A DNA stretch of 64,000 nt. It comes from an uncultured Candidatus Poseidoniales archaeon. Its GTDB lineage: Archaea; Thermoplasmatota; Poseidoniia; Poseidoniales; Thalassarchaeaceae. The stretch is taken from assembly GCA_902601345.1 (NCBI GenBank), contig CACKMK010000002.1, forward strand, positions 43,571 through 107,570, given 5' to 3'. A program made the position numbers and the translations under genes. The notes beneath the pieces were generated by a model, which saw only the letters and a program-made list of their open reading frames with translations, was not told the DNA's origin and ran no database searches. Positions 1-64,000 of the stretch are shown piece by piece. Within the stretch, counting starts at the first letter, position 1; every line of letters starts with the position of its first letter.

Positions 1-649
1 TCGCAGCCGCTTCCCATGGTGTTGAGCCATCGTATGATTTTCCAATTGCGCCGACCTTTCCATTGGAAAATGGTGCCTTGCCGAGGTACTCGACAGCTGC
101 GTGGATGCCTAACTGTTCATCGAGACCCATGAGGTCCATGCAATGATTAGATTCCCCGGTTCCGAAAACGCTAACCTGTGCTACTCCGAAACCATGAGGT
201 ACAAAATTCTCAATTAGGAACCTCCCGAGTCTGTCTGCAGGAGTTAATGCGTCTACGTCGCCATCATCATAATATGGGCCTATTTCGGCAATGATCGGTA
301 CCTTACAATCTTCTTGGATCTCTGAAGAGTCCATATCACATCCTTCTATGATTGGAAGCCAGAGGCCTAGGTGGACTTCGGCCCCTCCTAATGCTCCAGC
401 ACCGCCGTCTGAAACAGTAATTTCAGGAACTGGGACAAAAATCGATCTCACGGTATCGATGGGATATGACCCATTAGAAGATACTCTACTGAATACATCA
501 TCGTCTCTGTAAATCAGGTTCGAACGATCTTCCACTCTGGGTAGCCAGTGTTCTTCTTCGACCTCCATAGATTCGGTAGAACCGTCTCCCATGCATCCCG
601 AAAATACTGGTGCCAACAAGAGTAGGATCGCTAGATAGGTTCGATGCAT
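1..649 (-). CDS. Partial (N-terminal part; gene continues past window start) CocE/NonD / Xaa-Pro dipeptidyl-peptidase (S15) family alpha/beta hydrolase, probable lipoprotein
   Basis: Own translation of the minus strand from the ATG at 649-647 runs to position 1 with no stop. N-terminus MHRTYLAILLLLAPVFSGC looks like a signal peptide plus lipobox Cys. ...GKVGAIGKSYDGSTPWEAAA matches the GxSYxG nucleophile elbow of CocE/NonD hydrolases. Absent from the ORF track because it is truncated by the window edge. Confidence 0.55.
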   Translation of the reverse strand, partial: MHRTYLAILLLLAPVFSGCMGDGSTESMEVEEEHWLPRVEDRSNLIYRDDDVFSRVSSNGSYPIDTVRSIFVPVPEITVSDGGAGALGGAEVHLGLWLPIIEGCDMDSSEIQEDCKVPIIAEIGPYYDDGDVDALTPADRLGRFLIENFVPHGFGVAQVSVFGTGESNHCMDLMGLDEQLGIHAAVEYLGKAPFSNGKVGAIGKSYDGSTPWEAAA

Positions 650-724
650 TCGATATCGGTCCACTAATTGCACGGTTGGGCGAGTCTGCATGAATATTAG
701 GGATTAATGTCAGGGTGTTTCAGG

Positions 725-1183
725 CTATTCCTTCATCAACATCCTGAGTTCCTCGACTGAGCGTTGTTCGTCGAAGTAGACCACTTCTAGGGAGTCATAG
801 AGCTCCGAGTCTCCGAGTTCCTCCACCAACGGCAAAATCCTGCCATAAATTTCCGCCGCTGCCTTTTCTGTTTGGTACGCCTCTTCGAGTATTTCCTTGT
901 AATTTGAAGTATGAACTATCGGAGATGGGTCCCTCTCAGTTATTGCAGTTCCATCCAGTTTTACGATAGCGGAGCGAACTGTGGAAGCGTGCATCACAGA
1001 TTCGTTGACCTCATTGCTGAAGTGGGTTGATAGATGAAGCCGATGGATCCCTGACACGTATGCAGAATAGTGAGCATACATTGCTATTGCTCTCAGTTCC
1101 CAAGATAAAGCTTGATTTAGCGCTTCGACTAGTTGACTCTTTGGCATATTTCTGTGGTATGTGTTTGTGGCGAGTGCTATCAA
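725..1183 (-). CDS. Dps/ferritin-like protein (DNA protection during starvation family)
   Basis: 152 aa. LNQALSWELRAIAMYAHYSAYVSGIHRLHLSTHFSNEVNESVMHAS...KLDG follows the Dps pattern LN..L..EL.A...Y..Y...V.G.....LH..F..E.......HA of a four-helix-bundle ferritin fold. Confidence 0.55.
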   Translation of the reverse strand: MIALATNTYHRNMPKSQLVEALNQALSWELRAIAMYAHYSAYVSGIHRLHLSTHFSNEVNESVMHASTVRSAIVKLDGTAITERDPSPIVHTSNYKEILEEAYQTEKAAAEIYGRILPLVEELGDSELYDSLEVVYFDEQRSVEELRMLMKE

Positions 1184-1248
1184 TACTCGTTTTTGAATAG
1201 AGTTTTTTCGGCCGCAACATATGTGTCTGTGTCCTGACTCGAGTAGAC

Positions 1249-2751
1249 GTGAGTGCGTACGAAGAATTACTGACGAGACTGAAAGATATCGACTTAATTA
1301 GACAAATAGGGAGCCTATTGAGTTGGGATCAGGAGGTGTTGATGCCTCCGAAGGCGGCTCCTCTGAGGGCAGAGCAACTTGCTTGGATTTCGAAGACTGC
1401 ACATGAGAGGCTAACTGATGACAGAGTAGGAGAAATATTGGATGAAATTGAGTCCAATGATGATATGGATGTAATTAAATCGGCGAATATCAGGCTTGCA
1501 AGGGAGGCTTTTGACAGGGCAACGAAGTTGCCTACAGAGTTCGTTGAAGAGATGGCGAAGCATCGTTCCAAGGCTCTGATTTCTTGGACTGAGGCGAGGG
1601 AGAAGGACGATTTCTCAATTTTCCGTGATGACCTCGAAATAGCGATTAGACATGCGAGGATGAAGGCCGATTTCTTCGGATATGATGGTCTGAGATACGA
1701 TGCGCTGCTCGATCTTTACGAAAGCGGTCTAACCGTGGAAAGACTCGACCCACTGTTTTCGGGTCTTAGGGAAAATGTGACACCCCTGATCAAGGAAGTA
1801 GTGGAAAGGGACGAAGGGCCGGATTTCTCATGGGTTACAGAAAGCACATGGAGTCAGAAAGCACAGGAAGAGCTGAGCCAAAGTGTTTCTGAGGCAATAG
1901 GTTTCGACTTCGGGGCAGGAAGGAGGGATCTGTCCACTCACCCATTCTGTGGGGGGCCTAATCCCGATGATGTAAGGTGGACAACTCGCTATAGTGAAGA
2001 GGAGCCGTTCGGATCCCTGTTTGGTTCAATGCATGAAACAGGTCACGGTACGTACGAACAAGGTAGACCTAGGGATTTGGACTTCCAACCGGCAGGAAAG
2101 GCAAACGGTCTTGGGATTCACGAGAGTCAAAGTCGCCTCTGGGAGAATCAGGTAGGGAGATCCCGGGAATTTTGTGAATGGTCCATCCCGTTGTGGAGGA
2201 AGTTCTTCCCAGAAAATATGGACGGAGTCAGCGCCGAGCAACTATGGCAGGCAGTTAATTTGGTGAAGCCTGGTTTAATCAGGGTTGATGCTGATGAGGC
2301 CACATACAATCTACACATCATGATCAGGTACGAGATCGAAAAGCAACTTATTGCTGGCGAAATAGATGTAGATGATCTTCCTGATGCTTGGGACGAAATG
2401 TACCATGAATACTTGGGAATTAGAGCTCCTTCCCGTACACTGGGAGTTCTTCAGGATATTCACTGGTCAATGGGTGCAATCGGCTACTTCCCAACGTACA
2501 CTCTCGGGAATCTTTACGCTGCTCAACTGCTCGAGTCAGCCAGAAAAGATCTCCCAGAACACGATACTCAGATTAGGGAGGGGGACTTCTCACCACTACT
2601 CAATTGGATGAGGGACAATGTCCACTCGAGGGGAAGCGTGCTGGAGCCAGCGGAGCTAATCAAGGAAGCAACTGGTCAGGACCCTTCCCCTGATGCTTTC
2701 ATAAGATATCTTAGCTCAAAGGTTGAGAGGCTTTACGGAGTTAGTGCTTAG
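1249..2751 (+). CDS. M32 family metallocarboxypeptidase (carboxypeptidase Taq-like)
   Basis: 500 aa. HETGHGTYEQG is an HExxH zinc motif in the M32 context. DIHWSMGAIGYFPTYTLGNLYAAQL is the M32 signature region. Confidence 0.85.
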   Translation: MSAYEELLTRLKDIDLIRQIGSLLSWDQEVLMPPKAAPLRAEQLAWISKTAHERLTDDRVGEILDEIESNDDMDVIKSANIRLAREAFDRATKLPTEFVEEMAKHRSKALISWTEAREKDDFSIFRDDLEIAIRHARMKADFFGYDGLRYDALLDLYESGLTVERLDPLFSGLRENVTPLIKEVVERDEGPDFSWVTESTWSQKAQEELSQSVSEAIGFDFGAGRRDLSTHPFCGGPNPDDVRWTTRYSEEEPFGSLFGSMHETGHGTYEQGRPRDLDFQPAGKANGLGIHESQSRLWENQVGRSREFCEWSIPLWRKFFPENMDGVSAEQLWQAVNLVKPGLIRVDADEATYNLHIMIRYEIEKQLIAGEIDVDDLPDAWDEMYHEYLGIRAPSRTLGVLQDIHWSMGAIGYFPTYTLGNLYAAQLLESARKDLPEHDTQIREGDFSPLLNWMRDNVHSRGSVLEPAELIKEATGQDPSPDAFIRYLSSKVERLYGVSA

Positions 2752-2767
2752 AAGTGGTGAGGTGCAC

Positions 2768-3853
2768 ATGACAGTATTCAGTCTGACTGACTACTCCTCC
2801 CTGGTCAGGGAGATTGGAGGGGAGTGTGCCTTCGTTAGAGTCTCAGGGAAATTACTGGTGTCGGGCTCCAAATCAGGAGAGGTTGCCTGCTGGGATTTGG
2901 ACAACGGTAAAGAGATGTGGAGATCAAAGTTCGAGGGTCCTTGTTCTAATGCGGATTCGAATAAAGATTTCCTGTTCTTCACAGAGTCAGATAGAGTTCA
3001 TTCAATTGTGTTGTCCTCTGGAGATGAGGCTTGGTGCGTGGAACTGGAGGGTTCTAGCGATCTTGTTAGAGTTTCTTCAGAGTGCGTTTGGGTGACTTCG
3101 TCTGTTTACAACTTCGAGATTCAGGACTATTCAGAGGGTTCGGTATGGAAAATTGACTATTCAGGAAAAGTTAGGTGGAAGGGTGACACGATAGGAAGAG
3201 CCTGGTCTCTATCTGATTTTCAAGGACAAGCAATCATGGGACTAAGTAGGCCTAAGTGTGGATATGCCATTGCATCCGAAACAGGAATTGAATATCTTGA
3301 GTTGGAAGAAAATAAGCCGATAACTGCTGGATGTAAATTAGATGGAGGAGGGATAGTTTTCGGGCATAGCAATGGATCGGTAACTGAGATATATGGAGAA
3401 GTCTGCTCTACCGTCAGCGTAGGAGACTCTGCGATCCGCGCGGTGGATTGCGGGACTAGTTGGGTTGCAGGGCTCGATTCTGGAGTCGTTTCAACCGGCG
3501 AATCCCTAGGATCATGGAAAATAGAGTCTTTTGGCTCCATTGATGTAGTTTCATTCGGTCCTTCGTTGGACGATGTCGCAGGCATATGGTACTCATCTTG
3601 GGACGGTAAAGGAGGAGTTTTCCTAGTAGACTCTTCATTTGGGAGTCTGCAGCTCGAGCTCTCTCACGAATCTAGGATAGTAACCTGTTTCGCTACTGAG
3701 CATACGATTTGCTTTGGAGATATTAGCGGATGCATACATGTAATCGAGAAGGAGGTTCTCCGGCGTCGTTTCGGAAGGCTCCCAGAAGGAGATATCGAAT
3801 CTGGAAGAGAATCGGAGCTTAGAAAGAAAATACGTGCACTGCGAGGTGCCTAA
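2768..3853 (+). CDS. PQQ-like beta-propeller repeat protein
   Basis: Repeated motifs SGKLLVSGSKSGEVACWDLDNGKEMW and SGDEAWCVELEGS are typical of PQQ/WD-like propeller blades. Start moved to the internal Met (MTVFS...) to avoid a 29-nt overlap with the upstream gene. Confidence 0.45.
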   Translation: MTVFSLTDYSSLVREIGGECAFVRVSGKLLVSGSKSGEVACWDLDNGKEMWRSKFEGPCSNADSNKDFLFFTESDRVHSIVLSSGDEAWCVELEGSSDLVRVSSECVWVTSSVYNFEIQDYSEGSVWKIDYSGKVRWKGDTIGRAWSLSDFQGQAIMGLSRPKCGYAIASETGIEYLELEENKPITAGCKLDGGGIVFGHSNGSVTEIYGEVCSTVSVGDSAIRAVDCGTSWVAGLDSGVVSTGESLGSWKIESFGSIDVVSFGPSLDDVAGIWYSSWDGKGGVFLVDSSFGSLQLELSHESRIVTCFATEHTICFGDISGCIHVIEKEVLRRRFGRLPEGDIESGRESELRKKIRALRGA

Positions 3854-3889
3854 TTTACAGTGGAAAAACACCCCAAAAACCCCCTATTT

Positions 3890-4530
3890 CCAGTGAACTG
3901 CTCCATTATTGACGAAATGTTTATGTGCCACCCATAACCCTGTGTTTCTTGCCGCTCCGGGGGAGTGGTGTGAGGGCGCTTCGGCGCGACTCGCGGGCCA
4001 CAAAAACCGAGCCCCGAAACCGGGGCGGTAAAACCGAAATCCGAAAGGAAATCGGGGAATGGCTGGAGCGTCTGTGGACGCAAAGGCCGCGGCGAATAAA
4101 TCGGACGAACTGGAGGTAACGAAAGGGAGAGCGAGATAGGAGCTGAAGAGATACACATGCGTAGGGTGAAGAGAATGAACCTGGGTCATGTAGGTGGGGA
4201 ACGAGGCAGAGATAACCGGACGCAAGGAAGGGGAAGGAAACCAAGGGAAACACCGGGCAACAAGGGCGGGGAGACCCGTGGAGAAGCCAGTATCGAGACG
4301 TGAAAGGAAAAGCGGAGACGAAGTACCAGAAGCGGATGCGGCGAGTGAAAGGGAGATCTATTACGAGTCGGAAAATGACAAAGGAAGAGCATGAAGTTCC
4401 GGAGTCGTCTACCCGGGGGAACCCGGGCCTTCGGGCCCGGGGGACACCCGGACCCTGCGGAGTTAACAGGGGGGGAAGCTCCCCCATGTGCTGAACCCCC
4501 TGTTGCTCCCACCTAATATCGGCCCAGAAA
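3890..4530. ncRNA. Candidate large structured non-coding RNA (unclassified), strand undetermined
   Basis: Roughly 700 nt lie between convergent genes with no credible ORF. The only ORFs are overlapping, low-complexity P/R/S-rich frames on both strands. The plus strand is strongly purine-rich and GC-rich. Perfect hairpins: gcgc-ttcg-gcgc (3976-3987), gccccg-aaac-cggggc (4011-4026), ccga..cc-gaaa-gg..tcgg, cccgggcc-ttcg-ggcccggg (4422-4441), gggggg-aagc-tccccc (~4470-4486). UUCG and GNRA tetraloops are hallmarks of stable RNA. No RNase P (GGAAAGUCCGG / ACAGAAnCCGGCUUA) or obvious SRP signature found by eye. Confidence 0.3.
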
Positions 4531-4558
4531 TTTCCTGAAGACTAGTGGAAACTACTGC

Positions 4559-6160
4559 TTATTCCATTGGACCAGTCATATCACCAGGTCTGACCCATTC
4601 TTCGAACTGCTGCTCATTCACCAGGTCCAGTTGGATAGCACTTTGCCTTAGAGTAAGTCCCTTCTCATGGGCATTCTTAGCGATTTTAGCTGCATTGTCG
4701 TATCCGATGTGTGGATTCAGAGCGGTAACTAGCATCAATGAGTTCTCGAGGTGCTCGGCAATCTTTGCTTCGTTTGCGCTGAGCCCGAGTATGCAATTTT
4801 CAGAGAAAGATACACAGCTATCTGAAAGCAGCCTTGTGCTATGCAGGAGATTATGGATCATCAACGGCTTGAAAACGTTCAGTTCGAAGTTCCCCTGACT
4901 TCCACCGATGGAGATAGCGACGTGGTTCCCCATTACTTGGCAACAGACCATAGTCATGGCCTCAGACTGTGTTGGATTGACCTTGCCAGGCATTATACTA
5001 GAGCCTGGTTCATTCGCGGGTAGAGAGAGTTCTCCGAAACCACATCTAGGTCCGGATCCAAGCCATCTCACATCATTGGCTATCTTCATCAATGAGGCTG
5101 AAAGTGTATTCAAAGCGCCAGAAGCTGCTACGATGGCATCGTGAGCTGCTAGTTGTGCAAACTTATTCTCTGCACTGATGAAAGGTAGGCCTGTTTTTTC
5201 TGAAATCTTACCAGCGACTATCTCTGCGAAATCGGGATGAGTATTGAGGCCGGTTCCAACTGCAGTCCCTCCTAGTGCTAGTTCGTACAAATCGTTCAGA
5301 GCCGTTTGAATTCTAATCAAGTCGGCATCCAACATCGACACGTAAGCACCAAACTCCTGTCCAAGTGTTAGCGGAACGGCATCCATGAGGTGGGTTCTGC
5401 CGATTTTGACTATGTCAGAGAACTCTTCCTCCTTCTCCGCTAAAGAATGTCGAAGTTTCAGTACTGATGGAATTAGTCGATGTTGTATTTCCTCAGCTGC
5501 AGCGATGTGCATTGCGGTTGGAAACGTATCATTACTAGACTGCGCGCGGTTTACATGATCATTAGGGTGTACCGGAGATTTACTGCCCAGCTTTCCTCCG
5601 GATATCTCAATTGCCCTATTCGCAACAACCTCGTTTGCATTCATGTTCGTCTGAGTCCCAGAGCCCGTCTGCCAAATCCTGAGGGGGAAATGGGAGTCTA
5701 GAACCCCAGAAATCACCTCTTCACATGTTTCCGTGATCAGTTTTCCAATGTCATCTTCCAGTACTCCGAGCTTGACATTTGTCTCTGCTGCTGCCTGCTT
5801 TAGGATTCCGAATGCACGAATCACAGATCTAGGCATTCTATCTTCTCCTATGTCGAAGTTGATCAGAGACCTTGCTGTCTGTGCCCCATAATATCTATCA
5901 GCAGGAACTTCTATGTCCCCCATTGTATCGGTCTCAACCCTTACTTTGAGATTGGTCTTGTTCGGTTTTCGAGACTTTTTCTCTCCAGAGTTCGGCTTGT
6001 TGATAACGGCTCCAGAAAGGGAGCTTTCAATCATCTTGGAAATAGTGGCAGATCTTCCCTCTCCTCTGCCCTTACCAACCCTAGCGTCCAATCTTCTAGC
6101 AATATCCTCAGGAATACTGACTGAAATTATTCTACGATCACCGACCCGATGTTTCGCCAT
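4559..6160 (-). CDS. fumC: Class II fumarate hydratase (FumC) with in-frame N-terminal ribbon-helix-helix (CopG/NikR-like) domain
   Basis: 533 aa. [20 protein letters not shown] matches the fumarase/aspartase signature GSSxMPxKxN. [20 protein letters not shown] is FumC-like. The canonical FumC N-terminus [19 protein letters not shown] begins at residue 80 (ATG at 5923-5921). Residues 9-48 ([40 protein letters not shown]) fit an RHH fold. Next comes a Lys-rich linker, with no stop codon in between. Confidence 0.8.
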
Positions 6161-6211
6161 AATAATACTATTAATAACTTATTAATAAATATATTTACTA
6201 CAGTCTAATCA

Positions 6212-6694
6212 TCATACTCTCTCTACACTGATTATCTTCTGAGGTGACACCGGTCTATCTCCGGGACGAGTCTCTGTGGACTCAATCTTCCTAACTACTT
6301 CCATCCCCTTAGCAACTTCGCCGAATACAGCATGGTTTCCATCGAGCCAGGGAGTGGGTACAGTAGTAAGAAAGAACTGGGAACCCCCCGTATCTCGTCC
6401 TGCGTTTGCCATAGAGAATATCCCTGGCCTGTCGTGTTTTTTCGATAATGCAGATGTCTCACATGGTATCTTCCAGCCGGGACCTCCGGTACCGGCTCTC
6501 CCATTGTTTGCATCTCTTGAATGTGGACATCCTCCTTGGATCATGAAATCTTTGATTATTCTGTGGAAGTGTAGGCCATCATAGAAGCCGTCGTCTACTA
6601 ATTTAAGGAAGTTGTTTGTTGTCTCTGGGCATTCCTCTGTGTACAATTGAATTTCTATCTCTCCCGCACTTGTTGTCATTCTTACGTATGTCAT
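6212..6694 (-). CDS. Peptidyl-prolyl cis-trans isomerase, cyclophilin type
   Basis: HFHRIIKDFMIQGG and GGSQFFLTTVPTPWLDGNHAVFGEV are cyclophilin signatures. Start placed at the internal Met (MTYVRMTTSAGEIEIQLY). Confidence 0.8.
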   Translation of the reverse strand: MTYVRMTTSAGEIEIQLYTEECPETTNNFLKLVDDGFYDGLHFHRIIKDFMIQGGCPHSRDANNGRAGTGGPGWKIPCETSALSKKHDRPGIFSMANAGRDTGGSQFFLTTVPTPWLDGNHAVFGEVAKGMEVVRKIESTETRPGDRPVSPQKIISVERV

Positions 6695-6739
6695 ATTGTA
6701 TGAGTAGAAAAACAGGTTCAATATGGTATTGTATTGCAG

Positions 6740-7138
6740 CTATGCAACTGTTGAGCCCGGCATAGTTCCTTCTGGGGCCTCCAACAGTCTGACTGTACCA
6801 TCCGCATCTAAAGCACCCAAGACCAGGAATTGGGAAACGAAGCCCGTGGGTAGTGTCTTCTCTCCTAGATTAATAGCCGCTACTACCATCCTTCCTATCA
6901 ATTGTGAACGGGAGTAGTTTGTAATCTGAGCCGAGCTCCAAAGCCTTCCAACTATGGGTCCAAAATCAACTCTAATCTTGTAAGATGGCTTTCTCATCTC
7001 TGGGAATTCCTGGACATCATCAATTATTCCGGCCCTCATATCCACAGAAAGAAATTCTCCGATTCCGATATACTCCTTTCTCTCAAGTTTGGATGGGTGG
7101 TATGGCAGACTTTCTGAATCAATGTCGTGCTGTCCCAT
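6740..7138 (-). CDS. tRNA-binding domain protein (CsaA / Myf-domain like)
   Basis: 132 aa. SVDMRAGIIDDVQEFPEMRKP...KIRVDFGP...QLIGRMVVAAINL matches the OB-fold tRNA-binding (CsaA/EMAP) domain pattern. Confidence 0.55.
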   Translation of the reverse strand: MGQHDIDSESLPYHPSKLERKEYIGIGEFLSVDMRAGIIDDVQEFPEMRKPSYKIRVDFGPIVGRLWSSAQITNYSRSQLIGRMVVAAINLGEKTLPTGFVSQFLVLGALDADGTVRLLEAPEGTMPGSTVA

Positions 7139-7142
7139 CTCT

Positions 7143-7727
7143 TCAACTCGCGATATCGGATTTAACGGTGAGAGGAATTAAGTTTATTCCAGCCTCCTCG
7201 AAGGCTTCCAATCCTCCCTCTTGTCTATCTAGTATAGTGATACAACAGACTACATCACAACCCATCTGATTGAGTGTTCTTGCCGCCTTCAAAGCGGACC
7301 CCCCGGTAGTTGTGACGTCCTCAAGAAGAACTACTCTATTCCCCGGCTGTAAACTAGACCCTTCTATCCCGGGAGGGTTTCCTGTCTTTCTCCCACCCCT
7401 GCCCTTTGGTTCCTTTCTGACAATAAAGCCTCTCAATGAGGATCCCTGTGCTGCCTTAGCGATTGTAATTCCTGTTAATGGTACAGCTCCTAATTCGAGG
7501 CCTCCAACTGCATCTACCTCCCCAATCTTCTTGATTTGATCATGAATTAGGATTCCAAGAAGATGAGCGCATTCCGGGTCCATCATAACTGGTTTCATGT
7601 CAAAGAAGTGCTTACTCTTTCTTCCACTGGCTAATGTGAAGGCCTCTTCCTCCGAGAAAAGATAAGCAAGATCGCGTATTCTGTAAATTAGTATTTCTCG
7701 GGCCTGTTCCACTGATGTTGAGGTCAT
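7143..7727 (-). CDS. pyrE: Orotate phosphoribosyltransferase
   Basis: 194 aa. VVLLEDVTTTGGSALKAARTL is the PRPP-binding motif of type I PRTases. Length and layout fit OPRTase. Confidence 0.75.
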   Translation of the reverse strand: MTSTSVEQAREILIYRIRDLAYLFSEEEAFTLASGRKSKHFFDMKPVMMDPECAHLLGILIHDQIKKIGEVDAVGGLELGAVPLTGITIAKAAQGSSLRGFIVRKEPKGRGGRKTGNPPGIEGSSLQPGNRVVLLEDVTTTGGSALKAARTLNQMGCDVVCCITILDRQEGGLEAFEEAGINLIPLTVKSDIAS

Positions 7728-7855
7728 TCTACCTGATATGGCCTTGACGTAATGTCATGAAGATTGCCTTCATTGAGGTGAATTTCGAGCAAGATGACGG
7801 TGAATGTTCTTGGACGGCCTCTTCGGAGTGGTTAGTGTTGTCGCGAGGGGAAGGC

Positions 7856-10800
7856 ATGTCCAAGAACATCAGAGCCGAGGAAATAGATGTAAAGAGGCTC
7901 GAGATTGAGCGTTCGGATTATTACGAATCTCTGGATAAGGAAATAGAGGAAGCGTATACAATCGCAGCGGAGGCAAAAAAGAAGGGTCTGGACTTTTCTG
8001 AGTCAGTTGAGATACCTAGAGCGTCGGATTTGGCTAGTAGAACCGAGAAGCTCCTTGAAGACCCGTACCTCTATGTTGATCCGGATCAAAGGGCTAAGCA
8101 GCCGCTGAAAATTGAGGGATATCTGAGGGAGCTGCTGCAGAAGCACGACAGGGAAAGTGCTGCAATAATGATCGCGATTCACGTTACAAAGGAGATGCAT
8201 TCTGCGACCGGTGACAGAAGGAGAGCTATTGATTCTGGACTAAGAGTGGGGTTGGCGGTCCTCACTGAGGCTGTCCTGGTGGCCCCATTGGATGGTATAG
8301 GCGAAGTCAGAATAATGAGCAACTCGGATGGATCTGAGTTTCTTTCAATTGATTTCTGCGGCCCCATCAGGGCTGCAGGGGGTACTGCTCAGGCTCTAGG
8401 TGTACTAATTGGTGACATTCTAAGAAGGGAAATAGGAGTGGGCAGATACATCCCAACTGTTCCCGAAGTAGAGAGGGTGAAAGAGGAGTTCGGGCTTTAT
8501 CGTGCGAATCTCCAGTTTAAGCCAGAACCAGAAGAGACAGACCTGATTGTCAACGAGTGCCCGGTGATGATCAACGGCGAAGAGACCGAGAGAATGGAGT
8601 GTGCGGGTTACAAGGAAGTTAGGAACATAGTGAATGACAATGGTTCTTTCAGAACCAGAGTAAGGGGAGGGGTGATGCTAGTAATCGCAGAGGGTCTATG
8701 CCTCAAGGCTCCAAAGATCCGCAGTCACACTGAGAGATTGGGGGTTCCGGGGTGGGATTTCATTTCCAAATTCGCTGATAAGAAGAAGGATGGAAAGTCG
8801 GAAACTACCGAATTGAAGAGTAGGGTTCTGGAAAAAGAAGGACGATACATGGAAGATGTGATTGCGGGCAGACCCGTTTTCGGAGAGCCGCGAGAACCCG
8901 GGGGCTTTAGGCTAAGATATGGTAGGAGTAGAGCTACAGGACTTGCAGCGGCTGGTCTGAATCCGATTACGATGGAAGCATTAGGAGGATTCCTATCAGT
9001 AGGGACTCAGATGAAGATCGAGGGGCCCGGGAAGGCCTGTGCAGTTACACCATGTGTGGACATTGATGGTCCAACCGTTCTACTGAGAAACGGGGAATTC
9101 GTTAGAGTAGGGAGTCAGGAGGAGTGGAAGAGGTGCGAGGGTGAATTGCTCTCGATATGGGATGCTGGGGAAATTCTACTTGGCTATGGGGAGTTTCTGG
9201 AGAATAACAAATCTCTTTCTCCATCCTCCTATTCTGTAGATTGGTGGTCGGTTGATCTTGCAGATTCTCTTGACTCGCATGAGAAAATAGAGTCTTTCGC
9301 TGAGATAATCGGAGTAAAAGTAGGGAAATTACCACCTGGAATGCCATTCAATGGAGCAATTAGCCGTGGAGGTGAATCTAGATTAGAGAGGTCTTTGAGG
9401 AAGAGGAGTTGGATTTCCTATCTCAAAAGTTTAGAGCTATCTTGGGATATGGTCAAAGAGATATGTGAGAGCTTTGGAACCGCTGTCCCCCCTCCATGGA
9501 ACCTCTGGTGGTCAGATTTGCCAATCCAGTTCCTACCTCCTTTAGCTAATGAAATTGAGTCTTATGGAAAAATCGAGGGTTCTTCCCTTAGGATAGGGAA
9601 GTCGGTGGAGGGATGGCCATACTCCTTCGATAAGGATTCAATTGGACTCGCAAATCCGATTCTTGGTGAGTGGCCACGTTGGACAGAAGTTTACCGCCAT
9701 GGATTAGTTAAGTCATCATTGATGACTCTAGGGCTTGTTCATCATCATGAGGGTTCTGATATCGTAATTCCTCTACATTGGGAGGGTCTGCTAGATGGTT
9801 TGGGTCTTGGAGAAGCAGACGGGAGAATCATAGTCAGGAGGGAGGTTGATTCACTGGTCTCGCAGACAGTAGGAAAGATTTCAGAAGTATTGAATTCCAA
9901 AAAAAAGGAAGACAGGGAGAAGAGAGCTGTTGACGACTATCTGGTTGAGAGGTCTCTTAGTTTGGTTCGAAAGGTCTCAGAGCTTCCTAGATGGGAAGAC
10001 TCGGTCCCCTGTAGAATCGGGGCTAGAATGGGTAGACCCGAGAAGTCCGGTGTTAGGGAAATGAGTCCGATGGTTCACTCGCTCTTCCCGATCGGAGAGA
10101 ATGGTGGACCTCAGAGGTTGGTTTCAGAAGCGTCCTCGAGAGGGGCTATCAGAGTAACAGTTGGTCCGAGGATCTGTCAAAAGTGCGGTAAGGAGACACC
10201 TCACGTAACTTGTCATCACCGACCGGACCCCAAGGAACCCATAGAGTGCGGAGGCAGGACCTTGGAAGGACCTTCAAGAAATAGGAGAGGTAGAAGGAAG
10301 GGAGAAATCACCGCAGTGAACCTAGGATCAATTCTGGAAGTAAAGCGGAGGAGGCTTGGTTTGGACAGGATTCCTAGCAAAATCAAGGCAGTGAAGGGAT
10401 TGGTCTCAAAGGATCAGGCTCCCGAGCAAATCGAGAAAGGGATACTGAGAGGATTACATGGTTTGTCTGTTTTCAGAGACGGAACAGCTAGATTCGACAT
10501 GAGTGACGTCCCAGTTACTCACTTCAGGCCATCAGAGATTGGTACGTCGTGGAAGAGGCTTGTTGAATTGGGATATACCCACGATCACGTTGGCGAGCCC
10601 CTGAAGAACGACGAACAACTACTGGAGTTGCTCCCCCAGGACTTCATTCCTTCCAGGTTAGCCTCCAATCATCTTCTTTCAACGTGCTCTTTCGTGGATG
10701 ATCTTTTGGTTAGATTCTACGAAATGCCACCATTCTACATAGCCAAGAACCCAGAAGACATTGTTGGGCATATCGCGATTGGGCTTGCGCCCCATACCTC

Positions 10801-11689
10801 AGGAGGTGTAGCGTGCCGAATAATCGGGTGGACCGATGCGTCTGCAGGCTACGCCCACCCGCTATTTCATGCTGCGAAGAGGCGTAACTGCGATGGGGAC
10901 GAGGATAGCATAATGATGCTGATGGATGGTCTACTGAATTTTACACAGACCATCCTGCCTGCGAACAGGGGAGGTAGAATGGATGCCCCCCTAGTTCTGA
11001 CGACTCGTCTTAATCCCAGCGAAATCGACAAGGAGGCTTTGAACGTGGATTGCGCCTGGTTTTACAGCAGAGATTTCTTTGAGTCTACTCTAGACCAGCC
11101 ACATCCAAAGGATATCAGGGACCTGATGGACATTGTAGAGGACCGTCTCGGGATGATTGGTGAAATTAGAGGCTACGGATGGACTCACGATTCTGGACCA
11201 TTGGACGCTGGTCCGGAGAATTCCTCATACAAGACGCTAGTCACGATGAAGGACAAGTTAGACAGACAACTGAGTCTAGGCAAGACTCTACGCCCAGTTG
11301 CTGCAGATAGAGTTGCCAAACAGGTAATCGAATCGCACTTCCTACCAGACATGAGGGGCAATCTGATGGCATACACTAGGCAGAAAATAAGATGTGTGAA
11401 GTGCGGCGAGTCATACCGGAGGATGCCGCTAGCGGGAAAGTGTATCAAGAATAAGCCGGCATCTGGTGGATTCTCAGGTGGAGAATTAGATTCGGGTTGC
11501 GGAGGGAACGTTGTACTGACTGTCTCTGAGGGCGCTGTTAGGAAGTACATCCAGATAACGGAGGACATCATGAATGAATTCGGAATAGATGACTACACAA
11601 AGCACAGGGTTGGGTGGATGTCTTCAAGCGTGGACTCGTTGTTCAATAATGACAAGGTTACCGTGATGACCCTTGAGGACTTCATCTAA
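7856..11689 (+). CDS. polC: DNA polymerase II (PolD) large subunit DP2
   Basis: ~1277 aa from the Met at 7856. N-terminus MSKNIRAEEIDVKRLEIERSDYYESLDKEIEEAYTIAAEAKKKGLDFSESVEIPRASDLASRTE aligns with the DP2 N-terminal pattern YFE.L..EI..AY.IA..A...G.D.S..VEIP.A.D.A.R.E. Cys clusters sit near the C-terminus (CQKCGKETPHVTCHH; CVKCGESYRRMPLAGKC). The track ORF starts 99 nt earlier, leaving only 29 bp to divergent pyrE. No intein-sized insertion. Confidence 0.9.
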   Translation: MSKNIRAEEIDVKRLEIERSDYYESLDKEIEEAYTIAAEAKKKGLDFSESVEIPRASDLASRTEKLLEDPYLYVDPDQRAKQPLKIEGYLRELLQKHDRESAAIMIAIHVTKEMHSATGDRRRAIDSGLRVGLAVLTEAVLVAPLDGIGEVRIMSNSDGSEFLSIDFCGPIRAAGGTAQALGVLIGDILRREIGVGRYIPTVPEVERVKEEFGLYRANLQFKPEPEETDLIVNECPVMINGEETERMECAGYKEVRNIVNDNGSFRTRVRGGVMLVIAEGLCLKAPKIRSHTERLGVPGWDFISKFADKKKDGKSETTELKSRVLEKEGRYMEDVIAGRPVFGEPREPGGFRLRYGRSRATGLAAAGLNPITMEALGGFLSVGTQMKIEGPGKACAVTPCVDIDGPTVLLRNGEFVRVGSQEEWKRCEGELLSIWDAGEILLGYGEFLENNKSLSPSSYSVDWWSVDLADSLDSHEKIESFAEIIGVKVGKLPPGMPFNGAISRGGESRLERSLRKRSWISYLKSLELSWDMVKEICESFGTAVPPPWNLWWSDLPIQFLPPLANEIESYGKIEGSSLRIGKSVEGWPYSFDKDSIGLANPILGEWPRWTEVYRHGLVKSSLMTLGLVHHHEGSDIVIPLHWEGLLDGLGLGEADGRIIVRREVDSLVSQTVGKISEVLNSKKKEDREKRAVDDYLVERSLSLVRKVSELPRWEDSVPCRIGARMGRPEKSGVREMSPMVHSLFPIGENGGPQRLVSEASSRGAIRVTVGPRICQKCGKETPHVTCHHRPDPKEPIECGGRTLEGPSRNRRGRRKGEITAVNLGSILEVKRRRLGLDRIPSKIKAVKGLVSKDQAPEQIEKGILRGLHGLSVFRDGTARFDMSDVPVTHFRPSEIGTSWKRLVELGYTHDHVGEPLKNDEQLLELLPQDFIPSRLASNHLLSTCSFVDDLLVRFYEMPPFYIAKNPEDIVGHIAIGLAPHTSGGVACRIIGWTDASAGYAHPLFHAAKRRNCDGDEDSIMMLMDGLLNFTQTILPANRGGRMDAPLVLTTRLNPSEIDKEALNVDCAWFYSRDFFESTLDQPHPKDIRDLMDIVEDRLGMIGEIRGYGWTHDSGPLDAGPENSSYKTLVTMKDKLDRQLSLGKTLRPVAADRVAKQVIESHFLPDMRGNLMAYTRQKIRCVKCGESYRRMPLAGKCIKNKPASGGFSGGELDSGCGGNVVLTVSEGAVRKYIQITEDIMNEFGIDDYTKHRVGWMSSSVDSLFNNDKVTVMTLEDFI

Positions 11690-12686
11690 TCAGGTATGAC
11701 AGAGGGTCTCCAAGAAGGAGCATTGGTAGTATTGCCAAGAAGAGGTAGACTAGAAATGGATGCTTGGTTGTTATCCAGACACTGTCCAAGCCCAATTCCT
11801 CGAGAAGCTCGAACTGCTTGTCCTTGTCATGGGCATTTGATAATCTCCTAGAGGGAAGTATCCGATCTACTGGACTCATCTCTCCGTTTTTCTCAATGAC
11901 CTCAGTCAGAATCCAAGATTGGTATGATTCAGAATCTGGGGCTTCCTTGAGATCTGAGATTCTTCTCTTCGTGGCGTGCCACGCCATCTTAAGATCTGAT
12001 AGTGAAGAAATATTGCCCCTCGCGGTGTTTTGAACGAAGATTATTGGTGGTGCAATCAGAAATGCAGCAGCGGCCCATATGAAGAGTACCATTGACGGGG
12101 GCATTCGGAATAGTGGGTCTTCCACCAGAGGGTACATCTGATCTGGCACGAATGCCCACGAGGGAAACACCAGAGTTACGAGAATCAGCGCCTTTACATC
12201 CGCTCCTCCTTGAATTAGCCCTATCCTCCATGAGCCATAGAAAATCGCAGAGGTCAGGAAAGCACCGTTCATACTCCACCAGAGAGTCGTTTCCTTTGAT
12301 TCATCGCCCAGAACCAAATCAACGAAATTTGTATCCGAGTAGACGTTCGCTCCGTACACGAATCCAACTAAACCCAGCGCATACACCACCGATAGGAGAG
12401 CCTGGTTTTGATTCCAATCCCTGAAATCTCGTGGATCCGGTGGGCCAGAGAAGCAGAAAGAATAGACTGCGACCAACGAGAATACCATGCATAGGTTGGC
12501 AATACCCATGTTCTCGGATACTATCTCCACCAAGAGGATGAGTACAACCGGGACAGACCATCTGACCCAGTGACTGTTCCTGACTGATAGTGTCTCCAAG
12601 TCTGAGCGTGCTGCAATGGCCATCATGATAGTTAGGGCCGAGATTCTCAGAGTGGACAGTAGGGGGTCGGCCACGATTGTTGACAA
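11682..12686 (-). CDS. flaK: A24-family preflagellin/prepilin peptidase (FlaK/PibD-like)
   Basis: 334-aa polytopic membrane protein. GGADVKALILVTLVF matches the conserved second catalytic Asp motif (GGxDVK) of type IV prepilin/preflagellin peptidases. Located at the distal end of the archaellum operon. Confidence 0.6.
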   Translation of the reverse strand: MSTIVADPLLSTLRISALTIMMAIAARSDLETLSVRNSHWVRWSVPVVLILLVEIVSENMGIANLCMVFSLVAVYSFCFSGPPDPRDFRDWNQNQALLSVVYALGLVGFVYGANVYSDTNFVDLVLGDESKETTLWWSMNGAFLTSAIFYGSWRIGLIQGGADVKALILVTLVFPSWAFVPDQMYPLVEDPLFRMPPSMVLFIWAAAAFLIAPPIIFVQNTARGNISSLSDLKMAWHATKRRISDLKEAPDSESYQSWILTEVIEKNGEMSPVDRILPSRRLSNAHDKDKQFELLEELGLDSVWITTKHPFLVYLFLAILPMLLLGDPLSYLIR

Positions 12687-12719
12687 ATGGCGAATGGCAT
12701 CAAGTCTTCTGCGCTATCG

Positions 12720-14522
12720 CTATGCTCCTGTCTGGAAAAGGCCCACTGACTGGTCCAGGATCCATGCGCTGAAGAAGTTCGCAAGACCTGCCACCCACAT
12801 CATCTGAATCATCTGTCCGAGGACCAGTGTGGTCCCGCCCCCTCTGATCCTAGCGGTTATGAGACCGAGAATGACAATTGAGATGACGATTAGGAAAGAT
12901 CCCATGTATTGGAAGACCCGGATATTCTGTTCAATCCCTCCTGTCTCTGCCAAAGCCGGTAACGCAACGTCTACGCCTCCGGCCGCGGTACCGACCTCAC
13001 CCGCTCCATCGACTAGTCCCTGAGCCACCGAAGCTATCGTCTCACCTAGACCGGCAATAATCGATGTAGTGATGTTGAGAGCGATAATCATCGCAATTAG
13101 GAGACCGTAGGAGACGCTCCTCATCACGTTGGCTGAAATCTGTCTCCTCTGCCTGAGCCCTAACAAACTAGTCGTACTCTGAGAGACCATGTCTCCAACC
13201 AGACCAGCCTCACCGGTGGAAGATGATCCCTCGATGAAAACCCTCGTGAACCTGGATACGAGCATTGAATTGTTGTCGGCTGCAAACCAATCCCATGAGT
13301 AGTCGCTGTCTATCCTCATGGACAGCCTCTTCTCAAGATTGGAGATTGAGTCGTCTAGGGCTCCGAAATCGATACCTGACAGCGCCTTTACCATGGCGCT
13401 GGGTTCCTGGGCCCTGGCTTGTGCAGTTCCTCCGAAGGCTCGAATGAACTCTGGGAAAGCGTCGTCCCTCCTTCTCACTCTTGTCTCCTCCTGAAGGGTT
13501 AGTAGGGCTGGTGCGAGCAGTGGCGACATCATAGCAGCAATCACCAGAAGTCCGAAGTAGTTCCACTGTTCGAACAGGATATCCGTCCCGTAGACAATGA
13601 AGACTGTGGAAATGAGTAATACCATTATCGTACCGAGTATGCCCGCAAAAATCCACGATCTACGCATGTCAATCGCCTGTTCTGTGTTGAATCCGTGTTT
13701 GGCGAAGAGGTCCTCGTCCGGAATAACCAGAGTGAATAGGTACCATGCTCCAATCTGTAGCAACGCGAAGAGTGTCCCCGTGAGGAGAACCCACCTCGCT
13801 CTTATTATCACCTCGAACGGATTCGATGTCTCCGCTCCCGTCTGGAAGAGTATGAGATGAAGGCCGGAAACCACTAGGAGAAGAAGCCCTGTTGTAGTCA
13901 GGGACACGAAGGTCTCCCTCAGAGTATCCAACTGCTCAAGCCTAGCATCGTAGATGGTGGTATAGGCCTGCTCGAAGGTCTCGTTCTCACTGGAGAAGAA
14001 CTCCCCGATTGGTTGCCCCACTTCCACGGAGAAGGCCATCCTGTCTAGGAAGTCGCTCCATATAGCCGACGGGCTCTGTCTTCCGACTATTCTTGCTGCC
14101 TCGGGTAGGTTAGTATGCCATTTGGTGACTAGGGTCTCTATCGCTTGGATCTCGTGAGCCAGTGCTCCGTAGTCACCCATCTCCTTCAGTACGTCGAACA
14201 TCCCCTTCTCGGCCGACTCTCCCATGGAAAGAATCCCCATCCTCGTCATGAACATGTGCATATCTTGCTCTATCTGGATTGCCTCTGCTGAAACCTGTGC
14301 CACCGGATAAGCAAGAGTGCCGGCAAAGGCCAGTGCCGGGAATAAGAGAATCATGAGTACTGCGGAAGGTCCCGTAATGACATCGCTCACGGTATACCAG
14401 ACTGCAATACCGGCGACTAGCCCCACTAAGGACACTGGCAGTGCGAAGAAAAGGAGGTAGTTCCTGAATGGCATTCCCAGACGGAGGAGTGCGATCTCCC
14501 ATGTGCTGGCCTTGTCCTCCAT
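12720..14522 (-). CDS. flaJ: Archaellum membrane platform protein FlaJ (TadC/GspF-like)
   Basis: 600-aa polytopic membrane protein immediately downstream of the FlaI ATPase. Size and operon position are typical of FlaJ. Confidence 0.7.
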   Translation of the reverse strand: MEDKASTWEIALLRLGMPFRNYLLFFALPVSLVGLVAGIAVWYTVSDVITGPSAVLMILLFPALAFAGTLAYPVAQVSAEAIQIEQDMHMFMTRMGILSMGESAEKGMFDVLKEMGDYGALAHEIQAIETLVTKWHTNLPEAARIVGRQSPSAIWSDFLDRMAFSVEVGQPIGEFFSSENETFEQAYTTIYDARLEQLDTLRETFVSLTTTGLLLLVVSGLHLILFQTGAETSNPFEVIIRARWVLLTGTLFALLQIGAWYLFTLVIPDEDLFAKHGFNTEQAIDMRRSWIFAGILGTIMVLLISTVFIVYGTDILFEQWNYFGLLVIAAMMSPLLAPALLTLQEETRVRRRDDAFPEFIRAFGGTAQARAQEPSAMVKALSGIDFGALDDSISNLEKRLSMRIDSDYSWDWFAADNNSMLVSRFTRVFIEGSSSTGEAGLVGDMVSQSTTSLLGLRQRRQISANVMRSVSYGLLIAMIIALNITTSIIAGLGETIASVAQGLVDGAGEVGTAAGGVDVALPALAETGGIEQNIRVFQYMGSFLIVISIVILGLITARIRGGGTTLVLGQMIQMMWVAGLANFFSAWILDQSVGLFQTGA

Positions 14523-14534
14523 ATGGAATCATTC

Positions 14535-16283
14535 CTAGTGATTGATTCCCGTCCAGGTCTCCAGTGCGGATGCAAACCTGTCCCAACCCTCTTTGTAGTA
14601 CACGTCTAATAAATCAAAAACGTCATCGTAGTGAGTTAGGTCTCTGTCGCACATCCTCTGGATGGCCTCTGTCCTTCTCTGCAACTCATCGTAGATGTCT
14701 CGCTTGCTCCGGAATCCCATCCTAGGGGCGATCTTGTTCTCCAGCATATCGGACTGGAACATCCCTCTGAAGTAGACCTCATCCGCCACTGGATCCCATT
14801 CGAACATATTTCTGGTGAGGATACCGTCAGCGGTCTTGTCGAATCCAATCACCTCGCTGACGCCGGTTATCCTCCTGGCTATACCCCCTCCTGGGGCTTC
14901 GACCACTTCCTGGAAGATTGCGAAGTTCAGGTTGTCGAAGAATCGGGCTGGGACGTTAATCGGGTCTCCTGTGAATCTCTGGATAAGCTTGACGATGTTA
15001 GAGGCGTGGAAGGTACCGACCACGGGGTGCCCTGTCTGCATAGCTTGGAAGGCGATTGCTCCCTCTACCCCCCTGATCTCCCCTATTATGATGTATCGGG
15101 GCCTGGATCTTAGTGCTGCCTTGAGCAGATCGAACATCTCCACTCTGGAGTCCTCATTCTTTGAGTCCCTGGTGATTAGCCTCTGCCATATTGTGTGAGC
15201 CACCTTGACCTCAGGAGTGTCCTCTGCTGTGTATATCTTGACATTGTGATCTATGAATGGGAGTACCGCGTTCAGCGTGGTGGTCTTTCCTGAGGCCGTC
15301 TCCCCCGAGACCAGCATGGACATCCCGGACTCCAGACCAAGCCAGATATATGCGGCCATCTGGGCGGATAGTGTCTTCCACTTGATCAACTGGATGATGG
15401 ATATGGTCTCCTCAGCGAACTTCCTTATCGTGAATGAAGAACCCTGGATAGAGACATCGTCGCTGTAGATTATGTTGATTCTAGAACCATCCAGCAGGGC
15501 ACCGTCGACAATCGGCTTGCTGTCAGATACTGGCCTCCCTATCCTTTCTGACATTGACCTCAGGTACTTGGTGAGAAGCTCCTGATCCCTGAATGCGATG
15601 TTTGAGGTAAGCATCGGGAAGACCTTGTGATCCATATTTATCCGAGATAGCCCGATCGAGTGAATATCCTCCAGCATCTCGTCGGCTAGAAGTGTCTCTA
15701 GAGGGCCGTTGTTAACTAGGTCCCTGACCACCACGTACTTGAGCCGATCGAGTTGTTCTGGTGTGACCTTGATTGGGGCCTCGCCCATGCCTATCAGTTC
15801 CCTTGCTTGGTTCACAACTGGATTGGAGAGAAGTGACGATGAAGTGGTGGTGGTCATCTCATCCATCATTTCGTGAATCATTGCGATGAATTCCTCGTCA
15901 TTGTCGAATCGCTCCTTCTGGGGAGCGTCTCTGAGGAGCCTTTCCACGATACGGTCCCTGATTTCGTCCTCCTCGTCTGTGATAGTTGGCTCTAGCCCGA
16001 ACCAGAAGGTGTTCCCTGCTCCTTCGGCTCCCTCAGGAGGGGAGTAGACATGTGCGAAGCAAGGAGGCTTTGTGGCGTAAATCAGGTTACGGGGGCTGAC
16101 GCTCTTCGCATCCCTGTCCAGAGGGCCATAGTAAATCGGCCTGGACCCGTGTTCTGCCTCGAACTGCTCGACCCATTCGCGGATATGTGGGTACTCGGCC
16201 ATGAGGCCACCGAGGTCGCCAGGCTCGATATTGAACTCTGGCTGTTTTCGGTCATCTTCGCTGGACTCTTGCTCGGTAACCAT
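14535..16283 (-). CDS. flaI: Archaellum ATPase FlaI (type II/IV secretion system ATPase family)
   Basis: 582 aa. Walker A is SGETASGKTTTLNAVLPF. YIIIGEIRGVEGAIAFQAMQTGHPVVGTFHASN matches the VirB11/FlaI His-box region. Confidence 0.85.
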   Translation of the reverse strand: MVTEQESSEDDRKQPEFNIEPGDLGGLMAEYPHIREWVEQFEAEHGSRPIYYGPLDRDAKSVSPRNLIYATKPPCFAHVYSPPEGAEGAGNTFWFGLEPTITDEEDEIRDRIVERLLRDAPQKERFDNDEEFIAMIHEMMDEMTTTTSSSLLSNPVVNQARELIGMGEAPIKVTPEQLDRLKYVVVRDLVNNGPLETLLADEMLEDIHSIGLSRINMDHKVFPMLTSNIAFRDQELLTKYLRSMSERIGRPVSDSKPIVDGALLDGSRINIIYSDDVSIQGSSFTIRKFAEETISIIQLIKWKTLSAQMAAYIWLGLESGMSMLVSGETASGKTTTLNAVLPFIDHNVKIYTAEDTPEVKVAHTIWQRLITRDSKNEDSRVEMFDLLKAALRSRPRYIIIGEIRGVEGAIAFQAMQTGHPVVGTFHASNIVKLIQRFTGDPINVPARFFDNLNFAIFQEVVEAPGGGIARRITGVSEVIGFDKTADGILTRNMFEWDPVADEVYFRGMFQSDMLENKIAPRMGFRSKRDIYDELQRRTEAIQRMCDRDLTHYDDVFDLLDVYYKEGWDRFASALETWTGINH

Positions 16284-16293
16284 TCAATCAACC

Positions 16294-16992
16294 TCATGCT
16301 ACAGCTGTGATATCCACGATGAATCCCATCTCGGGCATAACCTTCCATCCGATTCTCTCAGTCACTGGTCCCGCGGCTCGAAGGAATCGAGTGACGCTGA
16401 CGGTCCTGACAAGCTGTCCACCAACGACTGCGGTCATCATATCCAGCACGACCTCAGCGGAGTTCTTCATGTCCCTGAGGGTGTGGCTGTCCATCTCTTC
16501 GGGATCAATCGTCAATATCAGGGTACGACCCTCTGAGGTGAACTTCCGGAGAACCCTCAAAAGCTCCTTGCTCGACATATCATCTGGCATCAGCTCTGAG
16601 GCCCTGTCAATGATTACCACGTCTGCCTCCTTCGAGGCCGGTGACTCAAGTAGATTCAGCAGGGTTACTGGCTCTTCGGATGGTTCGGCAATGACTCCGA
16701 AGCTGGAAATCAGGTGGAATGATCCCTCGTCGATCCTCTTGTCCATGTAGTATCCGATGCTGGAAACCTGCTCAAGCCAGCCCCTCGTGGTTAGCTCGGT
16801 GGTGTATAGTGAGACTTTGACGTCGTTCGCTGTCATTCCGAATGACATTCGCTGTCCAATGATGCTCTTTCCGGAGCCAATGCCTCCGCAAACGAGCATC
16901 AGTGCCCTATTCGGGATGGCAGTCCCCATGCTCTGCCCCAGGCTGTCCTGGATTACCCCGAACTCGAAATTGTCGACGTTAGCTTGTGACAA
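16294..16992 (-). CDS. flaH: Archaellum protein FlaH (KaiC/RecA-like ATPase fold)
   Basis: 232 aa. Walker A is ALMLVCGGIGSGKSIIGQRM. KaiC-like architecture, located directly upstream of flaI. Confidence 0.7.
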   Translation of the reverse strand: MSQANVDNFEFGVIQDSLGQSMGTAIPNRALMLVCGGIGSGKSIIGQRMSFGMTANDVKVSLYTTELTTRGWLEQVSSIGYYMDKRIDEGSFHLISSFGVIAEPSEEPVTLLNLLESPASKEADVVIIDRASELMPDDMSSKELLRVLRKFTSEGRTLILTIDPEEMDSHTLRDMKNSAEVVLDMMTAVVGGQLVRTVSVTRFLRAAGPVTERIGWKVMPEMGFIVDITAVA

Positions 16993-17458
16993 GTCTTACT
17001 TCCTCCGAAACTGTGTATGCCCCAGCGTAACCCGTTGCAGTCGATACAACCGTTATTGTCATTATTACATCATTGGTGCCGGTGTAGCTGAGGGTATCGC
17101 TGGTATCGTCGACTGTGAACTGGACGATCTGCCCTTGTACCCAAGTCGTAGAACCGTCTGCGACTGACACGGTCATTGGGGTCCCCTCGATGTAGACTCC
17201 TATGGTTTCTAGGTCCAATTGCGTCTCGCCGGAATTCTGAATGTACAGTGTTGCCCTCTTCTCTGTGTCATCCCAACCTACATTGCTTGGGTCATTGACT
17301 AGGGATGCTCTGGTACGGACGTCCTCAGCGCCCTCCTTGCCCCTATCCTCGATTGCAGAGTCCATGTCCCCCCATGTGTCCAGGAGTACGCCTGAAACTA
17401 GGCCTGCTACTATCAACCCGGCAATGAGGAGAATGATCTCTGAGGGTCCGTTAGCCAT
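16979..17458 (-). CDS. FlaG-like archaellum protein (N-terminal TM anchor)
   Basis: 159 aa. N-terminal hydrophobic helix EIILLIAGLIVAGLVSGVLL is followed by a beta-rich soluble domain. Position between the FlaF-like gene and flaH matches the euryarchaeal flaF-flaG-flaH order. Confidence 0.4.
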   Translation of the reverse strand: MANGPSEIILLIAGLIVAGLVSGVLLDTWGDMDSAIEDRGKEGAEDVRTRASLVNDPSNVGWDDTEKRATLYIQNSGETQLDLETIGVYIEGTPMTVSVADGSTTWVQGQIVQFTVDDTSDTLSYTGTNDVIMTITVVSTATGYAGAYTVSEEVRLVTS

Positions 17459-17469
17459 CTATTCTCACC

Positions 17470-18234
17470 TCATGAAATTGTTACCGAAACCGCGTCGTTG
17501 TAGTCGTATATGGCTAGGAATGCCCTGTCTGGGTCTGCGTCTACAGAGAATCCATGGCTTGCCAAGGATAAAGGGAATGGCTCTGTGGATATCTCCTCAC
17601 CGGGGAAGAGGTACAGGTTTCCCCCGGTATAGTGGTCTGTGAACTGGAATGGTATGCCCTGTTGAATAGGGGAGGTGTCCGAGAGCGTAATCACCACGTG
17701 AGACAATTCAACCGTCTCTGAGCCTGTGTTGCTGATGGATATGGTATTCTGGTCCTCGATCGCTGTGATTGTGTAGGTGGCTGTTCCATCGGAGCCATCG
17801 GAGCCGCAGTCTATCGTCACGACCTCGGCAACGGCGTATCCGTTTCCTGGTACAAGGGTGGCACCGTTGTATCCATCAACCTCACCATCGCCATTAGCAT
17901 CGAGGATTTCGATAGTTGCCCCAGCGCCTGAGGAGCTGCTGACTAGGTCGCATGTTGTCCCTGAGATGTAGTCGCTGCCCCCGGAGTTTACTCCACCCGT
18001 CCAAGAAAGGGTGGAGACTGGCCCCGTTGACTCCTGCTTGTCAGTGACGCTCACTATCACGACCTCAGGGTCGGGTAGCTCGTAATCCGTGTTCTTGATC
18101 GACTCGTTGACGCTGTCGACCAGTGTGACGGTGGCCATTCCGAAGATCATTATGAAGACGGTGCCGACGACCATCGCAGCTACGCTAGAACCAGCCAATA
18201 CCCATCCCCCTATGGAGTCCCCTGGGCCCTCCAA
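17470..18234 (-). CDS. FlaF-like archaellum protein (N-terminal TM anchor, beta-sandwich)
   Basis: 254 aa. N-terminal TM segment is VAAMVVGTVFIMIFGMATVTL. G/S/T-rich beta-rich C-terminal part. Operon position assigns it to FlaF/FlaG. Longer than a typical FlaF. Confidence 0.4.
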   Translation of the reverse strand: MEGPGDSIGGWVLAGSSVAAMVVGTVFIMIFGMATVTLVDSVNESIKNTDYELPDPEVVIVSVTDKQESTGPVSTLSWTGGVNSGGSDYISGTTCDLVSSSSGAGATIEILDANGDGEVDGYNGATLVPGNGYAVAEVVTIDCGSDGSDGTATYTITAIEDQNTISISNTGSETVELSHVVITLSDTSPIQQGIPFQFTDHYTGGNLYLFPGEEISTEPFPLSLASHGFSVDADPDRAFLAIYDYNDAVSVTIS

Positions 18235-19028
18235 GCCTCGATCATCGCTGCGAAGGTCAGGAGCGTCCTGTTGTCAACCGCTGGTGCTCCCTCTGACTCT
18301 GCCCCGGCCTCTGCCAGCGCGGCGATTGAGCTCAGCGCCTTCTCCTCTGCCGCGGTGATCACTCCCGACTTGGAGGCGGCCTTTAGGAATCCCAGCGTGT
18401 CTGCCCCGCTCATGTTGTCGAGCAGAAGGGCTACTATCTTGGTGGGGTCAACTGACGGCCCGTGCATCAAGGCGTCTGCCTCCCCGCTCTTCAGGAAGGG
18501 GTTGACTGCCAAGGACTGGGCCTCGTAGAGGTCTAGGAGGCCCGGGCCTCCGGCCTTTCCACCGTGGGATAGAGGCCCTTCGACCTCGGACGCGGGAGAG
18601 TCTGCGGGTCGGCTAGTGACCTCTCCGTCATCGCCCACGGTGTGGATCACGTCCTGGGAAGCGCCTGCGGAGGCGCTAGCCGCAGATACCGAATCGGCTG
18701 CTATCTTCGCTGTCTGCTGGGCGGTCATCTTGATGTTGGCCTCCATCAGGTCCATTGCCGTCTCCAGCCTCTCGAACCTGTCCTTGACCATGTCCACCAG
18801 CTCCGGGATCTTGTCCTGCCCCTGGCTCGCCTGAGGGTCGCCGAGAACCCCGACCCTGGTCCCGGAGGGGGCGAAAAGCCACGCCTCTAGGTCCGTCGGC
18901 CTGAACTCGGTTGGGATGTCCACGTGCTCGACGCTTAGCCTGGCTACCTTGTCCAGCCTGGATGACATCCCGGGGTCGGCATCGGAGGAGCCACTAGAGC
19001 CAGACCTGAATTTGTCTAGTAATCCCAT
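18210..19028 (-). CDS. FlaC/FlaD/FlaE-family archaellum accessory protein (tentative)
   Basis: 272-aa soluble, Ala/Ser-rich protein. Sits between the archaellins and FlaF/G, where flaC/D/E genes occur in euryarchaeal fla operons. Assignment is by position only. Confidence 0.35.
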   Translation of the reverse strand: MGLLDKFRSGSSGSSDADPGMSSRLDKVARLSVEHVDIPTEFRPTDLEAWLFAPSGTRVGVLGDPQASQGQDKIPELVDMVKDRFERLETAMDLMEANIKMTAQQTAKIAADSVSAASASAGASQDVIHTVGDDGEVTSRPADSPASEVEGPLSHGGKAGGPGLLDLYEAQSLAVNPFLKSGEADALMHGPSVDPTKIVALLLDNMSGADTLGFLKAASKSGVITAAEEKALSSIAALAEAGAESEGAPAVDNRTLLTFAAMIEAWRAQGTP

Positions 19029-19078
19029 TCCAACACCTCATGATCCCACCTCGCAAGGCACCTCTAACCCTAAAGGTC

Positions 19079-19738
19079 TCACATCATCGAGGAGCCCAAA
19101 GTCAGGGAGTGTACTGTAAACTCCGTTAGGGTCTCTCCACCGCCGTCTACGACTATGCGCATGTTCAGTGTCTCACCTTGGGTTGCAGTGGTGTCGCAAC
19201 CTGGGTTGACATCATCTGTGTCCACATCACCGTCACTGTCAACGTCCGAGTTTCCTAGGGTAACCGTGGTGTAGTAGGTGTTTCCGGCCGACAGCTCGGT
19301 AGTGCCGGCTATTGGAGTCTCGGTGATTATGCTGGATGCTGGGAGGGTTCCGTCGTCGAACCCGAGACCCAGTCCGGTGTGAGCGCTGAGATCGCACGTG
19401 ATATAGTAGGAGACGTCACCCGGGTAGATGCCGGTTGAACCGGACGATACCCTCCATACGACGTCGAACGTAGCCACGTGGCTTCCTGCTCCTATGTCGT
19501 CAGCGATGGTATTCACAATCAAGTCCGTGAGCGCGACCTTACCGGATATCTGCTGTCTGGTGTCGCTGCTGGTCTGCTCTGCGTTCTGCTGTAGCTCTTC
19601 GGCGGTCTTGATGATGATCGTCGAAGCAACTGCGGCCACTAGGATCAGGGCGATGAAGACGATCATCGCACCGATACCGATTGAGCCCGAGTCCTCTTTG
19701 TCCCTTGGAATTCTCTCGTTCATGCTATCGCCTCCCAT
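19079..19738 (-). CDS. flaB: Archaellin (FlaB), class III signal peptide
   Basis: 219 aa. DSGSIGIGAMIVFIALILVAAVASTIIIKTAEELQQNAEQ matches the archaellin N-terminal consensus (G-IGTLIVFIAMVLVAAVA). The C-terminus is a variable Thr/Asp-rich beta domain. Confidence 0.8.
   Translation of the reverse strand: MGGDSMNERIPRDKEDSGSIGIGAMIVFIALILVAAVASTIIIKTAEELQQNAEQTSSDTRQQISGKVALTDLIVNTIADDIGAGSHVATFDVVWRVSSGSTGIYPGDVSYYITCDLSAHTGLGLGFDDGTLPASSIITETPIAGTTELSAGNTYYTTVTLGNSDVDSDGDVDTDDVNPGCDTTATQGETLNMRIVVDGGGETLTEFTVHSLTLGSSMM
19560..19681. repeat. 122-bp perfect direct repeat, copy A (5' coding region of archaellin)
   Basis: gtgtcgctgctggtctgctctgcgttctgctgtagctcttcggcggtcttgatgatgatcgtcgaagcaactgcggccactaggatcagggcgatgaagacgatcatcgcaccgataccgat recurs identically at 20205-20326. 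Confidence 0.9.
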
Positions 19739-20374
19739 CTAAACCACCGATGCCCCCGAGGTTAGTGAGTCTATCTTCAGTTCTGTAACGGTCGTGCCAC
19801 CATCGGTTACGATGATCTTGAGGAGCATCGTCTCGCCGATTCCGCCTAGGGCGTCGCAGTCCCCTCCGTTGGTTATTATGTCGAAGCGGAATACGGTTCC
19901 AGCGTCCATCTCAAGGGACCCGAAGTCGGAGCCGTCGAGGTTGTCCGCGTTCTGTGACTCTGTTCCGTCGATGGTGCCACCTTCAGCATCGGTTCCCCCT
20001 AGTGCGGAGGTGCCGAGGTTACCTGCTACGAGCCCGTAGCTTGCACTGTCACCGCATGTGAGGAGCCAGTTGATGTTCTGGGCAACCAGGTTCTGGGCTC
20101 CAGCGGCGACCTTGGCCGTGAAGACCATGCTCTCGACGTCGGTCGCGCTCGATGTGTTCACCAGCGCCTGTACGATGTTGATCTTCCCGGAAATCTCCTT
20201 CCTCGTGTCGCTGCTGGTCTGCTCTGCGTTCTGCTGTAGCTCTTCGGCGGTCTTGATGATGATCGTCGAAGCAACTGCGGCCACTAGGATCAGGGCGATG
20301 AAGACGATCATCGCACCGATACCGATGGAGCCTTCCTCTCGGTTTCTTTCTACTGTCTGGTATTCTTCGCTCAT
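19739..20374 (-). CDS. flaB: Archaellin (FlaB), class III signal peptide, paralogue
   Basis: 211 aa. The N-terminal ~50 residues are near-identical to the downstream archaellin (EGSIGIGAMIVFIALILVAAVASTIIIKTAEELQQNAEQTSSDTR). C-terminal domain is divergent. Confidence 0.8.
   Translation of the reverse strand: MSEEYQTVERNREEGSIGIGAMIVFIALILVAAVASTIIIKTAEELQQNAEQTSSDTRKEISGKINIVQALVNTSSATDVESMVFTAKVAAGAQNLVAQNINWLLTCGDSASYGLVAGNLGTSALGGTDAEGGTIDGTESQNADNLDGSDFGSLEMDAGTVFRFDIITNGGDCDALGGIGETMLLKIIVTDGGTTVTELKIDSLTSGASVV
20205..20326. repeat. 122-bp perfect direct repeat, copy B (5' coding region of archaellin)
   Basis: Identical to 19560-19681 by eye. Divergence starts one nucleotide after each end. 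Confidence 0.9.
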
Positions 20375-20462
20375 TGCGTGTTCACCCGTGCCCCCCTGTG
20401 AATGCTAATCATTTATGATATTACTGGAAAATGTGCTGGATAATCCAGTTCTGAGCGGTAAA
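20375..20462 (-). promoter_or_regulatory. Putative promoter / 5' leader of the archaellin operon
   Basis: 88-bp AT-enriched intergenic stretch upstream of the first archaellin. The minus-strand reading contains cataaatgatta (TATA-like) about 35 nt before the ATG. No experimental support. Confidence 0.25.
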
Positions 20463-21506
20463 TTAGCTACCGATTCCTACTGCTTCTCGCAGGTTCAGTA
20501 CCTCGATGGGAACGTGAACGACATCCCCTGGTCCAAGGTTCTCCACGAGTGGGAGCCTCATCGTCTCGAATCCCTCTGGCATCCATGGATCCAACAGGAG
20601 ACCCTGCATGATGTTCGGAGTCCTGTTTTCTACCCTGGTCTGGACATTCAGGCTACCGTACTCGACGTCATATCCGGTGGTGATGTTCAGGCTGCTTCCA
20701 AGGAGTGCTGTGGATGGGAAGGATCCGGATGGCCTGATCTCGATCCCGATCTCGATGAAGCCATCTGGGGGTATCTCGGGAATCTCGCACATCTTCGGAG
20801 TGGCAGACCACCCGTACGGTATTGGCGGGGCAAGCCTCATTGTGGAGATGTTGTTCTCGCCGGTGTTCTCTAGTGTAATTACCATCAGGGCGTGGTCCTT
20901 GCCCTCTGGCCATGTCGTCCCTATAGAAAGGAAGAAGCTGTTCACTAGGAAGGGGCTGGCAGCCTCGTTGACAGCGACTGGGCCGAGTGCGCTGATTGCG
21001 TCCTCGAACGCCTTTGCCGCGGACGAGAGGTCGGAGTCGAGTGCCTCCTTACCCTGGTTGACCAGCGTGAGTGCGATGTCCTCTATGTCGCTGAGCTCAC
21101 CCATCTCGTTGAGGTGCCTTCCAAGGGTGTTCAGTGACCTCTCGAGTCCGTCTTTGCCCATCGATGCGACTGCGCCCTCTACGCAATCTGCTGCTGCTCC
21201 CCAGTTCCCCTCCCTGAGGTGCTGCAGGCCTAGCATTGTCAGGTCCCAGGCGTTGCGATCGCCTTCTGACATCTGCTCGAGCTCCTCGAGGGATCGCTCT
21301 AGCGATGATAGCGCCCTGTAGAGGTCCATGATCTGTCCTTCTGCCTCTTCGACCTCCTTCGATAGGTCTCTCAGCATCTTTCTGGCGCCTATAGGCCTGT
21401 TTGCCCAGATTGCGAATTGGATGTTCTCGGCCTCTTCCTCGATGTAGTCGATCCGCTTGAGAGTGGCCTCGGCCCCTCCCGTTGCGGGTGCCTTCGTCCG
21501 TGCCAT
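20463..21506 (-). CDS. Hypothetical protein, archaellum-operon associated (helical N-terminal half, beta-rich C-terminal half)
   Basis: 347 aa. No family recognised by eye. Start codon lies 2 nt from the stop of the giant surface protein gene and directly upstream of flaB, which suggests co-transcription. Confidence 0.5.
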   Translation of the reverse strand: MARTKAPATGGAEATLKRIDYIEEEAENIQFAIWANRPIGARKMLRDLSKEVEEAEGQIMDLYRALSSLERSLEELEQMSEGDRNAWDLTMLGLQHLREGNWGAAADCVEGAVASMGKDGLERSLNTLGRHLNEMGELSDIEDIALTLVNQGKEALDSDLSSAAKAFEDAISALGPVAVNEAASPFLVNSFFLSIGTTWPEGKDHALMVITLENTGENNISTMRLAPPIPYGWSATPKMCEIPEIPPDGFIEIGIEIRPSGSFPSTALLGSSLNITTGYDVEYGSLNVQTRVENRTPNIMQGLLLDPWMPEGFETMRLPLVENLGPGDVVHVPIEVLNLREAVGIGS

Positions 21507-21507
21507 C

Positions 21508-24500
21508 TCAGTTCCTCCCTCCTGGCTTCTGACCTGCCCTTCCGAGGATCTTCTTGATTCTGATAGCTCGGAGCTCTATATCAGCGAGTTCGCTGTAAAG
21601 CCTGTCGTAAGAGCTGTCCAGGAATTTCAGGATGATGTGCACTAGGATGGGCGAGGCGATCATGAATCCGATTATGGATATCAACGACGATGCCCCCAGA
21701 TCTATGGCGAGGGATGGTGAGATTAGTACGAATGGAAGGAAGGCGTAGGGAGAGCAGGAGATGATGGCGCGGAGCTCGTTCCTAGTGTTCTGCTGTTCCT
21801 TGTCGTGATCCTCCAACAGCGCCATCGTTCCGATTCTGGCCTTCTTCCTGTCGTCATGGATCGCCTGGAGCTCGCTGGAGGATAGCCATGCTACAAGCCC
21901 TGCGAACAAGATGGAGGCTAGAGCGCAAAGAAGTGATAGGATCGTGGAGGCGCCGGTTAGCGAGAGGGCCCCGAATGCCATTGCTGCCACGTACGAGGAC
22001 GCATGCAGGCGGCTCTCTTGCTCTTCCAGTCCCTGTCTGATGAGCGATACCGCCAAGAGGAGTAGGAGTGCTGCGATTAGAAGTGCGGACGGGAGTTGCA
22101 GACCGGATAGTTCGACGGCTGGGGTGGACCATGAGTCAATGGACAGGTCCTCCGTCCTGACGTCATTTTCTACGACGTTGCCGAAGATTCCGCCCATCTG
22201 CATTATGATGTCCGGATAGGTGATGGATGCGGAGCAAGTCAGTGTCTCTGAGGACTTGTACCATGGGATTGGGTTTAGTTCCACGGCCCAGGAAGCAGTG
22301 AAGTTCCCGTTTGCCTCAAGAGCTGGTATCGGGTACGATGCGAACATGTTCGTCACGTCTGCGTAAGGCGTGGGAGTGCAGTCGAGGTTCAGTTGGGACT
22401 GTGTTGGCATTACTGCGTATCCTGCGTTAATTACGGTAACGTCGATCCAAGTGCTCTCCCCCTCTACGCCCTCCCCCCTGAATGTGATGCTGTTGACGAG
22501 GGGATCCGTCGATTCTGTCATCCTGAGTCTGACGACTAGATCCGTCGAGTACTCCGTTGTCTTGGGCTCCTCTGGGTGTCTTAGTTGCAGGTAGATGTTC
22601 CATCCGTCTCCCGCTGCAACCCCGTCCAGCTGCTTCTCGGGGATAATTACCTGGAGTACGATTGTGCCCCCGTGAGCGGAGTCTGGGCTCCCTCCCTCAT
22701 AGGGAGTGGTGGCGTCGAGTTCCCAATCCGAGTTGCATGTCTCTTCCGTCGCGTCCGTGGCGGCGATACCGAATCCATCTATGTCTGCTAGTTCGCACTT
22801 CGCAGTACCTGCATCGGTGTCGTGATCGATGTATAGCCACCAATGCACCTTGGGGTAGCTGGCTGAGTCCACGAGGCGTTCTGGGGGGTCTGCTGATGCA
22901 TCGTAGGGGTCCATATCCCCGTTCAATGCCAGTGTGTAGGACCTCGGGTCGAATGAGCTGTCTCGGTAGTTTATGTCCACCCATGGTATCTCTATCTGCC
23001 TGCAATTCGGGTCGTCGTTGTTTTCGCACTGGTACTGGCCGGCGGCATCGGCGCTCAAGGTGTAAGTGTCATCGGTCTGGGCTCTGACGACGGTGATTGG
23101 GAAGGAGTTCTGCTGGGTCTCCATCGCGGCGTCCACTGGTACTCTCTTCAGGATGAATGTTCCTTGCTCGCCCTTGATCGTGTCATTATGTGTCATTGCG
23201 AATTCGAAGCTAATTGAGCTGGTCTGCCCAACCTGCAGGTACAGGTTTGTAGAGCCTAGCGAGTTTCGGACTTCGAACCTATCTGGCTTCGAATCGTCCT
23301 GTTCCGTGTCTATGGTTTCCCACTGTATTGTGAGGTTGATCGGTGCGTTGCCCTTGTTCTCCATTTCGAATTCGATTGACCTGTCCACCCCTGGGACTAT
23401 TGCTATCCTCTGTGGGGACTTGGTCAATTCCACATCGAAGACGGGGAGGACCTTGATTTTGAGCGTCGAAGTCCCAGCTGGGACGCCCCCACCCATTGCG
23501 ACCCTCTCTGACAATGGAACGGGCTGGGCCACTCCATCGACCATTTTTGTTGCAGGCCATGTGGGGAACGGGTCGGTGATGTTTACCGCTCTCATGGTTA
23601 GGTTGTGGATGACGTCGGCTACGAGAATCTGGTCTCCGTCCCTGAGAGGGGGCAGTGTGATGCTGAGGAGTACGGTACGAGACTCATACTGGTCTAGTGA
23701 GAATCCGGATTCGTTGACCTGGTAAGACCAGTTGGTCATTCCCTCTGGGAAGGTCACAGTCAAGTTCAGTGTCTCCATGAGGTTGCCGTCGTTCCGTAAA
23801 ACCACCTCTAGGTCGAGGGTGTTCCCCGGGGCTACCTGCATTTCGGTGGGAGCTATGAATAGTATTGCATGGTCAGGAGCAACCTGAACCTTCCATTCGC
23901 TTGTGGACATTAACTGGCCGTCGTGAGACGCATTCAGGAAGAAAGTCTGGTTTTCATCTGCTCTCGAGTCCTCTCCAGCAGTGGAGTAAATCCTGACGAT
24001 TCCCTGCGACCCTGCCGGGACCAACAGTGTGGATTCGGTCACACAGGGCTGCATCTCCTCAGAGAAGCAGACCCTGATCTTGTCGACATCGAGATTGTCC
24101 AGGGACAGGTTGTATGTGACGTTCTTGTTTCCTGTGTTATTGAGCAGGGCAATCAGGGTCTTCTGGCCGACTCTGCTGTCCAATGAGGGGGAAGGGGTGA
24201 TTACCGCCGTGGAAGTAGGGGGGTAGAGTTCTGCCGAGATGACTTCGGTGAGGGTGAAGAGGGCAGGGGCATATGCAAGCAGTTCTCCAGTTTCCGTGGA
24301 GTTGGCGTACACCCAGACCTGATGTGTCTCATCCGCTCTGGCTGAGGCCGGGGGAGTGGCGGTGACCGTTATTGGCCGCTGATTCTGGGTTGATGAACCG
24401 TCATTGTACAGATTCGTCATGGAGGGTACGAGGTTCGCCGCGGTGGACCCCAGGGTGATGGTCCATCCAGGCTTAGGGACGTATCCGATGGTGAAGTTTG

Positions 24501-26703
24501 CTGGATCGTTCCCTGTGTTCTCCAAAACCACCTCAGAGGATATGGGGGTCCCAGGGTCCCCATTGGCTGCTCCTGAGGAAGTCAGCTCTGCCGACCAGAG
24601 TTCTGCTATTGACATGGAAACCGTGGCTGTGGCATTACGGGAAATTGCCCCGGAGAAAGCAGCCCAAGATGATGTCGCCATGAACGAGAAGTTGAGGTGA
24701 CCCGCCGATGGGTATTGGAAGTCTGGGGTGGGGCCGAAGCTCAGTCCCACCATTCCGTATCCGGTTTCTCCTGGCAGGAGTTCCAAGGTCGAGGCGGAGG
24801 ATGAGGAAGAGGTCTGGACCGTAGCCGTCCAACGCGAATTCTCGATGAGGCTGGAGCCAGCCGGGGTATCCTGAAGAAAGACCTTCCCATTGCTACAGGT
24901 GGATTGCGTCCAAGGGCTACCCGATGCAGCAGTGGTTGGCGCTAGGGAGGTACACGGCATGGCGCTGAGGGATACTTGGGCCAAGGTGTTGTTTGAGCCG
25001 AGATTGTGAACTATCGTCACTTCGAAGCCGACGAACCTGTCGGTATTGCCCCCGATGATGTCATTGACTGAAATATCATCGATTTCACTGGTCACGGAGA
25101 TGTCCAACTCAACAATGCTGTCTATCATTAGCGTCGTCTGGTTGACTGCTGGGACTCCCCCCTGTAGGGGGATTGCTTGGACCATCAGATCCACTCTTTC
25201 TATGGAGGAGACCTTCCAGGACGGGTTCAGTGGCATCTCTAGCTCCGGGGTGGTGATTGTTACGGGAAGTGTCCTGGTCTCATTTGGCAGCAGTACGTCG
25301 GTGATTGTGACAGGTGAGTCTATGATCCAGTACGGCACCGATTCCGTCGCTCCGACATCTATCTGATACTGGGCTGGTGCGGTACCGGTGTTCATCAGGG
25401 TGTATTGTAGGGTCCTGGGGGAACCGGGGGTGATGTTCGCGAAGTTTTCTCCCATCGAATGGCTGTGGTTTTGGAAAATCTCCGCGCTGAATGTACCTCC
25501 TGCCATGACCATTGTGCTGGCTGAGAGGACGTAACCCGCCGTGTCGCTTTGAATTGTTAGGGTCACAATTACGGCGTCTCCATTGGCGGCATCCGCGGGA
25601 ACATCGACCGGGATCTGAATTGCATGGGTTTGCTGGGCGCCTACATTGAGAAGGTTGGTGGAGGAATGTATCTGATCCGTGATATTTACCCAGTAGTTGG
25701 CGGGGTCGGAGTTGTTGCTCTGTGTCACGGTGAAGTTGTCCTCAACGGTTCCAGAGTTCTGTAGTATGAAGTTCAGAGTTGCCTGCGAACCTGGGTCGAC
25801 GTTCCGGTTGTTGGCTGGTATTAGCGATGCCCTTAGGGCTACGAAGCTCACTATTCTGGAGTCGATTGTGACCGAGCCCTGTGTAGAGCCCGACACAAGT
25901 ATGCTACCACTAAGGGTGTAATCTCCTTCAAGTCCGGAGCCATCGAACGATATTGTGATATTAGCAGGGGTTGGAGGATCTGCAAGGCTTCCGGGAAGCA
26001 ATTCTTCTGTACTCGAGGAGAGGGGGACGCTCGAACCACCCAGCGACGGAGTTAGTGTTAGCTGGGCTGTGACGTCGACTGGTTGATTGCCCGTGTTGAC
26101 CACGGTGATTGCTCCTTCCCAGAGTGCTCTCGCTAGGGAAGACCCATCGGATGGTAGGGAGTCTGCGATGTCTGAGGCAGACTCCACCTCAGCGACGCTT
26201 ACACCGGATAGAGACATCTGGTTATTGCTCGAGTCCGAGTCGGAGGATGATGATGCCGGGATCCATGACGCAGTTATCTCATATCCTGTTCCTGAGAGGG
26301 AAGAGGCGTCCCAGTACATCACGCTGTTTACCTGTCCTCCAGGAGTGATGGTGGCAGTCCTGTTGTCAACGACGACCCCGTTAACCTTGAGCGTTACATT
26401 GCCTTCGGCAGTAGACCCGCCCTGATTGGTAGTCCCGACAACAATCACGTGATCAACAGGAGCCAGTGTGGGGGTTCCTCCAACCGTAGCGGAGGGTGTG
26501 GTGACGTCTAGATCGGTTACTACCACATCTGGGCCCATTTGACGAGTCGAGCTTGGCATTGGGTTCTCTTCGTCTGTAGCAACGGGAATACCAGCGAGCA
26601 GGGGGGAGAGGAAAAGTAGAGCGACTAGAATCGTGGCCTTGCTAGCCGTTCTAGTTGTCCTATGTAGGTTTCTTGAGGATTCTTGACTGGAATCTTTCAG
26701 CAT
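21508..26703 (-). CDS. Giant secreted cell-surface protein (1731 aa): N-terminal CARDB-like domain, many beta-sandwich repeats, C-terminal multi-TM anchor
   Basis: N-terminal signal peptide/TM is ATILVALLFLSPLLAGIPVA. VVVTDLDVTTPSATVGGTPTLA...GNVTLKVNGVVVD...SDSDSSNNQMS resembles a CARDB domain (ending E.NE.NN). Long Thr/Ser/Asn-rich beta-repeat body with NxT/S sequons. The C-terminal ~250 aa hold about four hydrophobic helices (LIAALLLLLAVSLI, AAMAFGALSLTGASTILSLLCALASILFAGLVAWL, FLPFVLISPSLAIDLGASSLISIIGFMIASPILVHIIL). Confidence 0.6.
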   Translation of the reverse strand: MLKDSSQESSRNLHRTTRTASKATILVALLFLSPLLAGIPVATDEENPMPSSTRQMGPDVVVTDLDVTTPSATVGGTPTLAPVDHVIVVGTTNQGGSTAEGNVTLKVNGVVVDNRTATITPGGQVNSVMYWDASSLSGTGYEITASWIPASSSSDSDSSNNQMSLSGVSVAEVESASDIADSLPSDGSSLARALWEGAITVVNTGNQPVDVTAQLTLTPSLGGSSVPLSSSTEELLPGSLADPPTPANITISFDGSGLEGDYTLSGSILVSGSTQGSVTIDSRIVSFVALRASLIPANNRNVDPGSQATLNFILQNSGTVEDNFTVTQSNNSDPANYWVNITDQIHSSTNLLNVGAQQTHAIQIPVDVPADAANGDAVIVTLTIQSDTAGYVLSASTMVMAGGTFSAEIFQNHSHSMGENFANITPGSPRTLQYTLMNTGTAPAQYQIDVGATESVPYWIIDSPVTITDVLLPNETRTLPVTITTPELEMPLNPSWKVSSIERVDLMVQAIPLQGGVPAVNQTTLMIDSIVELDISVTSEIDDISVNDIIGGNTDRFVGFEVTIVHNLGSNNTLAQVSLSAMPCTSLAPTTAASGSPWTQSTCSNGKVFLQDTPAGSSLIENSRWTATVQTSSSSSASTLELLPGETGYGMVGLSFGPTPDFQYPSAGHLNFSFMATSSWAAFSGAISRNATATVSMSIAELWSAELTSSGAANGDPGTPISSEVVLENTGNDPANFTIGYVPKPGWTITLGSTAANLVPSMTNLYNDGSSTQNQRPITVTATPPASARADETHQVWVYANSTETGELLAYAPALFTLTEVISAELYPPTSTAVITPSPSLDSRVGQKTLIALLNNTGNKNVTYNLSLDNLDVDKIRVCFSEEMQPCVTESTLLVPAGSQGIVRIYSTAGEDSRADENQTFFLNASHDGQLMSTSEWKVQVAPDHAILFIAPTEMQVAPGNTLDLEVVLRNDGNLMETLNLTVTFPEGMTNWSYQVNESGFSLDQYESRTVLLSITLPPLRDGDQILVADVIHNLTMRAVNITDPFPTWPATKMVDGVAQPVPLSERVAMGGGVPAGTSTLKIKVLPVFDVELTKSPQRIAIVPGVDRSIEFEMENKGNAPINLTIQWETIDTEQDDSKPDRFEVRNSLGSTNLYLQVGQTSSISFEFAMTHNDTIKGEQGTFILKRVPVDAAMETQQNSFPITVVRAQTDDTYTLSADAAGQYQCENNDDPNCRQIEIPWVDINYRDSSFDPRSYTLALNGDMDPYDASADPPERLVDSASYPKVHWWLYIDHDTDAGTAKCELADIDGFGIAATDATEETCNSDWELDATTPYEGGSPDSAHGGTIVLQVIIPEKQLDGVAAGDGWNIYLQLRHPEEPKTTEYSTDLVVRLRMTESTDPLVNSITFRGEGVEGESTWIDVTVINAGYAVMPTQSQLNLDCTPTPYADVTNMFASYPIPALEANGNFTASWAVELNPIPWYKSSETLTCSASITYPDIIMQMGGIFGNVVENDVRTEDLSIDSWSTPAVELSGLQLPSALLIAALLLLLAVSLIRQGLEEQESRLHASSYVAAMAFGALSLTGASTILSLLCALASILFAGLVAWLSSSELQAIHDDRKKARIGTMALLEDHDKEQQNTRNELRAIISCSPYAFLPFVLISPSLAIDLGASSLISIIGFMIASPILVHIILKFLDSSYDRLYSELADIELRAIRIKKILGRAGQKPGGRN

Positions 26704-26766
26704 CGCTTCCGCTCCCCTCCTCGTAGAGGAGACTAACCTTCATTATGAAATAACCGGAGGAAATAA

Positions 26767-28014
26767 TTGCACTTCTTAGTTCATCTGGGTTGCAACCGAT
26801 GTTATGAAAAGTCACTGCTCAGGTTCGCTCACGTGGCGGACGCTGTATCCCTCGTTGTCATCGGTCTTATTCTGATGGCGACCTTCAATGGCTTGTTTCG
26901 AATTCTGCGTTCGCAAAATAGGAGGACAATCCTCCCTTCTACAAGGAGGAACGTCCCAGAGGAGGTTCTCGCAGGATCTACATCTAGAAGGAGAAGGGGA
27001 AGGGGAAGAGATCGTTCTGGCACTCCAACCGTATCCAGTTCACTAGGGGAGGGCTCTGAGGCAATTGGTGCCGGAGTGCAGGAAGCAGAGATATCAGAAA
27101 AGGGCGCTTCTGCACTCGAGAAGAGGCTCGAGAGGGAAGGAGCAAAGAGGGGTTCTGTCCAGATCAGTCTGATGTGGGATAATTGGAATGATCTCGACCT
27201 ACATGTAATCACCCCATCTGGAGAGCACATCTATCACGATAACAGGACATCAAATTGCGGTGGTGAGCTAGATGTAGACATGAACTTCAAGCCTACTTCG
27301 AAATCCCCAGTTGAGAATATTGTCTGGACGAAAACCCCTCCTCCAGGAGTCTACAGAGTTGGAGTCAGGCACTACAAAATCCATACAAAAGGGTTGTTCT
27401 CATGGGTACCTCTTCTACGAAGAATACACAATAAGAACGAGACAGATTTCACGGTCAGCCTGACAATTGGTGAGAGCAAACGGTTCTACGAGGGGGCCCT
27501 TGTCAAGAGTAATGACCTGCAATTCGTCGCTAAGTTCGCCATAGCTGGTCCAGATGGAGAAGTGCCTCAGCCTTCGGCGAGTGATGAGGAATTGGCTGAG
27601 GATACAAAGGAGGATTTCACCGAGGCTAGAGATGTGGATGAGCTTAGGAGAAGGGTGGGGACGGTTCAAGACGGTGCATCGGTGAGTCTCAACTGGGAAG
27701 GTAGTTCTGACTTGGGGCTCTCAATAATTGATTCTAATGGCGAGGAGTTGTCTTTCTTCAATCCGGAGGGATTGGGAGGAGGGAAATTCGATATGGATGG
27801 TTACGACCCTGAGTCCGGCTCCAGAGAGATAAGATGGGCCTCTTCTCCTCCATCCGGGACTTACTCGGTGGTTGTGAGGCACTTTGAGACAGAAGGTGAA
27901 GAAGGAGAGGTTCAGTTCGAGGTTAATGTGAACAACGGTGGGGATAGACAGCAATTCTCCGGATCTATCCAATCGGATGGCTCGTCTGTAGAGGCCGGAA
28001 GTTTCGAAATCTAG
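26767..28014 (+). CDS. Membrane-anchored protein with two tandem ~100-aa beta-sandwich repeats (DUF2135-like, tentative)
   Basis: 415 aa. N-terminal TM is [18 protein letters not shown]. Internal repeats are [26 protein letters not shown]...GGELDVDMN...[18 protein letters not shown] and [40 protein letters not shown]...[18 protein letters not shown]. Divergent from the giant protein gene. True start may be an internal Met. Confidence 0.45.
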
Positions 28015-28778
28015 CCGTCCCAAAGTCCTTGGATCTGCAGAATTGATTTCATCCACTGCAGTTTCTGGAGCTTGGAGGACTCCTCAGTATCTCCTGACCA
28101 TCGGCCCACAATATCAGATCTGGTGCCTAGGAGCTTGATGTTTCCTTTACGCGCCCCTAATGCCGTTAGGAAGCATGCTGCGCGGTCCCCATCCGTAAAC
28201 CCACCAGGGTTGTACATTCCGTCGATTGGATTCCGCGTTTGGTGGGTTAGTATAAGCTCAGGGGGGTTTGTCTGTTCCTCGGCCAATCCTAGTAGGCTGT
28301 CCCAGTCTTCTCTATTGTCTCCATGGGCATGTAGTACGAACGGTATTGATCTTCTAACTGCTTGATAGGTCCCTTCTCCACCATCGGCATCGCTAACCAT
28401 GCACACCACGCGGGACCATGCCTTCTCAGAAAGTGAGGCGGGCATCTCTGAAATCGCTCCAACTGCTCCATCTGCAGCTACAATGAGCGTTGGACCATCC
28501 AGAATAGAGGCTATCTCATCTGGTTCTACGGCTGCTCCGAGGATTGCTACCCGCGCTTCCCTAATCACTATTCTTCGGTAAATCTTCGATAGAGTTGCAG
28601 CTCTATTATGCCTGGCCCAGATTGCCACCGTTGAGTCTTCGACCCTTCGAAGCATCGAAACTGCGCTATCTTTGTCGTCCTCCTCGGTCCAACCGAAGTA
28701 TTCTCTGACTTCATTCTGAACACCAACCAACGTTGGAGAAGATGGCGTCAAGTCAGAGGGAGTTTCTTGTTTCGTCAT
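28011..28778 (-). CDS. Hypothetical protein, possibly DUF115/MptE-like (Rossmann-like; [11 protein letters not shown] and VSDADGG motifs)
   Basis: The track ORF (28011..29060) has a Ser/Thr-rich low-complexity N-terminus. That N-terminus overlaps the convergently placed primase gene on the other strand. Trimmed to the internal Met ([10 protein letters not shown]...). Family call is weak and from memory of the MptE/thiamine-pyrophosphokinase-like AADG motif. Confidence 0.3.
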
Positions 28779-28836
28779 GCTCTCCACTGGAAGGGCTCGG
28801 TAAGTATTCAAGAACCCTCGCGGAACTCTTGAGTTT

Positions 28837-30006
28837 GTGCCGATGCCAATCAGAGCTCCTGAAATCGATGACGAGGGTTTGCTTGCTAGGTATCCCTTTC
28901 TGCCACAGGGAAGGTCATTCATTCGTAAGATGTTGGAAGAGAACGGAATAACTGTTGAGGATCTAATTGAAGCCCCTTGGCTCGAGGATGTGAGAGTTAG
29001 GGGCAGGTTAAGGCTGGTGGATTCAGTTTTACAGCAGGAGGATGTGGCATCCTCTTCCACAATTGACCTTTCAACAGACGTTGGGAGGATGACTGAGACA
29101 CTGTCCTTCCTTCATGCAATGCTAGTAGTCTGTGCATCATTCGATGAGAGGCTGCTTTCCAGATGGATTGAGGGCGAGTCTAGCAGAGCGGATAAGTTAC
29201 TGGGTATGGACTCCAAGAACTTCAATTTGCTTTCCTCTTCTTTTCTTTCCGATATTGTAGTGGAAAGTAATAGCGAGGGGTCTGAAATATACTGGATTCC
29301 AATGGTAGACTTCATCGAGCTTAGCCCAAAAATTTCCGGCAAATACTGGAGATTGGTAAATAGGCCTTTGAGAGACGGTTGGGTTTGTCTGGATTCTGGA
29401 GCTGGAGAGACAGGGAGAGAGAGGGCTTCTCGACTGATAAAGGAGAGAGTTAGAGAGAGTCTGAGGGTTAGTTGTGAAGATAGAATTTCCAGGATGGATG
29501 ATGAGTTTGCAGCTAAGTTCGCAGACCCGGTAGATAGGATTACTGGACTGCTTTCTGAGAGAGTCAAGGAGGAGATGCCTATGACGGCAGCAGTCAGGGA
29601 TGACTGGCCTCCGTGTTTTGAATCGGCTGTTTCTGAGTTGAACCAGGGGGTAAATGTAAATCATGTTGGAAGGGTCTTCCTTGCCGCTTTCTCAAGATCG
29701 ATAGGACTTCAGCAGGAGCAAACCTGCAACTTCTTTTCCAATGCCCCTGACTATGACGCTGACACTACATCATACCAAGTGGGTCAGATTTACGAAAGAG
29801 AGTATACCCCTCATGGATGCTCTTCTCTAAAAACGAACGCCAGATGCCCCGTGCAAATAGGAGAGGACCCCCTCTGTGATCAAGAATGGTTGACTCATCC
29901 TCTGAAGTATATCAGAGCAAAGCAGAGGAGGAGGTATGGCTCGGGCAATGCCGGATCTGACGGATATGCCAATGACTCAGATAGCGATTCTGCCAATTCC
30001 TCATAA
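28837..30006 (+). CDS. priL: DNA primase large subunit PriL (Fe-S cluster domain)
   Basis: 389 aa. DDWPPCFESAV is the archaeal/eukaryotic PriL PPC motif, and three more C-terminal Cys residues follow (C at NFFS, HGCSS and ARCPV). Helical N-terminal domain. Confidence 0.6.
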   Translation: MPMPIRAPEIDDEGLLARYPFLPQGRSFIRKMLEENGITVEDLIEAPWLEDVRVRGRLRLVDSVLQQEDVASSSTIDLSTDVGRMTETLSFLHAMLVVCASFDERLLSRWIEGESSRADKLLGMDSKNFNLLSSSFLSDIVVESNSEGSEIYWIPMVDFIELSPKISGKYWRLVNRPLRDGWVCLDSGAGETGRERASRLIKERVRESLRVSCEDRISRMDDEFAAKFADPVDRITGLLSERVKEEMPMTAAVRDDWPPCFESAVSELNQGVNVNHVGRVFLAAFSRSIGLQQEQTCNFFSNAPDYDADTTSYQVGQIYEREYTPHGCSSLKTNARCPVQIGEDPLCDQEWLTHPLKYIRAKQRRRYGSGNAGSDGYANDSDSDSANSS

Positions 30007-30039
30007 GTAGGTGCTTACCAACCACTGACAAGGGAGGGC

Positions 30040-31167
30040 GTGATCATAGTACGAACACTGGTTCTCACAATTGACAGAGACAATGATTTGGGTGTGAAAT
30101 CGGGGATAAGAGGGCCGGTTGTTGGTAGGAAATCCTGCTTGACGGCAGCTCTCAGATTGGGTATCGCGGACCCTGAGGAGTCCGATACAAACGCGATTCT
30201 TGGTGCACTGCACCACCATGATAGGCTGGCAGAAGGAGCTGCTGCAAGCGATGAGGTTCAGATCGCTATTCTAACAGGTGACGTGAGGGTAGGACCTAGG
30301 AGCGATAGGTCGATAGCTAGCCAGTTGGACGAGGTGATTCAGGATTTCCAACCAGATGCAGCACTCCTTGTTACGGACGGCGCTGATGACGAAGCTTCTC
30401 TGCCTATAGTTACCTCGAGGGTGAGAGTGGACACGGTGGAGAAGGTAATAGTCAGGCAGTCAAAGGGAATCGAGGGCACCTACTACTACATCGTGAAGGC
30501 AATAGAGGACCCCAGATTCAGGTCTAGACTTCTAGTTCCACTCGCAGTTTTCCTAATCATAATTGGTCTGGGCCTAATCCTACCAAACGGAATAGCTCTC
30601 ATCGGCTCTCTACCACTTTTGATAGGATTGTGGGTCTTGGGCAAGGGGCTAGGTCTTGAGGCACAAATGGAGAGGGTAGCCATGGAGATGAGAGACAGCG
30701 CTACTGGGGGGCTTTTCTCGTCATTACTATGGGGGATGTCAATTGTGAGTTTGTTCCTGGCAGTTGCTACTGTTTGGGCGGGATGGGACGATCCTGTTCC
30801 AGATGGGAATTCTCAGTTCGAGCACTTACTAGGGCTTGTTGATGAGGTTCTACAATGGATTGTGGGTTCCGTATTCTCGTTCTTACTTGCTCTGGGAGTT
30901 CTGAGGTGGAAGGAGGGTTCCTTCACAGGGAGGAGCGTTCTACTAATTGGTCTTGGGGTAGTATTCTACACCTTCGTTGCGGCAACAATCGACGTGGCAC
31001 TCGTGATTTCATCAGGGCAGGAATATAGTCCCACATTCAATCAACTAGGGGATGATTGGGGGCTACCAATAATGTCCATGGTAATGTACTACCTTCTGAG
31101 AACCATAGTCCAATCATTCTCCGAGGACGATGACTTAGTCCAAGGAAGTCGTTTCTGGGGAGTATGA
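30040..31167 (+). CDS. DUF373-family archaeal membrane protein
   Basis: 375 aa. N-terminus MIIVRTLVLTIDRDNDLGVKSGIRGPVVG matches the DUF373 start (LVL.IDRDDDLG). Several C-terminal TM helices. Confidence 0.45.
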   Translation: MIIVRTLVLTIDRDNDLGVKSGIRGPVVGRKSCLTAALRLGIADPEESDTNAILGALHHHDRLAEGAAASDEVQIAILTGDVRVGPRSDRSIASQLDEVIQDFQPDAALLVTDGADDEASLPIVTSRVRVDTVEKVIVRQSKGIEGTYYYIVKAIEDPRFRSRLLVPLAVFLIIIGLGLILPNGIALIGSLPLLIGLWVLGKGLGLEAQMERVAMEMRDSATGGLFSSLLWGMSIVSLFLAVATVWAGWDDPVPDGNSQFEHLLGLVDEVLQWIVGSVFSFLLALGVLRWKEGSFTGRSVLLIGLGVVFYTFVAATIDVALVISSGQEYSPTFNQLGDDWGLPIMSMVMYYLLRTIVQSFSEDDDLVQGSRFWGV

Positions 31168-31406
31168 TGGGAAAAGTAACTGCATCCATACTTTGGACCG
31201 GTTCGAAGGAAAGAGGGGAGGCGCTGCTGGCAGCGATAATCCCCGACGATCCAGATGATTTCACGGTTGAGTTATTGGATTTCAGTGACCACGTAGAGTT
31301 GAGGATAGGAGTTATCGCGGACGGGCTGGGTCGATCGAGATCATCGGTAGATGACATTCTTGCCTGCTTGTCAGCAGCTGAGTCCGGGCTTGACTCTCTA
31401 GATTGA
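31164..31406 (+). CDS. KEOPS complex subunit Pcc1-like
   Basis: 80 aa. FTVELLDFSDHVELRIGVIADGLGRSRSSVDDILACLSAAES aligns with the archaeal Pcc1 pattern (...L.I.A.D..ALRG.VNS.LRWI.AA). Size is typical. Confidence 0.45.
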   Translation: MMGKVTASILWTGSKERGEALLAAIIPDDPDDFTVELLDFSDHVELRIGVIADGLGRSRSSVDDILACLSAAESGLDSLD

Positions 31407-31456
31407 CCTTAACGAGTACTAGTACTATTCAAGGGTGGGCTTGCAGTCCATGATGC

Positions 31457-32398
31457 GTGGAAGGACTGCCGCATGACCGATCCCACTTGTTATGCAATGC
31501 AAATGAAGTTCCTAATCCGACAAAAATGTTTCAGGATTCAATAAGGAGATGGTTGATTGCTCACTTGTCAGATGACTCTGCAACGGATGGAAAAATGGGA
31601 AGTATTGTTGAGGCAGTGGTGATATCGAAAAGTGCAGGAGTGTTCTGTGGCAGAATTCCAGTGGACTTGCTTTTCGCCGAGTGGTTTCCCTCCTGTGAGC
31701 TGACTTGGAATGTCGAAGAAGGAGGGGATATCAAAGTAGGTAGCCAGATTCTCTCTATCTCTGGGCCATCGGATAGTGTCTTGAGTTGTGAGAGGGTTGT
31801 GCTGAACATTCTTGGTAGGCTATCAGGCATTACCACTAGGACCTCCGAATGGGTAAGCGAGTCAGGAGATGTTTCTATAGCATGCACAAGAAAAACTGCA
31901 TGGGGGTTGATGGACAAATGGGCCGTACATATGGGAGGAGGACTAACCCATCGGCTCAGTAGGACAGATGCATTGATGATTAAGGAAAATGATTTGAGCG
32001 TAATCGGCTCTAAAGATGGTGTTGAATCAGCAATTTCATCCGCAATCTCCTCCATTGATTTTGAGAAGAATCCCGGATTTGTTGTAATCGAGGTTCAGGA
32101 CTCTGCGCAGGCGATTTCAGCCGCCGAGTCCTGGTCAGAAAATCAGAAAATCAGAGGAAGGGAGGAAAGAATAGTGATACTGCTAGACAATATGGGACCA
32201 AGTGGGTGCAGGTCTGCAGAAATTCTTCTGAGAGAGTCTGGGTTAAGGGAGTGGTGCATTCTCGAGGGATCAGGAGGAGTAACATTGGATGATTTGCATA
32301 CCTGGATTGAGAATTCCATGGTAGATGTGATATCTTCAAGCTCGGTAAACATGGGAGTCCCCCCGCTGGATCTCTCAATGCTAATTGGAGGGAGTTGA
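31457..32398 (+). CDS. nadC: Nicotinate-nucleotide pyrophosphorylase (quinolinate phosphoribosyltransferase)
   Basis: CTRKTAWGLMDKWAVHMGGGLTHRLSRTDALMIKEND matches the QPRTase core (TRKT.PG...K.AV..GGG.NHR..L.D..MIKDNH). Real start is probably the internal Met (MFQDSIRRW) about 69 nt in. Confidence 0.7.
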   Translation: MEGLPHDRSHLLCNANEVPNPTKMFQDSIRRWLIAHLSDDSATDGKMGSIVEAVVISKSAGVFCGRIPVDLLFAEWFPSCELTWNVEEGGDIKVGSQILSISGPSDSVLSCERVVLNILGRLSGITTRTSEWVSESGDVSIACTRKTAWGLMDKWAVHMGGGLTHRLSRTDALMIKENDLSVIGSKDGVESAISSAISSIDFEKNPGFVVIEVQDSAQAISAAESWSENQKIRGREERIVILLDNMGPSGCRSAEILLRESGLREWCILEGSGGVTLDDLHTWIENSMVDVISSSSVNMGVPPLDLSMLIGGS

Positions 32399-33183
32399 TG
32401 GCCAGGATTCCCGATAGCCACCCTAGGAAGAAATCCCTAGAGTCAAGGCAGAAGATAGTGGATGGCAGCTCCATGGGTCTGCTTGCGGACTCGGCAATGA
32501 TTGCTCATGGCAGAGGAGAGGCTTTCGACTATCTGCTCGGAGAGAGGACCACGGAGTCAGCCAGAGAGGCCATTCGTGAGAGTGCGGCTCGCCTCAGGAA
32601 TGCCAGAAGACCGATCATCTCAGTTAACGGAAACACGACAGTCCTAGCAGGCGACGGAGCGATTAGGTTGGCTGCAGTCCTTGGTTGTCCTATTGAGGTG
32701 AACCTCTACTACAGAACCCCAAGCAGGGTCAAGGGGCTGATCTCGCTATTGGAAGAAGGGAAGTTTAAGCTGTCCCAAGAGGCTGCCCCTGACGGGTTCT
32801 ATCGGGACTGGAAGGAAAGAGTCGAGGGAGTGTCGATTCTAGGGGAATCTCCTAATTTCAAGATAGAAGGTTTGGAGGGGCCACGTTCAAACTGCACTGT
32901 AGAAGGAATAGGCGGAGCTGATACTATCCTTGTCCCTCTTGAGGACGGTGACAGGTGCGAGGCACTGATCAGTCTTGACAAGGAGGTCATAGTGGTCGAT
33001 CTGAACCCTCTTTCAAGAAGTGCTAGGATGGCCTCGGTGACGATAGTAGACGAGGTTTCCAGAGCGTTCGAGGGTATTCTGTCCTGTCTACTCAATGACT
33101 CCGATTACAAACAGACAGAATGGGATAATCAGAAATCTTTGAGAGGGTCCCTGCAGGAGATTTGTGAACATTTCTCAGAATAG
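32395..33183 (+). CDS. Archaeal 4-phosphopantoate--beta-alanine ligase (phosphopantothenate synthetase, DUF137) (tentative)
   Basis: 262 aa. IPDSHPRKKSLESRQKIVDG...IAHGRGEAFDYLLGERT matches my recollection of the archaeal PPS N-terminal signature (HPRY.SL..RE.LV.G......AHGRGEAFDYL.GE.T). Confidence 0.45.
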   Translation: MMARIPDSHPRKKSLESRQKIVDGSSMGLLADSAMIAHGRGEAFDYLLGERTTESAREAIRESAARLRNARRPIISVNGNTTVLAGDGAIRLAAVLGCPIEVNLYYRTPSRVKGLISLLEEGKFKLSQEAAPDGFYRDWKERVEGVSILGESPNFKIEGLEGPRSNCTVEGIGGADTILVPLEDGDRCEALISLDKEVIVVDLNPLSRSARMASVTIVDEVSRAFEGILSCLLNDSDYKQTEWDNQKSLRGSLQEICEHFSE

Positions 33184-33198
33184 GTCCTAATGTCCTGT

Positions 33199-34386
33199 TC
33201 AGCTGCCTAACTCTGTGAGAATAGCCGCACATCTGGACGCTATGGCCTCGCCGACCTCCGTGGTTGAGGCCTTGCCTCCCAAGTCGTAAGTAACGGGTCC
33301 TCCAGAAGACATGTGTTCTGAAATCGCTCTCTCAATGACTTCTGCGCACAATATCGCTTCCTGATCGTCATTCTTCAAACCAAGAGAATCGAACATCAAT
33401 TGTACAGAAGATATTGCTGCAATGGGATTCACTTTGTTCTGTCCTGCATATTTCGGGCTGGACCCGTGAACTGGCTCGAACAGCATGTGTTCGTCTCCTA
33501 TGTTGGCGCTGGCCGCCATACCCATCCCACCCTGAAGTACTGAGGCTAGATCTGTGGCTATATCTCCAAACATGTTCGGAAGAACGACTACATCGAGATC
33601 CTCTGGACTCCTGACTAGCCACATAGTGAATGCATCGATGAACGCCTCGTTGGTTACAATGCCATGGTATTCAGATGAGACCTCTCTGAAAACATCCCTG
33701 AATAGTCTGCATCCCCTAGTGACGTTGCTCTTGTCTACGCATGTTACCTTCTGAACGCTACCAAATCTGGATTCACGTCTTTTAGCTAGTTCAAATGAGA
33801 AACGGATAACTCTCTCGCTACCCTTCCGCGATATCGGCCTAACGTCCCAGCCTACTTCTCCTTCCAGACCCGGGAATCCGTCGATTACAAGCGGTTCGTC
33901 CCTTTCCTCTCCTCTGGCTGCCATTCCAGATCTCCTTAACAGGGCATGGTATAGGCCCTCGGTATTTTCTCTCACCATTACGACGTCTACGAGTTCGTTG
34001 TCCCAAACATCAATGAAAGTCCCATGCACCTTGTGCTTGACACCCTTGTAGAGTTTGACTGGTCTAACGTTAGCATACAGATCTAATGCTGACCTCAGTC
34101 CCAGAAGTGCCTGCCCTCCGGCAATATCACCATTTGGGAGAGTAGCGCCCGGCCAGCCAACTGCACCGACTACAATGGCATCAGATTCATCTCTGCAGTG
34201 TTCGAAAGAACCAGTTGGCCATTCCTCACCAGTATCCAGATAGTGTTGGCCGCCACAAGGAATCTCGGTGGTTTCCATTGAAATTGCTCCTGAATCGTGG
34301 AAGGTTGAGAGCAACCGCTTTACCTCTTCCATAACCTCTCGACCAGTCCCATCCCCGGGCAAAAGTGCCAATCTGTACGGCGCCAT
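33199..34386 (-). CDS. Isocitrate/isopropylmalate dehydrogenase family (NAD(P)-dependent beta-decarboxylating dehydrogenase)
   Basis: RLALLPGDGTGREV (N-terminal GDGIG motif), NLYANVRPVK, and NMFGDIATDLASVLQGGMGMAASANIG (Asp/metal-binding signature). Start set at MAPYRLALLPGDG. The 110-aa upstream extension in the track ORF is low-complexity and implausible. Confidence 0.75.
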   Translation of the reverse strand: MAPYRLALLPGDGTGREVMEEVKRLLSTFHDSGAISMETTEIPCGGQHYLDTGEEWPTGSFEHCRDESDAIVVGAVGWPGATLPNGDIAGGQALLGLRSALDLYANVRPVKLYKGVKHKVHGTFIDVWDNELVDVVMVRENTEGLYHALLRRSGMAARGEERDEPLVIDGFPGLEGEVGWDVRPISRKGSERVIRFSFELAKRRESRFGSVQKVTCVDKSNVTRGCRLFRDVFREVSSEYHGIVTNEAFIDAFTMWLVRSPEDLDVVVLPNMFGDIATDLASVLQGGMGMAASANIGDEHMLFEPVHGSSPKYAGQNKVNPIAAISSVQLMFDSLGLKNDDQEAILCAEVIERAISEHMSSGGPVTYDLGGKASTTEVGEAIASRCAAILTELGS

Positions 34387-34483
34387 TGACCGGGGCACAA
34401 CCTTTTCATTCATCAATCCAACCCCATGGAGAGGTTTTCTCACAGAGCAGATAATTGATAGACGGTCAAGTTGACAACAAGAT

Positions 34484-35092
34484 ATGGGAACCAACTCAGA
34501 AGAGGATAAGAGCGGACCGAAAATCGACATCAGAACACTACCGGAGTCCGTATCCCTCCTCTGGGAGTCAATGCTACGCAAAAATCCAAACTGGGACTTA
34601 TCTGAGTGGCTAGACGAAAGAGCCAATGAAGAGTTGGAACTTCTGGAGTCGCACCTCGGCAGGGAGAAGCTCAGGTACGAGCAAAGACTCCATAGAATAG
34701 AGAATCTCTCCAAACAGATGAGCAGGAGGAGGGAGAGCGCTGGGACATCTCCATTGCCCGATCCAAACCAGCGGAATCTCTTCGATGTATACGGTCCTTC
34801 GGAGGAGGTCCCCCCTGCCGAAGGAAAGGAAATCGATGGAGTGCCATTAGTTGACCTCGGATCGCTTTCGGCTGATGATGACCTCCTGCTGGCTTACATT
34901 AGTCAGAAGATTCTGATTGTAATAGAGGAGGCAAATGAGAAGGGAGAGGGTTTGCATTTCGACAATATAATTCGGTTGATGGAGTCTCCTGGGATAACCT
35001 CAGAGGACATTGATGAGTCGATATCTTGGCTTCTTCAGAAGAACGAGATTATTGAGATAGAAAGAGACGTTTTTGTCATCAGCTCAAAATAA
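34484..35092 (+). CDS. Hypothetical protein with possible C-terminal winged-helix domain
   Basis: 202 aa. Acidic. C-terminus LLLAYISQKILIVIEEANEKGEGLHFDNIIRLMESPGITSEDIDESISWLLQKNEIIEIE is wHTH-like. No family recognised. Confidence 0.35.
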   Translation: MGTNSEEDKSGPKIDIRTLPESVSLLWESMLRKNPNWDLSEWLDERANEELELLESHLGREKLRYEQRLHRIENLSKQMSRRRESAGTSPLPDPNQRNLFDVYGPSEEVPPAEGKEIDGVPLVDLGSLSADDDLLLAYISQKILIVIEEANEKGEGLHFDNIIRLMESPGITSEDIDESISWLLQKNEIIEIERDVFVISSK

Positions 35093-35149
35093 TCGTGGTG
35101 GTAATCAATACAACCATTCAAACACGAAGAGCGAATCGGTGGGTTACCT

Positions 35150-37105
35150 ATGACGAGCGAAACTTCTGGGTGGTATGCAAGGCTGGATCATGAGTGTCCA
35201 GAAAGGACCCGACAGATCGGAATTTGGCTTGATTCATGGCTTGAGGCAACCAAGAAAGGGCTCCCTATAGCAGCCACTCTCCCAAACAATTGGCCAACCC
35301 TTCCTGCAGGTCTGCTCAGCAACCCAGGAACGGTTTTAGATCACCTGATTGCTAGGTTTGATGCCCAAAGCGATGGGCGTTCCCCGAGGGGAGTTTACGC
35401 ACCTCCAGCGCGATTTGTAGATGCGATATTGTACGACGAGCTGCGGCATGGAAGGGGTAAGAAGAAAGAGCCCCCCGCTACTCTCTCTCTAGCTGCTCTT
35501 CCACCTAGTTTCAGAGGGTTTGCAAAACAGATTAACGAGAACATCGATGAGAATGGGGACTCCGAAAGCGACAGTCTGGAGATGGATAATAGAACGATGT
35601 CGGGAATTCCGATTCCGTTTGCAGACCCTTGTGTAGGGGGCGGTCTCTTCGTTGAGAGAATATTGAGGATACACTCTGAAAGAATTTCAGGAAACACACC
35701 GAATGAGAGGAGAGAGGATACCCTGCGACTCTTGGAGGGACTACAGTTGGTGGACAGTTCCGAGGTGGCAGTGACTTCGGCGAGGAAGAGAATCGTGATT
35801 GTTCTTGCCAGGCTAGATCTTGTAGATCTGGACGGAGAGGGGAACGAAGGAAAGATTGGTCTCAGTGAGGCAGAGATGATTATCGAGAGTAACGTTCGTT
35901 GTGTTGATCCTCTACTTGGCGAGTGGCCTTGGAACGAAGGCCCCATGCTTCTAGTTTCACGCCCTCCGTGGCTCAGAATCAAGGATAGGTTCAGAGGACA
36001 TCCAGATGGGAGTGCTCTTAGAAAGAGGCTATCCTGTCAGCTAAGGGAATTCAAGGAGTCAGATGGAAGAACCAGATTCTCAGCAATCAAAGGGAATGTG
36101 AACCTGTACAGACTTTACATCGAGAGATCAATGCAGTTGTGTCAGAAAGGAGGAAGGGCTAGGCTAGTAGTGCCCAGTTCGGTTCTGAGAGAAAAAAGCA
36201 GTCTGCCGCTCAGAAAATTGCTTGTTGAGTCAAACCAATGGGATTCAGTCTGGTCGTTTCCAGAAGACCACAAATTGCTCTTTGGGGGTTCACAAGGAGT
36301 ATCTGTAATCGGTGTTACCGTTGGAGAGGAAACCGATGTTCTAACCAGCTTCGGACCTCTGCAGACCAATGACCTCTCATCGGGCAATGGACTTGTGTCC
36401 GACGCTCCATTCTTTGAATTAGAAAGAGGGCCATGGTCCTCATGGACGGATGCATCATATGCCGTTCCAAAGATGCCCAGATCGTCGATTGAAAGGACTA
36501 GGACCTTGTCAGCAATAGGAAAACTGGCAGATAAGCCTCGTTTGGTCGAAGACGGAACGGGCTTGAATCCGAGTACTAGAGTCATCAAAGTCAGGGTAGG
36601 GGAGGTTGAGAGGTCTTCCTGGGAGGACGAGATATGCGAATGGAGGGAGGGTCTTCTTCCATTTGTAAGGGCATCTCACATCCATTTCGAGGATGGTAGA
36701 GGGGTGATTAGGCACCCCGCTTTTGATGCCAACAATGTAGGCGAACTAGAGGCTAGTAATTCTGGATGGTCAGGACCCAAAAATATGGCCGTCCAGTCTA
36801 GAATCGCCTGTCAGGCGGTGGTGAATCCTAACTCAGAGAGGAGACTGGTGTGGGCGGTTGTTCCAGAGGGCTGCGTTATCGGGAACTCGGTTAGCTTCCT
36901 CGATCTGCCTCCCGAGGTTACAGAGCGGCTAAAGGATAGGTTCGGAACCATTGAAGAGGGTTTGAGAGTCCTTGCTAGCCAACTGAATTCAGAAGATCTG
37001 GATCTGTGGTCCAAAGCTTGGGCGGCAAATAACAATGTGAATAACTATGAAATCGAGACTCTACCGTTCGAAATAGAGGGTGGAGAGTTTGGATTGCCTG
37101 CCTAG
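35150..37105 (+). CDS. Gamma-class DNA (N6-adenine/N4-cytosine) methyltransferase with C-terminal putative target-recognition domain
   Basis: 651 aa. Motif X is GVYAPPARFVDAIL. Motif I (FxGxG-like AdoMet site) is IPFADPCVGGGLFVERI. Motif IV is LLVSRPPWL ((D/N/S)PP(Y/F/W)). The downstream GGRARLVVPSSVLREKSSLPLRKLL resembles the Eco57I/TaqI-like motifs V-VIII. The order X-I-IV is gamma-class. No nuclease motifs seen. Confidence 0.55.
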   Translation: MTSETSGWYARLDHECPERTRQIGIWLDSWLEATKKGLPIAATLPNNWPTLPAGLLSNPGTVLDHLIARFDAQSDGRSPRGVYAPPARFVDAILYDELRHGRGKKKEPPATLSLAALPPSFRGFAKQINENIDENGDSESDSLEMDNRTMSGIPIPFADPCVGGGLFVERILRIHSERISGNTPNERREDTLRLLEGLQLVDSSEVAVTSARKRIVIVLARLDLVDLDGEGNEGKIGLSEAEMIIESNVRCVDPLLGEWPWNEGPMLLVSRPPWLRIKDRFRGHPDGSALRKRLSCQLREFKESDGRTRFSAIKGNVNLYRLYIERSMQLCQKGGRARLVVPSSVLREKSSLPLRKLLVESNQWDSVWSFPEDHKLLFGGSQGVSVIGVTVGEETDVLTSFGPLQTNDLSSGNGLVSDAPFFELERGPWSSWTDASYAVPKMPRSSIERTRTLSAIGKLADKPRLVEDGTGLNPSTRVIKVRVGEVERSSWEDEICEWREGLLPFVRASHIHFEDGRGVIRHPAFDANNVGELEASNSGWSGPKNMAVQSRIACQAVVNPNSERRLVWAVVPEGCVIGNSVSFLDLPPEVTERLKDRFGTIEEGLRVLASQLNSEDLDLWSKAWAANNNVNNYEIETLPFEIEGGEFGLPA

Positions 37106-37248
37106 AGGGATAACGGGCGTAGGATAATTTGCAGATTTCGGATTTTGGTTTCCTAGTTCCGGAAAACCACCCATATCGAGAATGGATTAATATCCATGGT
37201 TTGCGTACGCGGGACGTTCCGAACTTGGAATGCATTTAGGAGAGCAGC

Positions 37249-37827
37249 ATGGGAATCAATCCAAAGATCGGAATTACTGGTCTCCCACGCTCGGGAAAGT
37301 CAGCTGTACTTCAGAAAGTTGTAGACATGATCTCCCAAGAGGGTAGTGGCTTCAGGAGGACCAAGGGTCCTAGTCCCCCTGAGCACATCATTGGGGGCAT
37401 GAGGTGCGAGCCAGTAATTGAGAACGGAGAGAGGGTTGGATATGCTTGCGTAAACATTCTTACCGGTGAGAAAGGGGTAATGGCCCATAGAGAAATAGAC
37501 TCTAGGAATCGCATACTTGGTTTCGGCATAGACCCAAGTGAGATTGATAGGGTTGGGGTTCCCGCGATAATTGACAGTATAGGAAACTGCGAGATCTTAG
37601 TGATTGACGAGGTCGGGAAGTTCACTGTTGAAAGCGAGGGGTTCGTCAATTCGGTTAGGTTGGCACTACAGCATGACCTACCTACTCTGCTGACTCTTCA
37701 CAAGAAAAGTCGTCACCCTCTATTGCAGGATATCCGGAGGAGGGATGACGCTCGTATACTGGAGGTGACTCCAGTGAACAGGTCGCTGCTTCCATACAAG
37801 ATTCACAAGTTAATCCAAGAGTTGTGA
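37249..37827 (+). CDS. THEP1-family nucleoside-triphosphatase (P-loop NTPase)
   Basis: 192 aa. Walker A is GITGLPRSGKSAV and Walker B is ILVIDEVGKF. Size and motif spacing match the MJ1559/THEP1 family. Confidence 0.65.
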   Translation: MGINPKIGITGLPRSGKSAVLQKVVDMISQEGSGFRRTKGPSPPEHIIGGMRCEPVIENGERVGYACVNILTGEKGVMAHREIDSRNRILGFGIDPSEIDRVGVPAIIDSIGNCEILVIDEVGKFTVESEGFVNSVRLALQHDLPTLLTLHKKSRHPLLQDIRRRDDARILEVTPVNRSLLPYKIHKLIQEL

Positions 37828-37873
37828 TGCTAACTTAGGTCAAGTTGATTGGAAGTGTCGAATTCGTGAAGCC

Positions 37874-38230
37874 ATGGATTCTCCGGCTTCGAGGATGAGC
37901 AGGCTCCTGTCGGGATTCATTCTCTGTCTACTGGCGGTGACATCCATTGCAGTCGTAGATGGCAGATTCACTGATTTTTCAGAGTTCGGAGTCTTCTCGG
38001 TAGTCTGTGCAATCTCGGTCTTAGCATCGGTTCTTCTTGTCTCATTAGCAGCGGGCAGGGGGAAGGAACACGGGAGATGGCCTACAGACTCAATGATCAG
38101 TAGAGAAGCCGAAGAGGCTATGATATCTAGGTTGGAGAAAGAGAGGGAGGAGGCCAGCATGCAGGGTCTTAGTTCCAAATGGGCAAGGATGGAGATGGAG
38201 CACCTGGAGTCAAAACACAGTGAGGAGTAG
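37874..38230 (+). CDS. Small hypothetical membrane protein (2 TM helices + charged coiled-coil tail)
   Basis: 118 aa. LLSGFILCLLAVTSIAVV and VFSVVCAISVLASVLLVSLAA. Preferred over the overlapping Ser-rich minus-strand ORF 37840..38427. Confidence 0.3.
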   Translation: MDSPASRMSRLLSGFILCLLAVTSIAVVDGRFTDFSEFGVFSVVCAISVLASVLLVSLAAGRGKEHGRWPTDSMISREAEEAMISRLEKEREEASMQGLSSKWARMEMEHLESKHSEE

Positions 38231-38269
38231 GGAGCGAAAACTTGACCCCATGTCCACTGCACGCGCTGT

Positions 38270-38665
38270 TTGGTAGTTGGTATGGGAGACGTTCCTGAAG
38301 AGCTGAAATACACCGAGGAGCATGAGTGGGTTAGAGTTGAAGGAGACGAGGTGAGTATAGGAATAACTGACTTTGCCCAGAATGCCCTGACTGAGGTGGT
38401 CTGGGTAGAGCTTCCCGAGACCGACATCGAGGTGAGCGCGATGGAGTCTTTTGCGAGTGTCGAATCTGTGAAGTCGGTTAGCGAGATTTATGCCCCTGTC
38501 GCCGGTACCGTAACTGAAGTCAACCATTCTCTGGAGGATTCTCCAGAGCAGATAAACGAGGACCCATATGGCTCGGGGTGGATATGCAAAATCAATGTAG
38601 GTCCTGATTTGGATCTGAGTGGGCTTCTGGATGCAGGCAGTTACTCCAAACTTATCGGAGAATGA
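38270..38665 (+). CDS. gcvH: Glycine cleavage system H protein (lipoyl carrier)
   Basis: 131 aa. SVESVKSVSEIYAPVAGTV contains the lipoyl-lysine motif (ESVK..S..Y.P..G). EEHEWVRVEGDEVSIGITDFAQ is the typical GcvH N-terminal region. Confidence 0.85.
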   Translation: MVVGMGDVPEELKYTEEHEWVRVEGDEVSIGITDFAQNALTEVVWVELPETDIEVSAMESFASVESVKSVSEIYAPVAGTVTEVNHSLEDSPEQINEDPYGSGWICKINVGPDLDLSGLLDAGSYSKLIGE

Positions 38666-39207
38666 CCATGGGGTCTACTCGGCCTGTACACATCTACGTT
38701 GACGGTTCATGTGGAGAGAATCGTAATGTTACATCAGATACCAAGGCTGGATGGGGGTTCTGTGTAATCTCAGAGGACACCGGGTCTGGAAATGGTAAGG
38801 GGAGTCTCTTGATGGAATCATTTGGACATGTCGTCACAAATCCAGAGGATGATGGGTTTTTGGGTGCCGAAGTGGGTTCTAACAACACCGCCGAGCTATC
38901 GGCCATCGCCCATGCTCTGAGGTGGGTTATTCTGGAGAAGGGAGTAGGGGCAGCAATAGTGAGGAGTGACTCGACTTATGCGTTGAATATAGCCTCGGGG
39001 ACTTGGGAGGCGAAGGCAAATCAAGAATTAGCAAGGAGAGTGAGTTCTTTGTGGAAGGAAGTGTCTGGCCTTATGATGCTGAGTGGTGAGCATGTGCCTG
39101 CTCACACCGGTCATAGGTGGAATGAGCGAGCTGATCACCTAGCGTTCAGGGCTATGAAAGGAGAACCCCCGCTACCTCTGCAGTTCTGGAAACCCGGGAA
39201 GAGGTAG
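38662..39207 (+). CDS. rnhA: Ribonuclease HI
   Basis: 181 aa. VDGSCGEN...AGWGF (catalytic Asp region), TNNTAELSAIAHALRW (the E of the DEDD), IVRSDSTYALN, and VPAHTGHRWNERADHLA (C-terminal HxxxNExAD). Confidence 0.8.
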   Translation: MTMGSTRPVHIYVDGSCGENRNVTSDTKAGWGFCVISEDTGSGNGKGSLLMESFGHVVTNPEDDGFLGAEVGSNNTAELSAIAHALRWVILEKGVGAAIVRSDSTYALNIASGTWEAKANQELARRVSSLWKEVSGLMMLSGEHVPAHTGHRWNERADHLAFRAMKGEPPLPLQFWKPGKR

Positions 39208-39208
39208 T

Positions 39209-39622
39209 TCACTCCTCTTTTAGAGGGCCTATGACGAGGTATACGTATACGGCCTGGAGACCCAGAAGGAGTCCAACTAGAACCAAGATGAGCCCGGTTG
39301 GATCAGGAAGGTGAGGTTGCATAGGATTCCCAGCTACCCAGGAAATTGCTAGAAATCCTATGGAGGCATATAGAACTAGTCTGGCGGACTCCTCTGGTTT
39401 CTCCCAAAGGTCAATCCAAGGGACTAGTCCCTTTCTCTTGAATGTTCGACGATACCAAGCCACATAGGCTAAGGATGCCCCTACAAGACCGATTACTCCT
39501 CTGGAAAAACTGGAGTCTTCCCAAGGTCCGCTCGGTGCGACGCCGAACACTAGGGCATCGAGAATCAACAGCACGGCTGCGACTGCATGCGGCTTCCACT
39601 GCGGCTCGCTTTGGCTTACCAT
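39209..39622 (-). CDS. Hypothetical membrane protein
   Basis: 137 aa with about four hydrophobic helices. No family recognised. Confidence 0.35.
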   Translation of the reverse strand: MVSQSEPQWKPHAVAAVLLILDALVFGVAPSGPWEDSSFSRGVIGLVGASLAYVAWYRRTFKRKGLVPWIDLWEKPEESARLVLYASIGFLAISWVAGNPMQPHLPDPTGLILVLVGLLLGLQAVYVYLVIGPLKEE

Positions 39623-39684
39623 GGAATGACCAGGTCGAGCCGCAGTAATGATGTATTGCTCTCATCTGCGAAGCCTGAGAAGAC

Positions 39685-40638
39685 ATGGAAGAAGTTGCGT
39701 TCTCCGATATCGTCGAGGCTGCTAAAGCGCTCGAAGGAGTAATCGTAAGGACTCCAGTTGTAAATTCCGCGAAAATTGACGAAATCGCTGGAAGGAAGGT
39801 TTTCATGAAGTGTGAGAATGCCCAACACGTCAAGGCGTTCAAATTCCGAGGGGCTTCTAATGCGGTAAGAGTCCTCGGGGACGACGCAGAGGATGGTCTT
39901 TGCACTCACAGCAGCGGGAACCATGGACAGGCAGTCGCTTTGGCTGCAAAGCACAGGGGAGTCCCTGCCTACATCGTGATGCCTAACAACGCTCCCAAGG
40001 TTAAGATCAACGGCGTCATTAGCCATGGTGCAGAGGTGATCCTCTGCGAGCCTAACCTAGATGCGAGGATTTCTACTGCAAATTCGGTGCTTGAAAGGAC
40101 CGGGGCGACCTTCATCCATCCTTTTGACAACCTCAGCGTCATAGCCGGACAGGGAACTGCAGCGAAAGAGATGATAGAGGATTGTGAGGGACTAGATGCC
40201 GTCTTGTCCCCCATTGGCGGAGGTGGCCTGATGTCTGGGACATGCATTTCCACCCGGGCTCTACTTCCGGAAGCTCGAATTTTCGGAGCAGAGCCAGAAG
40301 GGGCTGATGATGCTGCTAGATCTCTGGAGACCGGGGAGTATGTGTCCCAGACAGATCCCGATACTATCTGTGATGGCCTTTTGACCAGCATGGGCCAGAA
40401 GACATGGCCAATCATCAAGAGGCACGTAGAAGAAATTGTCACCGTTAATGACGATGCTGTGCTGGGGGCAATGTCGCTGATTCACGAAGAGTTCGGGATG
40501 GTCGTGGAACCCAGTGGAGCCATATCCCTGGCAGCAGTGCTCAAGGATGAGTTCAGAGAAAAGAAAGGAATCGGATCTATTGGAATTATTCTGTGTGGTG
40601 GAAACGTAGACCCTGAGAATCTCCCCTTCACCCTTTGA
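39685..40638 (+). CDS. PLP-dependent threonine ammonia-lyase / serine racemase family (fold type II)
   Basis: 317 aa. MKCENAQHVKAFKFRGASNAV contains the PLP-lysine signature of serine/threonine dehydratases. Glycine-rich SPIGGGGLMSG loop. No C-terminal ACT domain. Confidence 0.75.
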   Translation: MEEVAFSDIVEAAKALEGVIVRTPVVNSAKIDEIAGRKVFMKCENAQHVKAFKFRGASNAVRVLGDDAEDGLCTHSSGNHGQAVALAAKHRGVPAYIVMPNNAPKVKINGVISHGAEVILCEPNLDARISTANSVLERTGATFIHPFDNLSVIAGQGTAAKEMIEDCEGLDAVLSPIGGGGLMSGTCISTRALLPEARIFGAEPEGADDAARSLETGEYVSQTDPDTICDGLLTSMGQKTWPIIKRHVEEIVTVNDDAVLGAMSLIHEEFGMVVEPSGAISLAAVLKDEFREKKGIGSIGIILCGGNVDPENLPFTL

Positions 40639-40682
40639 ATCTATGCTAACAGATTATATCCTTATGGTGAGCCTAGTACCCA

Positions 40683-41693
40683 ATGGCCCTAGTATTTGAT
40701 AGGATTAAATCGACGCCCGGCGAAGCACTGCTTCTTCTGACTGCCTTGGTAACCCTGGTTTACTCGTTGAACTTCATGTTCTTCTCGGTGTGTTACACTA
40801 CTGCAGGAGAAGATTGCTTCACCTTACTAAATAATGGTGCGCCCATTGGTGATCCAGCATACGGTGCTGGCGCACCAGAGTTCGCATTCAACGGCATCCT
40901 GATGTTCGGGCTTTTCATATCGACCATGCTGATTCTCAATGAGGGCGCGCGTGGCATGTGGAAGGTGATGCTCCCCGTTCTCGCTGGACTAGTCGTAGCT
41001 AGCGCGGTAATCTGGATATTCTGGAACGATGCTAGCGAGTCTAGCGAGGCCCCCAAGTTCCTCACTCCCATCGTGACCTTGGCTTATGCCGGAGCGTACA
41101 TGATGCTCCGTTCGGAGGATCAGGTTCACGAGGGTTTGGATTCGCTCTCGTTCGGTATCGGTATCAAGGACCCAGTGGCTATGATGGGCCTGATCTTGGT
41201 CATCGCAACGGGGATATTCTACGTGTTCAGGCAGATAGCTGACCCACAATCCGTGATTGACGCGGTCACTCCGGGGAATGCCACAGATGGCCTCCTAGCT
41301 CCGTCTGAAGTTACTGTGGCCTTCACAGGGGCTCTTCTACTAACTTACGTACTTTGGGCAGTCGTTATCCTGACCCAAGGGGCCAAGGGGATGTGGGCAG
41401 TAGCTCACCCTGCACTCTTCGCTTTCCTTACCGTGACGATAGCCAACTACTTCGGATTCGTCTTTGGTCCGATTAGAGAGTTCTCAGAGCAGAATGAGAT
41501 GGATGCGATTTCGGGACCGGCGACCATGCTCGTATTCCTCTTGGTCTACCTCAGGCTAAGGGACGAGGGCATCGAGGATGGCATGACCATCCAAGGTGAG
41601 TCGCAGGATTCTGCAGGATTCGATCGTTTCTTCGTGGTGGGTGCAATCATGATATCAGCAGCATTTATGATCGTACAGATATCTGGTCTGTGA
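40683..41693 (+). CDS. Hypothetical polytopic membrane protein
   Basis: 336 aa with about 8 predicted TM helices. No motif recognised. Confidence 0.4.
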   Translation: MALVFDRIKSTPGEALLLLTALVTLVYSLNFMFFSVCYTTAGEDCFTLLNNGAPIGDPAYGAGAPEFAFNGILMFGLFISTMLILNEGARGMWKVMLPVLAGLVVASAVIWIFWNDASESSEAPKFLTPIVTLAYAGAYMMLRSEDQVHEGLDSLSFGIGIKDPVAMMGLILVIATGIFYVFRQIADPQSVIDAVTPGNATDGLLAPSEVTVAFTGALLLTYVLWAVVILTQGAKGMWAVAHPALFAFLTVTIANYFGFVFGPIREFSEQNEMDAISGPATMLVFLLVYLRLRDEGIEDGMTIQGESQDSAGFDRFFVVGAIMISAAFMIVQISGL

Positions 41694-41698
41694 ATAGG

Positions 41699-41772
41699 TG
41701 GAGCACGAGCCGGGATTTGCACCCGGGTCCATGGATCTGCAGTCCATTGCATAGCTGCTCTGCCACTCGTGC
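41699..41772 (-). tRNA. tRNA-Cys (GCA), CCA encoded; atypical D- and T-loops
   Basis: Manual fold of the minus strand. Acceptor is GCACGAG/CTCGTGC (7 bp) with discriminator U and CCA. Anticodon stem ATGGA/TCCAT carries the loop CUGCAGA (U33, anticodon GCA, G37), identical to M. jannaschii tRNA-Cys. T-stem CCGGG/CCCGG has the loop UGCAAAU. D-arm is only ~3 bp and its loop has no GG. Confidence 0.65.
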
Positions 41773-41859
41773 TTCACCCCGCCGACCGTACTTTCTCTCT
41801 TGAAGGCTGTCCGCGTTTCGGCATACCTTCATTGGGTGGGTGCCGGTGTGAAAGGCATG

Positions 41860-42993
41860 CCCCGGGTGTCTTCCCGTTTCGAGGGTCTCGGCGTCGGTTT
41901 CGCCCCTTATCTCCAGCCTCCAGGTCCCGAGGTCGTCAGATGGACCGTTGGCGAACCCGGTTTCGAAACCCCATCCCCTATCGTCGATGCTGCGATTAGG
42001 GGTCTCGAGGAAGGGAAGACGAAGTACACCAGAGGACCGGGATCAGTAGAACTATGCAATGCCGTTTCCGAATACCTCAGAACTCACCATGACATCGAGG
42101 CAAGGGCGGAAGATATCGTAGTCACTCCAGGGGCGAAGCAGGCTCTTCTATACTCATTCTTGATTACAACTATGCCGGGAGACGAAGCTATTCTCCTTTC
42201 CCCATCATGGGCATCATACGAACCCATGCTGGAATTCATCGGAGCCGTGCCCGTGAATGTAAATGTGAAGATGGACAACTTTCACCCTGATTTGGAAGCA
42301 ATTAGAGAGGCTGTAACCGAGAAGACCAAAATGATCCTCATCAATTCTCCATGCAATCCGACTGGAGCCGTATTCACTCCTGAGGAAATCAGGGGGATTG
42401 TGGATATAGCGGTTGAGAATGACTTGTGGATAGTTTCTGACGAGATTTACGGAAGAATGGTTTGGGTGGATTGGCCTCACGTTTCTCCGTCAACAATGCC
42501 CGGTGGAATGGAGAGGACCATTGTGGTCAATGGTTGGTCAAAGTCTTGGGCTATGACCGGGATGAGAGTAGGTTTTCTCACTGGTCCAAGCGAAGCGATG
42601 AGAGCAGCGGTGAAGAGCCAGGCCAACTCAGCATCCCATATCCCGACATTCATGATGGATGCAGCCAAGGTAGCGCTGGAATGCGAGGACTCGGTACAGG
42701 AGTTCAACAGTGAGTATAGGAAGAGAAGGAATCTGATGACGGAAGGGCTATCTTCCATCCCAGGAATAAGGGTCCCGGAACCAGAGGGTGCTTTCTACGT
42801 ATTCGCAGACGTAACAGGGACTGGGATGACCGATATCGAATTCGCAGATGGGGCATTAGAAGCAGGAGTGCAACTAATTCCGGCCTCTTTGATTACGGGA
42901 GGCGAGGGTTTCGTCAGGATCTCATATGCTGCTGATGAAGAGGACATTATGGAGGGTTTGAGGAGACTCAAGTCCTGGCTATTGCAAGAGTGA
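41860..42993 (+). CDS. Class I/II PLP-dependent aminotransferase (aspartate aminotransferase family)
   Basis: NSPCNPTGAV, IVVNGWSKSWAMTGMRVGF (PLP-lysine SKS.AMTGWR.G motif), and TVGEPGFETPSPIVDAA N-terminal region. Start set at Met 41860 to leave room after the tRNA. Track ORF starts at 41800. Confidence 0.8.
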   Translation, partial: PRVSSRFEGLGVGFAPYLQPPGPEVVRWTVGEPGFETPSPIVDAAIRGLEEGKTKYTRGPGSVELCNAVSEYLRTHHDIEARAEDIVVTPGAKQALLYSFLITTMPGDEAILLSPSWASYEPMLEFIGAVPVNVNVKMDNFHPDLEAIREAVTEKTKMILINSPCNPTGAVFTPEEIRGIVDIAVENDLWIVSDEIYGRMVWVDWPHVSPSTMPGGMERTIVVNGWSKSWAMTGMRVGFLTGPSEAMRAAVKSQANSASHIPTFMMDAAKVALECEDSVQEFNSEYRKRRNLMTEGLSSIPGIRVPEPEGAFYVFADVTGTGMTDIEFADGALEAGVQLIPASLITGGEGFVRISYAADEEDIMEGLRRLKSWLLQE

Positions 42994-43006
42994 GTTTGAA
43001 ATCTCG

Positions 43007-43408
43007 GTGACTTGGCTCGGGACTGTGGACGATATCGAATCTGCAGGTTCCCATGTCCTTCTTGACTATGTCAACTACAGGAGGGGAGAAACTGGAGACG
43101 GAGAATGGGTACTATCGGTTCTAAGGGAGTGCGTAAGAGAGTCAGGAGTGAGGGAGGTCCATTCACACGTAGAGATATTCGATGGAGAAGATAGCCCCCC
43201 TGGTTTTGCTGCTGTAGTTCTTATCGATGAGAGCCATGTAACGGCACATTGCTACTCGGAGAGGGGAATTCTAGCCGTCGACGTCTTCACATGTGGAGAT
43301 AGCGATCCCTCTGAGGTAGCAGCCATGATCAATGACACGCTGGTATCCGAGATTCCCGGCTTGAGGAGAGTTTTCGAGAAGAGAGTCGAACGATTCAGGA
43401 GTGATTAG
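43007..43408 (+). CDS. speH: S-adenosylmethionine decarboxylase proenzyme (class 1b, SpeH-type)
   Basis: 133 aa. VVLIDESHVTAHCYSERGILAVDVFTCGD matches the SpeH processing site (ES-H) and core (similar to B. subtilis ...[27 protein letters not shown]). Confidence 0.8.
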   Translation: MTWLGTVDDIESAGSHVLLDYVNYRRGETGDGEWVLSVLRECVRESGVREVHSHVEIFDGEDSPPGFAAVVLIDESHVTAHCYSERGILAVDVFTCGDSDPSEVAAMINDTLVSEIPGLRRVFEKRVERFRSD

Positions 43409-44353
43409 ATGGGAATTAGGGACTTCATCGAAACCCACTATTCTCACTTCAATGCCGGTGAACTGGCGAAATGCATAGATTCCCTAAGGGAGTTCCTAGA
43501 TGGAGGAGGGAGACTGATGATCACTCTAGCAGGAGCGATGTCCACTGCAGAGGTCGGAAAGAGCCTAGCCCCTGCAATCAGGTCTCAGAAAGTGCATGCA
43601 ATTTGCTGCACCGGAGCAAATCTGGAAGAGGAGTTGTTTGGCCTCTTCTCTAGATCTGAATACGAGCATGTTCCAAACTGGAGGCATCAGAGCAAGGAAG
43701 AGGATGCTGAGCTTCACCAAAGAGGAATGAACCGTGTTACTGACGTAGCAATCCCGGAAAGTACGTTCACCAAGGTGGGGGAATCATTGATGTCACTGTG
43801 GGAGGAATCCGAGGCCGTGGGGGACAGTCGCTTCCCGCACGAATACGTATACGACCTGCTACTTCACGAAGACCTCGAGGTCTCCTCGGCACCTGAGGAT
43901 TCGTGGTTAGTAGCGGCTGCTGATGCCAATCTTCCTATTTTCACCCCTGGCTGGGAGGACTCAACACTCGGGAACCTGCTTTCTGCTAGGGTCATAGACT
44001 GCACGCTCAAGAGCAATGCGATTGTGAGAGGCGGATTAGACGCGATGCAATCTCTTGCAGATTGGTATCGAGAGGATGACTCTCCCACGGGTATGCTACA
44101 AGTTGGAGGCGGAATTTCAGGAGATTTCGCGATCTCAGTCGTACCTATGCTTAGGCAGGACGCGGGAGTGGAGGTTCCACTTTGGGCATGGTTTGCTCAA
44201 ATCTCTGAGTCCAGTCCTTCATACGGCGGCTATTCTGGAGCTCCTCCAACTGAGAAGATTAGCTGGGGCAAATTGGGAGTCGAGACTCCTCAGTTCGTAA
44301 TCGAGTCAGATGCAAGCATCGTACTTCCCCTGATCCTTTGCTCATTGGAATAG
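43409..44353 (+). CDS. dys: Deoxyhypusine synthase
   Basis: 314 aa. ITLAGAMSTAEVGKSLAPAIRSQKVHAICCTGANLEEE matches the DHS NAD/spermidine-binding core. Start codon overlaps the stop of speH. Confidence 0.8.
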   Translation: MGIRDFIETHYSHFNAGELAKCIDSLREFLDGGGRLMITLAGAMSTAEVGKSLAPAIRSQKVHAICCTGANLEEELFGLFSRSEYEHVPNWRHQSKEEDAELHQRGMNRVTDVAIPESTFTKVGESLMSLWEESEAVGDSRFPHEYVYDLLLHEDLEVSSAPEDSWLVAAADANLPIFTPGWEDSTLGNLLSARVIDCTLKSNAIVRGGLDAMQSLADWYREDDSPTGMLQVGGGISGDFAISVVPMLRQDAGVEVPLWAWFAQISESSPSYGGYSGAPPTEKISWGKLGVETPQFVIESDASIVLPLILCSLE

Positions 44354-45586
44354 TTGAGAGTAGTTCCCAACCTCCTCTGATATTCGAATCAGTTGGTTGT
44401 ACTTCGATGTCCTGTCTGACCTAGCCGGTGCCCCCGTCTTGATCTGCATTGAGTTTGTACCAACGGCCAAATCGGAAATTATGTCGTCAGAAGTCTCTCC
44501 TGACCTATGACTGATTATAGTCCCAAAACCAGCCTCTCTTGACTTTCGAATCACTTCCATAGTCTCAGTGAAGGTCCCAATCTGGTTCAATTTGATTAGT
44601 ATAGCATTTGAGGCATGGATAGAGATTCCTTTCTCGAGCCTCTTAGGATTAGTCACATACAGGTCATCACCGACTATCTGTACCCTGTGTCCTTCTCTGG
44701 AGGTGAATTCCTTCCAAGAGTCCCAATCGTCTTCTCCGAATGGGTCCTCGATTGACACAATTGGATACTCATCCAACCAATCAGAGTATTTTTTGCCGAG
44801 ATCTGTTCCAGATATTAGTTCTCCATCAATTAGGTAGTTTGAGCCATCGAAGAATTCCTGTGCTGCTACGTCTAAGGCTATGGAGACCTCTTTCCCTGGA
44901 GTGTATCCTGCTGCCTCTATTGCTTCTCTGACCAAACGTAGTCCCTCTTCGTTCCTAGGAAGATTCGGGGCGAAGCCACCTTCGTCCCCCACTCCGCCAA
45001 GCAGTCCCTCTTCCTTTAATTTGGTCTTGAGGGAATGGTAAATCTCGACTCCCGATCTCAGAGCCTCCGAGAAGGATTGGAAACCGTGAGGGACGACCAT
45101 AAATTCCTGCACATCGACATTCGATTCGGCGTGTGCTCCGCCGTTCAGAATATTCATCATCGGAACTGGCAGACTGATCTCGTCTCCGTGACAAATATGC
45201 TTCCAAAGTTCTCCTTCTGAAGAAGCCCTCAAGCATGCCAAGGAGGCTCCCAATATGGCGTTGGCCCCCAAGGAACCTTTGTTCTCAGAGCCATCCAATT
45301 CTATCAGTAGAGAGTCAATACTCTCCTGTTCAGAAGGATTCATTCCGATCAGTGCCTCTCTGATTGGACCGTTGACATTGTCAACCGCCTTTTGAACTCC
45401 CTTACCCATCCACTGAGTCCCGCCATCTCTCAATTCTACTGCTTCATGTGTTCCAGTGCTTGCTCCCGAAGGAACCGCTGCCCTACCCTTCAATACACCA
45501 TCGACATAGCAGTCGACTTCAATGGTTGGATTCCCTCTTGAATCGATGATAGCCCTAGCGAAGATGTCGCTGATAGCGGCACCCAT
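44342..45586 (-). CDS. eno: Enolase (phosphopyruvate hydratase)
   Basis: ILIKLNQIGTFTETMEVIRKSREAGFGTIISHRSGETSD is the enolase signature. Start set at MGAAISDIFARAIIDSRGNPTIEVD, the canonical N-terminus. The 21 upstream codons in the track ORF are not conserved. Confidence 0.9.
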   Translation of the reverse strand: MGAAISDIFARAIIDSRGNPTIEVDCYVDGVLKGRAAVPSGASTGTHEAVELRDGGTQWMGKGVQKAVDNVNGPIREALIGMNPSEQESIDSLLIELDGSENKGSLGANAILGASLACLRASSEGELWKHICHGDEISLPVPMMNILNGGAHAESNVDVQEFMVVPHGFQSFSEALRSGVEIYHSLKTKLKEEGLLGGVGDEGGFAPNLPRNEEGLRLVREAIEAAGYTPGKEVSIALDVAAQEFFDGSNYLIDGELISGTDLGKKYSDWLDEYPIVSIEDPFGEDDWDSWKEFTSREGHRVQIVGDDLYVTNPKRLEKGISIHASNAILIKLNQIGTFTETMEVIRKSREAGFGTIISHRSGETSDDIISDLAVGTNSMQIKTGAPARSDRTSKYNQLIRISEEVGNYSQLFQ

Positions 45587-45633
45587 TGATGCGCCCACGG
45601 GACCCTGACTTCTCAAGGTAGCGATTCGAATGG

Positions 45634-46065
45634 CTATCTGTTTAGCCAACTAAGCCACCGAGAGACCTTACTCTGCATCTCTGGGACTTCCAACTCTGAT
45701 CTGCATGAGCATTCCCAGCACAGTTGCTCCTCATTAGGTGAAATTGAGAATAGTTCGGCTCTAATTAGTACTCCATCTGCATCATTAGATTTGGAACGGT
45801 TATCGTCTACGAAGCAGTGCAACAAGTGCTTTGGGTAATGGTGGATTCTTCCAGACTTGGGGCAGCATAACATAGCGCTCCTAGGGAGGAAGATGAGCGA
45901 GGAGCCAGTAGCTGGGTCAAGTTCGTGTCCCTCGATCTTGGTTCCATCCAACAGGGATGCCACGTCAATATGATGCCACTGAGATTCTGAATGTGGGATA
46001 TCTAGTCCAGACACGTCATCAAGGTACTCCTGAATCCTGAGTTGGGAGGCTGCTTCCTCCTTAGT
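45634..46065 (-). CDS. Hypothetical Cys/His-rich protein (possible Zn-binding)
   Basis: ~144 aa from MTKEEAASQL. Cys/His clusters: LCCPKSGRIHHYPKHLLHC and CWECSC. The track ORF extension reads through the AT-rich promoter region. Confidence 0.35.
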   Translation of the reverse strand, partial: TKEEAASQLRIQEYLDDVSGLDIPHSESQWHHIDVASLLDGTKIEGHELDPATGSSLIFLPRSAMLCCPKSGRIHHYPKHLLHCFVDDNRSKSNDADGVLIRAELFSISPNEEQLCWECSCRSELEVPEMQSKVSRWLSWLNR

Positions 46066-46210
46066 CATGGCTAACCAAGATGGGTCGTCCCATTTGAATA
46101 CAACCAATTTTATTGATTTAAACAATAACAAGAAAAGTGTCTTTTTATGAAGAAAAATGTTCGATAATACCAAGAAATAACCATAAGTTGCATGTTTTTC
46201 GGAGAAGAGT
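46066..46210. promoter_or_regulatory. AT-rich divergent promoter region (hypothetical Cys-rich gene <-> lrp)
   Basis: The window's most AT-rich intergenic stretch (tttattgatttaaacaataacaagaaaagtgtctttttatgaagaaaaatgttcgataatacc), with several TATA-like elements, lies between divergently transcribed genes. Confidence 0.35.
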
Positions 46211-46633
46211 ATGAGTAATGTTGATTCACTAGACAGATCTATTCTATCCTTCCTCAGAGAGTCTGCAAGGGCCCCCTACGTAGAGATAGCCAAAGGAGTC
46301 GGAGTCACAGAAAGGACTGTTCGAACTAGAATCAAAAGGCTAGAGGATGAGGGCGTAATCAGAGGATATACGGTTAGAGAGTCCGGAATAGGGCTCACTG
46401 CGCTGATTCGTCTCAAAGTTGGTTCGGGTACCGAGATTGGTTCTCTGGCTGGTGAGTTCTCGGGATGGGCTGGCGTTGAGTGCGTATACGAAATAAGCGG
46501 CGATGCAGATTTAGTTGCGGTGGTTCACGTTGATGATACCGTGGCTCTGAGGGACATGCTGGACAGAATGTGGTTAGCAGCACCCGGAGACATCAGTTCG
46601 ACTCAGACCGAACTAGTCCTAGAACAGTACTAG
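46211..46633 (+). CDS. lrp: Lrp/AsnC family transcriptional regulator
   Basis: 140 aa. LDRSILSFLRESARAPYVEIAKGVGVTERTVRTRIKRLEDEGVIRGYTV is the Lrp HTH domain. C-terminal RAM domain. Confidence 0.8.
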   Translation: MSNVDSLDRSILSFLRESARAPYVEIAKGVGVTERTVRTRIKRLEDEGVIRGYTVRESGIGLTALIRLKVGSGTEIGSLAGEFSGWAGVECVYEISGDADLVAVVHVDDTVALRDMLDRMWLAAPGDISSTQTELVLEQY

Positions 46634-46647
46634 AGTAGGAATATTGT

Positions 46648-47502
46648 CTATTCGGGTTTGCAAAGAAGATATCTGAAATACTGAATCCTCCCTAACTTTA
46701 GGGACTCGTAAACAGGAGTGCCGGGCACCCCCCCGAAGGTCTCGAAGCTTTTCCTGAGAGATGGCGGAGCACTTTGGCGTATCATCTCCCTCCTGTCCTC
46801 ATCGATAATATCCAATGCGTCCACTACGTTTTCAGTCACGTCCGTCCATGACTCTATGGTAAATCCGGACTGGACGAAACTCTCGTGCATTTTCTCCATG
46901 GTCTTCTTATCCCTCATATCGGTCCAGCAGAACTTTCCACCTGGCTTTAGGACCCTGAATACCTCAGAGACGAAGGCTGGAATATCAGCATAGCAATGGG
47001 ATGATTCGACATTGTACACGATATCAAACGATTGATCTGGTAGAGCAAGTTGCTGAGCGTTTCCAACTCTGAATTCTAAATTATCCTGGTCTGAAAACCA
47101 CCCTTGAGAGAGTCGTATCGCCTCATCTGAATAGTCGACTGCAAGAAGGGATTTTGGATTGTATTTCCTTGATACCCAACTCGCTCCTCCTCCCCTTCCA
47201 GACCCTACTTCGAGGACTTCTTTTCCCTCAATCTCAACATCCCTAATATTCATGTTGTAAAGTTGGATGAATAGCCTGTCTCCCTCATCCTCGGGGGATA
47301 ATTCGAGTTCATCTCCATCTTTGAATCCATAGTTCATGAATCGGAAGTTGTGGTCTTTCTGTGATCTTGCCATCCTCTGATATAGACCTCTCCACATTCT
47401 CATCCTAATCCGGGGAGGAGCCAGTCGCATTACAGAGTAGAATATCCTCGCAGGGATGCCGGTTGACAAATTAGCACCTATTCTTTCCACTTTACTGAAC
47501 AA
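46648..47502 (-). CDS. Class I SAM-dependent methyltransferase
   Basis: 284 aa. VLEVGSGRGGGASWV is motif I. VLKPGGKF is the post-II region. Resembles small-molecule/phospholipid N-methyltransferases. Confidence 0.6.
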   Translation of the reverse strand: MFSKVERIGANLSTGIPARIFYSVMRLAPPRIRMRMWRGLYQRMARSQKDHNFRFMNYGFKDGDELELSPEDEGDRLFIQLYNMNIRDVEIEGKEVLEVGSGRGGGASWVSRKYNPKSLLAVDYSDEAIRLSQGWFSDQDNLEFRVGNAQQLALPDQSFDIVYNVESSHCYADIPAFVSEVFRVLKPGGKFCWTDMRDKKTMEKMHESFVQSGFTIESWTDVTENVVDALDIIDEDRREMIRQSAPPSLRKSFETFGGVPGTPVYESLKLGRIQYFRYLLCKPE

Positions 47503-48032
47503 CCGATACTCTCTGTCCTAGACACGGACACCTTCTGCCCTGAGGTAAGCTCGTTTATTGCGTCGTCTAGTTCGGAAGTAGTAGCGTGTGACGGATCTCT
47601 GGGAGAGTCATCCAGGCGACCCCTGTAAACCACGATTGATTCCTTATTCAGGAGGTAGAATTCCGGGGTCCTCTCCGCGCTGTAGGCAATTGCAACCTCC
47701 TGGGTTGAGTCGTGGAGGTATGGATATGTCATACCCTTTTTAGCTCTCTTTACCATGTTCTCCCATGAATCCGATTCATACTTGACTGGGTCATTTGAGT
47801 TGATTCCAACGAACCCCAGGCCCTTGCTTCTGGCTACATTAGCTGCGTCCTCTATTCTGGGCTCTGACCCCACTACATACGGGCAGTGATTGCAAGTGAA
47901 GAAGACAACAGTACCGTTCTCTCCCATGGTATCACTGAGTGTGATGGTCTTCTCGCCTGAGTTTTCGTTGGCGTTTGGAAGTTCGAAATTAGGGGCCAAT
48001 TCTCCCGGTTCAAGTTTCTTCAAGAAATGCAT
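47478..48032 (-). CDS. Thioredoxin-fold redoxin (AhpC/TSA/TlpA-like thiol-disulfide oxidoreductase)
   Basis: 184 aa. VVFFTCNHCPYV carries the Cys pair in the redoxin context. GEKTITLSD...GTVVFF is the N-terminal peroxiredoxin-like region. Confidence 0.5.
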   Translation of the reverse strand: MHFLKKLEPGELAPNFELPNANENSGEKTITLSDTMGENGTVVFFTCNHCPYVVGSEPRIEDAANVARSKGLGFVGINSNDPVKYESDSWENMVKRAKKGMTYPYLHDSTQEVAIAYSAERTPEFYLLNKESIVVYRGRLDDSPRDPSHATTSELDDAINELTSGQKVSVSRTESIGCSVKWKE

Positions 48033-48058
48033 GTATTAACGCCAGGGTAGCACATTGT

Positions 48059-50347
48059 TCAATCCTTTGGAACGAGGGCTTCCCTCTTGGTATTGATTTG
48101 CTCTCGACACTCCTCCAACCTCCTCCTTGCCAGTCTATTCTGAGAGTCAACATCGAGTACCTTACGCCAAGCTGTAGCGGCTTTCTCTACATCTCTACCT
48201 TCATGAAGAATTGCAGCGATACGGAGTCTCGCGTCCAGGTGTTGTGGGTCGGTCCTGACTGCAGCCTCGAAATCAGAAATTGCCTTCTCAGATCTTCCGA
48301 AGTCAACATACAGAAGTCCTCTTTGATACCATGCCTCCGAAAGATTAGGATTCTCCTCTATGGCTTTGTTTAGAGGTTTCTCCGCCTGTTCTGACCTGCC
48401 CATTGCTATCATACATGTACCCAAGTGGACTAATCCCATCGAATGGTTATGACTTAACTTTAGGAGTTCTCTTAACTCGAATTCAGCATTTTCCCAATCG
48501 CCCTGATTCATTAGTATCTCCGACTTCCTCAAGCGACCTAGTTCATGATTGGGTCGTTCCTCCACCAATTGGGTGGCATCATCTAATGCCATTGCCAAAT
48601 CGTCACAGAGAAGGGCTGCTGATGATCTGTTTAGTCTGGCCCTGGCATGTTTTGGGTCGAAACTTAGAGTATCGGAGAATAGCTTGATCGCCTCTCTAAA
48701 ACGACCGTGCTTGGCTGCGATGATTCCCCGGATGAACGGTACGGTTTGATTGTCCTTCAGAGTAGTTGTTGCCTCCAGAGTTAGTGCGTTCGCCTGCTCC
48801 AAGTCTCCAACCTCCAAGCATAACTGTGCTTCCTCCAGCGAAATCGAGGGGTGTTCTGGAATCAGCCTCCGCGCTCTCACCAGAGCAACTTCTGCCTCAT
48901 CGAAGGCACCTTGGTATCTGAGTGCTCTAGCCCTCCCAAGCCAGGCTAAACCTGACTCCCTATCAATCTCAATCGCTCTATCGAAAGAGACGAGTGCGTC
49001 AATCACTGGAATCTGATCGACTTTGCCGGTCTCATCACGATGATGGTCTGCGTCAACTAGACTGAGTCTTCCTTTCATGATGTGCAATGAAGACGAGTTC
49101 CAGGCTTCCTCCGGTGCTTCTTCCAGAGTTTGAAGAGCGGAGTCCGGTGATCCGCTGCTTAACCAGAGTTGACTCAGTCTACCTCTGGCCTCTGAATCTC
49201 CTGGAGAGTTGCGGAGATGTTCCTCTAGAACCTCTATTGAGGCATCTGTCCTACCGTCGTTTTCGAGTATCTCGGACTCTAAAATAACAGTATATTCGCC
49301 CAAGGCGTTTGCCCTTCTAAGGGATTTCATTGCCTCTTTCATGGGGCCAGCCTCGGCAGCAACCAATCTGGCCTTGAGAGACCATGCCTGGCCGAAATTT
49401 TGATCCCTCTTGATTGCCGATTCTACCGACTCCAGTGCTGGTCTGAACTCTCCCAGCATCAGTTGCTTGGTTGCCTTTTCGACCAAAGTCGATGCTGTTC
49501 CTGACGAATAATCGCCTCTGTCATCTGACTCCTTCGCTCTTTGGGATATTTGAGAGAGATCGCCATCTATTGCAGATAGAGATGTCGAGGCGCCCAAGCC
49601 CTCTAGTCTCTTCGTGTTCCTACCATATCGTTCGTCTTCAGTACCGTCCAACAGAACGAGTTGCTCATTTAGTAAGCTGATATCATCCGGAACAATCGCA
49701 AGTAGCCTCTCTAGAGTCCTATCAAGAGAGTCAAGATCTCCGCTTTTCCTCAGGATGTCAGAAAGTGAGCGGAGAGCTGCTTCGTCCTCTGGATCTAAGT
49801 CGTTCGCTCTATGATAACAGTCTGCGGCCCAATCAAACCTTTCGATGGAGTGGAAAAGTTCACCCAATCTCCGATGCTCATTGGCAGACAGTTCAACATC
49901 CTCAGCCTTCATCTCAGCCTCTGTGAGGATGGCAGCTAGCCTCTTAGAAAGCGGTTTAAGTCCCTGGAGTATTATTCTCTCTTCTTCAGGGTCGCCCTCT
50001 TCATAGTGCTCCAGCAAAGACTTAGCTGCATGGCTCGCTATCGCGCATGACTCGCTATTACTGACTGGTATGCCTTGATTGAACAGTAACGACTCTGCTG
50101 CCTCTAGTGACTTATGTACTCCGAGTAGCTCATGGACTTCAGGAGCGTCGGAAAGAATGGTGTCGACGCCCCGGGAAAGAAGATCTAACTTCTCCGAGGT
50201 TTGTACCAGATTTCCTTTCATGGAACCGATCTTAGATGCAAGCTTCTGTCTCTGTCTAAGTACAGACTTGTGCTTTATCCACAAAACAAATAGAGTGATC
50301 GACAGTATCCCGTAGAGAGTCATGACGACCATGGTGGTCTCTTGCAT
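48059..50347 (-). CDS. Tetratricopeptide-repeat protein with N-terminal membrane anchor
   Basis: 762 aa. TM helix is MVVMTLYGILSITLFVLWI. Many TPR-like units (W-LG-Y...A...F..A..L.P.). Confidence 0.6.
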   Translation of the reverse strand: MQETTMVVMTLYGILSITLFVLWIKHKSVLRQRQKLASKIGSMKGNLVQTSEKLDLLSRGVDTILSDAPEVHELLGVHKSLEAAESLLFNQGIPVSNSESCAIASHAAKSLLEHYEEGDPEEERIILQGLKPLSKRLAAILTEAEMKAEDVELSANEHRRLGELFHSIERFDWAADCYHRANDLDPEDEAALRSLSDILRKSGDLDSLDRTLERLLAIVPDDISLLNEQLVLLDGTEDERYGRNTKRLEGLGASTSLSAIDGDLSQISQRAKESDDRGDYSSGTASTLVEKATKQLMLGEFRPALESVESAIKRDQNFGQAWSLKARLVAAEAGPMKEAMKSLRRANALGEYTVILESEILENDGRTDASIEVLEEHLRNSPGDSEARGRLSQLWLSSGSPDSALQTLEEAPEEAWNSSSLHIMKGRLSLVDADHHRDETGKVDQIPVIDALVSFDRAIEIDRESGLAWLGRARALRYQGAFDEAEVALVRARRLIPEHPSISLEEAQLCLEVGDLEQANALTLEATTTLKDNQTVPFIRGIIAAKHGRFREAIKLFSDTLSFDPKHARARLNRSSAALLCDDLAMALDDATQLVEERPNHELGRLRKSEILMNQGDWENAEFELRELLKLSHNHSMGLVHLGTCMIAMGRSEQAEKPLNKAIEENPNLSEAWYQRGLLYVDFGRSEKAISDFEAAVRTDPQHLDARLRIAAILHEGRDVEKAATAWRKVLDVDSQNRLARRRLEECREQINTKREALVPKD

Positions 50348-50453
50348 CGCTCCCAGCGGACATGAGAGACTTTTGATGGCTTCTGCTAAGAATGCCCCTC
50401 AGATGGCCATTAACCCTGGGTCAAAGAACAGCCATACAAGTGTTAGTTGTATC

Positions 50454-51623
50454 TCATTCCAAATCTCTAATGGAGTATGCCTGAACTCCAAGTTTCAGAG
50501 ATTGAGGGCCCACTGTCTTGCCTACGACATTGTTTATTCCAGCGCCCGACGCTAGTTCATGAATCCGATCTGTCACCTTACCCGAGAATACTAGCCCTTG
50601 GGCTCCTTCTATTTCACCGAGAGCAGACTCTAGGTCCTTCGCACTAACAGGCTCAGAGCCGCTTCCATCGGCCTGGACAATTACTGTGTAGTTTCTCTTG
50701 AGTCCGTCCATCATAGGTGCCCATCCCTTGATCTCATCTGATGCTTCCATAGTCGGTTTTCCTTTCCCGACCGATGCGTCATCGTCCTTTTGGATTTCTG
50801 TCTGAATCCTGGCGACGGCCTTGGATGCCGGTTCTTTCTGTCCTAGGCACTTGGTCACAACCTTGCCCTCCAGATGCTCGACTTCCCTACTCTGCGGTGC
50901 AAATGCTACATGGGTTAGTGACTTACCTAGTGTACCGCTAATCTCCATCAACAGAAGCTTGCCTCCTCGATCTCCATCAAGGAAAGCGGTAACTGTCTTC
51001 TTCTTGGATGCCAACTCCGCCAGTTCCGGCTTGATTCCGGAACCCATGGTCGCGATAGCATTGTTAATCCCGTACTTCAATAGGTTTCGGACATCATTTC
51101 TACCCTCAACTATGATGATTGCGTCCGAGTTCTTCACATTCGGGCCGGCAGTCATCTCTTGGTAGTCTGTCTCTGTATCGAGTGTCAACACTGCTCTGAC
51201 CTCATCGAGGATGTTCTTTGACTCCCCGGATGCAGAGTTCACAATGTTCAGGAGAAGCTGCTTTGCTCTGTCAATGACGTGGTCTCTCTTAGCAGACCTA
51301 ACGTTCTCTATCTCCTTAACCTTGATTACGGCCTTGCATGGTCCTATCCTGTCGATAGTCTCCAGGGCAGCACCGATTACTGCAGTGCTAACCTGATCTA
51401 TCGAGGAAGAAACTTCTAGTGTTCCCTGGACACGTCCCTTGTGGTTGTTTAAACTCACATCCACGTGTCCGATTCTCCCGGTCTGCTGGAGTTTCCTTAG
51501 CTGCAGCCCTTCTCCTAGAAGTCCCTCGGTCTGGCCGAAAATAGCACCTACGACGTCTTTGCGCGCCACGGTACCATCGACTCTAATTGTTGCATGTATT
51601 ACGTATTTTCCTTCATTTGCCAT
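50454..51623 (-). CDS. dnaG: Archaeal DnaG-like primase (TOPRIM domain)
   Basis: MANEGKYVIHATIRVDGTVARKDVVGAIFGQTEGLLGEGLQLRKLQQTGRIGHVDV matches the archaeal DnaG N-terminus. TOPRIM residues IIVEGRNDVRNL and LDGDRGGKLL. Start set at MANEGKY. The 53 upstream codons of the track ORF cover a GC-rich hairpin region. Confidence 0.8.
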   Translation of the reverse strand: MANEGKYVIHATIRVDGTVARKDVVGAIFGQTEGLLGEGLQLRKLQQTGRIGHVDVSLNNHKGRVQGTLEVSSSIDQVSTAVIGAALETIDRIGPCKAVIKVKEIENVRSAKRDHVIDRAKQLLLNIVNSASGESKNILDEVRAVLTLDTETDYQEMTAGPNVKNSDAIIIVEGRNDVRNLLKYGINNAIATMGSGIKPELAELASKKKTVTAFLDGDRGGKLLLMEISGTLGKSLTHVAFAPQSREVEHLEGKVVTKCLGQKEPASKAVARIQTEIQKDDDASVGKGKPTMEASDEIKGWAPMMDGLKRNYTVIVQADGSGSEPVSAKDLESALGEIEGAQGLVFSGKVTDRIHELASGAGINNVVGKTVGPQSLKLGVQAYSIRDLE

Positions 51624-51840
51624 ATTGTTCAAATCCTTTGCTTCTCGGCCCCAAACCGGGGCCTTGCCCCCTATTTTGCCAGTTTGGCTCGGGGGGTTCG
51701 GATGGGCGCAAGGCGCCCGCGAGTGGGCTGATAAGCAACTTACCGGGCGATAGGGGTATTCATGAATCCTCCTGTTTACCAATGGGTCTTTACTGAAGCG
51801 ATATACCCAGTGGTTAAGTCTAGTATGTATATCGGAGTTC

Positions 51841-52329
51841 GTGGTGGAAGAGTCCTGGCTCGAAGATGATCGGTCTCAAGTATTCATGAACGCATCTATG
51901 CTGGCTCTTAGAGACGGGCAATTATCTAATGGAGAGAAGAGAATCTTGGTGAAGCTAGCACACGCGCTGAGGCTCCAGGAGGACGAGCCCAAGCGGATTT
52001 ACGATGCTATTCTATCAGGAGAGACGGACAGGACCAGTGGAGATAAGTTAGGGCATAGCGAGAAGATACTAGTGTACGGCCAAGTTCTGGAAGCAATGCT
52101 AATCCACACGGATCGTTCAGAAGAGGTGATCGCTCAAATTGCATATCTTAGAAAGATGTTCGCTATTGAGGAGGCTGAGCACAGGGCTATTGCAAGAAGT
52201 CTGGATCGGCAGTTAGAAGAAATAGTCCATCGGTCTTTCATAGACGAGTATCGAGTCCGTCTGAACGAGACTGGAGATGCGCTAAGACAGATTTCTTCAC
52301 AGCTACTGGAGCGAGTTGTTCGTCGATAG
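51841..52329 (+). CDS. TerB-like domain protein (tentative)
   Basis: 162 aa. ALRDGQLSNGEKRILVKLAHALRLQEDE resembles the TerB/DjlA-N helical-bundle motif. Confidence 0.3.
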   Translation: MVEESWLEDDRSQVFMNASMLALRDGQLSNGEKRILVKLAHALRLQEDEPKRIYDAILSGETDRTSGDKLGHSEKILVYGQVLEAMLIHTDRSEEVIAQIAYLRKMFAIEEAEHRAIARSLDRQLEEIVHRSFIDEYRVRLNETGDALRQISSQLLERVVRR

Positions 52330-52362
52330 CGTCAAATTGCCAATAGGGAATCAGTAGTTGAA

Positions 52363-53007
52363 ATGAGTGGAGTATTGGTACTTGATGAGTTCCTTGAGAG
52401 CCAACCGAAGAGAGTGCACAGATCATACAGGAAGTTAGCTAGAGTAGTTCGTGAGGCATACCCGATAGGGGTACCAGCACTGATCATGAAATCAAGTACA
52501 GATAGACTGGGAGCGTCTGCCGGTTACTCTTTCCACCTTGGAACACCGGATGACATCCTCAGAAGGATTGCTTCCTGGCTGATTACATATGCTAAGGGAA
52601 ATCAGGACGTGCTATGGAGACTGATGCGAGAGCTGTGGTCCAGGCACGGAAGAGAGGATGTTGCTCTTTCCGCGCTGCTTCTAGCGAATTTGGACCACCA
52701 GGCAGCTGGTACCGACCCGTGGGATATACTGTCTTCATTGATTAATACCAAGGAGCCTGCAGATGCGCTCCTGCTAAGTATTGAGGAGGTGCTTAGAGCA
52801 GGTCATGGAGGGCCAAGTAATGTGCAGTATAGATCATGGTGCTCTGGTAGGATGGTGCAGACTCACCTAGCGCTTATATCAGCGTTCGCTAGCCAAAACT
52901 CGGGTCTAGACATCTCTCCGGAGGTTATTGCACTGCTCCTTGATGTAGATGTCCCGGACGGCGATACTCTTCTTGGCCGAATCAGAGACAGGTTTTCGGA
53001 ACTCTAA
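52363..53007 (+). CDS. Hypothetical alpha-helical (HEAT-like) protein
   Basis: 214 aa. Helical repeats. No family assigned. May continue, after a frameshift, in the ORF at ~53047..53254. Confidence 0.3.
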   Translation: MSGVLVLDEFLESQPKRVHRSYRKLARVVREAYPIGVPALIMKSSTDRLGASAGYSFHLGTPDDILRRIASWLITYAKGNQDVLWRLMRELWSRHGREDVALSALLLANLDHQAAGTDPWDILSSLINTKEPADALLLSIEEVLRAGHGGPSNVQYRSWCSGRMVQTHLALISAFASQNSGLDISPEVIALLLDVDVPDGDTLLGRIRDRFSEL

Positions 53008-53258
53008 CAATAGTACTAATTCGTCCTTAGCCTCCGTAATTGCCATGGTCGAGCGCCTGTTGCCATCGGATGACCCCGTAGCAGAGGAAGTTCTAGAGTG
53101 GACAATTAAGAGAGATGCCCAAGATATTGCCCAGTTAATGGAGTGGCTAGTAGGAACCACTGCAAGGAAGGATCGAGAGATGCTCATAAACCGTGCATTG
53201 GATTTAATGGAAGAGATTGATCATGCATTAAAGCGACTTGACGAGCTAAGGTGAACTT

Positions 53259-53816
53259 ATGCGGTCTCTATTGCTTGCAGGGGGGAAATCGTCTAGGATG
53301 GGGATAGATAAAGCAATGATTGAGGTAGATGGCTACTCAATGATTTCGAGAGTAGTCAAGGCACTGACTCTCGCAGGATTGGAGCCAATCAGAATCGCTG
53401 TGGCTAGTCCTGAAGACATCGAGAAATATGGAAGCGTAGTAGGCCCGGACGCAGATGTTGAATGGGTTTTGGATGCCAGAACTCACGCTGGTCCAATTGA
53501 TGCTATTAAGGAGGCGCTTCTAGACTCTGGATGCGGTGAAATCCTACAGCTAGCGGCAGTAGACTACCCATGGGTGACAGAGGAGTTGTTCATCTCTCTG
53601 CAGGAGGGTTTGGATGATGATAATGCTCTAATCATGCCCCATGATGGAGAGGTTTCCCACCCTCTCCTAGCATTGATTCGGAGCGAGGACGTTCTAGGAA
53701 TCCTGCATTCTGACAGGAGGTCCCTCAGAGCGCAGTTCGCAGAGGTCAAGCATTCAATACTAATTGAAGAGCCAGAAATCCTTCGGAACGCGAACTCACC
53801 CGAGGACCTCAAGTGA
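53259..53816 (+). CDS. mobA: Molybdenum cofactor guanylyltransferase MobA-like (nucleotidyltransferase)
   Basis: 185 aa. LLAGGKSSRMGIDKAMIEVDG is the MobA/NTP-transferase N-terminal signature. Confidence 0.6.
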   Translation: MRSLLLAGGKSSRMGIDKAMIEVDGYSMISRVVKALTLAGLEPIRIAVASPEDIEKYGSVVGPDADVEWVLDARTHAGPIDAIKEALLDSGCGEILQLAAVDYPWVTEELFISLQEGLDDDNALIMPHDGEVSHPLLALIRSEDVLGILHSDRRSLRAQFAEVKHSILIEEPEILRNANSPEDLK

Positions 53817-54443
53817 AACCCCCCCATTGCAGAGTAGATCGATAATCTCGGGATATAGAGTATGCTCGACCTTCCTGACTCTATCCTGGAGTGACTCCTC
53901 ATCGTCGTCAGGGAGAATAGGCACTTCTCTTTGAGCGAGAATGGGGCCTGAATCGACGCCCTCATCAACCAGATGTACGGTACACCCCGTGGTTTTCACA
54001 CCTGCAGCGAGTGCGTCTCGGTGAGCATGCGCCCCAGGGAAATCTGGAAGTAGAGAGGGATGAATATTCAGGAGCCTCCCCTTCCATATTGCTACGAAAG
54101 ATGGTGTCAGGATTCTCATATACCCACTGAGAACAACTAGTTCAACACCGGAAGATTTGAGTTGTCGTAGAATCATACTCTCATGTGCTAAACGACGCTC
54201 GGTGCTCTGCAGTCCCAGCGGAAGTGGGATTCCCATCGTGGCGATTCCTGCACTCCTTCCATGCTCTAGTCCTCCAGCATTTTCACTATCTGCAATTACC
54301 AAAACTGTCCGATGACTCCTAGGCTTGGAAAATTGGAACGACAATATGGAAGATAGTCCCGAACCGCCTCCTGAAATCAGAACGGCCAACCTCAGAGGCT
54401 CTTCGATAGAAGCGGCTCTAGGTAGAATGAATGGCGCCTCCAT
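53796..54443 (-). CDS. purN: Phosphoribosylglycinamide formyltransferase
   Basis: LLNIHPSLLPDFPGAHAHRDALAAGVKTTGCTVHLVDEGVDSGPILAQ is the PurN active-site region. Start set at MEAPFILPRAASIEEPLRLAVLISGGGSGL. Confidence 0.8.
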   Translation of the reverse strand: MEAPFILPRAASIEEPLRLAVLISGGGSGLSSILSFQFSKPRSHRTVLVIADSENAGGLEHGRSAGIATMGIPLPLGLQSTERRLAHESMILRQLKSSGVELVVLSGYMRILTPSFVAIWKGRLLNIHPSLLPDFPGAHAHRDALAAGVKTTGCTVHLVDEGVDSGPILAQREVPILPDDDEESLQDRVRKVEHTLYPEIIDLLCNGGVSLEVLG

Positions 54444-54525
54444 GCCTTTCTGGTGAGGAGTTTCCGCTTGAGTCTTCGGATTACTCAAACTTAAACGAAG
54501 GCGGGGTTACCAATGGACGTAGTTC

Positions 54526-55017
54526 ATGGAAAGAACAGCCACCATTGACGAAATTGTTGAGAGATATTGCGTATCCAGCAATCCCTTTCTGAGTCGTTTA
54601 TACCTGGGGTTAGGATTTATGTTCATAGGTTTCGCTATAATCGGCCTTTGGGTTCCAGGATGGCCTACGGTTTCATGGGCTGTACCAGCGGCCTTCCTCT
54701 TCTCATACTCCAGCGAGAGAATGTTCAGGTGGACTCTTACGAATCGGTTCTTCGGCTCCGCGATGTTCGATTACTATGCAACTGGAAAGACGGTGCCGAG
54801 TCATGCAAAAGTGGCAATCATTGTGCTTATTGCGTTGATGTCTGCCGCATCGGCGACCCTCGTCTGGAAGGTTTCTACACTTGGTGATGGAAAAATTTTC
54901 GAGCCATCCTCATGGAATGGTGCTGATCCGGGATATGGGGCTGTGACCATTATCCTAGTCGGGCTTTTCGGTATGTATTACGTGGCAACCAGAGTCAGAA
55001 TCAGAGAAATAGGCTGA
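54526..55017 (+). CDS. DUF454 (YbaN-like) small membrane protein
   Basis: 163 aa. LGLGFMFIGFAIIGLWVPGWPTVSWAVPAAFLFSYSSERMFRWTLTNRFFG matches the YbaN family pattern. Confidence 0.45.
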   Translation: MERTATIDEIVERYCVSSNPFLSRLYLGLGFMFIGFAIIGLWVPGWPTVSWAVPAAFLFSYSSERMFRWTLTNRFFGSAMFDYYATGKTVPSHAKVAIIVLIALMSAASATLVWKVSTLGDGKIFEPSSWNGADPGYGAVTIILVGLFGMYYVATRVRIREIG

Positions 55018-55062
55018 CTCAAACTCTTTTTGCAGGTGGCCAGTCCGAGGGCTTTGAGAAAC

Positions 55063-56205
55063 ATGGACTTTGACACAATCTCAGTAAGAGGCAAGAGCAA
55101 GCCAGACCCGACAACGGGTGCGATAGTACCCCCGATATACCAGACTGCGACCTATGTATTGGAGGAGATAGGGGTCGACAAGGGGTTCGACTACACTCGC
55201 TCATCCAATCCCACCAGGCAGGATCTGGAGGAGCACTTGGCCGCGTTGGAGGGAGGCAAATATGGGATTGCTTTCTCCAGTGGAATGGCAAGTGCGGATA
55301 GTTGTATGAAGCTTCTAAAACAGGGCGATCACGTTGTCTGCTGCGATGACGTGTATGGTGGGACTGCGAGACTTTTCAACAACCTGATGACGAACTACGG
55401 AGTCGAGTTCACCTACGTTGACTCACAAGTGGCGGAGAATGTCCAGAAGGCTATACGTCCAGAGACGAAGATGGTGTGGGTAGAAACCCCAACAAATCCA
55501 CTTTTGAAGGTTACAGATCTAGAGGCTGTAGGGAATATCGCAAAGAGTAATGATCTGCTTTACGTTGTGGATACCACTTTCGCGACCCCGGTTTTCCTCA
55601 GGCCTCTTGAGTATGGGGCTGATCTGGTGCTTCACAGTACCACGAAGTATCTGAGTGGACATAACCAGATTATCGGGGGTGCAATAATTACCGATAGAGA
55701 CGATCTATATAATCAGTTGAAGTACATCCAAAAGAGCGTTGGGGCCGTCCCTAGCCCGTTCGATTGCTGGTTGGTGATTATGGGTCTGAAGACTCTTCAT
55801 CTCAGGATGCATAGACATTGGGAGAACGCGGAGAAGATAGCGTCCTACTTGGAGGGACATCCAAAGGTATCCAAGGTGGTCTATCCTGGATTGGAGTCAC
55901 ATCCCATGCACAAAGTTGCCAAAAGTCAGATGAAAGGGTACAGTGGGATGATCTCATTCGAGTTGGAGGGAGGATTGGAGGCTGGTAAGAAGTTAATGAA
56001 TTCGGTCGAGTTGTGCCTCCTTGCCGAGAGCCTGGGTGCTGTGGAAACTATGATCACCCATCCTGCAACTATGACTCATGCGGAGGTTCCTCGAGAGGAG
56101 CGTTTGTCCAGAGGGTTTGAAGACGGCTTGGTCAGGCTCTCTGTGGGAATCGAGGACCCAGATGACCTGATTGCTGATTTGGAGAAGGCCTTCGAAAAGG
56201 TGTGA
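55063..56205 (+). CDS. Cys/Met-metabolism PLP enzyme (cystathionine gamma-synthase / gamma-lyase / beta-lyase family)
   Basis: VVDTTFATPVFLRPLEYGADLVLHSTTKYLSGHNQIIGGAI has the PLP lysine in the STTKY(L)xGH context. Start at MDFDTISVRG. Confidence 0.8.
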   Translation: MDFDTISVRGKSKPDPTTGAIVPPIYQTATYVLEEIGVDKGFDYTRSSNPTRQDLEEHLAALEGGKYGIAFSSGMASADSCMKLLKQGDHVVCCDDVYGGTARLFNNLMTNYGVEFTYVDSQVAENVQKAIRPETKMVWVETPTNPLLKVTDLEAVGNIAKSNDLLYVVDTTFATPVFLRPLEYGADLVLHSTTKYLSGHNQIIGGAIITDRDDLYNQLKYIQKSVGAVPSPFDCWLVIMGLKTLHLRMHRHWENAEKIASYLEGHPKVSKVVYPGLESHPMHKVAKSQMKGYSGMISFELEGGLEAGKKLMNSVELCLLAESLGAVETMITHPATMTHAEVPREERLSRGFEDGLVRLSVGIEDPDDLIADLEKAFEKV

Positions 56206-57243
56206 TTATTCCCACTCGTCTGGCTCCCAACCGTTCTCTCTAAGCCAGTCGTCGTTATAGAACTTCGAAAGATATGGATTACCGGCATCTGGGAGAACTG
56301 CGACCACCATGGCTTCCTCGCCATTTTCCTCTGCCTCGTTGGCAATATCGATAGCCACCTTGATCGAGCCCCCACATGAGCCTCCGCAGAACATCCCCTC
56401 CCTCCTTGCAAGGGCTCTCGCCCATTGGAAGCACTCTCCGTCATCGACCTGACGAATCTCGTCAATTACAGAGAAATCGGTTGCAGATGGGATAAAATCC
56501 TCTCCGAATCCTTCGACCTTGTACGTGTCTGGCTGCCCCATGGTCCCCTCTTCGAACCATTGTTTGAGAATAGAGCCAACTGCGTCGACCCCAACGATCT
56601 TTGGTGGTTCTGATCCATTTGACTCGGCCATCTCCTTCAATGACTTGGAGGTGCCAGAAATCGTCCCACCAGTTCCCATAGTGGCTACGAAGTGGGTTAT
56701 CTTTCCCTGAGTCTGCTCCCAAATCTCCGGTCCTGTTGAGAGGTAGTGAGTCAATGGATTCGCCTCGTGAGAGTATTGGTCAGGATACCAGGCTCCTGGT
56801 ATATCTCTTGCCAGTCTAGCAGCTACTTCGTAGTACGAACGGGGATCCTCCTTCTCTACTGCGGTCGGACAGACGTGAACCTCAGCTCCCATAGCCCGTA
56901 GGAGGTCTATCTTCTCCTTACTCATTTTATCTGCCATGGTGAAGATGCAGCGATAGCCCCGCTGTGCAGCAACCATTGCTAGCCCTATTCCAGTGTTTCC
57001 AGAAGTTCCCTCGACGATCGTCCCTCCTGGTTTCAGTAGTCCTTTCTCCTCAGCGTCTAGAACCATCTGCAGACCGATTCTATCCTTTATCGATCCTCCC
57101 GGGTTACATCTCTCAAGCTTGACCCAGACGGAAGATTTTCTCAGTTCCTCCGTAATTCTATTCAATCGAATGAGGGGCGTATTGCCTATGGCCGATACCA
57201 AGTCCTCATAGGTATTGGAACGTGGTTGGGACGGGTTGGGCAC
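56206..57243 (-). CDS. Cysteine synthase / cystathionine beta-synthase family (fold type II PLP)
   Basis: 345 aa. ERCNPGGSIKDRIGLQMV is the CysK/CBS lysine motif (xSxKDRxx). GNTGIGLAMVAA glycine-rich loop. Confidence 0.8.
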   Translation of the reverse strand: MPNPSQPRSNTYEDLVSAIGNTPLIRLNRITEELRKSSVWVKLERCNPGGSIKDRIGLQMVLDAEEKGLLKPGGTIVEGTSGNTGIGLAMVAAQRGYRCIFTMADKMSKEKIDLLRAMGAEVHVCPTAVEKEDPRSYYEVAARLARDIPGAWYPDQYSHEANPLTHYLSTGPEIWEQTQGKITHFVATMGTGGTISGTSKSLKEMAESNGSEPPKIVGVDAVGSILKQWFEEGTMGQPDTYKVEGFGEDFIPSATDFSVIDEIRQVDDGECFQWARALARREGMFCGGSCGGSIKVAIDIANEAEENGEEAMVVAVLPDAGNPYLSKFYNDDWLRENGWEPDEWE

Positions 57244-57276
57244 AGTGGTGCATCGAACCCCGCTGTATGATGGTTT

Positions 57277-57621
57277 TCACTCAGAGTTTCTTGATGATTT
57301 GTAGTAGTTCCATCCAGCAAAAGGTAGGCTCCAGAAGAGGCCGCCCAAGGCGGCGAATGGGATGAGCAATAGCCAGTAGGAATACTCGTCAAGTGATGGG
57401 CCTCCGAAAGTTGCACCGAATACAGGAAAAACGAACGTTCCAAAAGAGGTTGGAACGAGGTGATATAGACTAAGTCTCACATTGAGTTTTTCCTCCCATA
57501 TTTTCTGAGTTAGAATCGGGGGCAATAGGGCTATACAAAGAAAGCCGATTGCCGCACTGCCGCATGACTCGAATATCATATCACCTAGAGACAGAAGTAG
57601 AAGCATCAAGATAGCAATCAT
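57277..57621 (-). CDS. Small hypothetical membrane protein
   Basis: 114 aa with three hydrophobic helices. No homology recognised. Confidence 0.3.
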   Translation of the reverse strand: MIAILMLLLLSLGDMIFESCGSAAIGFLCIALLPPILTQKIWEEKLNVRLSLYHLVPTSFGTFVFPVFGATFGGPSLDEYSYWLLLIPFAALGGLFWSLPFAGWNYYKSSRNSE

Positions 57622-57674
57622 TCCGCCGGATACCGCTCCGCTGGAGAGGATTTGCTTCCAATTCAGGTACTCAC

Positions 57675-59258
57675 CTAATGTCTGAAGAGCCGGATTCCTG
57701 TAAATATCATTGCCATATCATGCTGGTTAGCGGCCTCGATTACTTCATCGTCACGAATTGAGCCTCCTGGTTGCACAATACTGGTAATCCCGATTTCATT
57801 TGATGTGTCTATCCCATCGCGGAAGGGAAAGAAGGCATCGGATATCATCATGGCTCCCTTTGCTCTTTCACCCGCCCTTCTTGCCGCTATTCGGACTGAC
57901 TCCACCCGACTAGTCTGCCCGGGACCGACTCCCACGGTAGAGTAACCATTCTCTGTCTTAACTACTAGAATAATCGCATTAGACTGGACTTCGGCAATCA
58001 CGGAAGTACCGAACCTAGCCAGATTTAGCTCGTCCCCGTCAAGCGTCTTTTCGGTGACATGGCTTACATTTTCCCAATCGATGTTAGGAATGCCTTGGAT
58101 TTGAGATAGCCAACCTCCCTGTACTTGTCGAATCTTCGGTTCATCTGTAAGTTCGCCTAATGGATCAAGAGTCAGAATTCTCCTATTCTTGCTCTCAGAG
58201 AGAATCTCCAAGGCATCCGATTCGTAACCCGGTGCAATCATACATTCAAAGAAGTGATTTCCGATTGACTCGGCGGTTTCTCTCTCAACCACCTGATCGA
58301 ATGCGATCACGCATCCGAATGCGCTCTCTGGGTCGCTGGCCAGAGAGTTTTCCCAGGCAGAAACCTGATTCTCGGAGATAGAGGCCCCACAGGGATTTGT
58401 GTGCTTGATGACTACACAAGAGTGAGTACCGAAATCGCAAGTCTGCGAAATAGACCTGACTAGCCTCAGCGCGGCGTCGAGATCCAAGTAGTTGTTGTAT
58501 GAGAGGGGTTTGCCACCATGTTGAACTGCTCTTGAGAGCCCTCTTGGCGCCCCAGGAGATGGGAAGAAAGAAGCCGGTTGGTGAGGATTCTCCCCATACC
58601 TTAGTTCTACACCCTGATCTGAGGTCGTCAGAATTCTATTTGGTATCGTACTTTCTGTGAACCTTCCCCACAACTCGTTAGAAACCGCAGAGTCGTAAGC
58701 TGCGGTAGATTGGAATGCAGATATTGCCAAGTCCCTCCTCAACCCCAAATCGACCCCAGAGGGGTTCCCTTCGGTTTTCGAAAGCGCTTCCAGTACCGAT
58801 CTATGCTGATCTGGGTGTGTGATTACAATGACGTCTGAATGGTTCTTTGCCGCCGATCTCACCATCGCCGGTCCACCAATATCAATCATCTCAATCAGTT
58901 CTTGTTCGCTTGCCGGGGGGTCTCGCGCAGCGGTTTCTTCGAAAGGATACAGGTTTACGCATACCATTTCTATTGACCCATATCCCATTTCCACTAGTTT
59001 TTCCATATCCTGTTTCGAATCGCGTCTGGCAAGTATCCCTCCGTGGACCGCGGGGTGTAGGGTCTTGACCCTGCCATCGAATATCTCAGGGTGACCGGTA
59101 GCTTCGGATACATCCATTACTTCGATTCCCGAATCTCTGAGTCTGGTTGCTGTTCCACCCGTCGATAGGATTGCCCAGCCCATGGATTGTAATGATGCAG
59201 CCAGTTCTTCGATTCCGGTTTTGTCCCAGACGCTGATCAGCGCTGTGGGTCGCTCCAT
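57675..59258 (-). CDS. purH: Bifunctional AICAR transformylase / IMP cyclohydrolase
   Basis: 527 aa. ALISVWDKTGIEELAASLQSMGWAILSTGGTA is the MGS-like IMPCH domain. C-terminal AICARFT domain ends with the FTGIRLFRH-type motif. Confidence 0.85.
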   Translation of the reverse strand: MERPTALISVWDKTGIEELAASLQSMGWAILSTGGTATRLRDSGIEVMDVSEATGHPEIFDGRVKTLHPAVHGGILARRDSKQDMEKLVEMGYGSIEMVCVNLYPFEETAARDPPASEQELIEMIDIGGPAMVRSAAKNHSDVIVITHPDQHRSVLEALSKTEGNPSGVDLGLRRDLAISAFQSTAAYDSAVSNELWGRFTESTIPNRILTTSDQGVELRYGENPHQPASFFPSPGAPRGLSRAVQHGGKPLSYNNYLDLDAALRLVRSISQTCDFGTHSCVVIKHTNPCGASISENQVSAWENSLASDPESAFGCVIAFDQVVERETAESIGNHFFECMIAPGYESDALEILSESKNRRILTLDPLGELTDEPKIRQVQGGWLSQIQGIPNIDWENVSHVTEKTLDGDELNLARFGTSVIAEVQSNAIILVVKTENGYSTVGVGPGQTSRVESVRIAARRAGERAKGAMMISDAFFPFRDGIDTSNEIGITSIVQPGGSIRDDEVIEAANQHDMAMIFTGIRLFRH

Positions 59259-59298
59259 GGGAACCCGTGTGTGAAGGAGGCTTGAAGGTTCGTGGTCG

Positions 59299-60864
59299 CT
59301 ATTCGCCCCTAGCTGAAATGACCTGATCTATTCGTAGCATCCCCATTGCCGTCTCGGTGGCCGATTGCAAGGAGTTCTCAATTACTGACCTAGGGTGCCA
59401 GACCCTTTCGACTACCCATTTCTTGCCGTCCTCGGAAATTCCAACGGGAGGCTCCTCCAGTGATGTAGATCTTAGTTCCAGAATACGGTCCAGCGGCTCC
59501 CCTCCAGCGTTCTCAACAAGTGTGGAGGGGATCGTCTCCATGGCTCTAGCAAACGCCTCCATTGCAAGTCTCTCCCTCCCTGACTGTTTCTCTGAAGCCA
59601 ATCTAACTGCATGAGCTATTCTGCTGTGGATAGATCCTGCGCCCGGAAGGACGTATTCATTCAGTGCTAAGGAAGTAGATCTGAGCGAGTCGTGTATTCC
59701 TCTGATTACCTCCTCTGTACCTGTCTCACCTGCACCTCCTATCTCTATAGTCACAACTGATGGATTTGGGCATCCCTCAATCCGAATCACGTCTTCTACC
59801 TCATTAGTGGCTGGCTTCCTCTCCCATGACGCGCTACCGCACTGCCCCAGGTCAGACTCCTCTATATCTAGCGGGCTTTCTACTATCCTAGCTCCCGTTG
59901 CACCAGAAGCGTTTCTCAATTCAGAAGAGTCCAGTCCTTCCACGACTAGAACAGATTTCTGGCAGAGCATATGAAGGACGTCCTTGTCGATCTCACCGGA
60001 GCAAAGAACTACACTTGCACCAGATTCGAGGATACTTCTGGAAATTTCCTCCTTCCGGTACTTCTCGGCTTCGATGAAAGAGTCCAAGTCGTCAGCACTC
60101 GTGATTTTCATTTCTGCATCTCTGGACATTTCTCTAATCTTCAGTTCTCCGTTTAGACACACCACCTTCGCATCTCGTAAGTCGTTGGGTAGGTTGTCCA
60201 TCAGTACTCGTCTACGTAGGATAATCCCGTTTACCAATCGAGAGTCCCTGATGCTCCCAGTTCCGCTCTTGAACATGGAAACGTGTTGGGCGGATGCCTC
60301 TCCCCTGTTGTCTAACACTGTGCTGAGAGCCTTGACAATTAGAGGTGGGAAGAACCCGAGGGCGGTGTCTGCAACTTTACCACTGAGAGACGTCTTGGCC
60401 ACTTCCAATAGCTTCTTGTCATCGCATTTTCTCAGGTCTGACTCTATCTGTAATCTAGCGGTCTGGAGTGATAATTCGTATCCATCGACCAGGGTTAGAG
60501 GGTGGAGGCCCTTCCTGAATAGGTTATTCGCCTCGATTAGCAGTGAACCGCAGAGTAGCATCGTGGTTGTTACCCCGTCACCGCAGTCCTCCTCTTGCGA
60601 CTCTGCCATCGAGACCATCATCTTGGCAGCAGGGTGCCTTACCAGAAGCTCAGCCACTATCTTCGCTCCGTCGTTGGTGACTGCTGTGGTACCGTCCGTC
60701 TTGTAGAGCATCTTATCTAGACCTCTGGGTCCGAATGTTGGCTTCAGAAGATCAGAGAATACTCTCGCTGCGACGATGAGTTTCTCTTGGACCTCTGTAC
60801 TGCTGGTGACCTTGGTGCTTCGTGAGGTGATTGCGACCTTGGGTCCATCTGAGTCCCCTCCCAT
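59299..60864 (-). CDS. ths: Thermosome subunit (group II chaperonin, Cpn60/TCP-1 family)
   Basis: LKPTFGPRGLDKMLYK (compare TLGPKGMDKML) and EDCGDGVTTTMLLCGSLL (GDGTTT ATP-binding motif). Start set at MGGDSDGPKV. Confidence 0.85.
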   Translation of the reverse strand: MGGDSDGPKVAITSRSTKVTSSTEVQEKLIVAARVFSDLLKPTFGPRGLDKMLYKTDGTTAVTNDGAKIVAELLVRHPAAKMMVSMAESQEEDCGDGVTTTMLLCGSLLIEANNLFRKGLHPLTLVDGYELSLQTARLQIESDLRKCDDKKLLEVAKTSLSGKVADTALGFFPPLIVKALSTVLDNRGEASAQHVSMFKSGTGSIRDSRLVNGIILRRRVLMDNLPNDLRDAKVVCLNGELKIREMSRDAEMKITSADDLDSFIEAEKYRKEEISRSILESGASVVLCSGEIDKDVLHMLCQKSVLVVEGLDSSELRNASGATGARIVESPLDIEESDLGQCGSASWERKPATNEVEDVIRIEGCPNPSVVTIEIGGAGETGTEEVIRGIHDSLRSTSLALNEYVLPGAGSIHSRIAHAVRLASEKQSGRERLAMEAFARAMETIPSTLVENAGGEPLDRILELRSTSLEEPPVGISEDGKKWVVERVWHPRSVIENSLQSATETAMGMLRIDQVISARGE

Positions 60865-60972
60865 GAGGGTTTCCGGCACGAAGGGCTGACATGAATGCTT
60901 TGAGGAGGCAAAACGCACCAATTGTTAGTAAAAGATACGAATGTCTATGATAGTTAAAACTCAGGAATTATT

Positions 60973-61920
60973 GTGAAAATACGACGTAAGGCTGTCATAT
61001 TCGTTTCCTCTATGATGCTGATCTGCTGCTTTTCGACCATTGGTTCAGCTCAAATTCTCCCCGAGGCTGATGTGGAGTGCGAGGATTTGGTTACGTTGGA
61101 CATATCTCCTGGTTCTACAAGACAAGCAATTGTTAATTGCGAACTGACAAATCCTACTTCCGGACCTGAGAGTATAGAAATCTCGTATCAATCTGGAAAC
61201 CTGGACGTAGCCGGTCCGGGAAGCATGACTGTGGAAGGTGGGGAGTCTGTAGATTTCCAGATTGCTGTAGAATCTACAGGCGAAATTCCAGCCGGGATGT
61301 ATGATATCAACGTGAGTGTCGTAGTCACTGAGTGGAACGGAGTGCCAGTGAGTGTGTTTGGGTTCTCAGATGAGGATGTGATCGAAGTGGAAGTTCTACC
61401 ATACACCGTATGCTCTTCATCCGGTCCTTCTGCGATATTCTCTGAGGCGGGAGAAGATGTATTGTTCTCAGTTGTTTACAGTTGCGACAGCAACGAAGAG
61501 AACTCTCTGGAAGTCTCGCTACACCTCCTAGAGAAGGGGAGTAGCCAGGAGACTATGTGGCCCTCTGGGTTCAATGATATGTCCGTAGATACTTGTAGAG
61601 TGGAAAATCCTATGGGCTCAGTCAACTGTGATTTTGTCCTGACCACCCCCTCCAATCTTCAGAGCAAATGGGAGGGTTGTCTAATCATAGTAGATGAAAT
61701 GACGGATCCGAACTGGGGATGTTCTAGCGAGTTCGCTTTCTCGCTCACTGTTAATGAGAAGGAGACCGTGGTTCCATCTGTTGGTTTGGATGTTAATGGA
61801 ACGTTTCTTGAAGACTTTGGCATTACCGAGGAGAATCAGAGTTTGTTGATTGGAGTAGGTTTGGGAGGAGCAATTCTGATGCTTTCACTATTCTTTCTTT
61901 ACAGGAGAAGAAGAGGCTAG
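60973..61920 (+). CDS. Secreted cell-surface protein with C-terminal TM anchor and basic tail
   Basis: 315 aa. Signal peptide is AVIFVSSMMLICCFSTIGSAQI. Beta-rich Cys-containing body. C-terminus LLIGVGLGGAILMLSLFFLYRRRRG resembles archaeal C-terminal anchoring (archaeosortase-type) signals, without a PGF motif. Confidence 0.45.
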   Translation: MKIRRKAVIFVSSMMLICCFSTIGSAQILPEADVECEDLVTLDISPGSTRQAIVNCELTNPTSGPESIEISYQSGNLDVAGPGSMTVEGGESVDFQIAVESTGEIPAGMYDINVSVVVTEWNGVPVSVFGFSDEDVIEVEVLPYTVCSSSGPSAIFSEAGEDVLFSVVYSCDSNEENSLEVSLHLLEKGSSQETMWPSGFNDMSVDTCRVENPMGSVNCDFVLTTPSNLQSKWEGCLIIVDEMTDPNWGCSSEFAFSLTVNEKETVVPSVGLDVNGTFLEDFGITEENQSLLIGVGLGGAILMLSLFFLYRRRRG

Positions 61921-62276
61921 CCCAATACGGTGACCATCCATCTGATTGACAGGGAAGAGGTGGCTCCGAGAGCCAACGAGGCAACTGATTCGAAGTTGAA
62001 TGTGTTCGTGTAAATATAGAATAGGGAAAGTGTGAGTAGGAGGAAGACGCCCAGGTCTAATATCTCGTTCTTTCCGAATCCTGATCTCTGGATGATATGA
62101 TCCCGCTCCTTAATGCCCAAAACGATAGTTGCCAGAGCTGCTGCAAGAATGGAATGCCCTACGATCCAGCCTAATGTTTCGCCGAACAGGACGACTAAAT
62201 CGTCCTGGAACCCAGCAAGGATGGTTGATGCAATGTTCACCATGGACCTGCGGTCAGGCTCTGAACCTTTGAACAA
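61917..62276 (-). CDS. Small hypothetical membrane protein
   Basis: 119 aa with three hydrophobic helices. Confidence 0.3.
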   Translation of the reverse strand: MFKGSEPDRRSMVNIASTILAGFQDDLVVLFGETLGWIVGHSILAAALATIVLGIKERDHIIQRSGFGKNEILDLGVFLLLTLSLFYIYTNTFNFESVASLALGATSSLSIRWMVTVLG

Positions 62277-62311
62277 TATGTAAGTGAGTGCACCTTAGTT
62301 GGCCGTAATGA

Positions 62312-63034
62312 GTGGGCTTGAACCTCGCTATTGTGGGGATTTATTACGAATGCCCATGCAGAAGAATCGGGGATCAGATGTATATTCCGGGGGCTTGGAC
62401 ACTGAAGCAACTCATTACAGATCCTGGGTCCCTATTCGATAGGTCTCCAAAGAACCCGGATGGGACCAAGATAGTGACCGAAGAGAGTGAGTTAGTAGAA
62501 ATGTTCCTCAAGGAGCCGATTGACATTTGGGTAAATTCGTTCGGAGGGGCACGCTCAAACTTCATCGTAAACCTGCTGGAGCACAAATACACGGTCAGGA
62601 ATGAGGCACACAGGGTCAAGGGGTGTCATTACATCAGACCTCTAGATGTAGGGGTCCAAATGGGTGCCTTCTGCTTTGTGGATGACTTCGGCTTGGCTCT
62701 GAGCTCTCAGATAAACAGAGGCTTCACTTTCAACTACAACAAACTAAGAGACGACACCAGCGAATTCTCTGTGGAAAGATGGATCGAGAAGGTATCCAAG
62801 CAAATTGACAATTGGACGGCGGGGAGTTTCTTTCCGGTGATTCTGATAAACACGGATCGAATTACGGAAAATGCAGCTGAATTCGAGAAAACCTTCGAAG
62901 TTCCATTTTCTGGTTTTCAGGTAAGAAAGACGAGGGAAATGCATCCGAGCCTGGAGCCATTCCACGAGCACATCTCCGAAGTAAATGATAAATTGGCAGA
63001 ACTCCCGGATTTTGCTACTTTAGGAGTAAATTAG
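62312..63034 (+). CDS. Hypothetical protein, possible sulfotransferase-like P-loop fold
   Basis: 240 aa. IWVNSFGGARSNFIVNLL may be a degenerate PAPS/phosphate-binding loop. Lies in a lower-GC block next to methyltransferase and glycosyltransferase genes. Confidence 0.3.
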   Translation: MGLNLAIVGIYYECPCRRIGDQMYIPGAWTLKQLITDPGSLFDRSPKNPDGTKIVTEESELVEMFLKEPIDIWVNSFGGARSNFIVNLLEHKYTVRNEAHRVKGCHYIRPLDVGVQMGAFCFVDDFGLALSSQINRGFTFNYNKLRDDTSEFSVERWIEKVSKQIDNWTAGSFFPVILINTDRITENAAEFEKTFEVPFSGFQVRKTREMHPSLEPFHEHISEVNDKLAELPDFATLGVN

Positions 63035-63044
63035 AGGTATCAGT

Positions 63045-63740
63045 TTGACTATTTCTAGGGAAGATTCAGCGAGGATTTACTCGATTCTGGATAAGTCAGG
63101 GGTTTTTTCCGGGGGTAGCCAGAATGACTTCCATGATGCAGGAGAAAACCAATTGGCCATACTTACTCATTTTGGATTAATGGCGTCTTCATTGGTCTTG
63201 GACATCGGCTGCGGCTGCCTTAGAGGAGGCAGGTGGCTCATTCCCTACCTAAATTCGGACTGTTACTTCGGTGTGGAGCCTAATGTAGAAATGCTTGAGA
63301 TAGGGAAGAAAGTAGTAATCGATTCTAAAATACTACGAGATAAGAAACCAAAATTCAACACGAATTCAGACTTCGAGTTCGATGTATTCGGAACAACTTT
63401 CGATTATTTCATCGCAAGATCAATATGGACCCATTCTTCCAAAAAACAGATAGAAAAGATGCTTGACCAGTTTGTCAGACATTCGTCCCCCTCGGCTAGA
63501 TTCCTGACTTCTTACATGAGGCCAAGAATACCATTCCTCGACGGCTACAAGGGAGAGAGTTGGATTGGCAAGAGTCACGAATCTGATCAACCAGGAATTG
63601 CTAGGCATAGTCTAAGATGGATAAAAAGGGCCTGTTTAAACAGGGGACTGAAGGTAAGTAGTATAGATGAGCCAAATCTGAACTACGGAGCACAAATATG
63701 GCTGTTGATAGAGAGGACGCAGGAGGATACTGACCTCTAA
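63045..63740 (+). CDS. Class I SAM-dependent methyltransferase
   Basis: 231 aa. SLVLDIGCGCLRGGRWL is motif I. DYFIARSIWTH is the motif IV region. Confidence 0.55.
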   Translation: MTISREDSARIYSILDKSGVFSGGSQNDFHDAGENQLAILTHFGLMASSLVLDIGCGCLRGGRWLIPYLNSDCYFGVEPNVEMLEIGKKVVIDSKILRDKKPKFNTNSDFEFDVFGTTFDYFIARSIWTHSSKKQIEKMLDQFVRHSSPSARFLTSYMRPRIPFLDGYKGESWIGKSHESDQPGIARHSLRWIKRACLNRGLKVSSIDEPNLNYGAQIWLLIERTQEDTDL

Positions 63741-63749
63741 TGTGTATCA

Positions 63750-64000
63750 TTATACGGTAGTGATCGAATCTATCGATTTCTTGAGTCGTTCCACGTGTCT
63801 TTCAGGAGTAAGGCCTAGTTCCTGGATTCGCGTCACACCTTCCCTTGCCCATGACTCTCTCGTTTCCTCATCCTTGGCTTGTTCGAAGGCTTTCCTCCAA
63901 GCTTCGAGGTCGCCTCTGCCAAGCAGTCTTCCGTTTACCCCGTCGACGATTGTATCTGTATACCCTCCAAAATCAACAAACAACGGGGGCGTTCCTATGG
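63750..64000 (-). CDS. Glycosyltransferase family 4 (GT-B), C-terminal part; gene start lies beyond window end
   Basis: ...GTPPLFVDFGGYTDTIVDGVNGRLLGRGDLEAWRKAFEQ matches the GT1/GT4 C-terminal consensus (E.FG...LEAMA.G.PV.....GG..E.V.DG.NG.LV...D...LA.A). Reading frame is open to the window edge. Confidence 0.5.
   Translation of the reverse strand, partial: IGTPPLFVDFGGYTDTIVDGVNGRLLGRGDLEAWRKAFEQAKDEETRESWAREGVTRIQELGLTPERHVERLKKSIDSITTV

Follow-up and report, generated by a model that had tools for sequence, protein, structure and literature searches.

A giant surface protein with a predicted five-helix membrane anchor heads the archaellum locus of Poseidoniales

A giant gene is found first in the archaellum operon of Poseidoniales (Marine Group II, MGII), and this position, conserved across the order, suggests that its product is probably an unrecognized part of, or partner to, the archaellum apparatus. 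We analysed the gene in a window of 64,000 nucleotides, the whole stretch of DNA under study, from an uncultured member of the order. As judged by homology searches, the gene appears common to the whole order and its family restricted to it. Database annotations of the protein have so far read only 'hypothetical' or 'uncharacterized membrane protein', a description of the gene was not found in the literature searched, and the MGII operon drawn by Tully (2019) contains unannotated orthologous hypotheticals only.

The genes of the locus (Table 1) follow the same order, giant, p347, arlB, p272, p254 and then arlG, arlH, arlI and arlJ, in all 47 GTDB species loci, and also in a divergent locus (L053) with different flanking genes. 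The giant is never away from arl genes in any of these. An earlier note, made on the window, had placed the gene at the head of a motility operon; the archaellum gene matches downstream confirm this, and the invariance of the synteny across the order makes the link to motility much stronger than that note could know. A faint FlaC_arch signal in p272 (E 0.039) is the only one in the locus, and the assignment of p272 as ArlC was rejected because the match occurs in 2 of 12 members and is sub-threshold.

Table 1. Coordinates of the giant gene, its parts and the archaellum locus in the window (res, residues of the giant protein; TM, transmembrane; AF2, AlphaFold2)
Feature	Position	Strand	Description or basis
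Giant gene, arl locus head	21508..26703	(-)	Intact ORF, 1731 aa
Giant promoter and leader	26704..26761	(-)	TATA-like TTTCATAAT; palindrome CTCCTC-TAC-GAGGAG with Shine-Dalgarno inside
Export signal or signal-anchor, res 1-44	26572..26703	(-)	Basic n-region, then hydrophobic ATILVALLFLSPLLAGIPVA
Ectodomain, res 45-1536 (~1490 aa)	22096..26571	(-)	Pfam matches, repeat motif, sequons, Cys, charge
C-terminal membrane module, res 1537-1731	21511..22095	(-)	Five predicted TM helices, N-out/C-in; hydropathy, AF2, positive-inside
Predicted cytoplasmic TM3-TM4 loop, res 1608-1646	21766..21882	(-)	Most conserved stretch; E1611, H1616, D1618, G1625, H1633
Predicted C-terminal cytoplasmic amphipathic helix and basic tail, res 1696-1731	21511..21618	(-)	AF2, conserved motif
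p347	20463..21506	(-)	Partner gene, translational coupling to giant; predicted cytoplasmic protein
Archaellum locus remainder, overall	11682..20374	(-)	Gene order same in species loci and L053
arlB	19739-20374	(-)	Pfam Arch_flagellin
Second arlB	19079-19738	(-)	Pfam Arch_flagellin
p272	18210-19028	(-)	Archaellum locus gene
ArlF-like p254	17470-18234	(-)	Archaellum locus gene
arlG	16979-17458	(-)	Archaellum locus gene
arlH	16294-16992	(-)	Pfam KaiC-type ATPase
arlI	14535-16283	(-)	Pfam T2SSE
arlJ	12720-14522	(-)	Pfam T2SSF
A24-type prepilin peptidase-like gene	11682-12686	(-)	Pfam Arc_PepC_II

The giant ORF begins with an ATG that is preceded by a GGAGG ribosome-binding site. Its protein has 72 full-length homologues (1571-1736 aa, 33-100% identity, 94-100% coverage) and 2 shorter partial ones, and both length and collinearity are kept down to 33% identity. 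Among 47 species-level genomes, which include both Poseidoniales families, the giant is the same uninterrupted ORF, of 1425-1746 aa in each species locus with contig coverage, and a genome scan found one copy per genome. The ratio dN/dS is 0.07-0.11 for the ectodomain, 0.04-0.12 for the membrane module and 0.20-0.34 for archaellin. With a dN/dS of about 0.1, below that of archaellin, the ectodomain shows strong purifying selection.

The membrane module comprises a C-terminal cluster of hydrophobic segments that, by hydropathy, is confined to residues 1537-1697. An AlphaFold2 model of residues 1517-1731, which is of moderate confidence (pLDDT 76.8, pTM 0.68), contains helices at 1539-1555 (TM1), 1568-1582 (TM2), 1587-1607 (TM3), 1647-1662 (TM4) and 1671-1695 (TM5); TM3 and TM4 are joined by a charged loop of 39 residues (1608-1646), and an amphipathic helix follows TM5. 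With 15 residues, TM2 is short, and its hydrophobicity is weak. Each of the two predicted outside loops has no Lys or Arg, rarely one, across 24 diverse members, and the predicted inside loops carry 1-4 and 4-9 and the tail 3-11. This distribution is the positive-inside pattern and argues for a five-helix topology with the N-terminus outside and the C-terminus inside, which these counts suggest is shared by all 24. The earlier note was right that the anchor is C-terminal and polytopic, and a single C-terminal helix, which it named as grounds for abandoning the idea, is not what the predictions give; however, its 'about four' helices become five, and its ~250 residues of membrane region shrink to ~195.

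No relatives of the module were found by Pfam, NCBIfam, PDB sequence or PDB fold searches, and in a set of 1.84 billion representative proteins it was seen solely as the C-terminal end of giants or in giant fragments. To judge from these searches, the five-helix anchor appears to be previously undescribed. Conserved positions within the membrane are Y1571, G1578, W1606 and I1647 (24 diverse members), and no charged residue inside any TM helix is conserved family-wide.

The most constrained parts of the giant appear, from the alignments, to be the predicted cytoplasmic loop and the C-terminal amphipathic helix. Mean identity in residues 1601-1650 is 70%, compared with 26-63% in the ectodomain. 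Of the loop residues, E1611, D1618, G1625 and H1633 do not vary in any of 24 diverse members and H1616 is shared by 23 of them; the invariant charged residues of the module all lie within this loop. In the model, the last helix runs on beyond TM5 (1671-1724), and it carries the conserved motif LD.SY..Y..L..EL.A..I. The basic tail described in the earlier note is a trait of the window's clade; in divergent members of the Poseidoniaceae type, the tail is long and acidic.

The N-terminus of the giant is predicted to be a Sec-type export signal. A single hydrophobic segment (residues 24-42, by hydropathy) follows a basic n-region, and homologues begin MKKKAILLVAIMIIS..., as in a typical Sec signal whose h-region is short. 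A class III (prepilin-type) signal peptide, defined by a charged residue and a G/A cleavage site followed by a retained hydrophobic helix of at least about 20 residues, seems less likely. Although the motif (K/R)-A-(A/I/T)-I-L is present, in many homologues the hydrophobic stretch spans just ~11-12 residues (MKKKAILLVAIMIISTTPYS) and contains Pro, which is closer to a Sec signal.

The ectodomain appears to consist of about ten divergent CARDB/Ig-like beta-sandwich repeats. An x-L-x-N-x-G motif occurs ten times at a spacing of 110-130 residues, and internal similarity is weak. The region near the membrane (about residues 1200-1400) is rich in Cys and Asp, and Cys positions suggest five probable disulfide pairs in the ectodomain. 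The ectodomain is acidic (175 D+E versus 59 K+R), and the protein contains 10.6% Thr, 10.4% Ser and 28 N-x-S/T sequons, where shuffled sequences give 17.1 +/- 3.7 sequons (p about 0.006). Homologues keep many of the sequons. These results, together with hydropathy, the model and the Lys/Arg counts, uphold the earlier proposal of an exported, Thr/Ser-rich ectodomain of many beta-sandwiches and many sequons on a polytopic anchor, with a size nearer ~1490 aa than the ~1450 aa first given.

The assignment to CARDB, also made in the earlier note, appears to hold at the level of the beta-sandwich group. The giant itself matches Pfam FixG_C (30.4 bits, cut-off 25.6) and Ig_VWA7 (29.3 bits, cut-off 27), but CARDB (PF07705) does not match it at E<0.1. 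Among 29 homologues, matches are to Ig_VWA7 (17), FixG_C (15), CARDB (11, at E<=1e-3), HYDIN-Ig (10) and NPCBM_assoc (9). The repeats belong to the same group as the CARDB, NPCBM_assoc, FixG_C and Ig_VWA7 families, which are generic building blocks and uninformative on the membrane module or on function. Choice-of-anchor T (NF041740) scores 40 bits (E 2.4e-10), below its curated cut-off of 70 bits, over three short ectodomain stretches, a resemblance at the domain level only. A full-length giant profile found nothing relevant among PDB chain sequences at E<=1.

The p347 gene is the constant partner of the giant. A coiled-coil/Ig-like protein of 281-378 aa abuts or overlaps the giant in all loci (47 species); the junction is TGA-1 nt-ATG in the window, and in distant loci the two genes overlap by 4 nt or 8 nt. 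AlphaFold2 (pLDDT 65.7) predicts a helical/coiled-coil N-domain (residues 11-173) and an Ig-like beta-sandwich (191-334), and the translated sequence has no signal peptide and no TM helix. A fold search returned generic Ig-like matches only, and 7 of 17 homologues match NPCBM_assoc weakly. Homologue searches found the p347 family solely in the giant/arl context, and profile-profile comparison indicates that p347 and p272 are unrelated.

The leader of the giant gene is near-invariant across 27 loci, whose giants go down to about 45% identity with the window protein. The element occurs once in the window and corresponds to no Rfam family. An AT-rich spacer of 88 nt separates the giant-p347 pair from arlB. 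With its own promoter and leader and this spacer, the pair may be a separate transcription unit, a point against its belonging to the archaellum apparatus. A promoter box (ATWTCATAA) common to the regions upstream of the giant and of the first arlB was considered and dropped, since its 2 matches compare with 0.8 expected and are not significant.

There is, in our estimate, about an even chance that the giant is a structural accessory specific to Poseidoniales, spanning the envelope as a scaffold or anchor for the archaellum/adhesion apparatus. The ectodomain would be a fixed extracellular scaffold, perhaps an S-layer-like patch used by the ArlF/G stator or at the filament exit site, a particle binder, or both. 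ArlF/G have to be anchored on the outside, and Thermoplasmatales without an S-layer may rely on a layer of glycoprotein (PMC12448462). On the inside, the conserved cytoplasmic face of the giant might dock p347, and the giant might reach the ArlH/I/J motor via p347 or directly; the invariant E/H/D/H set could hold a metal ion or form a docking interface. We infer a physical link to the motor or to p347 from gene order, coupling and conservation. Together, the giant and p347 would tie the motor to the envelope, a task that elsewhere in archaea falls to ArlX or ArlCDE inside and the S-layer outside. The adhesion-and-motility coupler proposed in the earlier note would be a reasonable reading of such a protein. 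A bolder form of the scaffold/anchor reading, which we regard as speculative, is that the giant and p347 constitute a new motor component, which would provide its own scaffold for ArlF/G and clamp ArlH/I/J via an invariant, possibly metal-binding cytoplasmic loop and p347, and would replace both S-layer anchoring and ArlX/ArlCDE in these archaea, the most abundant Euryarchaeota of the plankton.

Comparable proteins are found in other archaellum or type IV pilus (T4P) loci. Methanococcales (arCOG05057) and Thermococcales encode S-layer-like multi-Ig proteins, proposed to be local S-layer adaptors, within their archaellum loci (bioRxiv 10.64898/2026.04.22.720090), and Pyrobaculum T4P loci encode S-layer-like proteins that have a TM domain at the C-terminus (bioRxiv 10.64898/2026.04.22.720090; PMC4858521). 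With its Ig-like domains, the giant is likewise a multi-Ig secreted protein within an arl locus (47 species). It can be likened, by description only, to the arCOG05057-type proteins, in that both are large secreted Ig-like chains in an archaellum/T4P locus with a C-terminal anchor. In contrast to the archaellum/T4P-locus proteins, the giant has, in place of a single TM helix, a conserved five-helix module that carries an invariant motif on its cytoplasmic side, heads its locus, is translationally coupled to a predicted cytoplasmic coiled-coil protein and appears confined to Poseidoniales.

ArlX (Thermoproteota) and ArlC/D/E (Euryarchaeota) are lineage-specific, fast-diverging proteins that join the ArlH/I/J motor to the membrane or cytoplasm. 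No ArlCDE or ArlX is known in MGII. The module and the coiled-coil p347 may resemble a split version of ArlX's TM anchor plus coiled coil; however, ArlX lacks an ectodomain and has a single TM helix, at its N-terminus. Neither the giant nor p347 has a match to FlaC_arch or Arch_fla_DE in Pfam or to any archaellum NCBIfam model, and no sequence relation of the giant to ArlX/ArlCDE or to solved S-layer proteins was found. With the MotA/MotB (PomA/PomB) stator, the giant shares only the idea of a membrane protein by which a rotary motor is held to a rigid layer outside the cell; the module lacks sequence or fold similarity and a conserved intramembrane Asp (PomAB at E 3.3, TM-score 0.14).

Alternately, the giant might be a plain adhesin for particles or algal surfaces, co-located and co-regulated with the archaellum, whose module is a robust anchor with no link to the motor. 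Such a role would suit the multi-Ig/CARDB ectodomain, which is typical of adhesins, and the promoter-like leader of the gene, and adhesion has been proposed as the role of MGII archaella, in cells without chemotaxis genes (PMC6461757; PMC6864105). However, a mere anchor would leave unexplained both the most conserved stretch, the cytoplasmic loop with its invariant E/D/G/H, and the conserved translational coupling to a predicted cytoplasmic protein. Strong purifying selection, to a ratio below that of archaellin, and the fixed length and domain order of the ectodomain are more in keeping with a structural role than with an adhesin that evolves fast, and the gene was never found apart from arl genes in the loci examined. 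We therefore consider the adhesin reading rather unlikely.

Euryarchaeal S-layer glycoproteins, such as Csg of Haloferax volcanii, are attached by a single C-terminal TM helix or a PGF-CTERM/archaeosortase anchor, which comprises a PGF motif, a hydrophobic helix and a short basic tail. Like the giant, Csg-type proteins are Sec-exported, acidic, N-glycosylation-rich Ig-like chains with C-terminal membrane attachment, and this likeness, along with the strong purifying selection, invites the view that the giant is a general S-layer or cell-envelope protein that neighbours the arl genes by chance. This seems improbable. Instead of exactly one helix, the 195-residue module of the giant has five, along with two long segments in the cytoplasm, and no PGF motif precedes TM1, where LPSALLIAALLLLLAVSLI stands instead. 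No solved S-layer protein was found at E<=1 with the full-length profile, and S-layer genes are usually monocistronic, very highly expressed and uncoupled from a cytoplasmic partner. Furthermore, the giant occurs only beside arl genes, even in the lineage with different flanks, and the arl operon is missing from about half of Thalassarchaeaceae genera (PMC6461757).

The earlier note had suggested that the module could be a channel or a signalling domain, and one could imagine a transmembrane sensor whose ectodomain detects contact or ligands and whose module signals or conducts ions, as a means of archaellum control where chemotaxis genes are absent. The polytopic module with conserved cytoplasmic elements might fit this role, and the invariant E/H/D/H motif might bind a metal or act in catalysis. 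However, the searches described above gave no match to a known domain or fold for signalling or transport, the loop is just 39 residues long, and the five-helix monomer has no evident pore. The conserved intrahelical charge and the fold match looked for in an ion-conducting stator or channel of the MotB or ExbD type are both absent, and without a charged or polar intrahelical residue conserved family-wide a channel is unsupported. We consider a sensor or channel very improbable. Finally, an artefact, whether a fused or frameshifted call or a chance ORF with the module as a separate gene, is next to inconceivable given the single ORF in 47 species and a dN/dS far below 1. The short module-only proteins in databases were traced to the ends of contigs, to a 100-N scaffold gap and to a frameshifted long-read assembly.

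Marine Group II are among the most abundant archaea of the surface ocean and are uncultured, and whether their archaella serve for swimming or for particle attachment is debated. The archaellum is ATP-driven, and how its motor resists its own torque is an open question, above all where no S-layer is known. The giant and p347 provide a concrete candidate for the anchor or adhesion link that is missing in MGII, and residues E1611, H1616, D1618 and H1633, together with the conserved leader, offer defined targets for tests of this role.

The giant gene encodes an exported, sequon-rich multi-Ig ectodomain and a conserved five-helix membrane anchor that, in the predicted topology, presents a highly constrained cytoplasmic face. 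A GGAGG ribosome-binding site stands ahead of its ATG start codon. By Kyte-Doolittle hydropathy, one hydrophobic segment lies at the N-terminus, behind a Lys/Arg-rich stretch, and the remainder are confined to residues 1537-1697. A protein search yields 72 homologues (identity 33-100%), nearly all full-length (1571-1736 aa, coverage 94-100%). Scanning one genome for each GTDB species located the gene in 47 loci, all titled Marine Group II (MGII)/Poseidoniales or with broader archaeal names (Euryarchaeota, Methanobacteriota, Thermoplasmatota). According to database names, the query clade includes Candidatus Thalassarchaeaceae (MGIIb), and a divergent clade includes Candidatus Poseidoniaceae (MGIIa). 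All family members are annotated as "hypothetical" or "uncharacterized membrane protein".

Coordinates of the giant gene, its protein segments (res, residues; transmembrane (TM) and other helices from the AlphaFold2 model and hydropathy) and neighbouring features of the window
Feature	Position	Strand	Remark
Giant gene	21508-26703	-	single uninterrupted ORF, 1731 codons
N-terminal hydrophobic segment	res 24-42		
TM1	res 1539-1555		
TM2	res 1568-1582		
TM3	res 1587-1607		
Charged helical hairpin	res 1608-1646		
TM4	res 1647-1662		
TM5	res 1671-1695		
Amphipathic helix	to res 1724		extension of TM5
p347 gene	20463-21506	-	347-aa partner
Archaellin-to-arlH segment	16294-20374		
Archaellum locus including giant gene	14001-26000		G+C 0.52-0.59 (flanks 0.45-0.50); AT skew strongly negative
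A24-type prepilin-peptidase-like gene	11682-12686	-	at arl-locus end; convergent with DP2
DNA polymerase D large subunit (DP2) gene	7757-11689	+	3' end overlapped 8 bases by A24-type gene
Leader	26704-26761	-	about 58 nt ahead of giant ATG
415-aa ORF	26767-28014	+	divergent; bacterial pre-peptidase C-terminal (PPC) domain
651-aa protein	35150-37105	+	Eco57I-type restriction-modification methylase domain; similar gene near locus L002

The ectodomain spans ~1490 residues between the hydrophobic ends, slightly more than the ~1450 proposed in the earlier note, and is Thr/Ser-rich as described there (Thr 10.6%, Ser 10.4%). It is strongly acidic (175 Asp+Glu versus 59 Lys+Arg), and its ten Cys lie in five close pairs. 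The many N-x-S/T sequons also noted earlier number 28, where shuffling at constant composition gives 17.1 +/- 3.7 (p about 0.006); 20 or more of 28 homologues retain 11 of them. The CARDB/beta-sandwich assignment is right at the superfamily level, because Ig-like Pfam models match and a CARDB-like x-L-x-N-x-G motif recurs (residues 91, 201, 314, 436, 565, 727, 854, 969, 1114 and 1424), but CARDB itself is unmatched in the query. There, Pfam finds only Ig-like models, each barely over its cut-off (FixG_C, 30.4 bits; Ig_VWA7, 29.3 bits); matches in 29 homologues are to Ig_VWA7 (17), FixG_C (15), CARDB (11), HYDIN-type Ig (10), NPCBM_assoc (9) and fn3_5 (6). Segments separating the motif sites are weakly similar to one another, and a full-length family profile found no solved structure related by sequence.

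The C-terminal module was modeled with AlphaFold2 (residues 1517-1731, 20 sequences; pLDDT 76.8, pTM 0.68). The polytopic C-terminus anticipated by the earlier note is borne out, but with five predicted helices rather than about four, and its estimate of ~250 residues, although close, is corrected to the last ~195. Among 24 diverse members, the predicted outward loops (TM2/3 and TM4/5) are essentially devoid of Lys/Arg, whereas the TM1/2 loop carries 1-4, the TM3/4 loop 4-9 and the tail 3-11. With the ectodomain outside, this distribution therefore predicts an N-out/C-in topology. The expected basic tail holds for the query clade, where it is short, but not for divergent members. These Poseidoniaceae-type proteins (for example, P0121, P0135 and P0118) instead have long, extremely acidic tails that reach 136 residues and 63 Asp/Glu, and they also keep a GDPARLL motif. 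A module profile searched against 1.84 billion representative proteins gave 39 matches, all giants of 1385-1696 aa with the module C-terminal, or fragments of such giants. Short module-only proteins were rejected as stand-alone modules, as they reflect contig ends, a 100-N scaffold gap in the gene or a frameshift-ridden long-read assembly. The window matches MAG REDSEA-S42_B7 at 97% identity at the module level.

Mean identity to the query across nine diverse homologues is 26-63% in the ectodomain and 70% in residues 1601-1650. Residues E1611, D1618, G1625, H1633 and P1663 are invariant in 24 family-wide members, and H1616 is present in 23; all except P1663 sit in the predicted cytoplasmic TM3/TM4 loop.

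As the earlier note stated, the giant gene is first in the arl gene order of the window: giant, p347, two archaellins, p272, ArlF-like p254, ArlG, ArlH, ArlI, ArlJ and the A24-type peptidase, all on the same strand. This order recurs in every species locus with sufficient flank and in metagenomic contigs carrying distant giant homologues. Divergent member P0134 (locus L053) keeps the arl order amid different flanking genes, which ties the giant gene to the arl genes rather than to the neighbourhood. In loci with the giant gene, its association with the arl locus and p347 is obligatory across the order. Relative to the window, locus L009, from a close relative, has dS of 1.0-2.0 for arlB1, p272 and arlH, but 0.22-0.30 for the giant gene, p347, arlI and arlJ. 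By this contrast, the archaellin-to-arlH segment resembles a cassette that was recombined or replaced within an otherwise near-identical locus, and the arlF/arlG identities (56-58%) agree with this.

The p347 ATG lies one base after the TGA of the giant gene, and the two overlap by 4 or 8 bases in distant loci, so their translational coupling is conserved. No signal peptide or TM helix was found in p347. Its model (pLDDT 65.7) comprises a helical N-domain (11-173) and a beta-sandwich (191-334) that matches generic Ig-like domains; NPCBM_assoc matches weakly in 7/17 homologues. Among homologues found, p347 is restricted to the position after the giant gene. It represents an undescribed family, predicted to combine a cytoplasmic helical/coiled-coil domain with an Ig-like beta-sandwich. 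A linker motif, SPFLVN, is invariant in the family, which also has an RVENRT motif. A relationship to p272, which has the sole faint FlaC_arch signal in the locus, was rejected on comparison.

The leader (CCGGTTrTTTCATAAT..GGTTAGTCTCCTCTACGAGGAGGGGAGCGGAAGCG) occurs once in the window and is nearly invariant in 27 loci (L002-L033), with giants down to about 45% identity to the window protein; DNA further upstream and the giant's first codons are variable. Within it are a TATA-like box and the palindrome CTCCTC-TAC-GAGGAG, which is perfect and encloses the Shine-Dalgarno sequence. A hairpin of -12.8 kcal/mol is predicted for the 53-nt leader, no Rfam match was found, and the element could be a regulator operator or a leader that sequesters the Shine-Dalgarno sequence. 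The divergent 415-aa ORF, a conserved neighbour in MGIIb loci, probably starts at the conserved ATGAAAAG, slightly downstream of the listed TTG.

Pairwise Nei-Gojobori dN/dS against close relatives is 0.07-0.11 for the ectodomain, 0.04-0.12 for the module, 0.03-0.05 for p347, 0.01-0.02 for ArlI and 0.20-0.34 for archaellin ArlB1. The exposed giant is therefore under tighter constraint than the filament subunit, and its length and domain order are maintained even at 33% identity. Diversifying adhesins usually look different, and the pattern fits a structural part. A plain adhesin merely co-located with the arl genes is thus a doubtful reading, although chemotaxis genes are absent from MGII and a role in adhesion has been proposed for their archaella (PMC6461757; PMC6864105).

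In kind, the giant is an archaellum-locus S-layer-like Ig-domain surface protein, an association already known: Methanococcales and Thermococcales have S-layer-like multi-Ig proteins encoded in their archaellum loci (bioRxiv 10.64898/2026.04.22.720090; PMC4858521), and arCOG05057 is alike by description. The MGII operon has been drawn with unannotated orthologous genes that are not described (Tully 2019; PMC6336850). A general S-layer protein is improbable. The giant shares the S-layer-like Ig architecture, but its five predicted helices differ from single-pass anchored S-layer proteins. It likewise lacks the defining features of PGF-CTERM proteins, ArlX/ArlCDE and choice-of-anchor T. A sensor or channel could draw on the polytopic module, but is quite improbable; 24 members spanning the family have no family-wide conserved charge inside a TM helix, and the defining features of ion-conducting stators are absent. 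An artefactual gene is scarcely conceivable: wherever the contig reaches in the GTDB species loci, the module ends a single ORF of 1425-1746 codons, and the frameshift that, by the earlier note, would make the membrane region a separate gene is not seen.

ArlF/G are thought to require anchoring from outside, which the S-layer normally provides; in Thermoplasmatales without an S-layer, a glycoprotein layer may be used (PMC12448462). We give an even chance to the giant being a scaffold or anchor. The cytoplasmic loop and C-terminal helix would dock p347, the motor or both, and the ectodomain would serve outside the cell as a fixed scaffold or an adhesive surface, so that the giant and p347 might jointly tie the motor to the envelope. 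New to this kind of protein are the polytopic anchor without relatives, the invariant cytoplasmic E/H/D/H loop, and the conserved coupling with a coiled-coil/Ig-like protein of the cytoplasm, along with conservation across the order.
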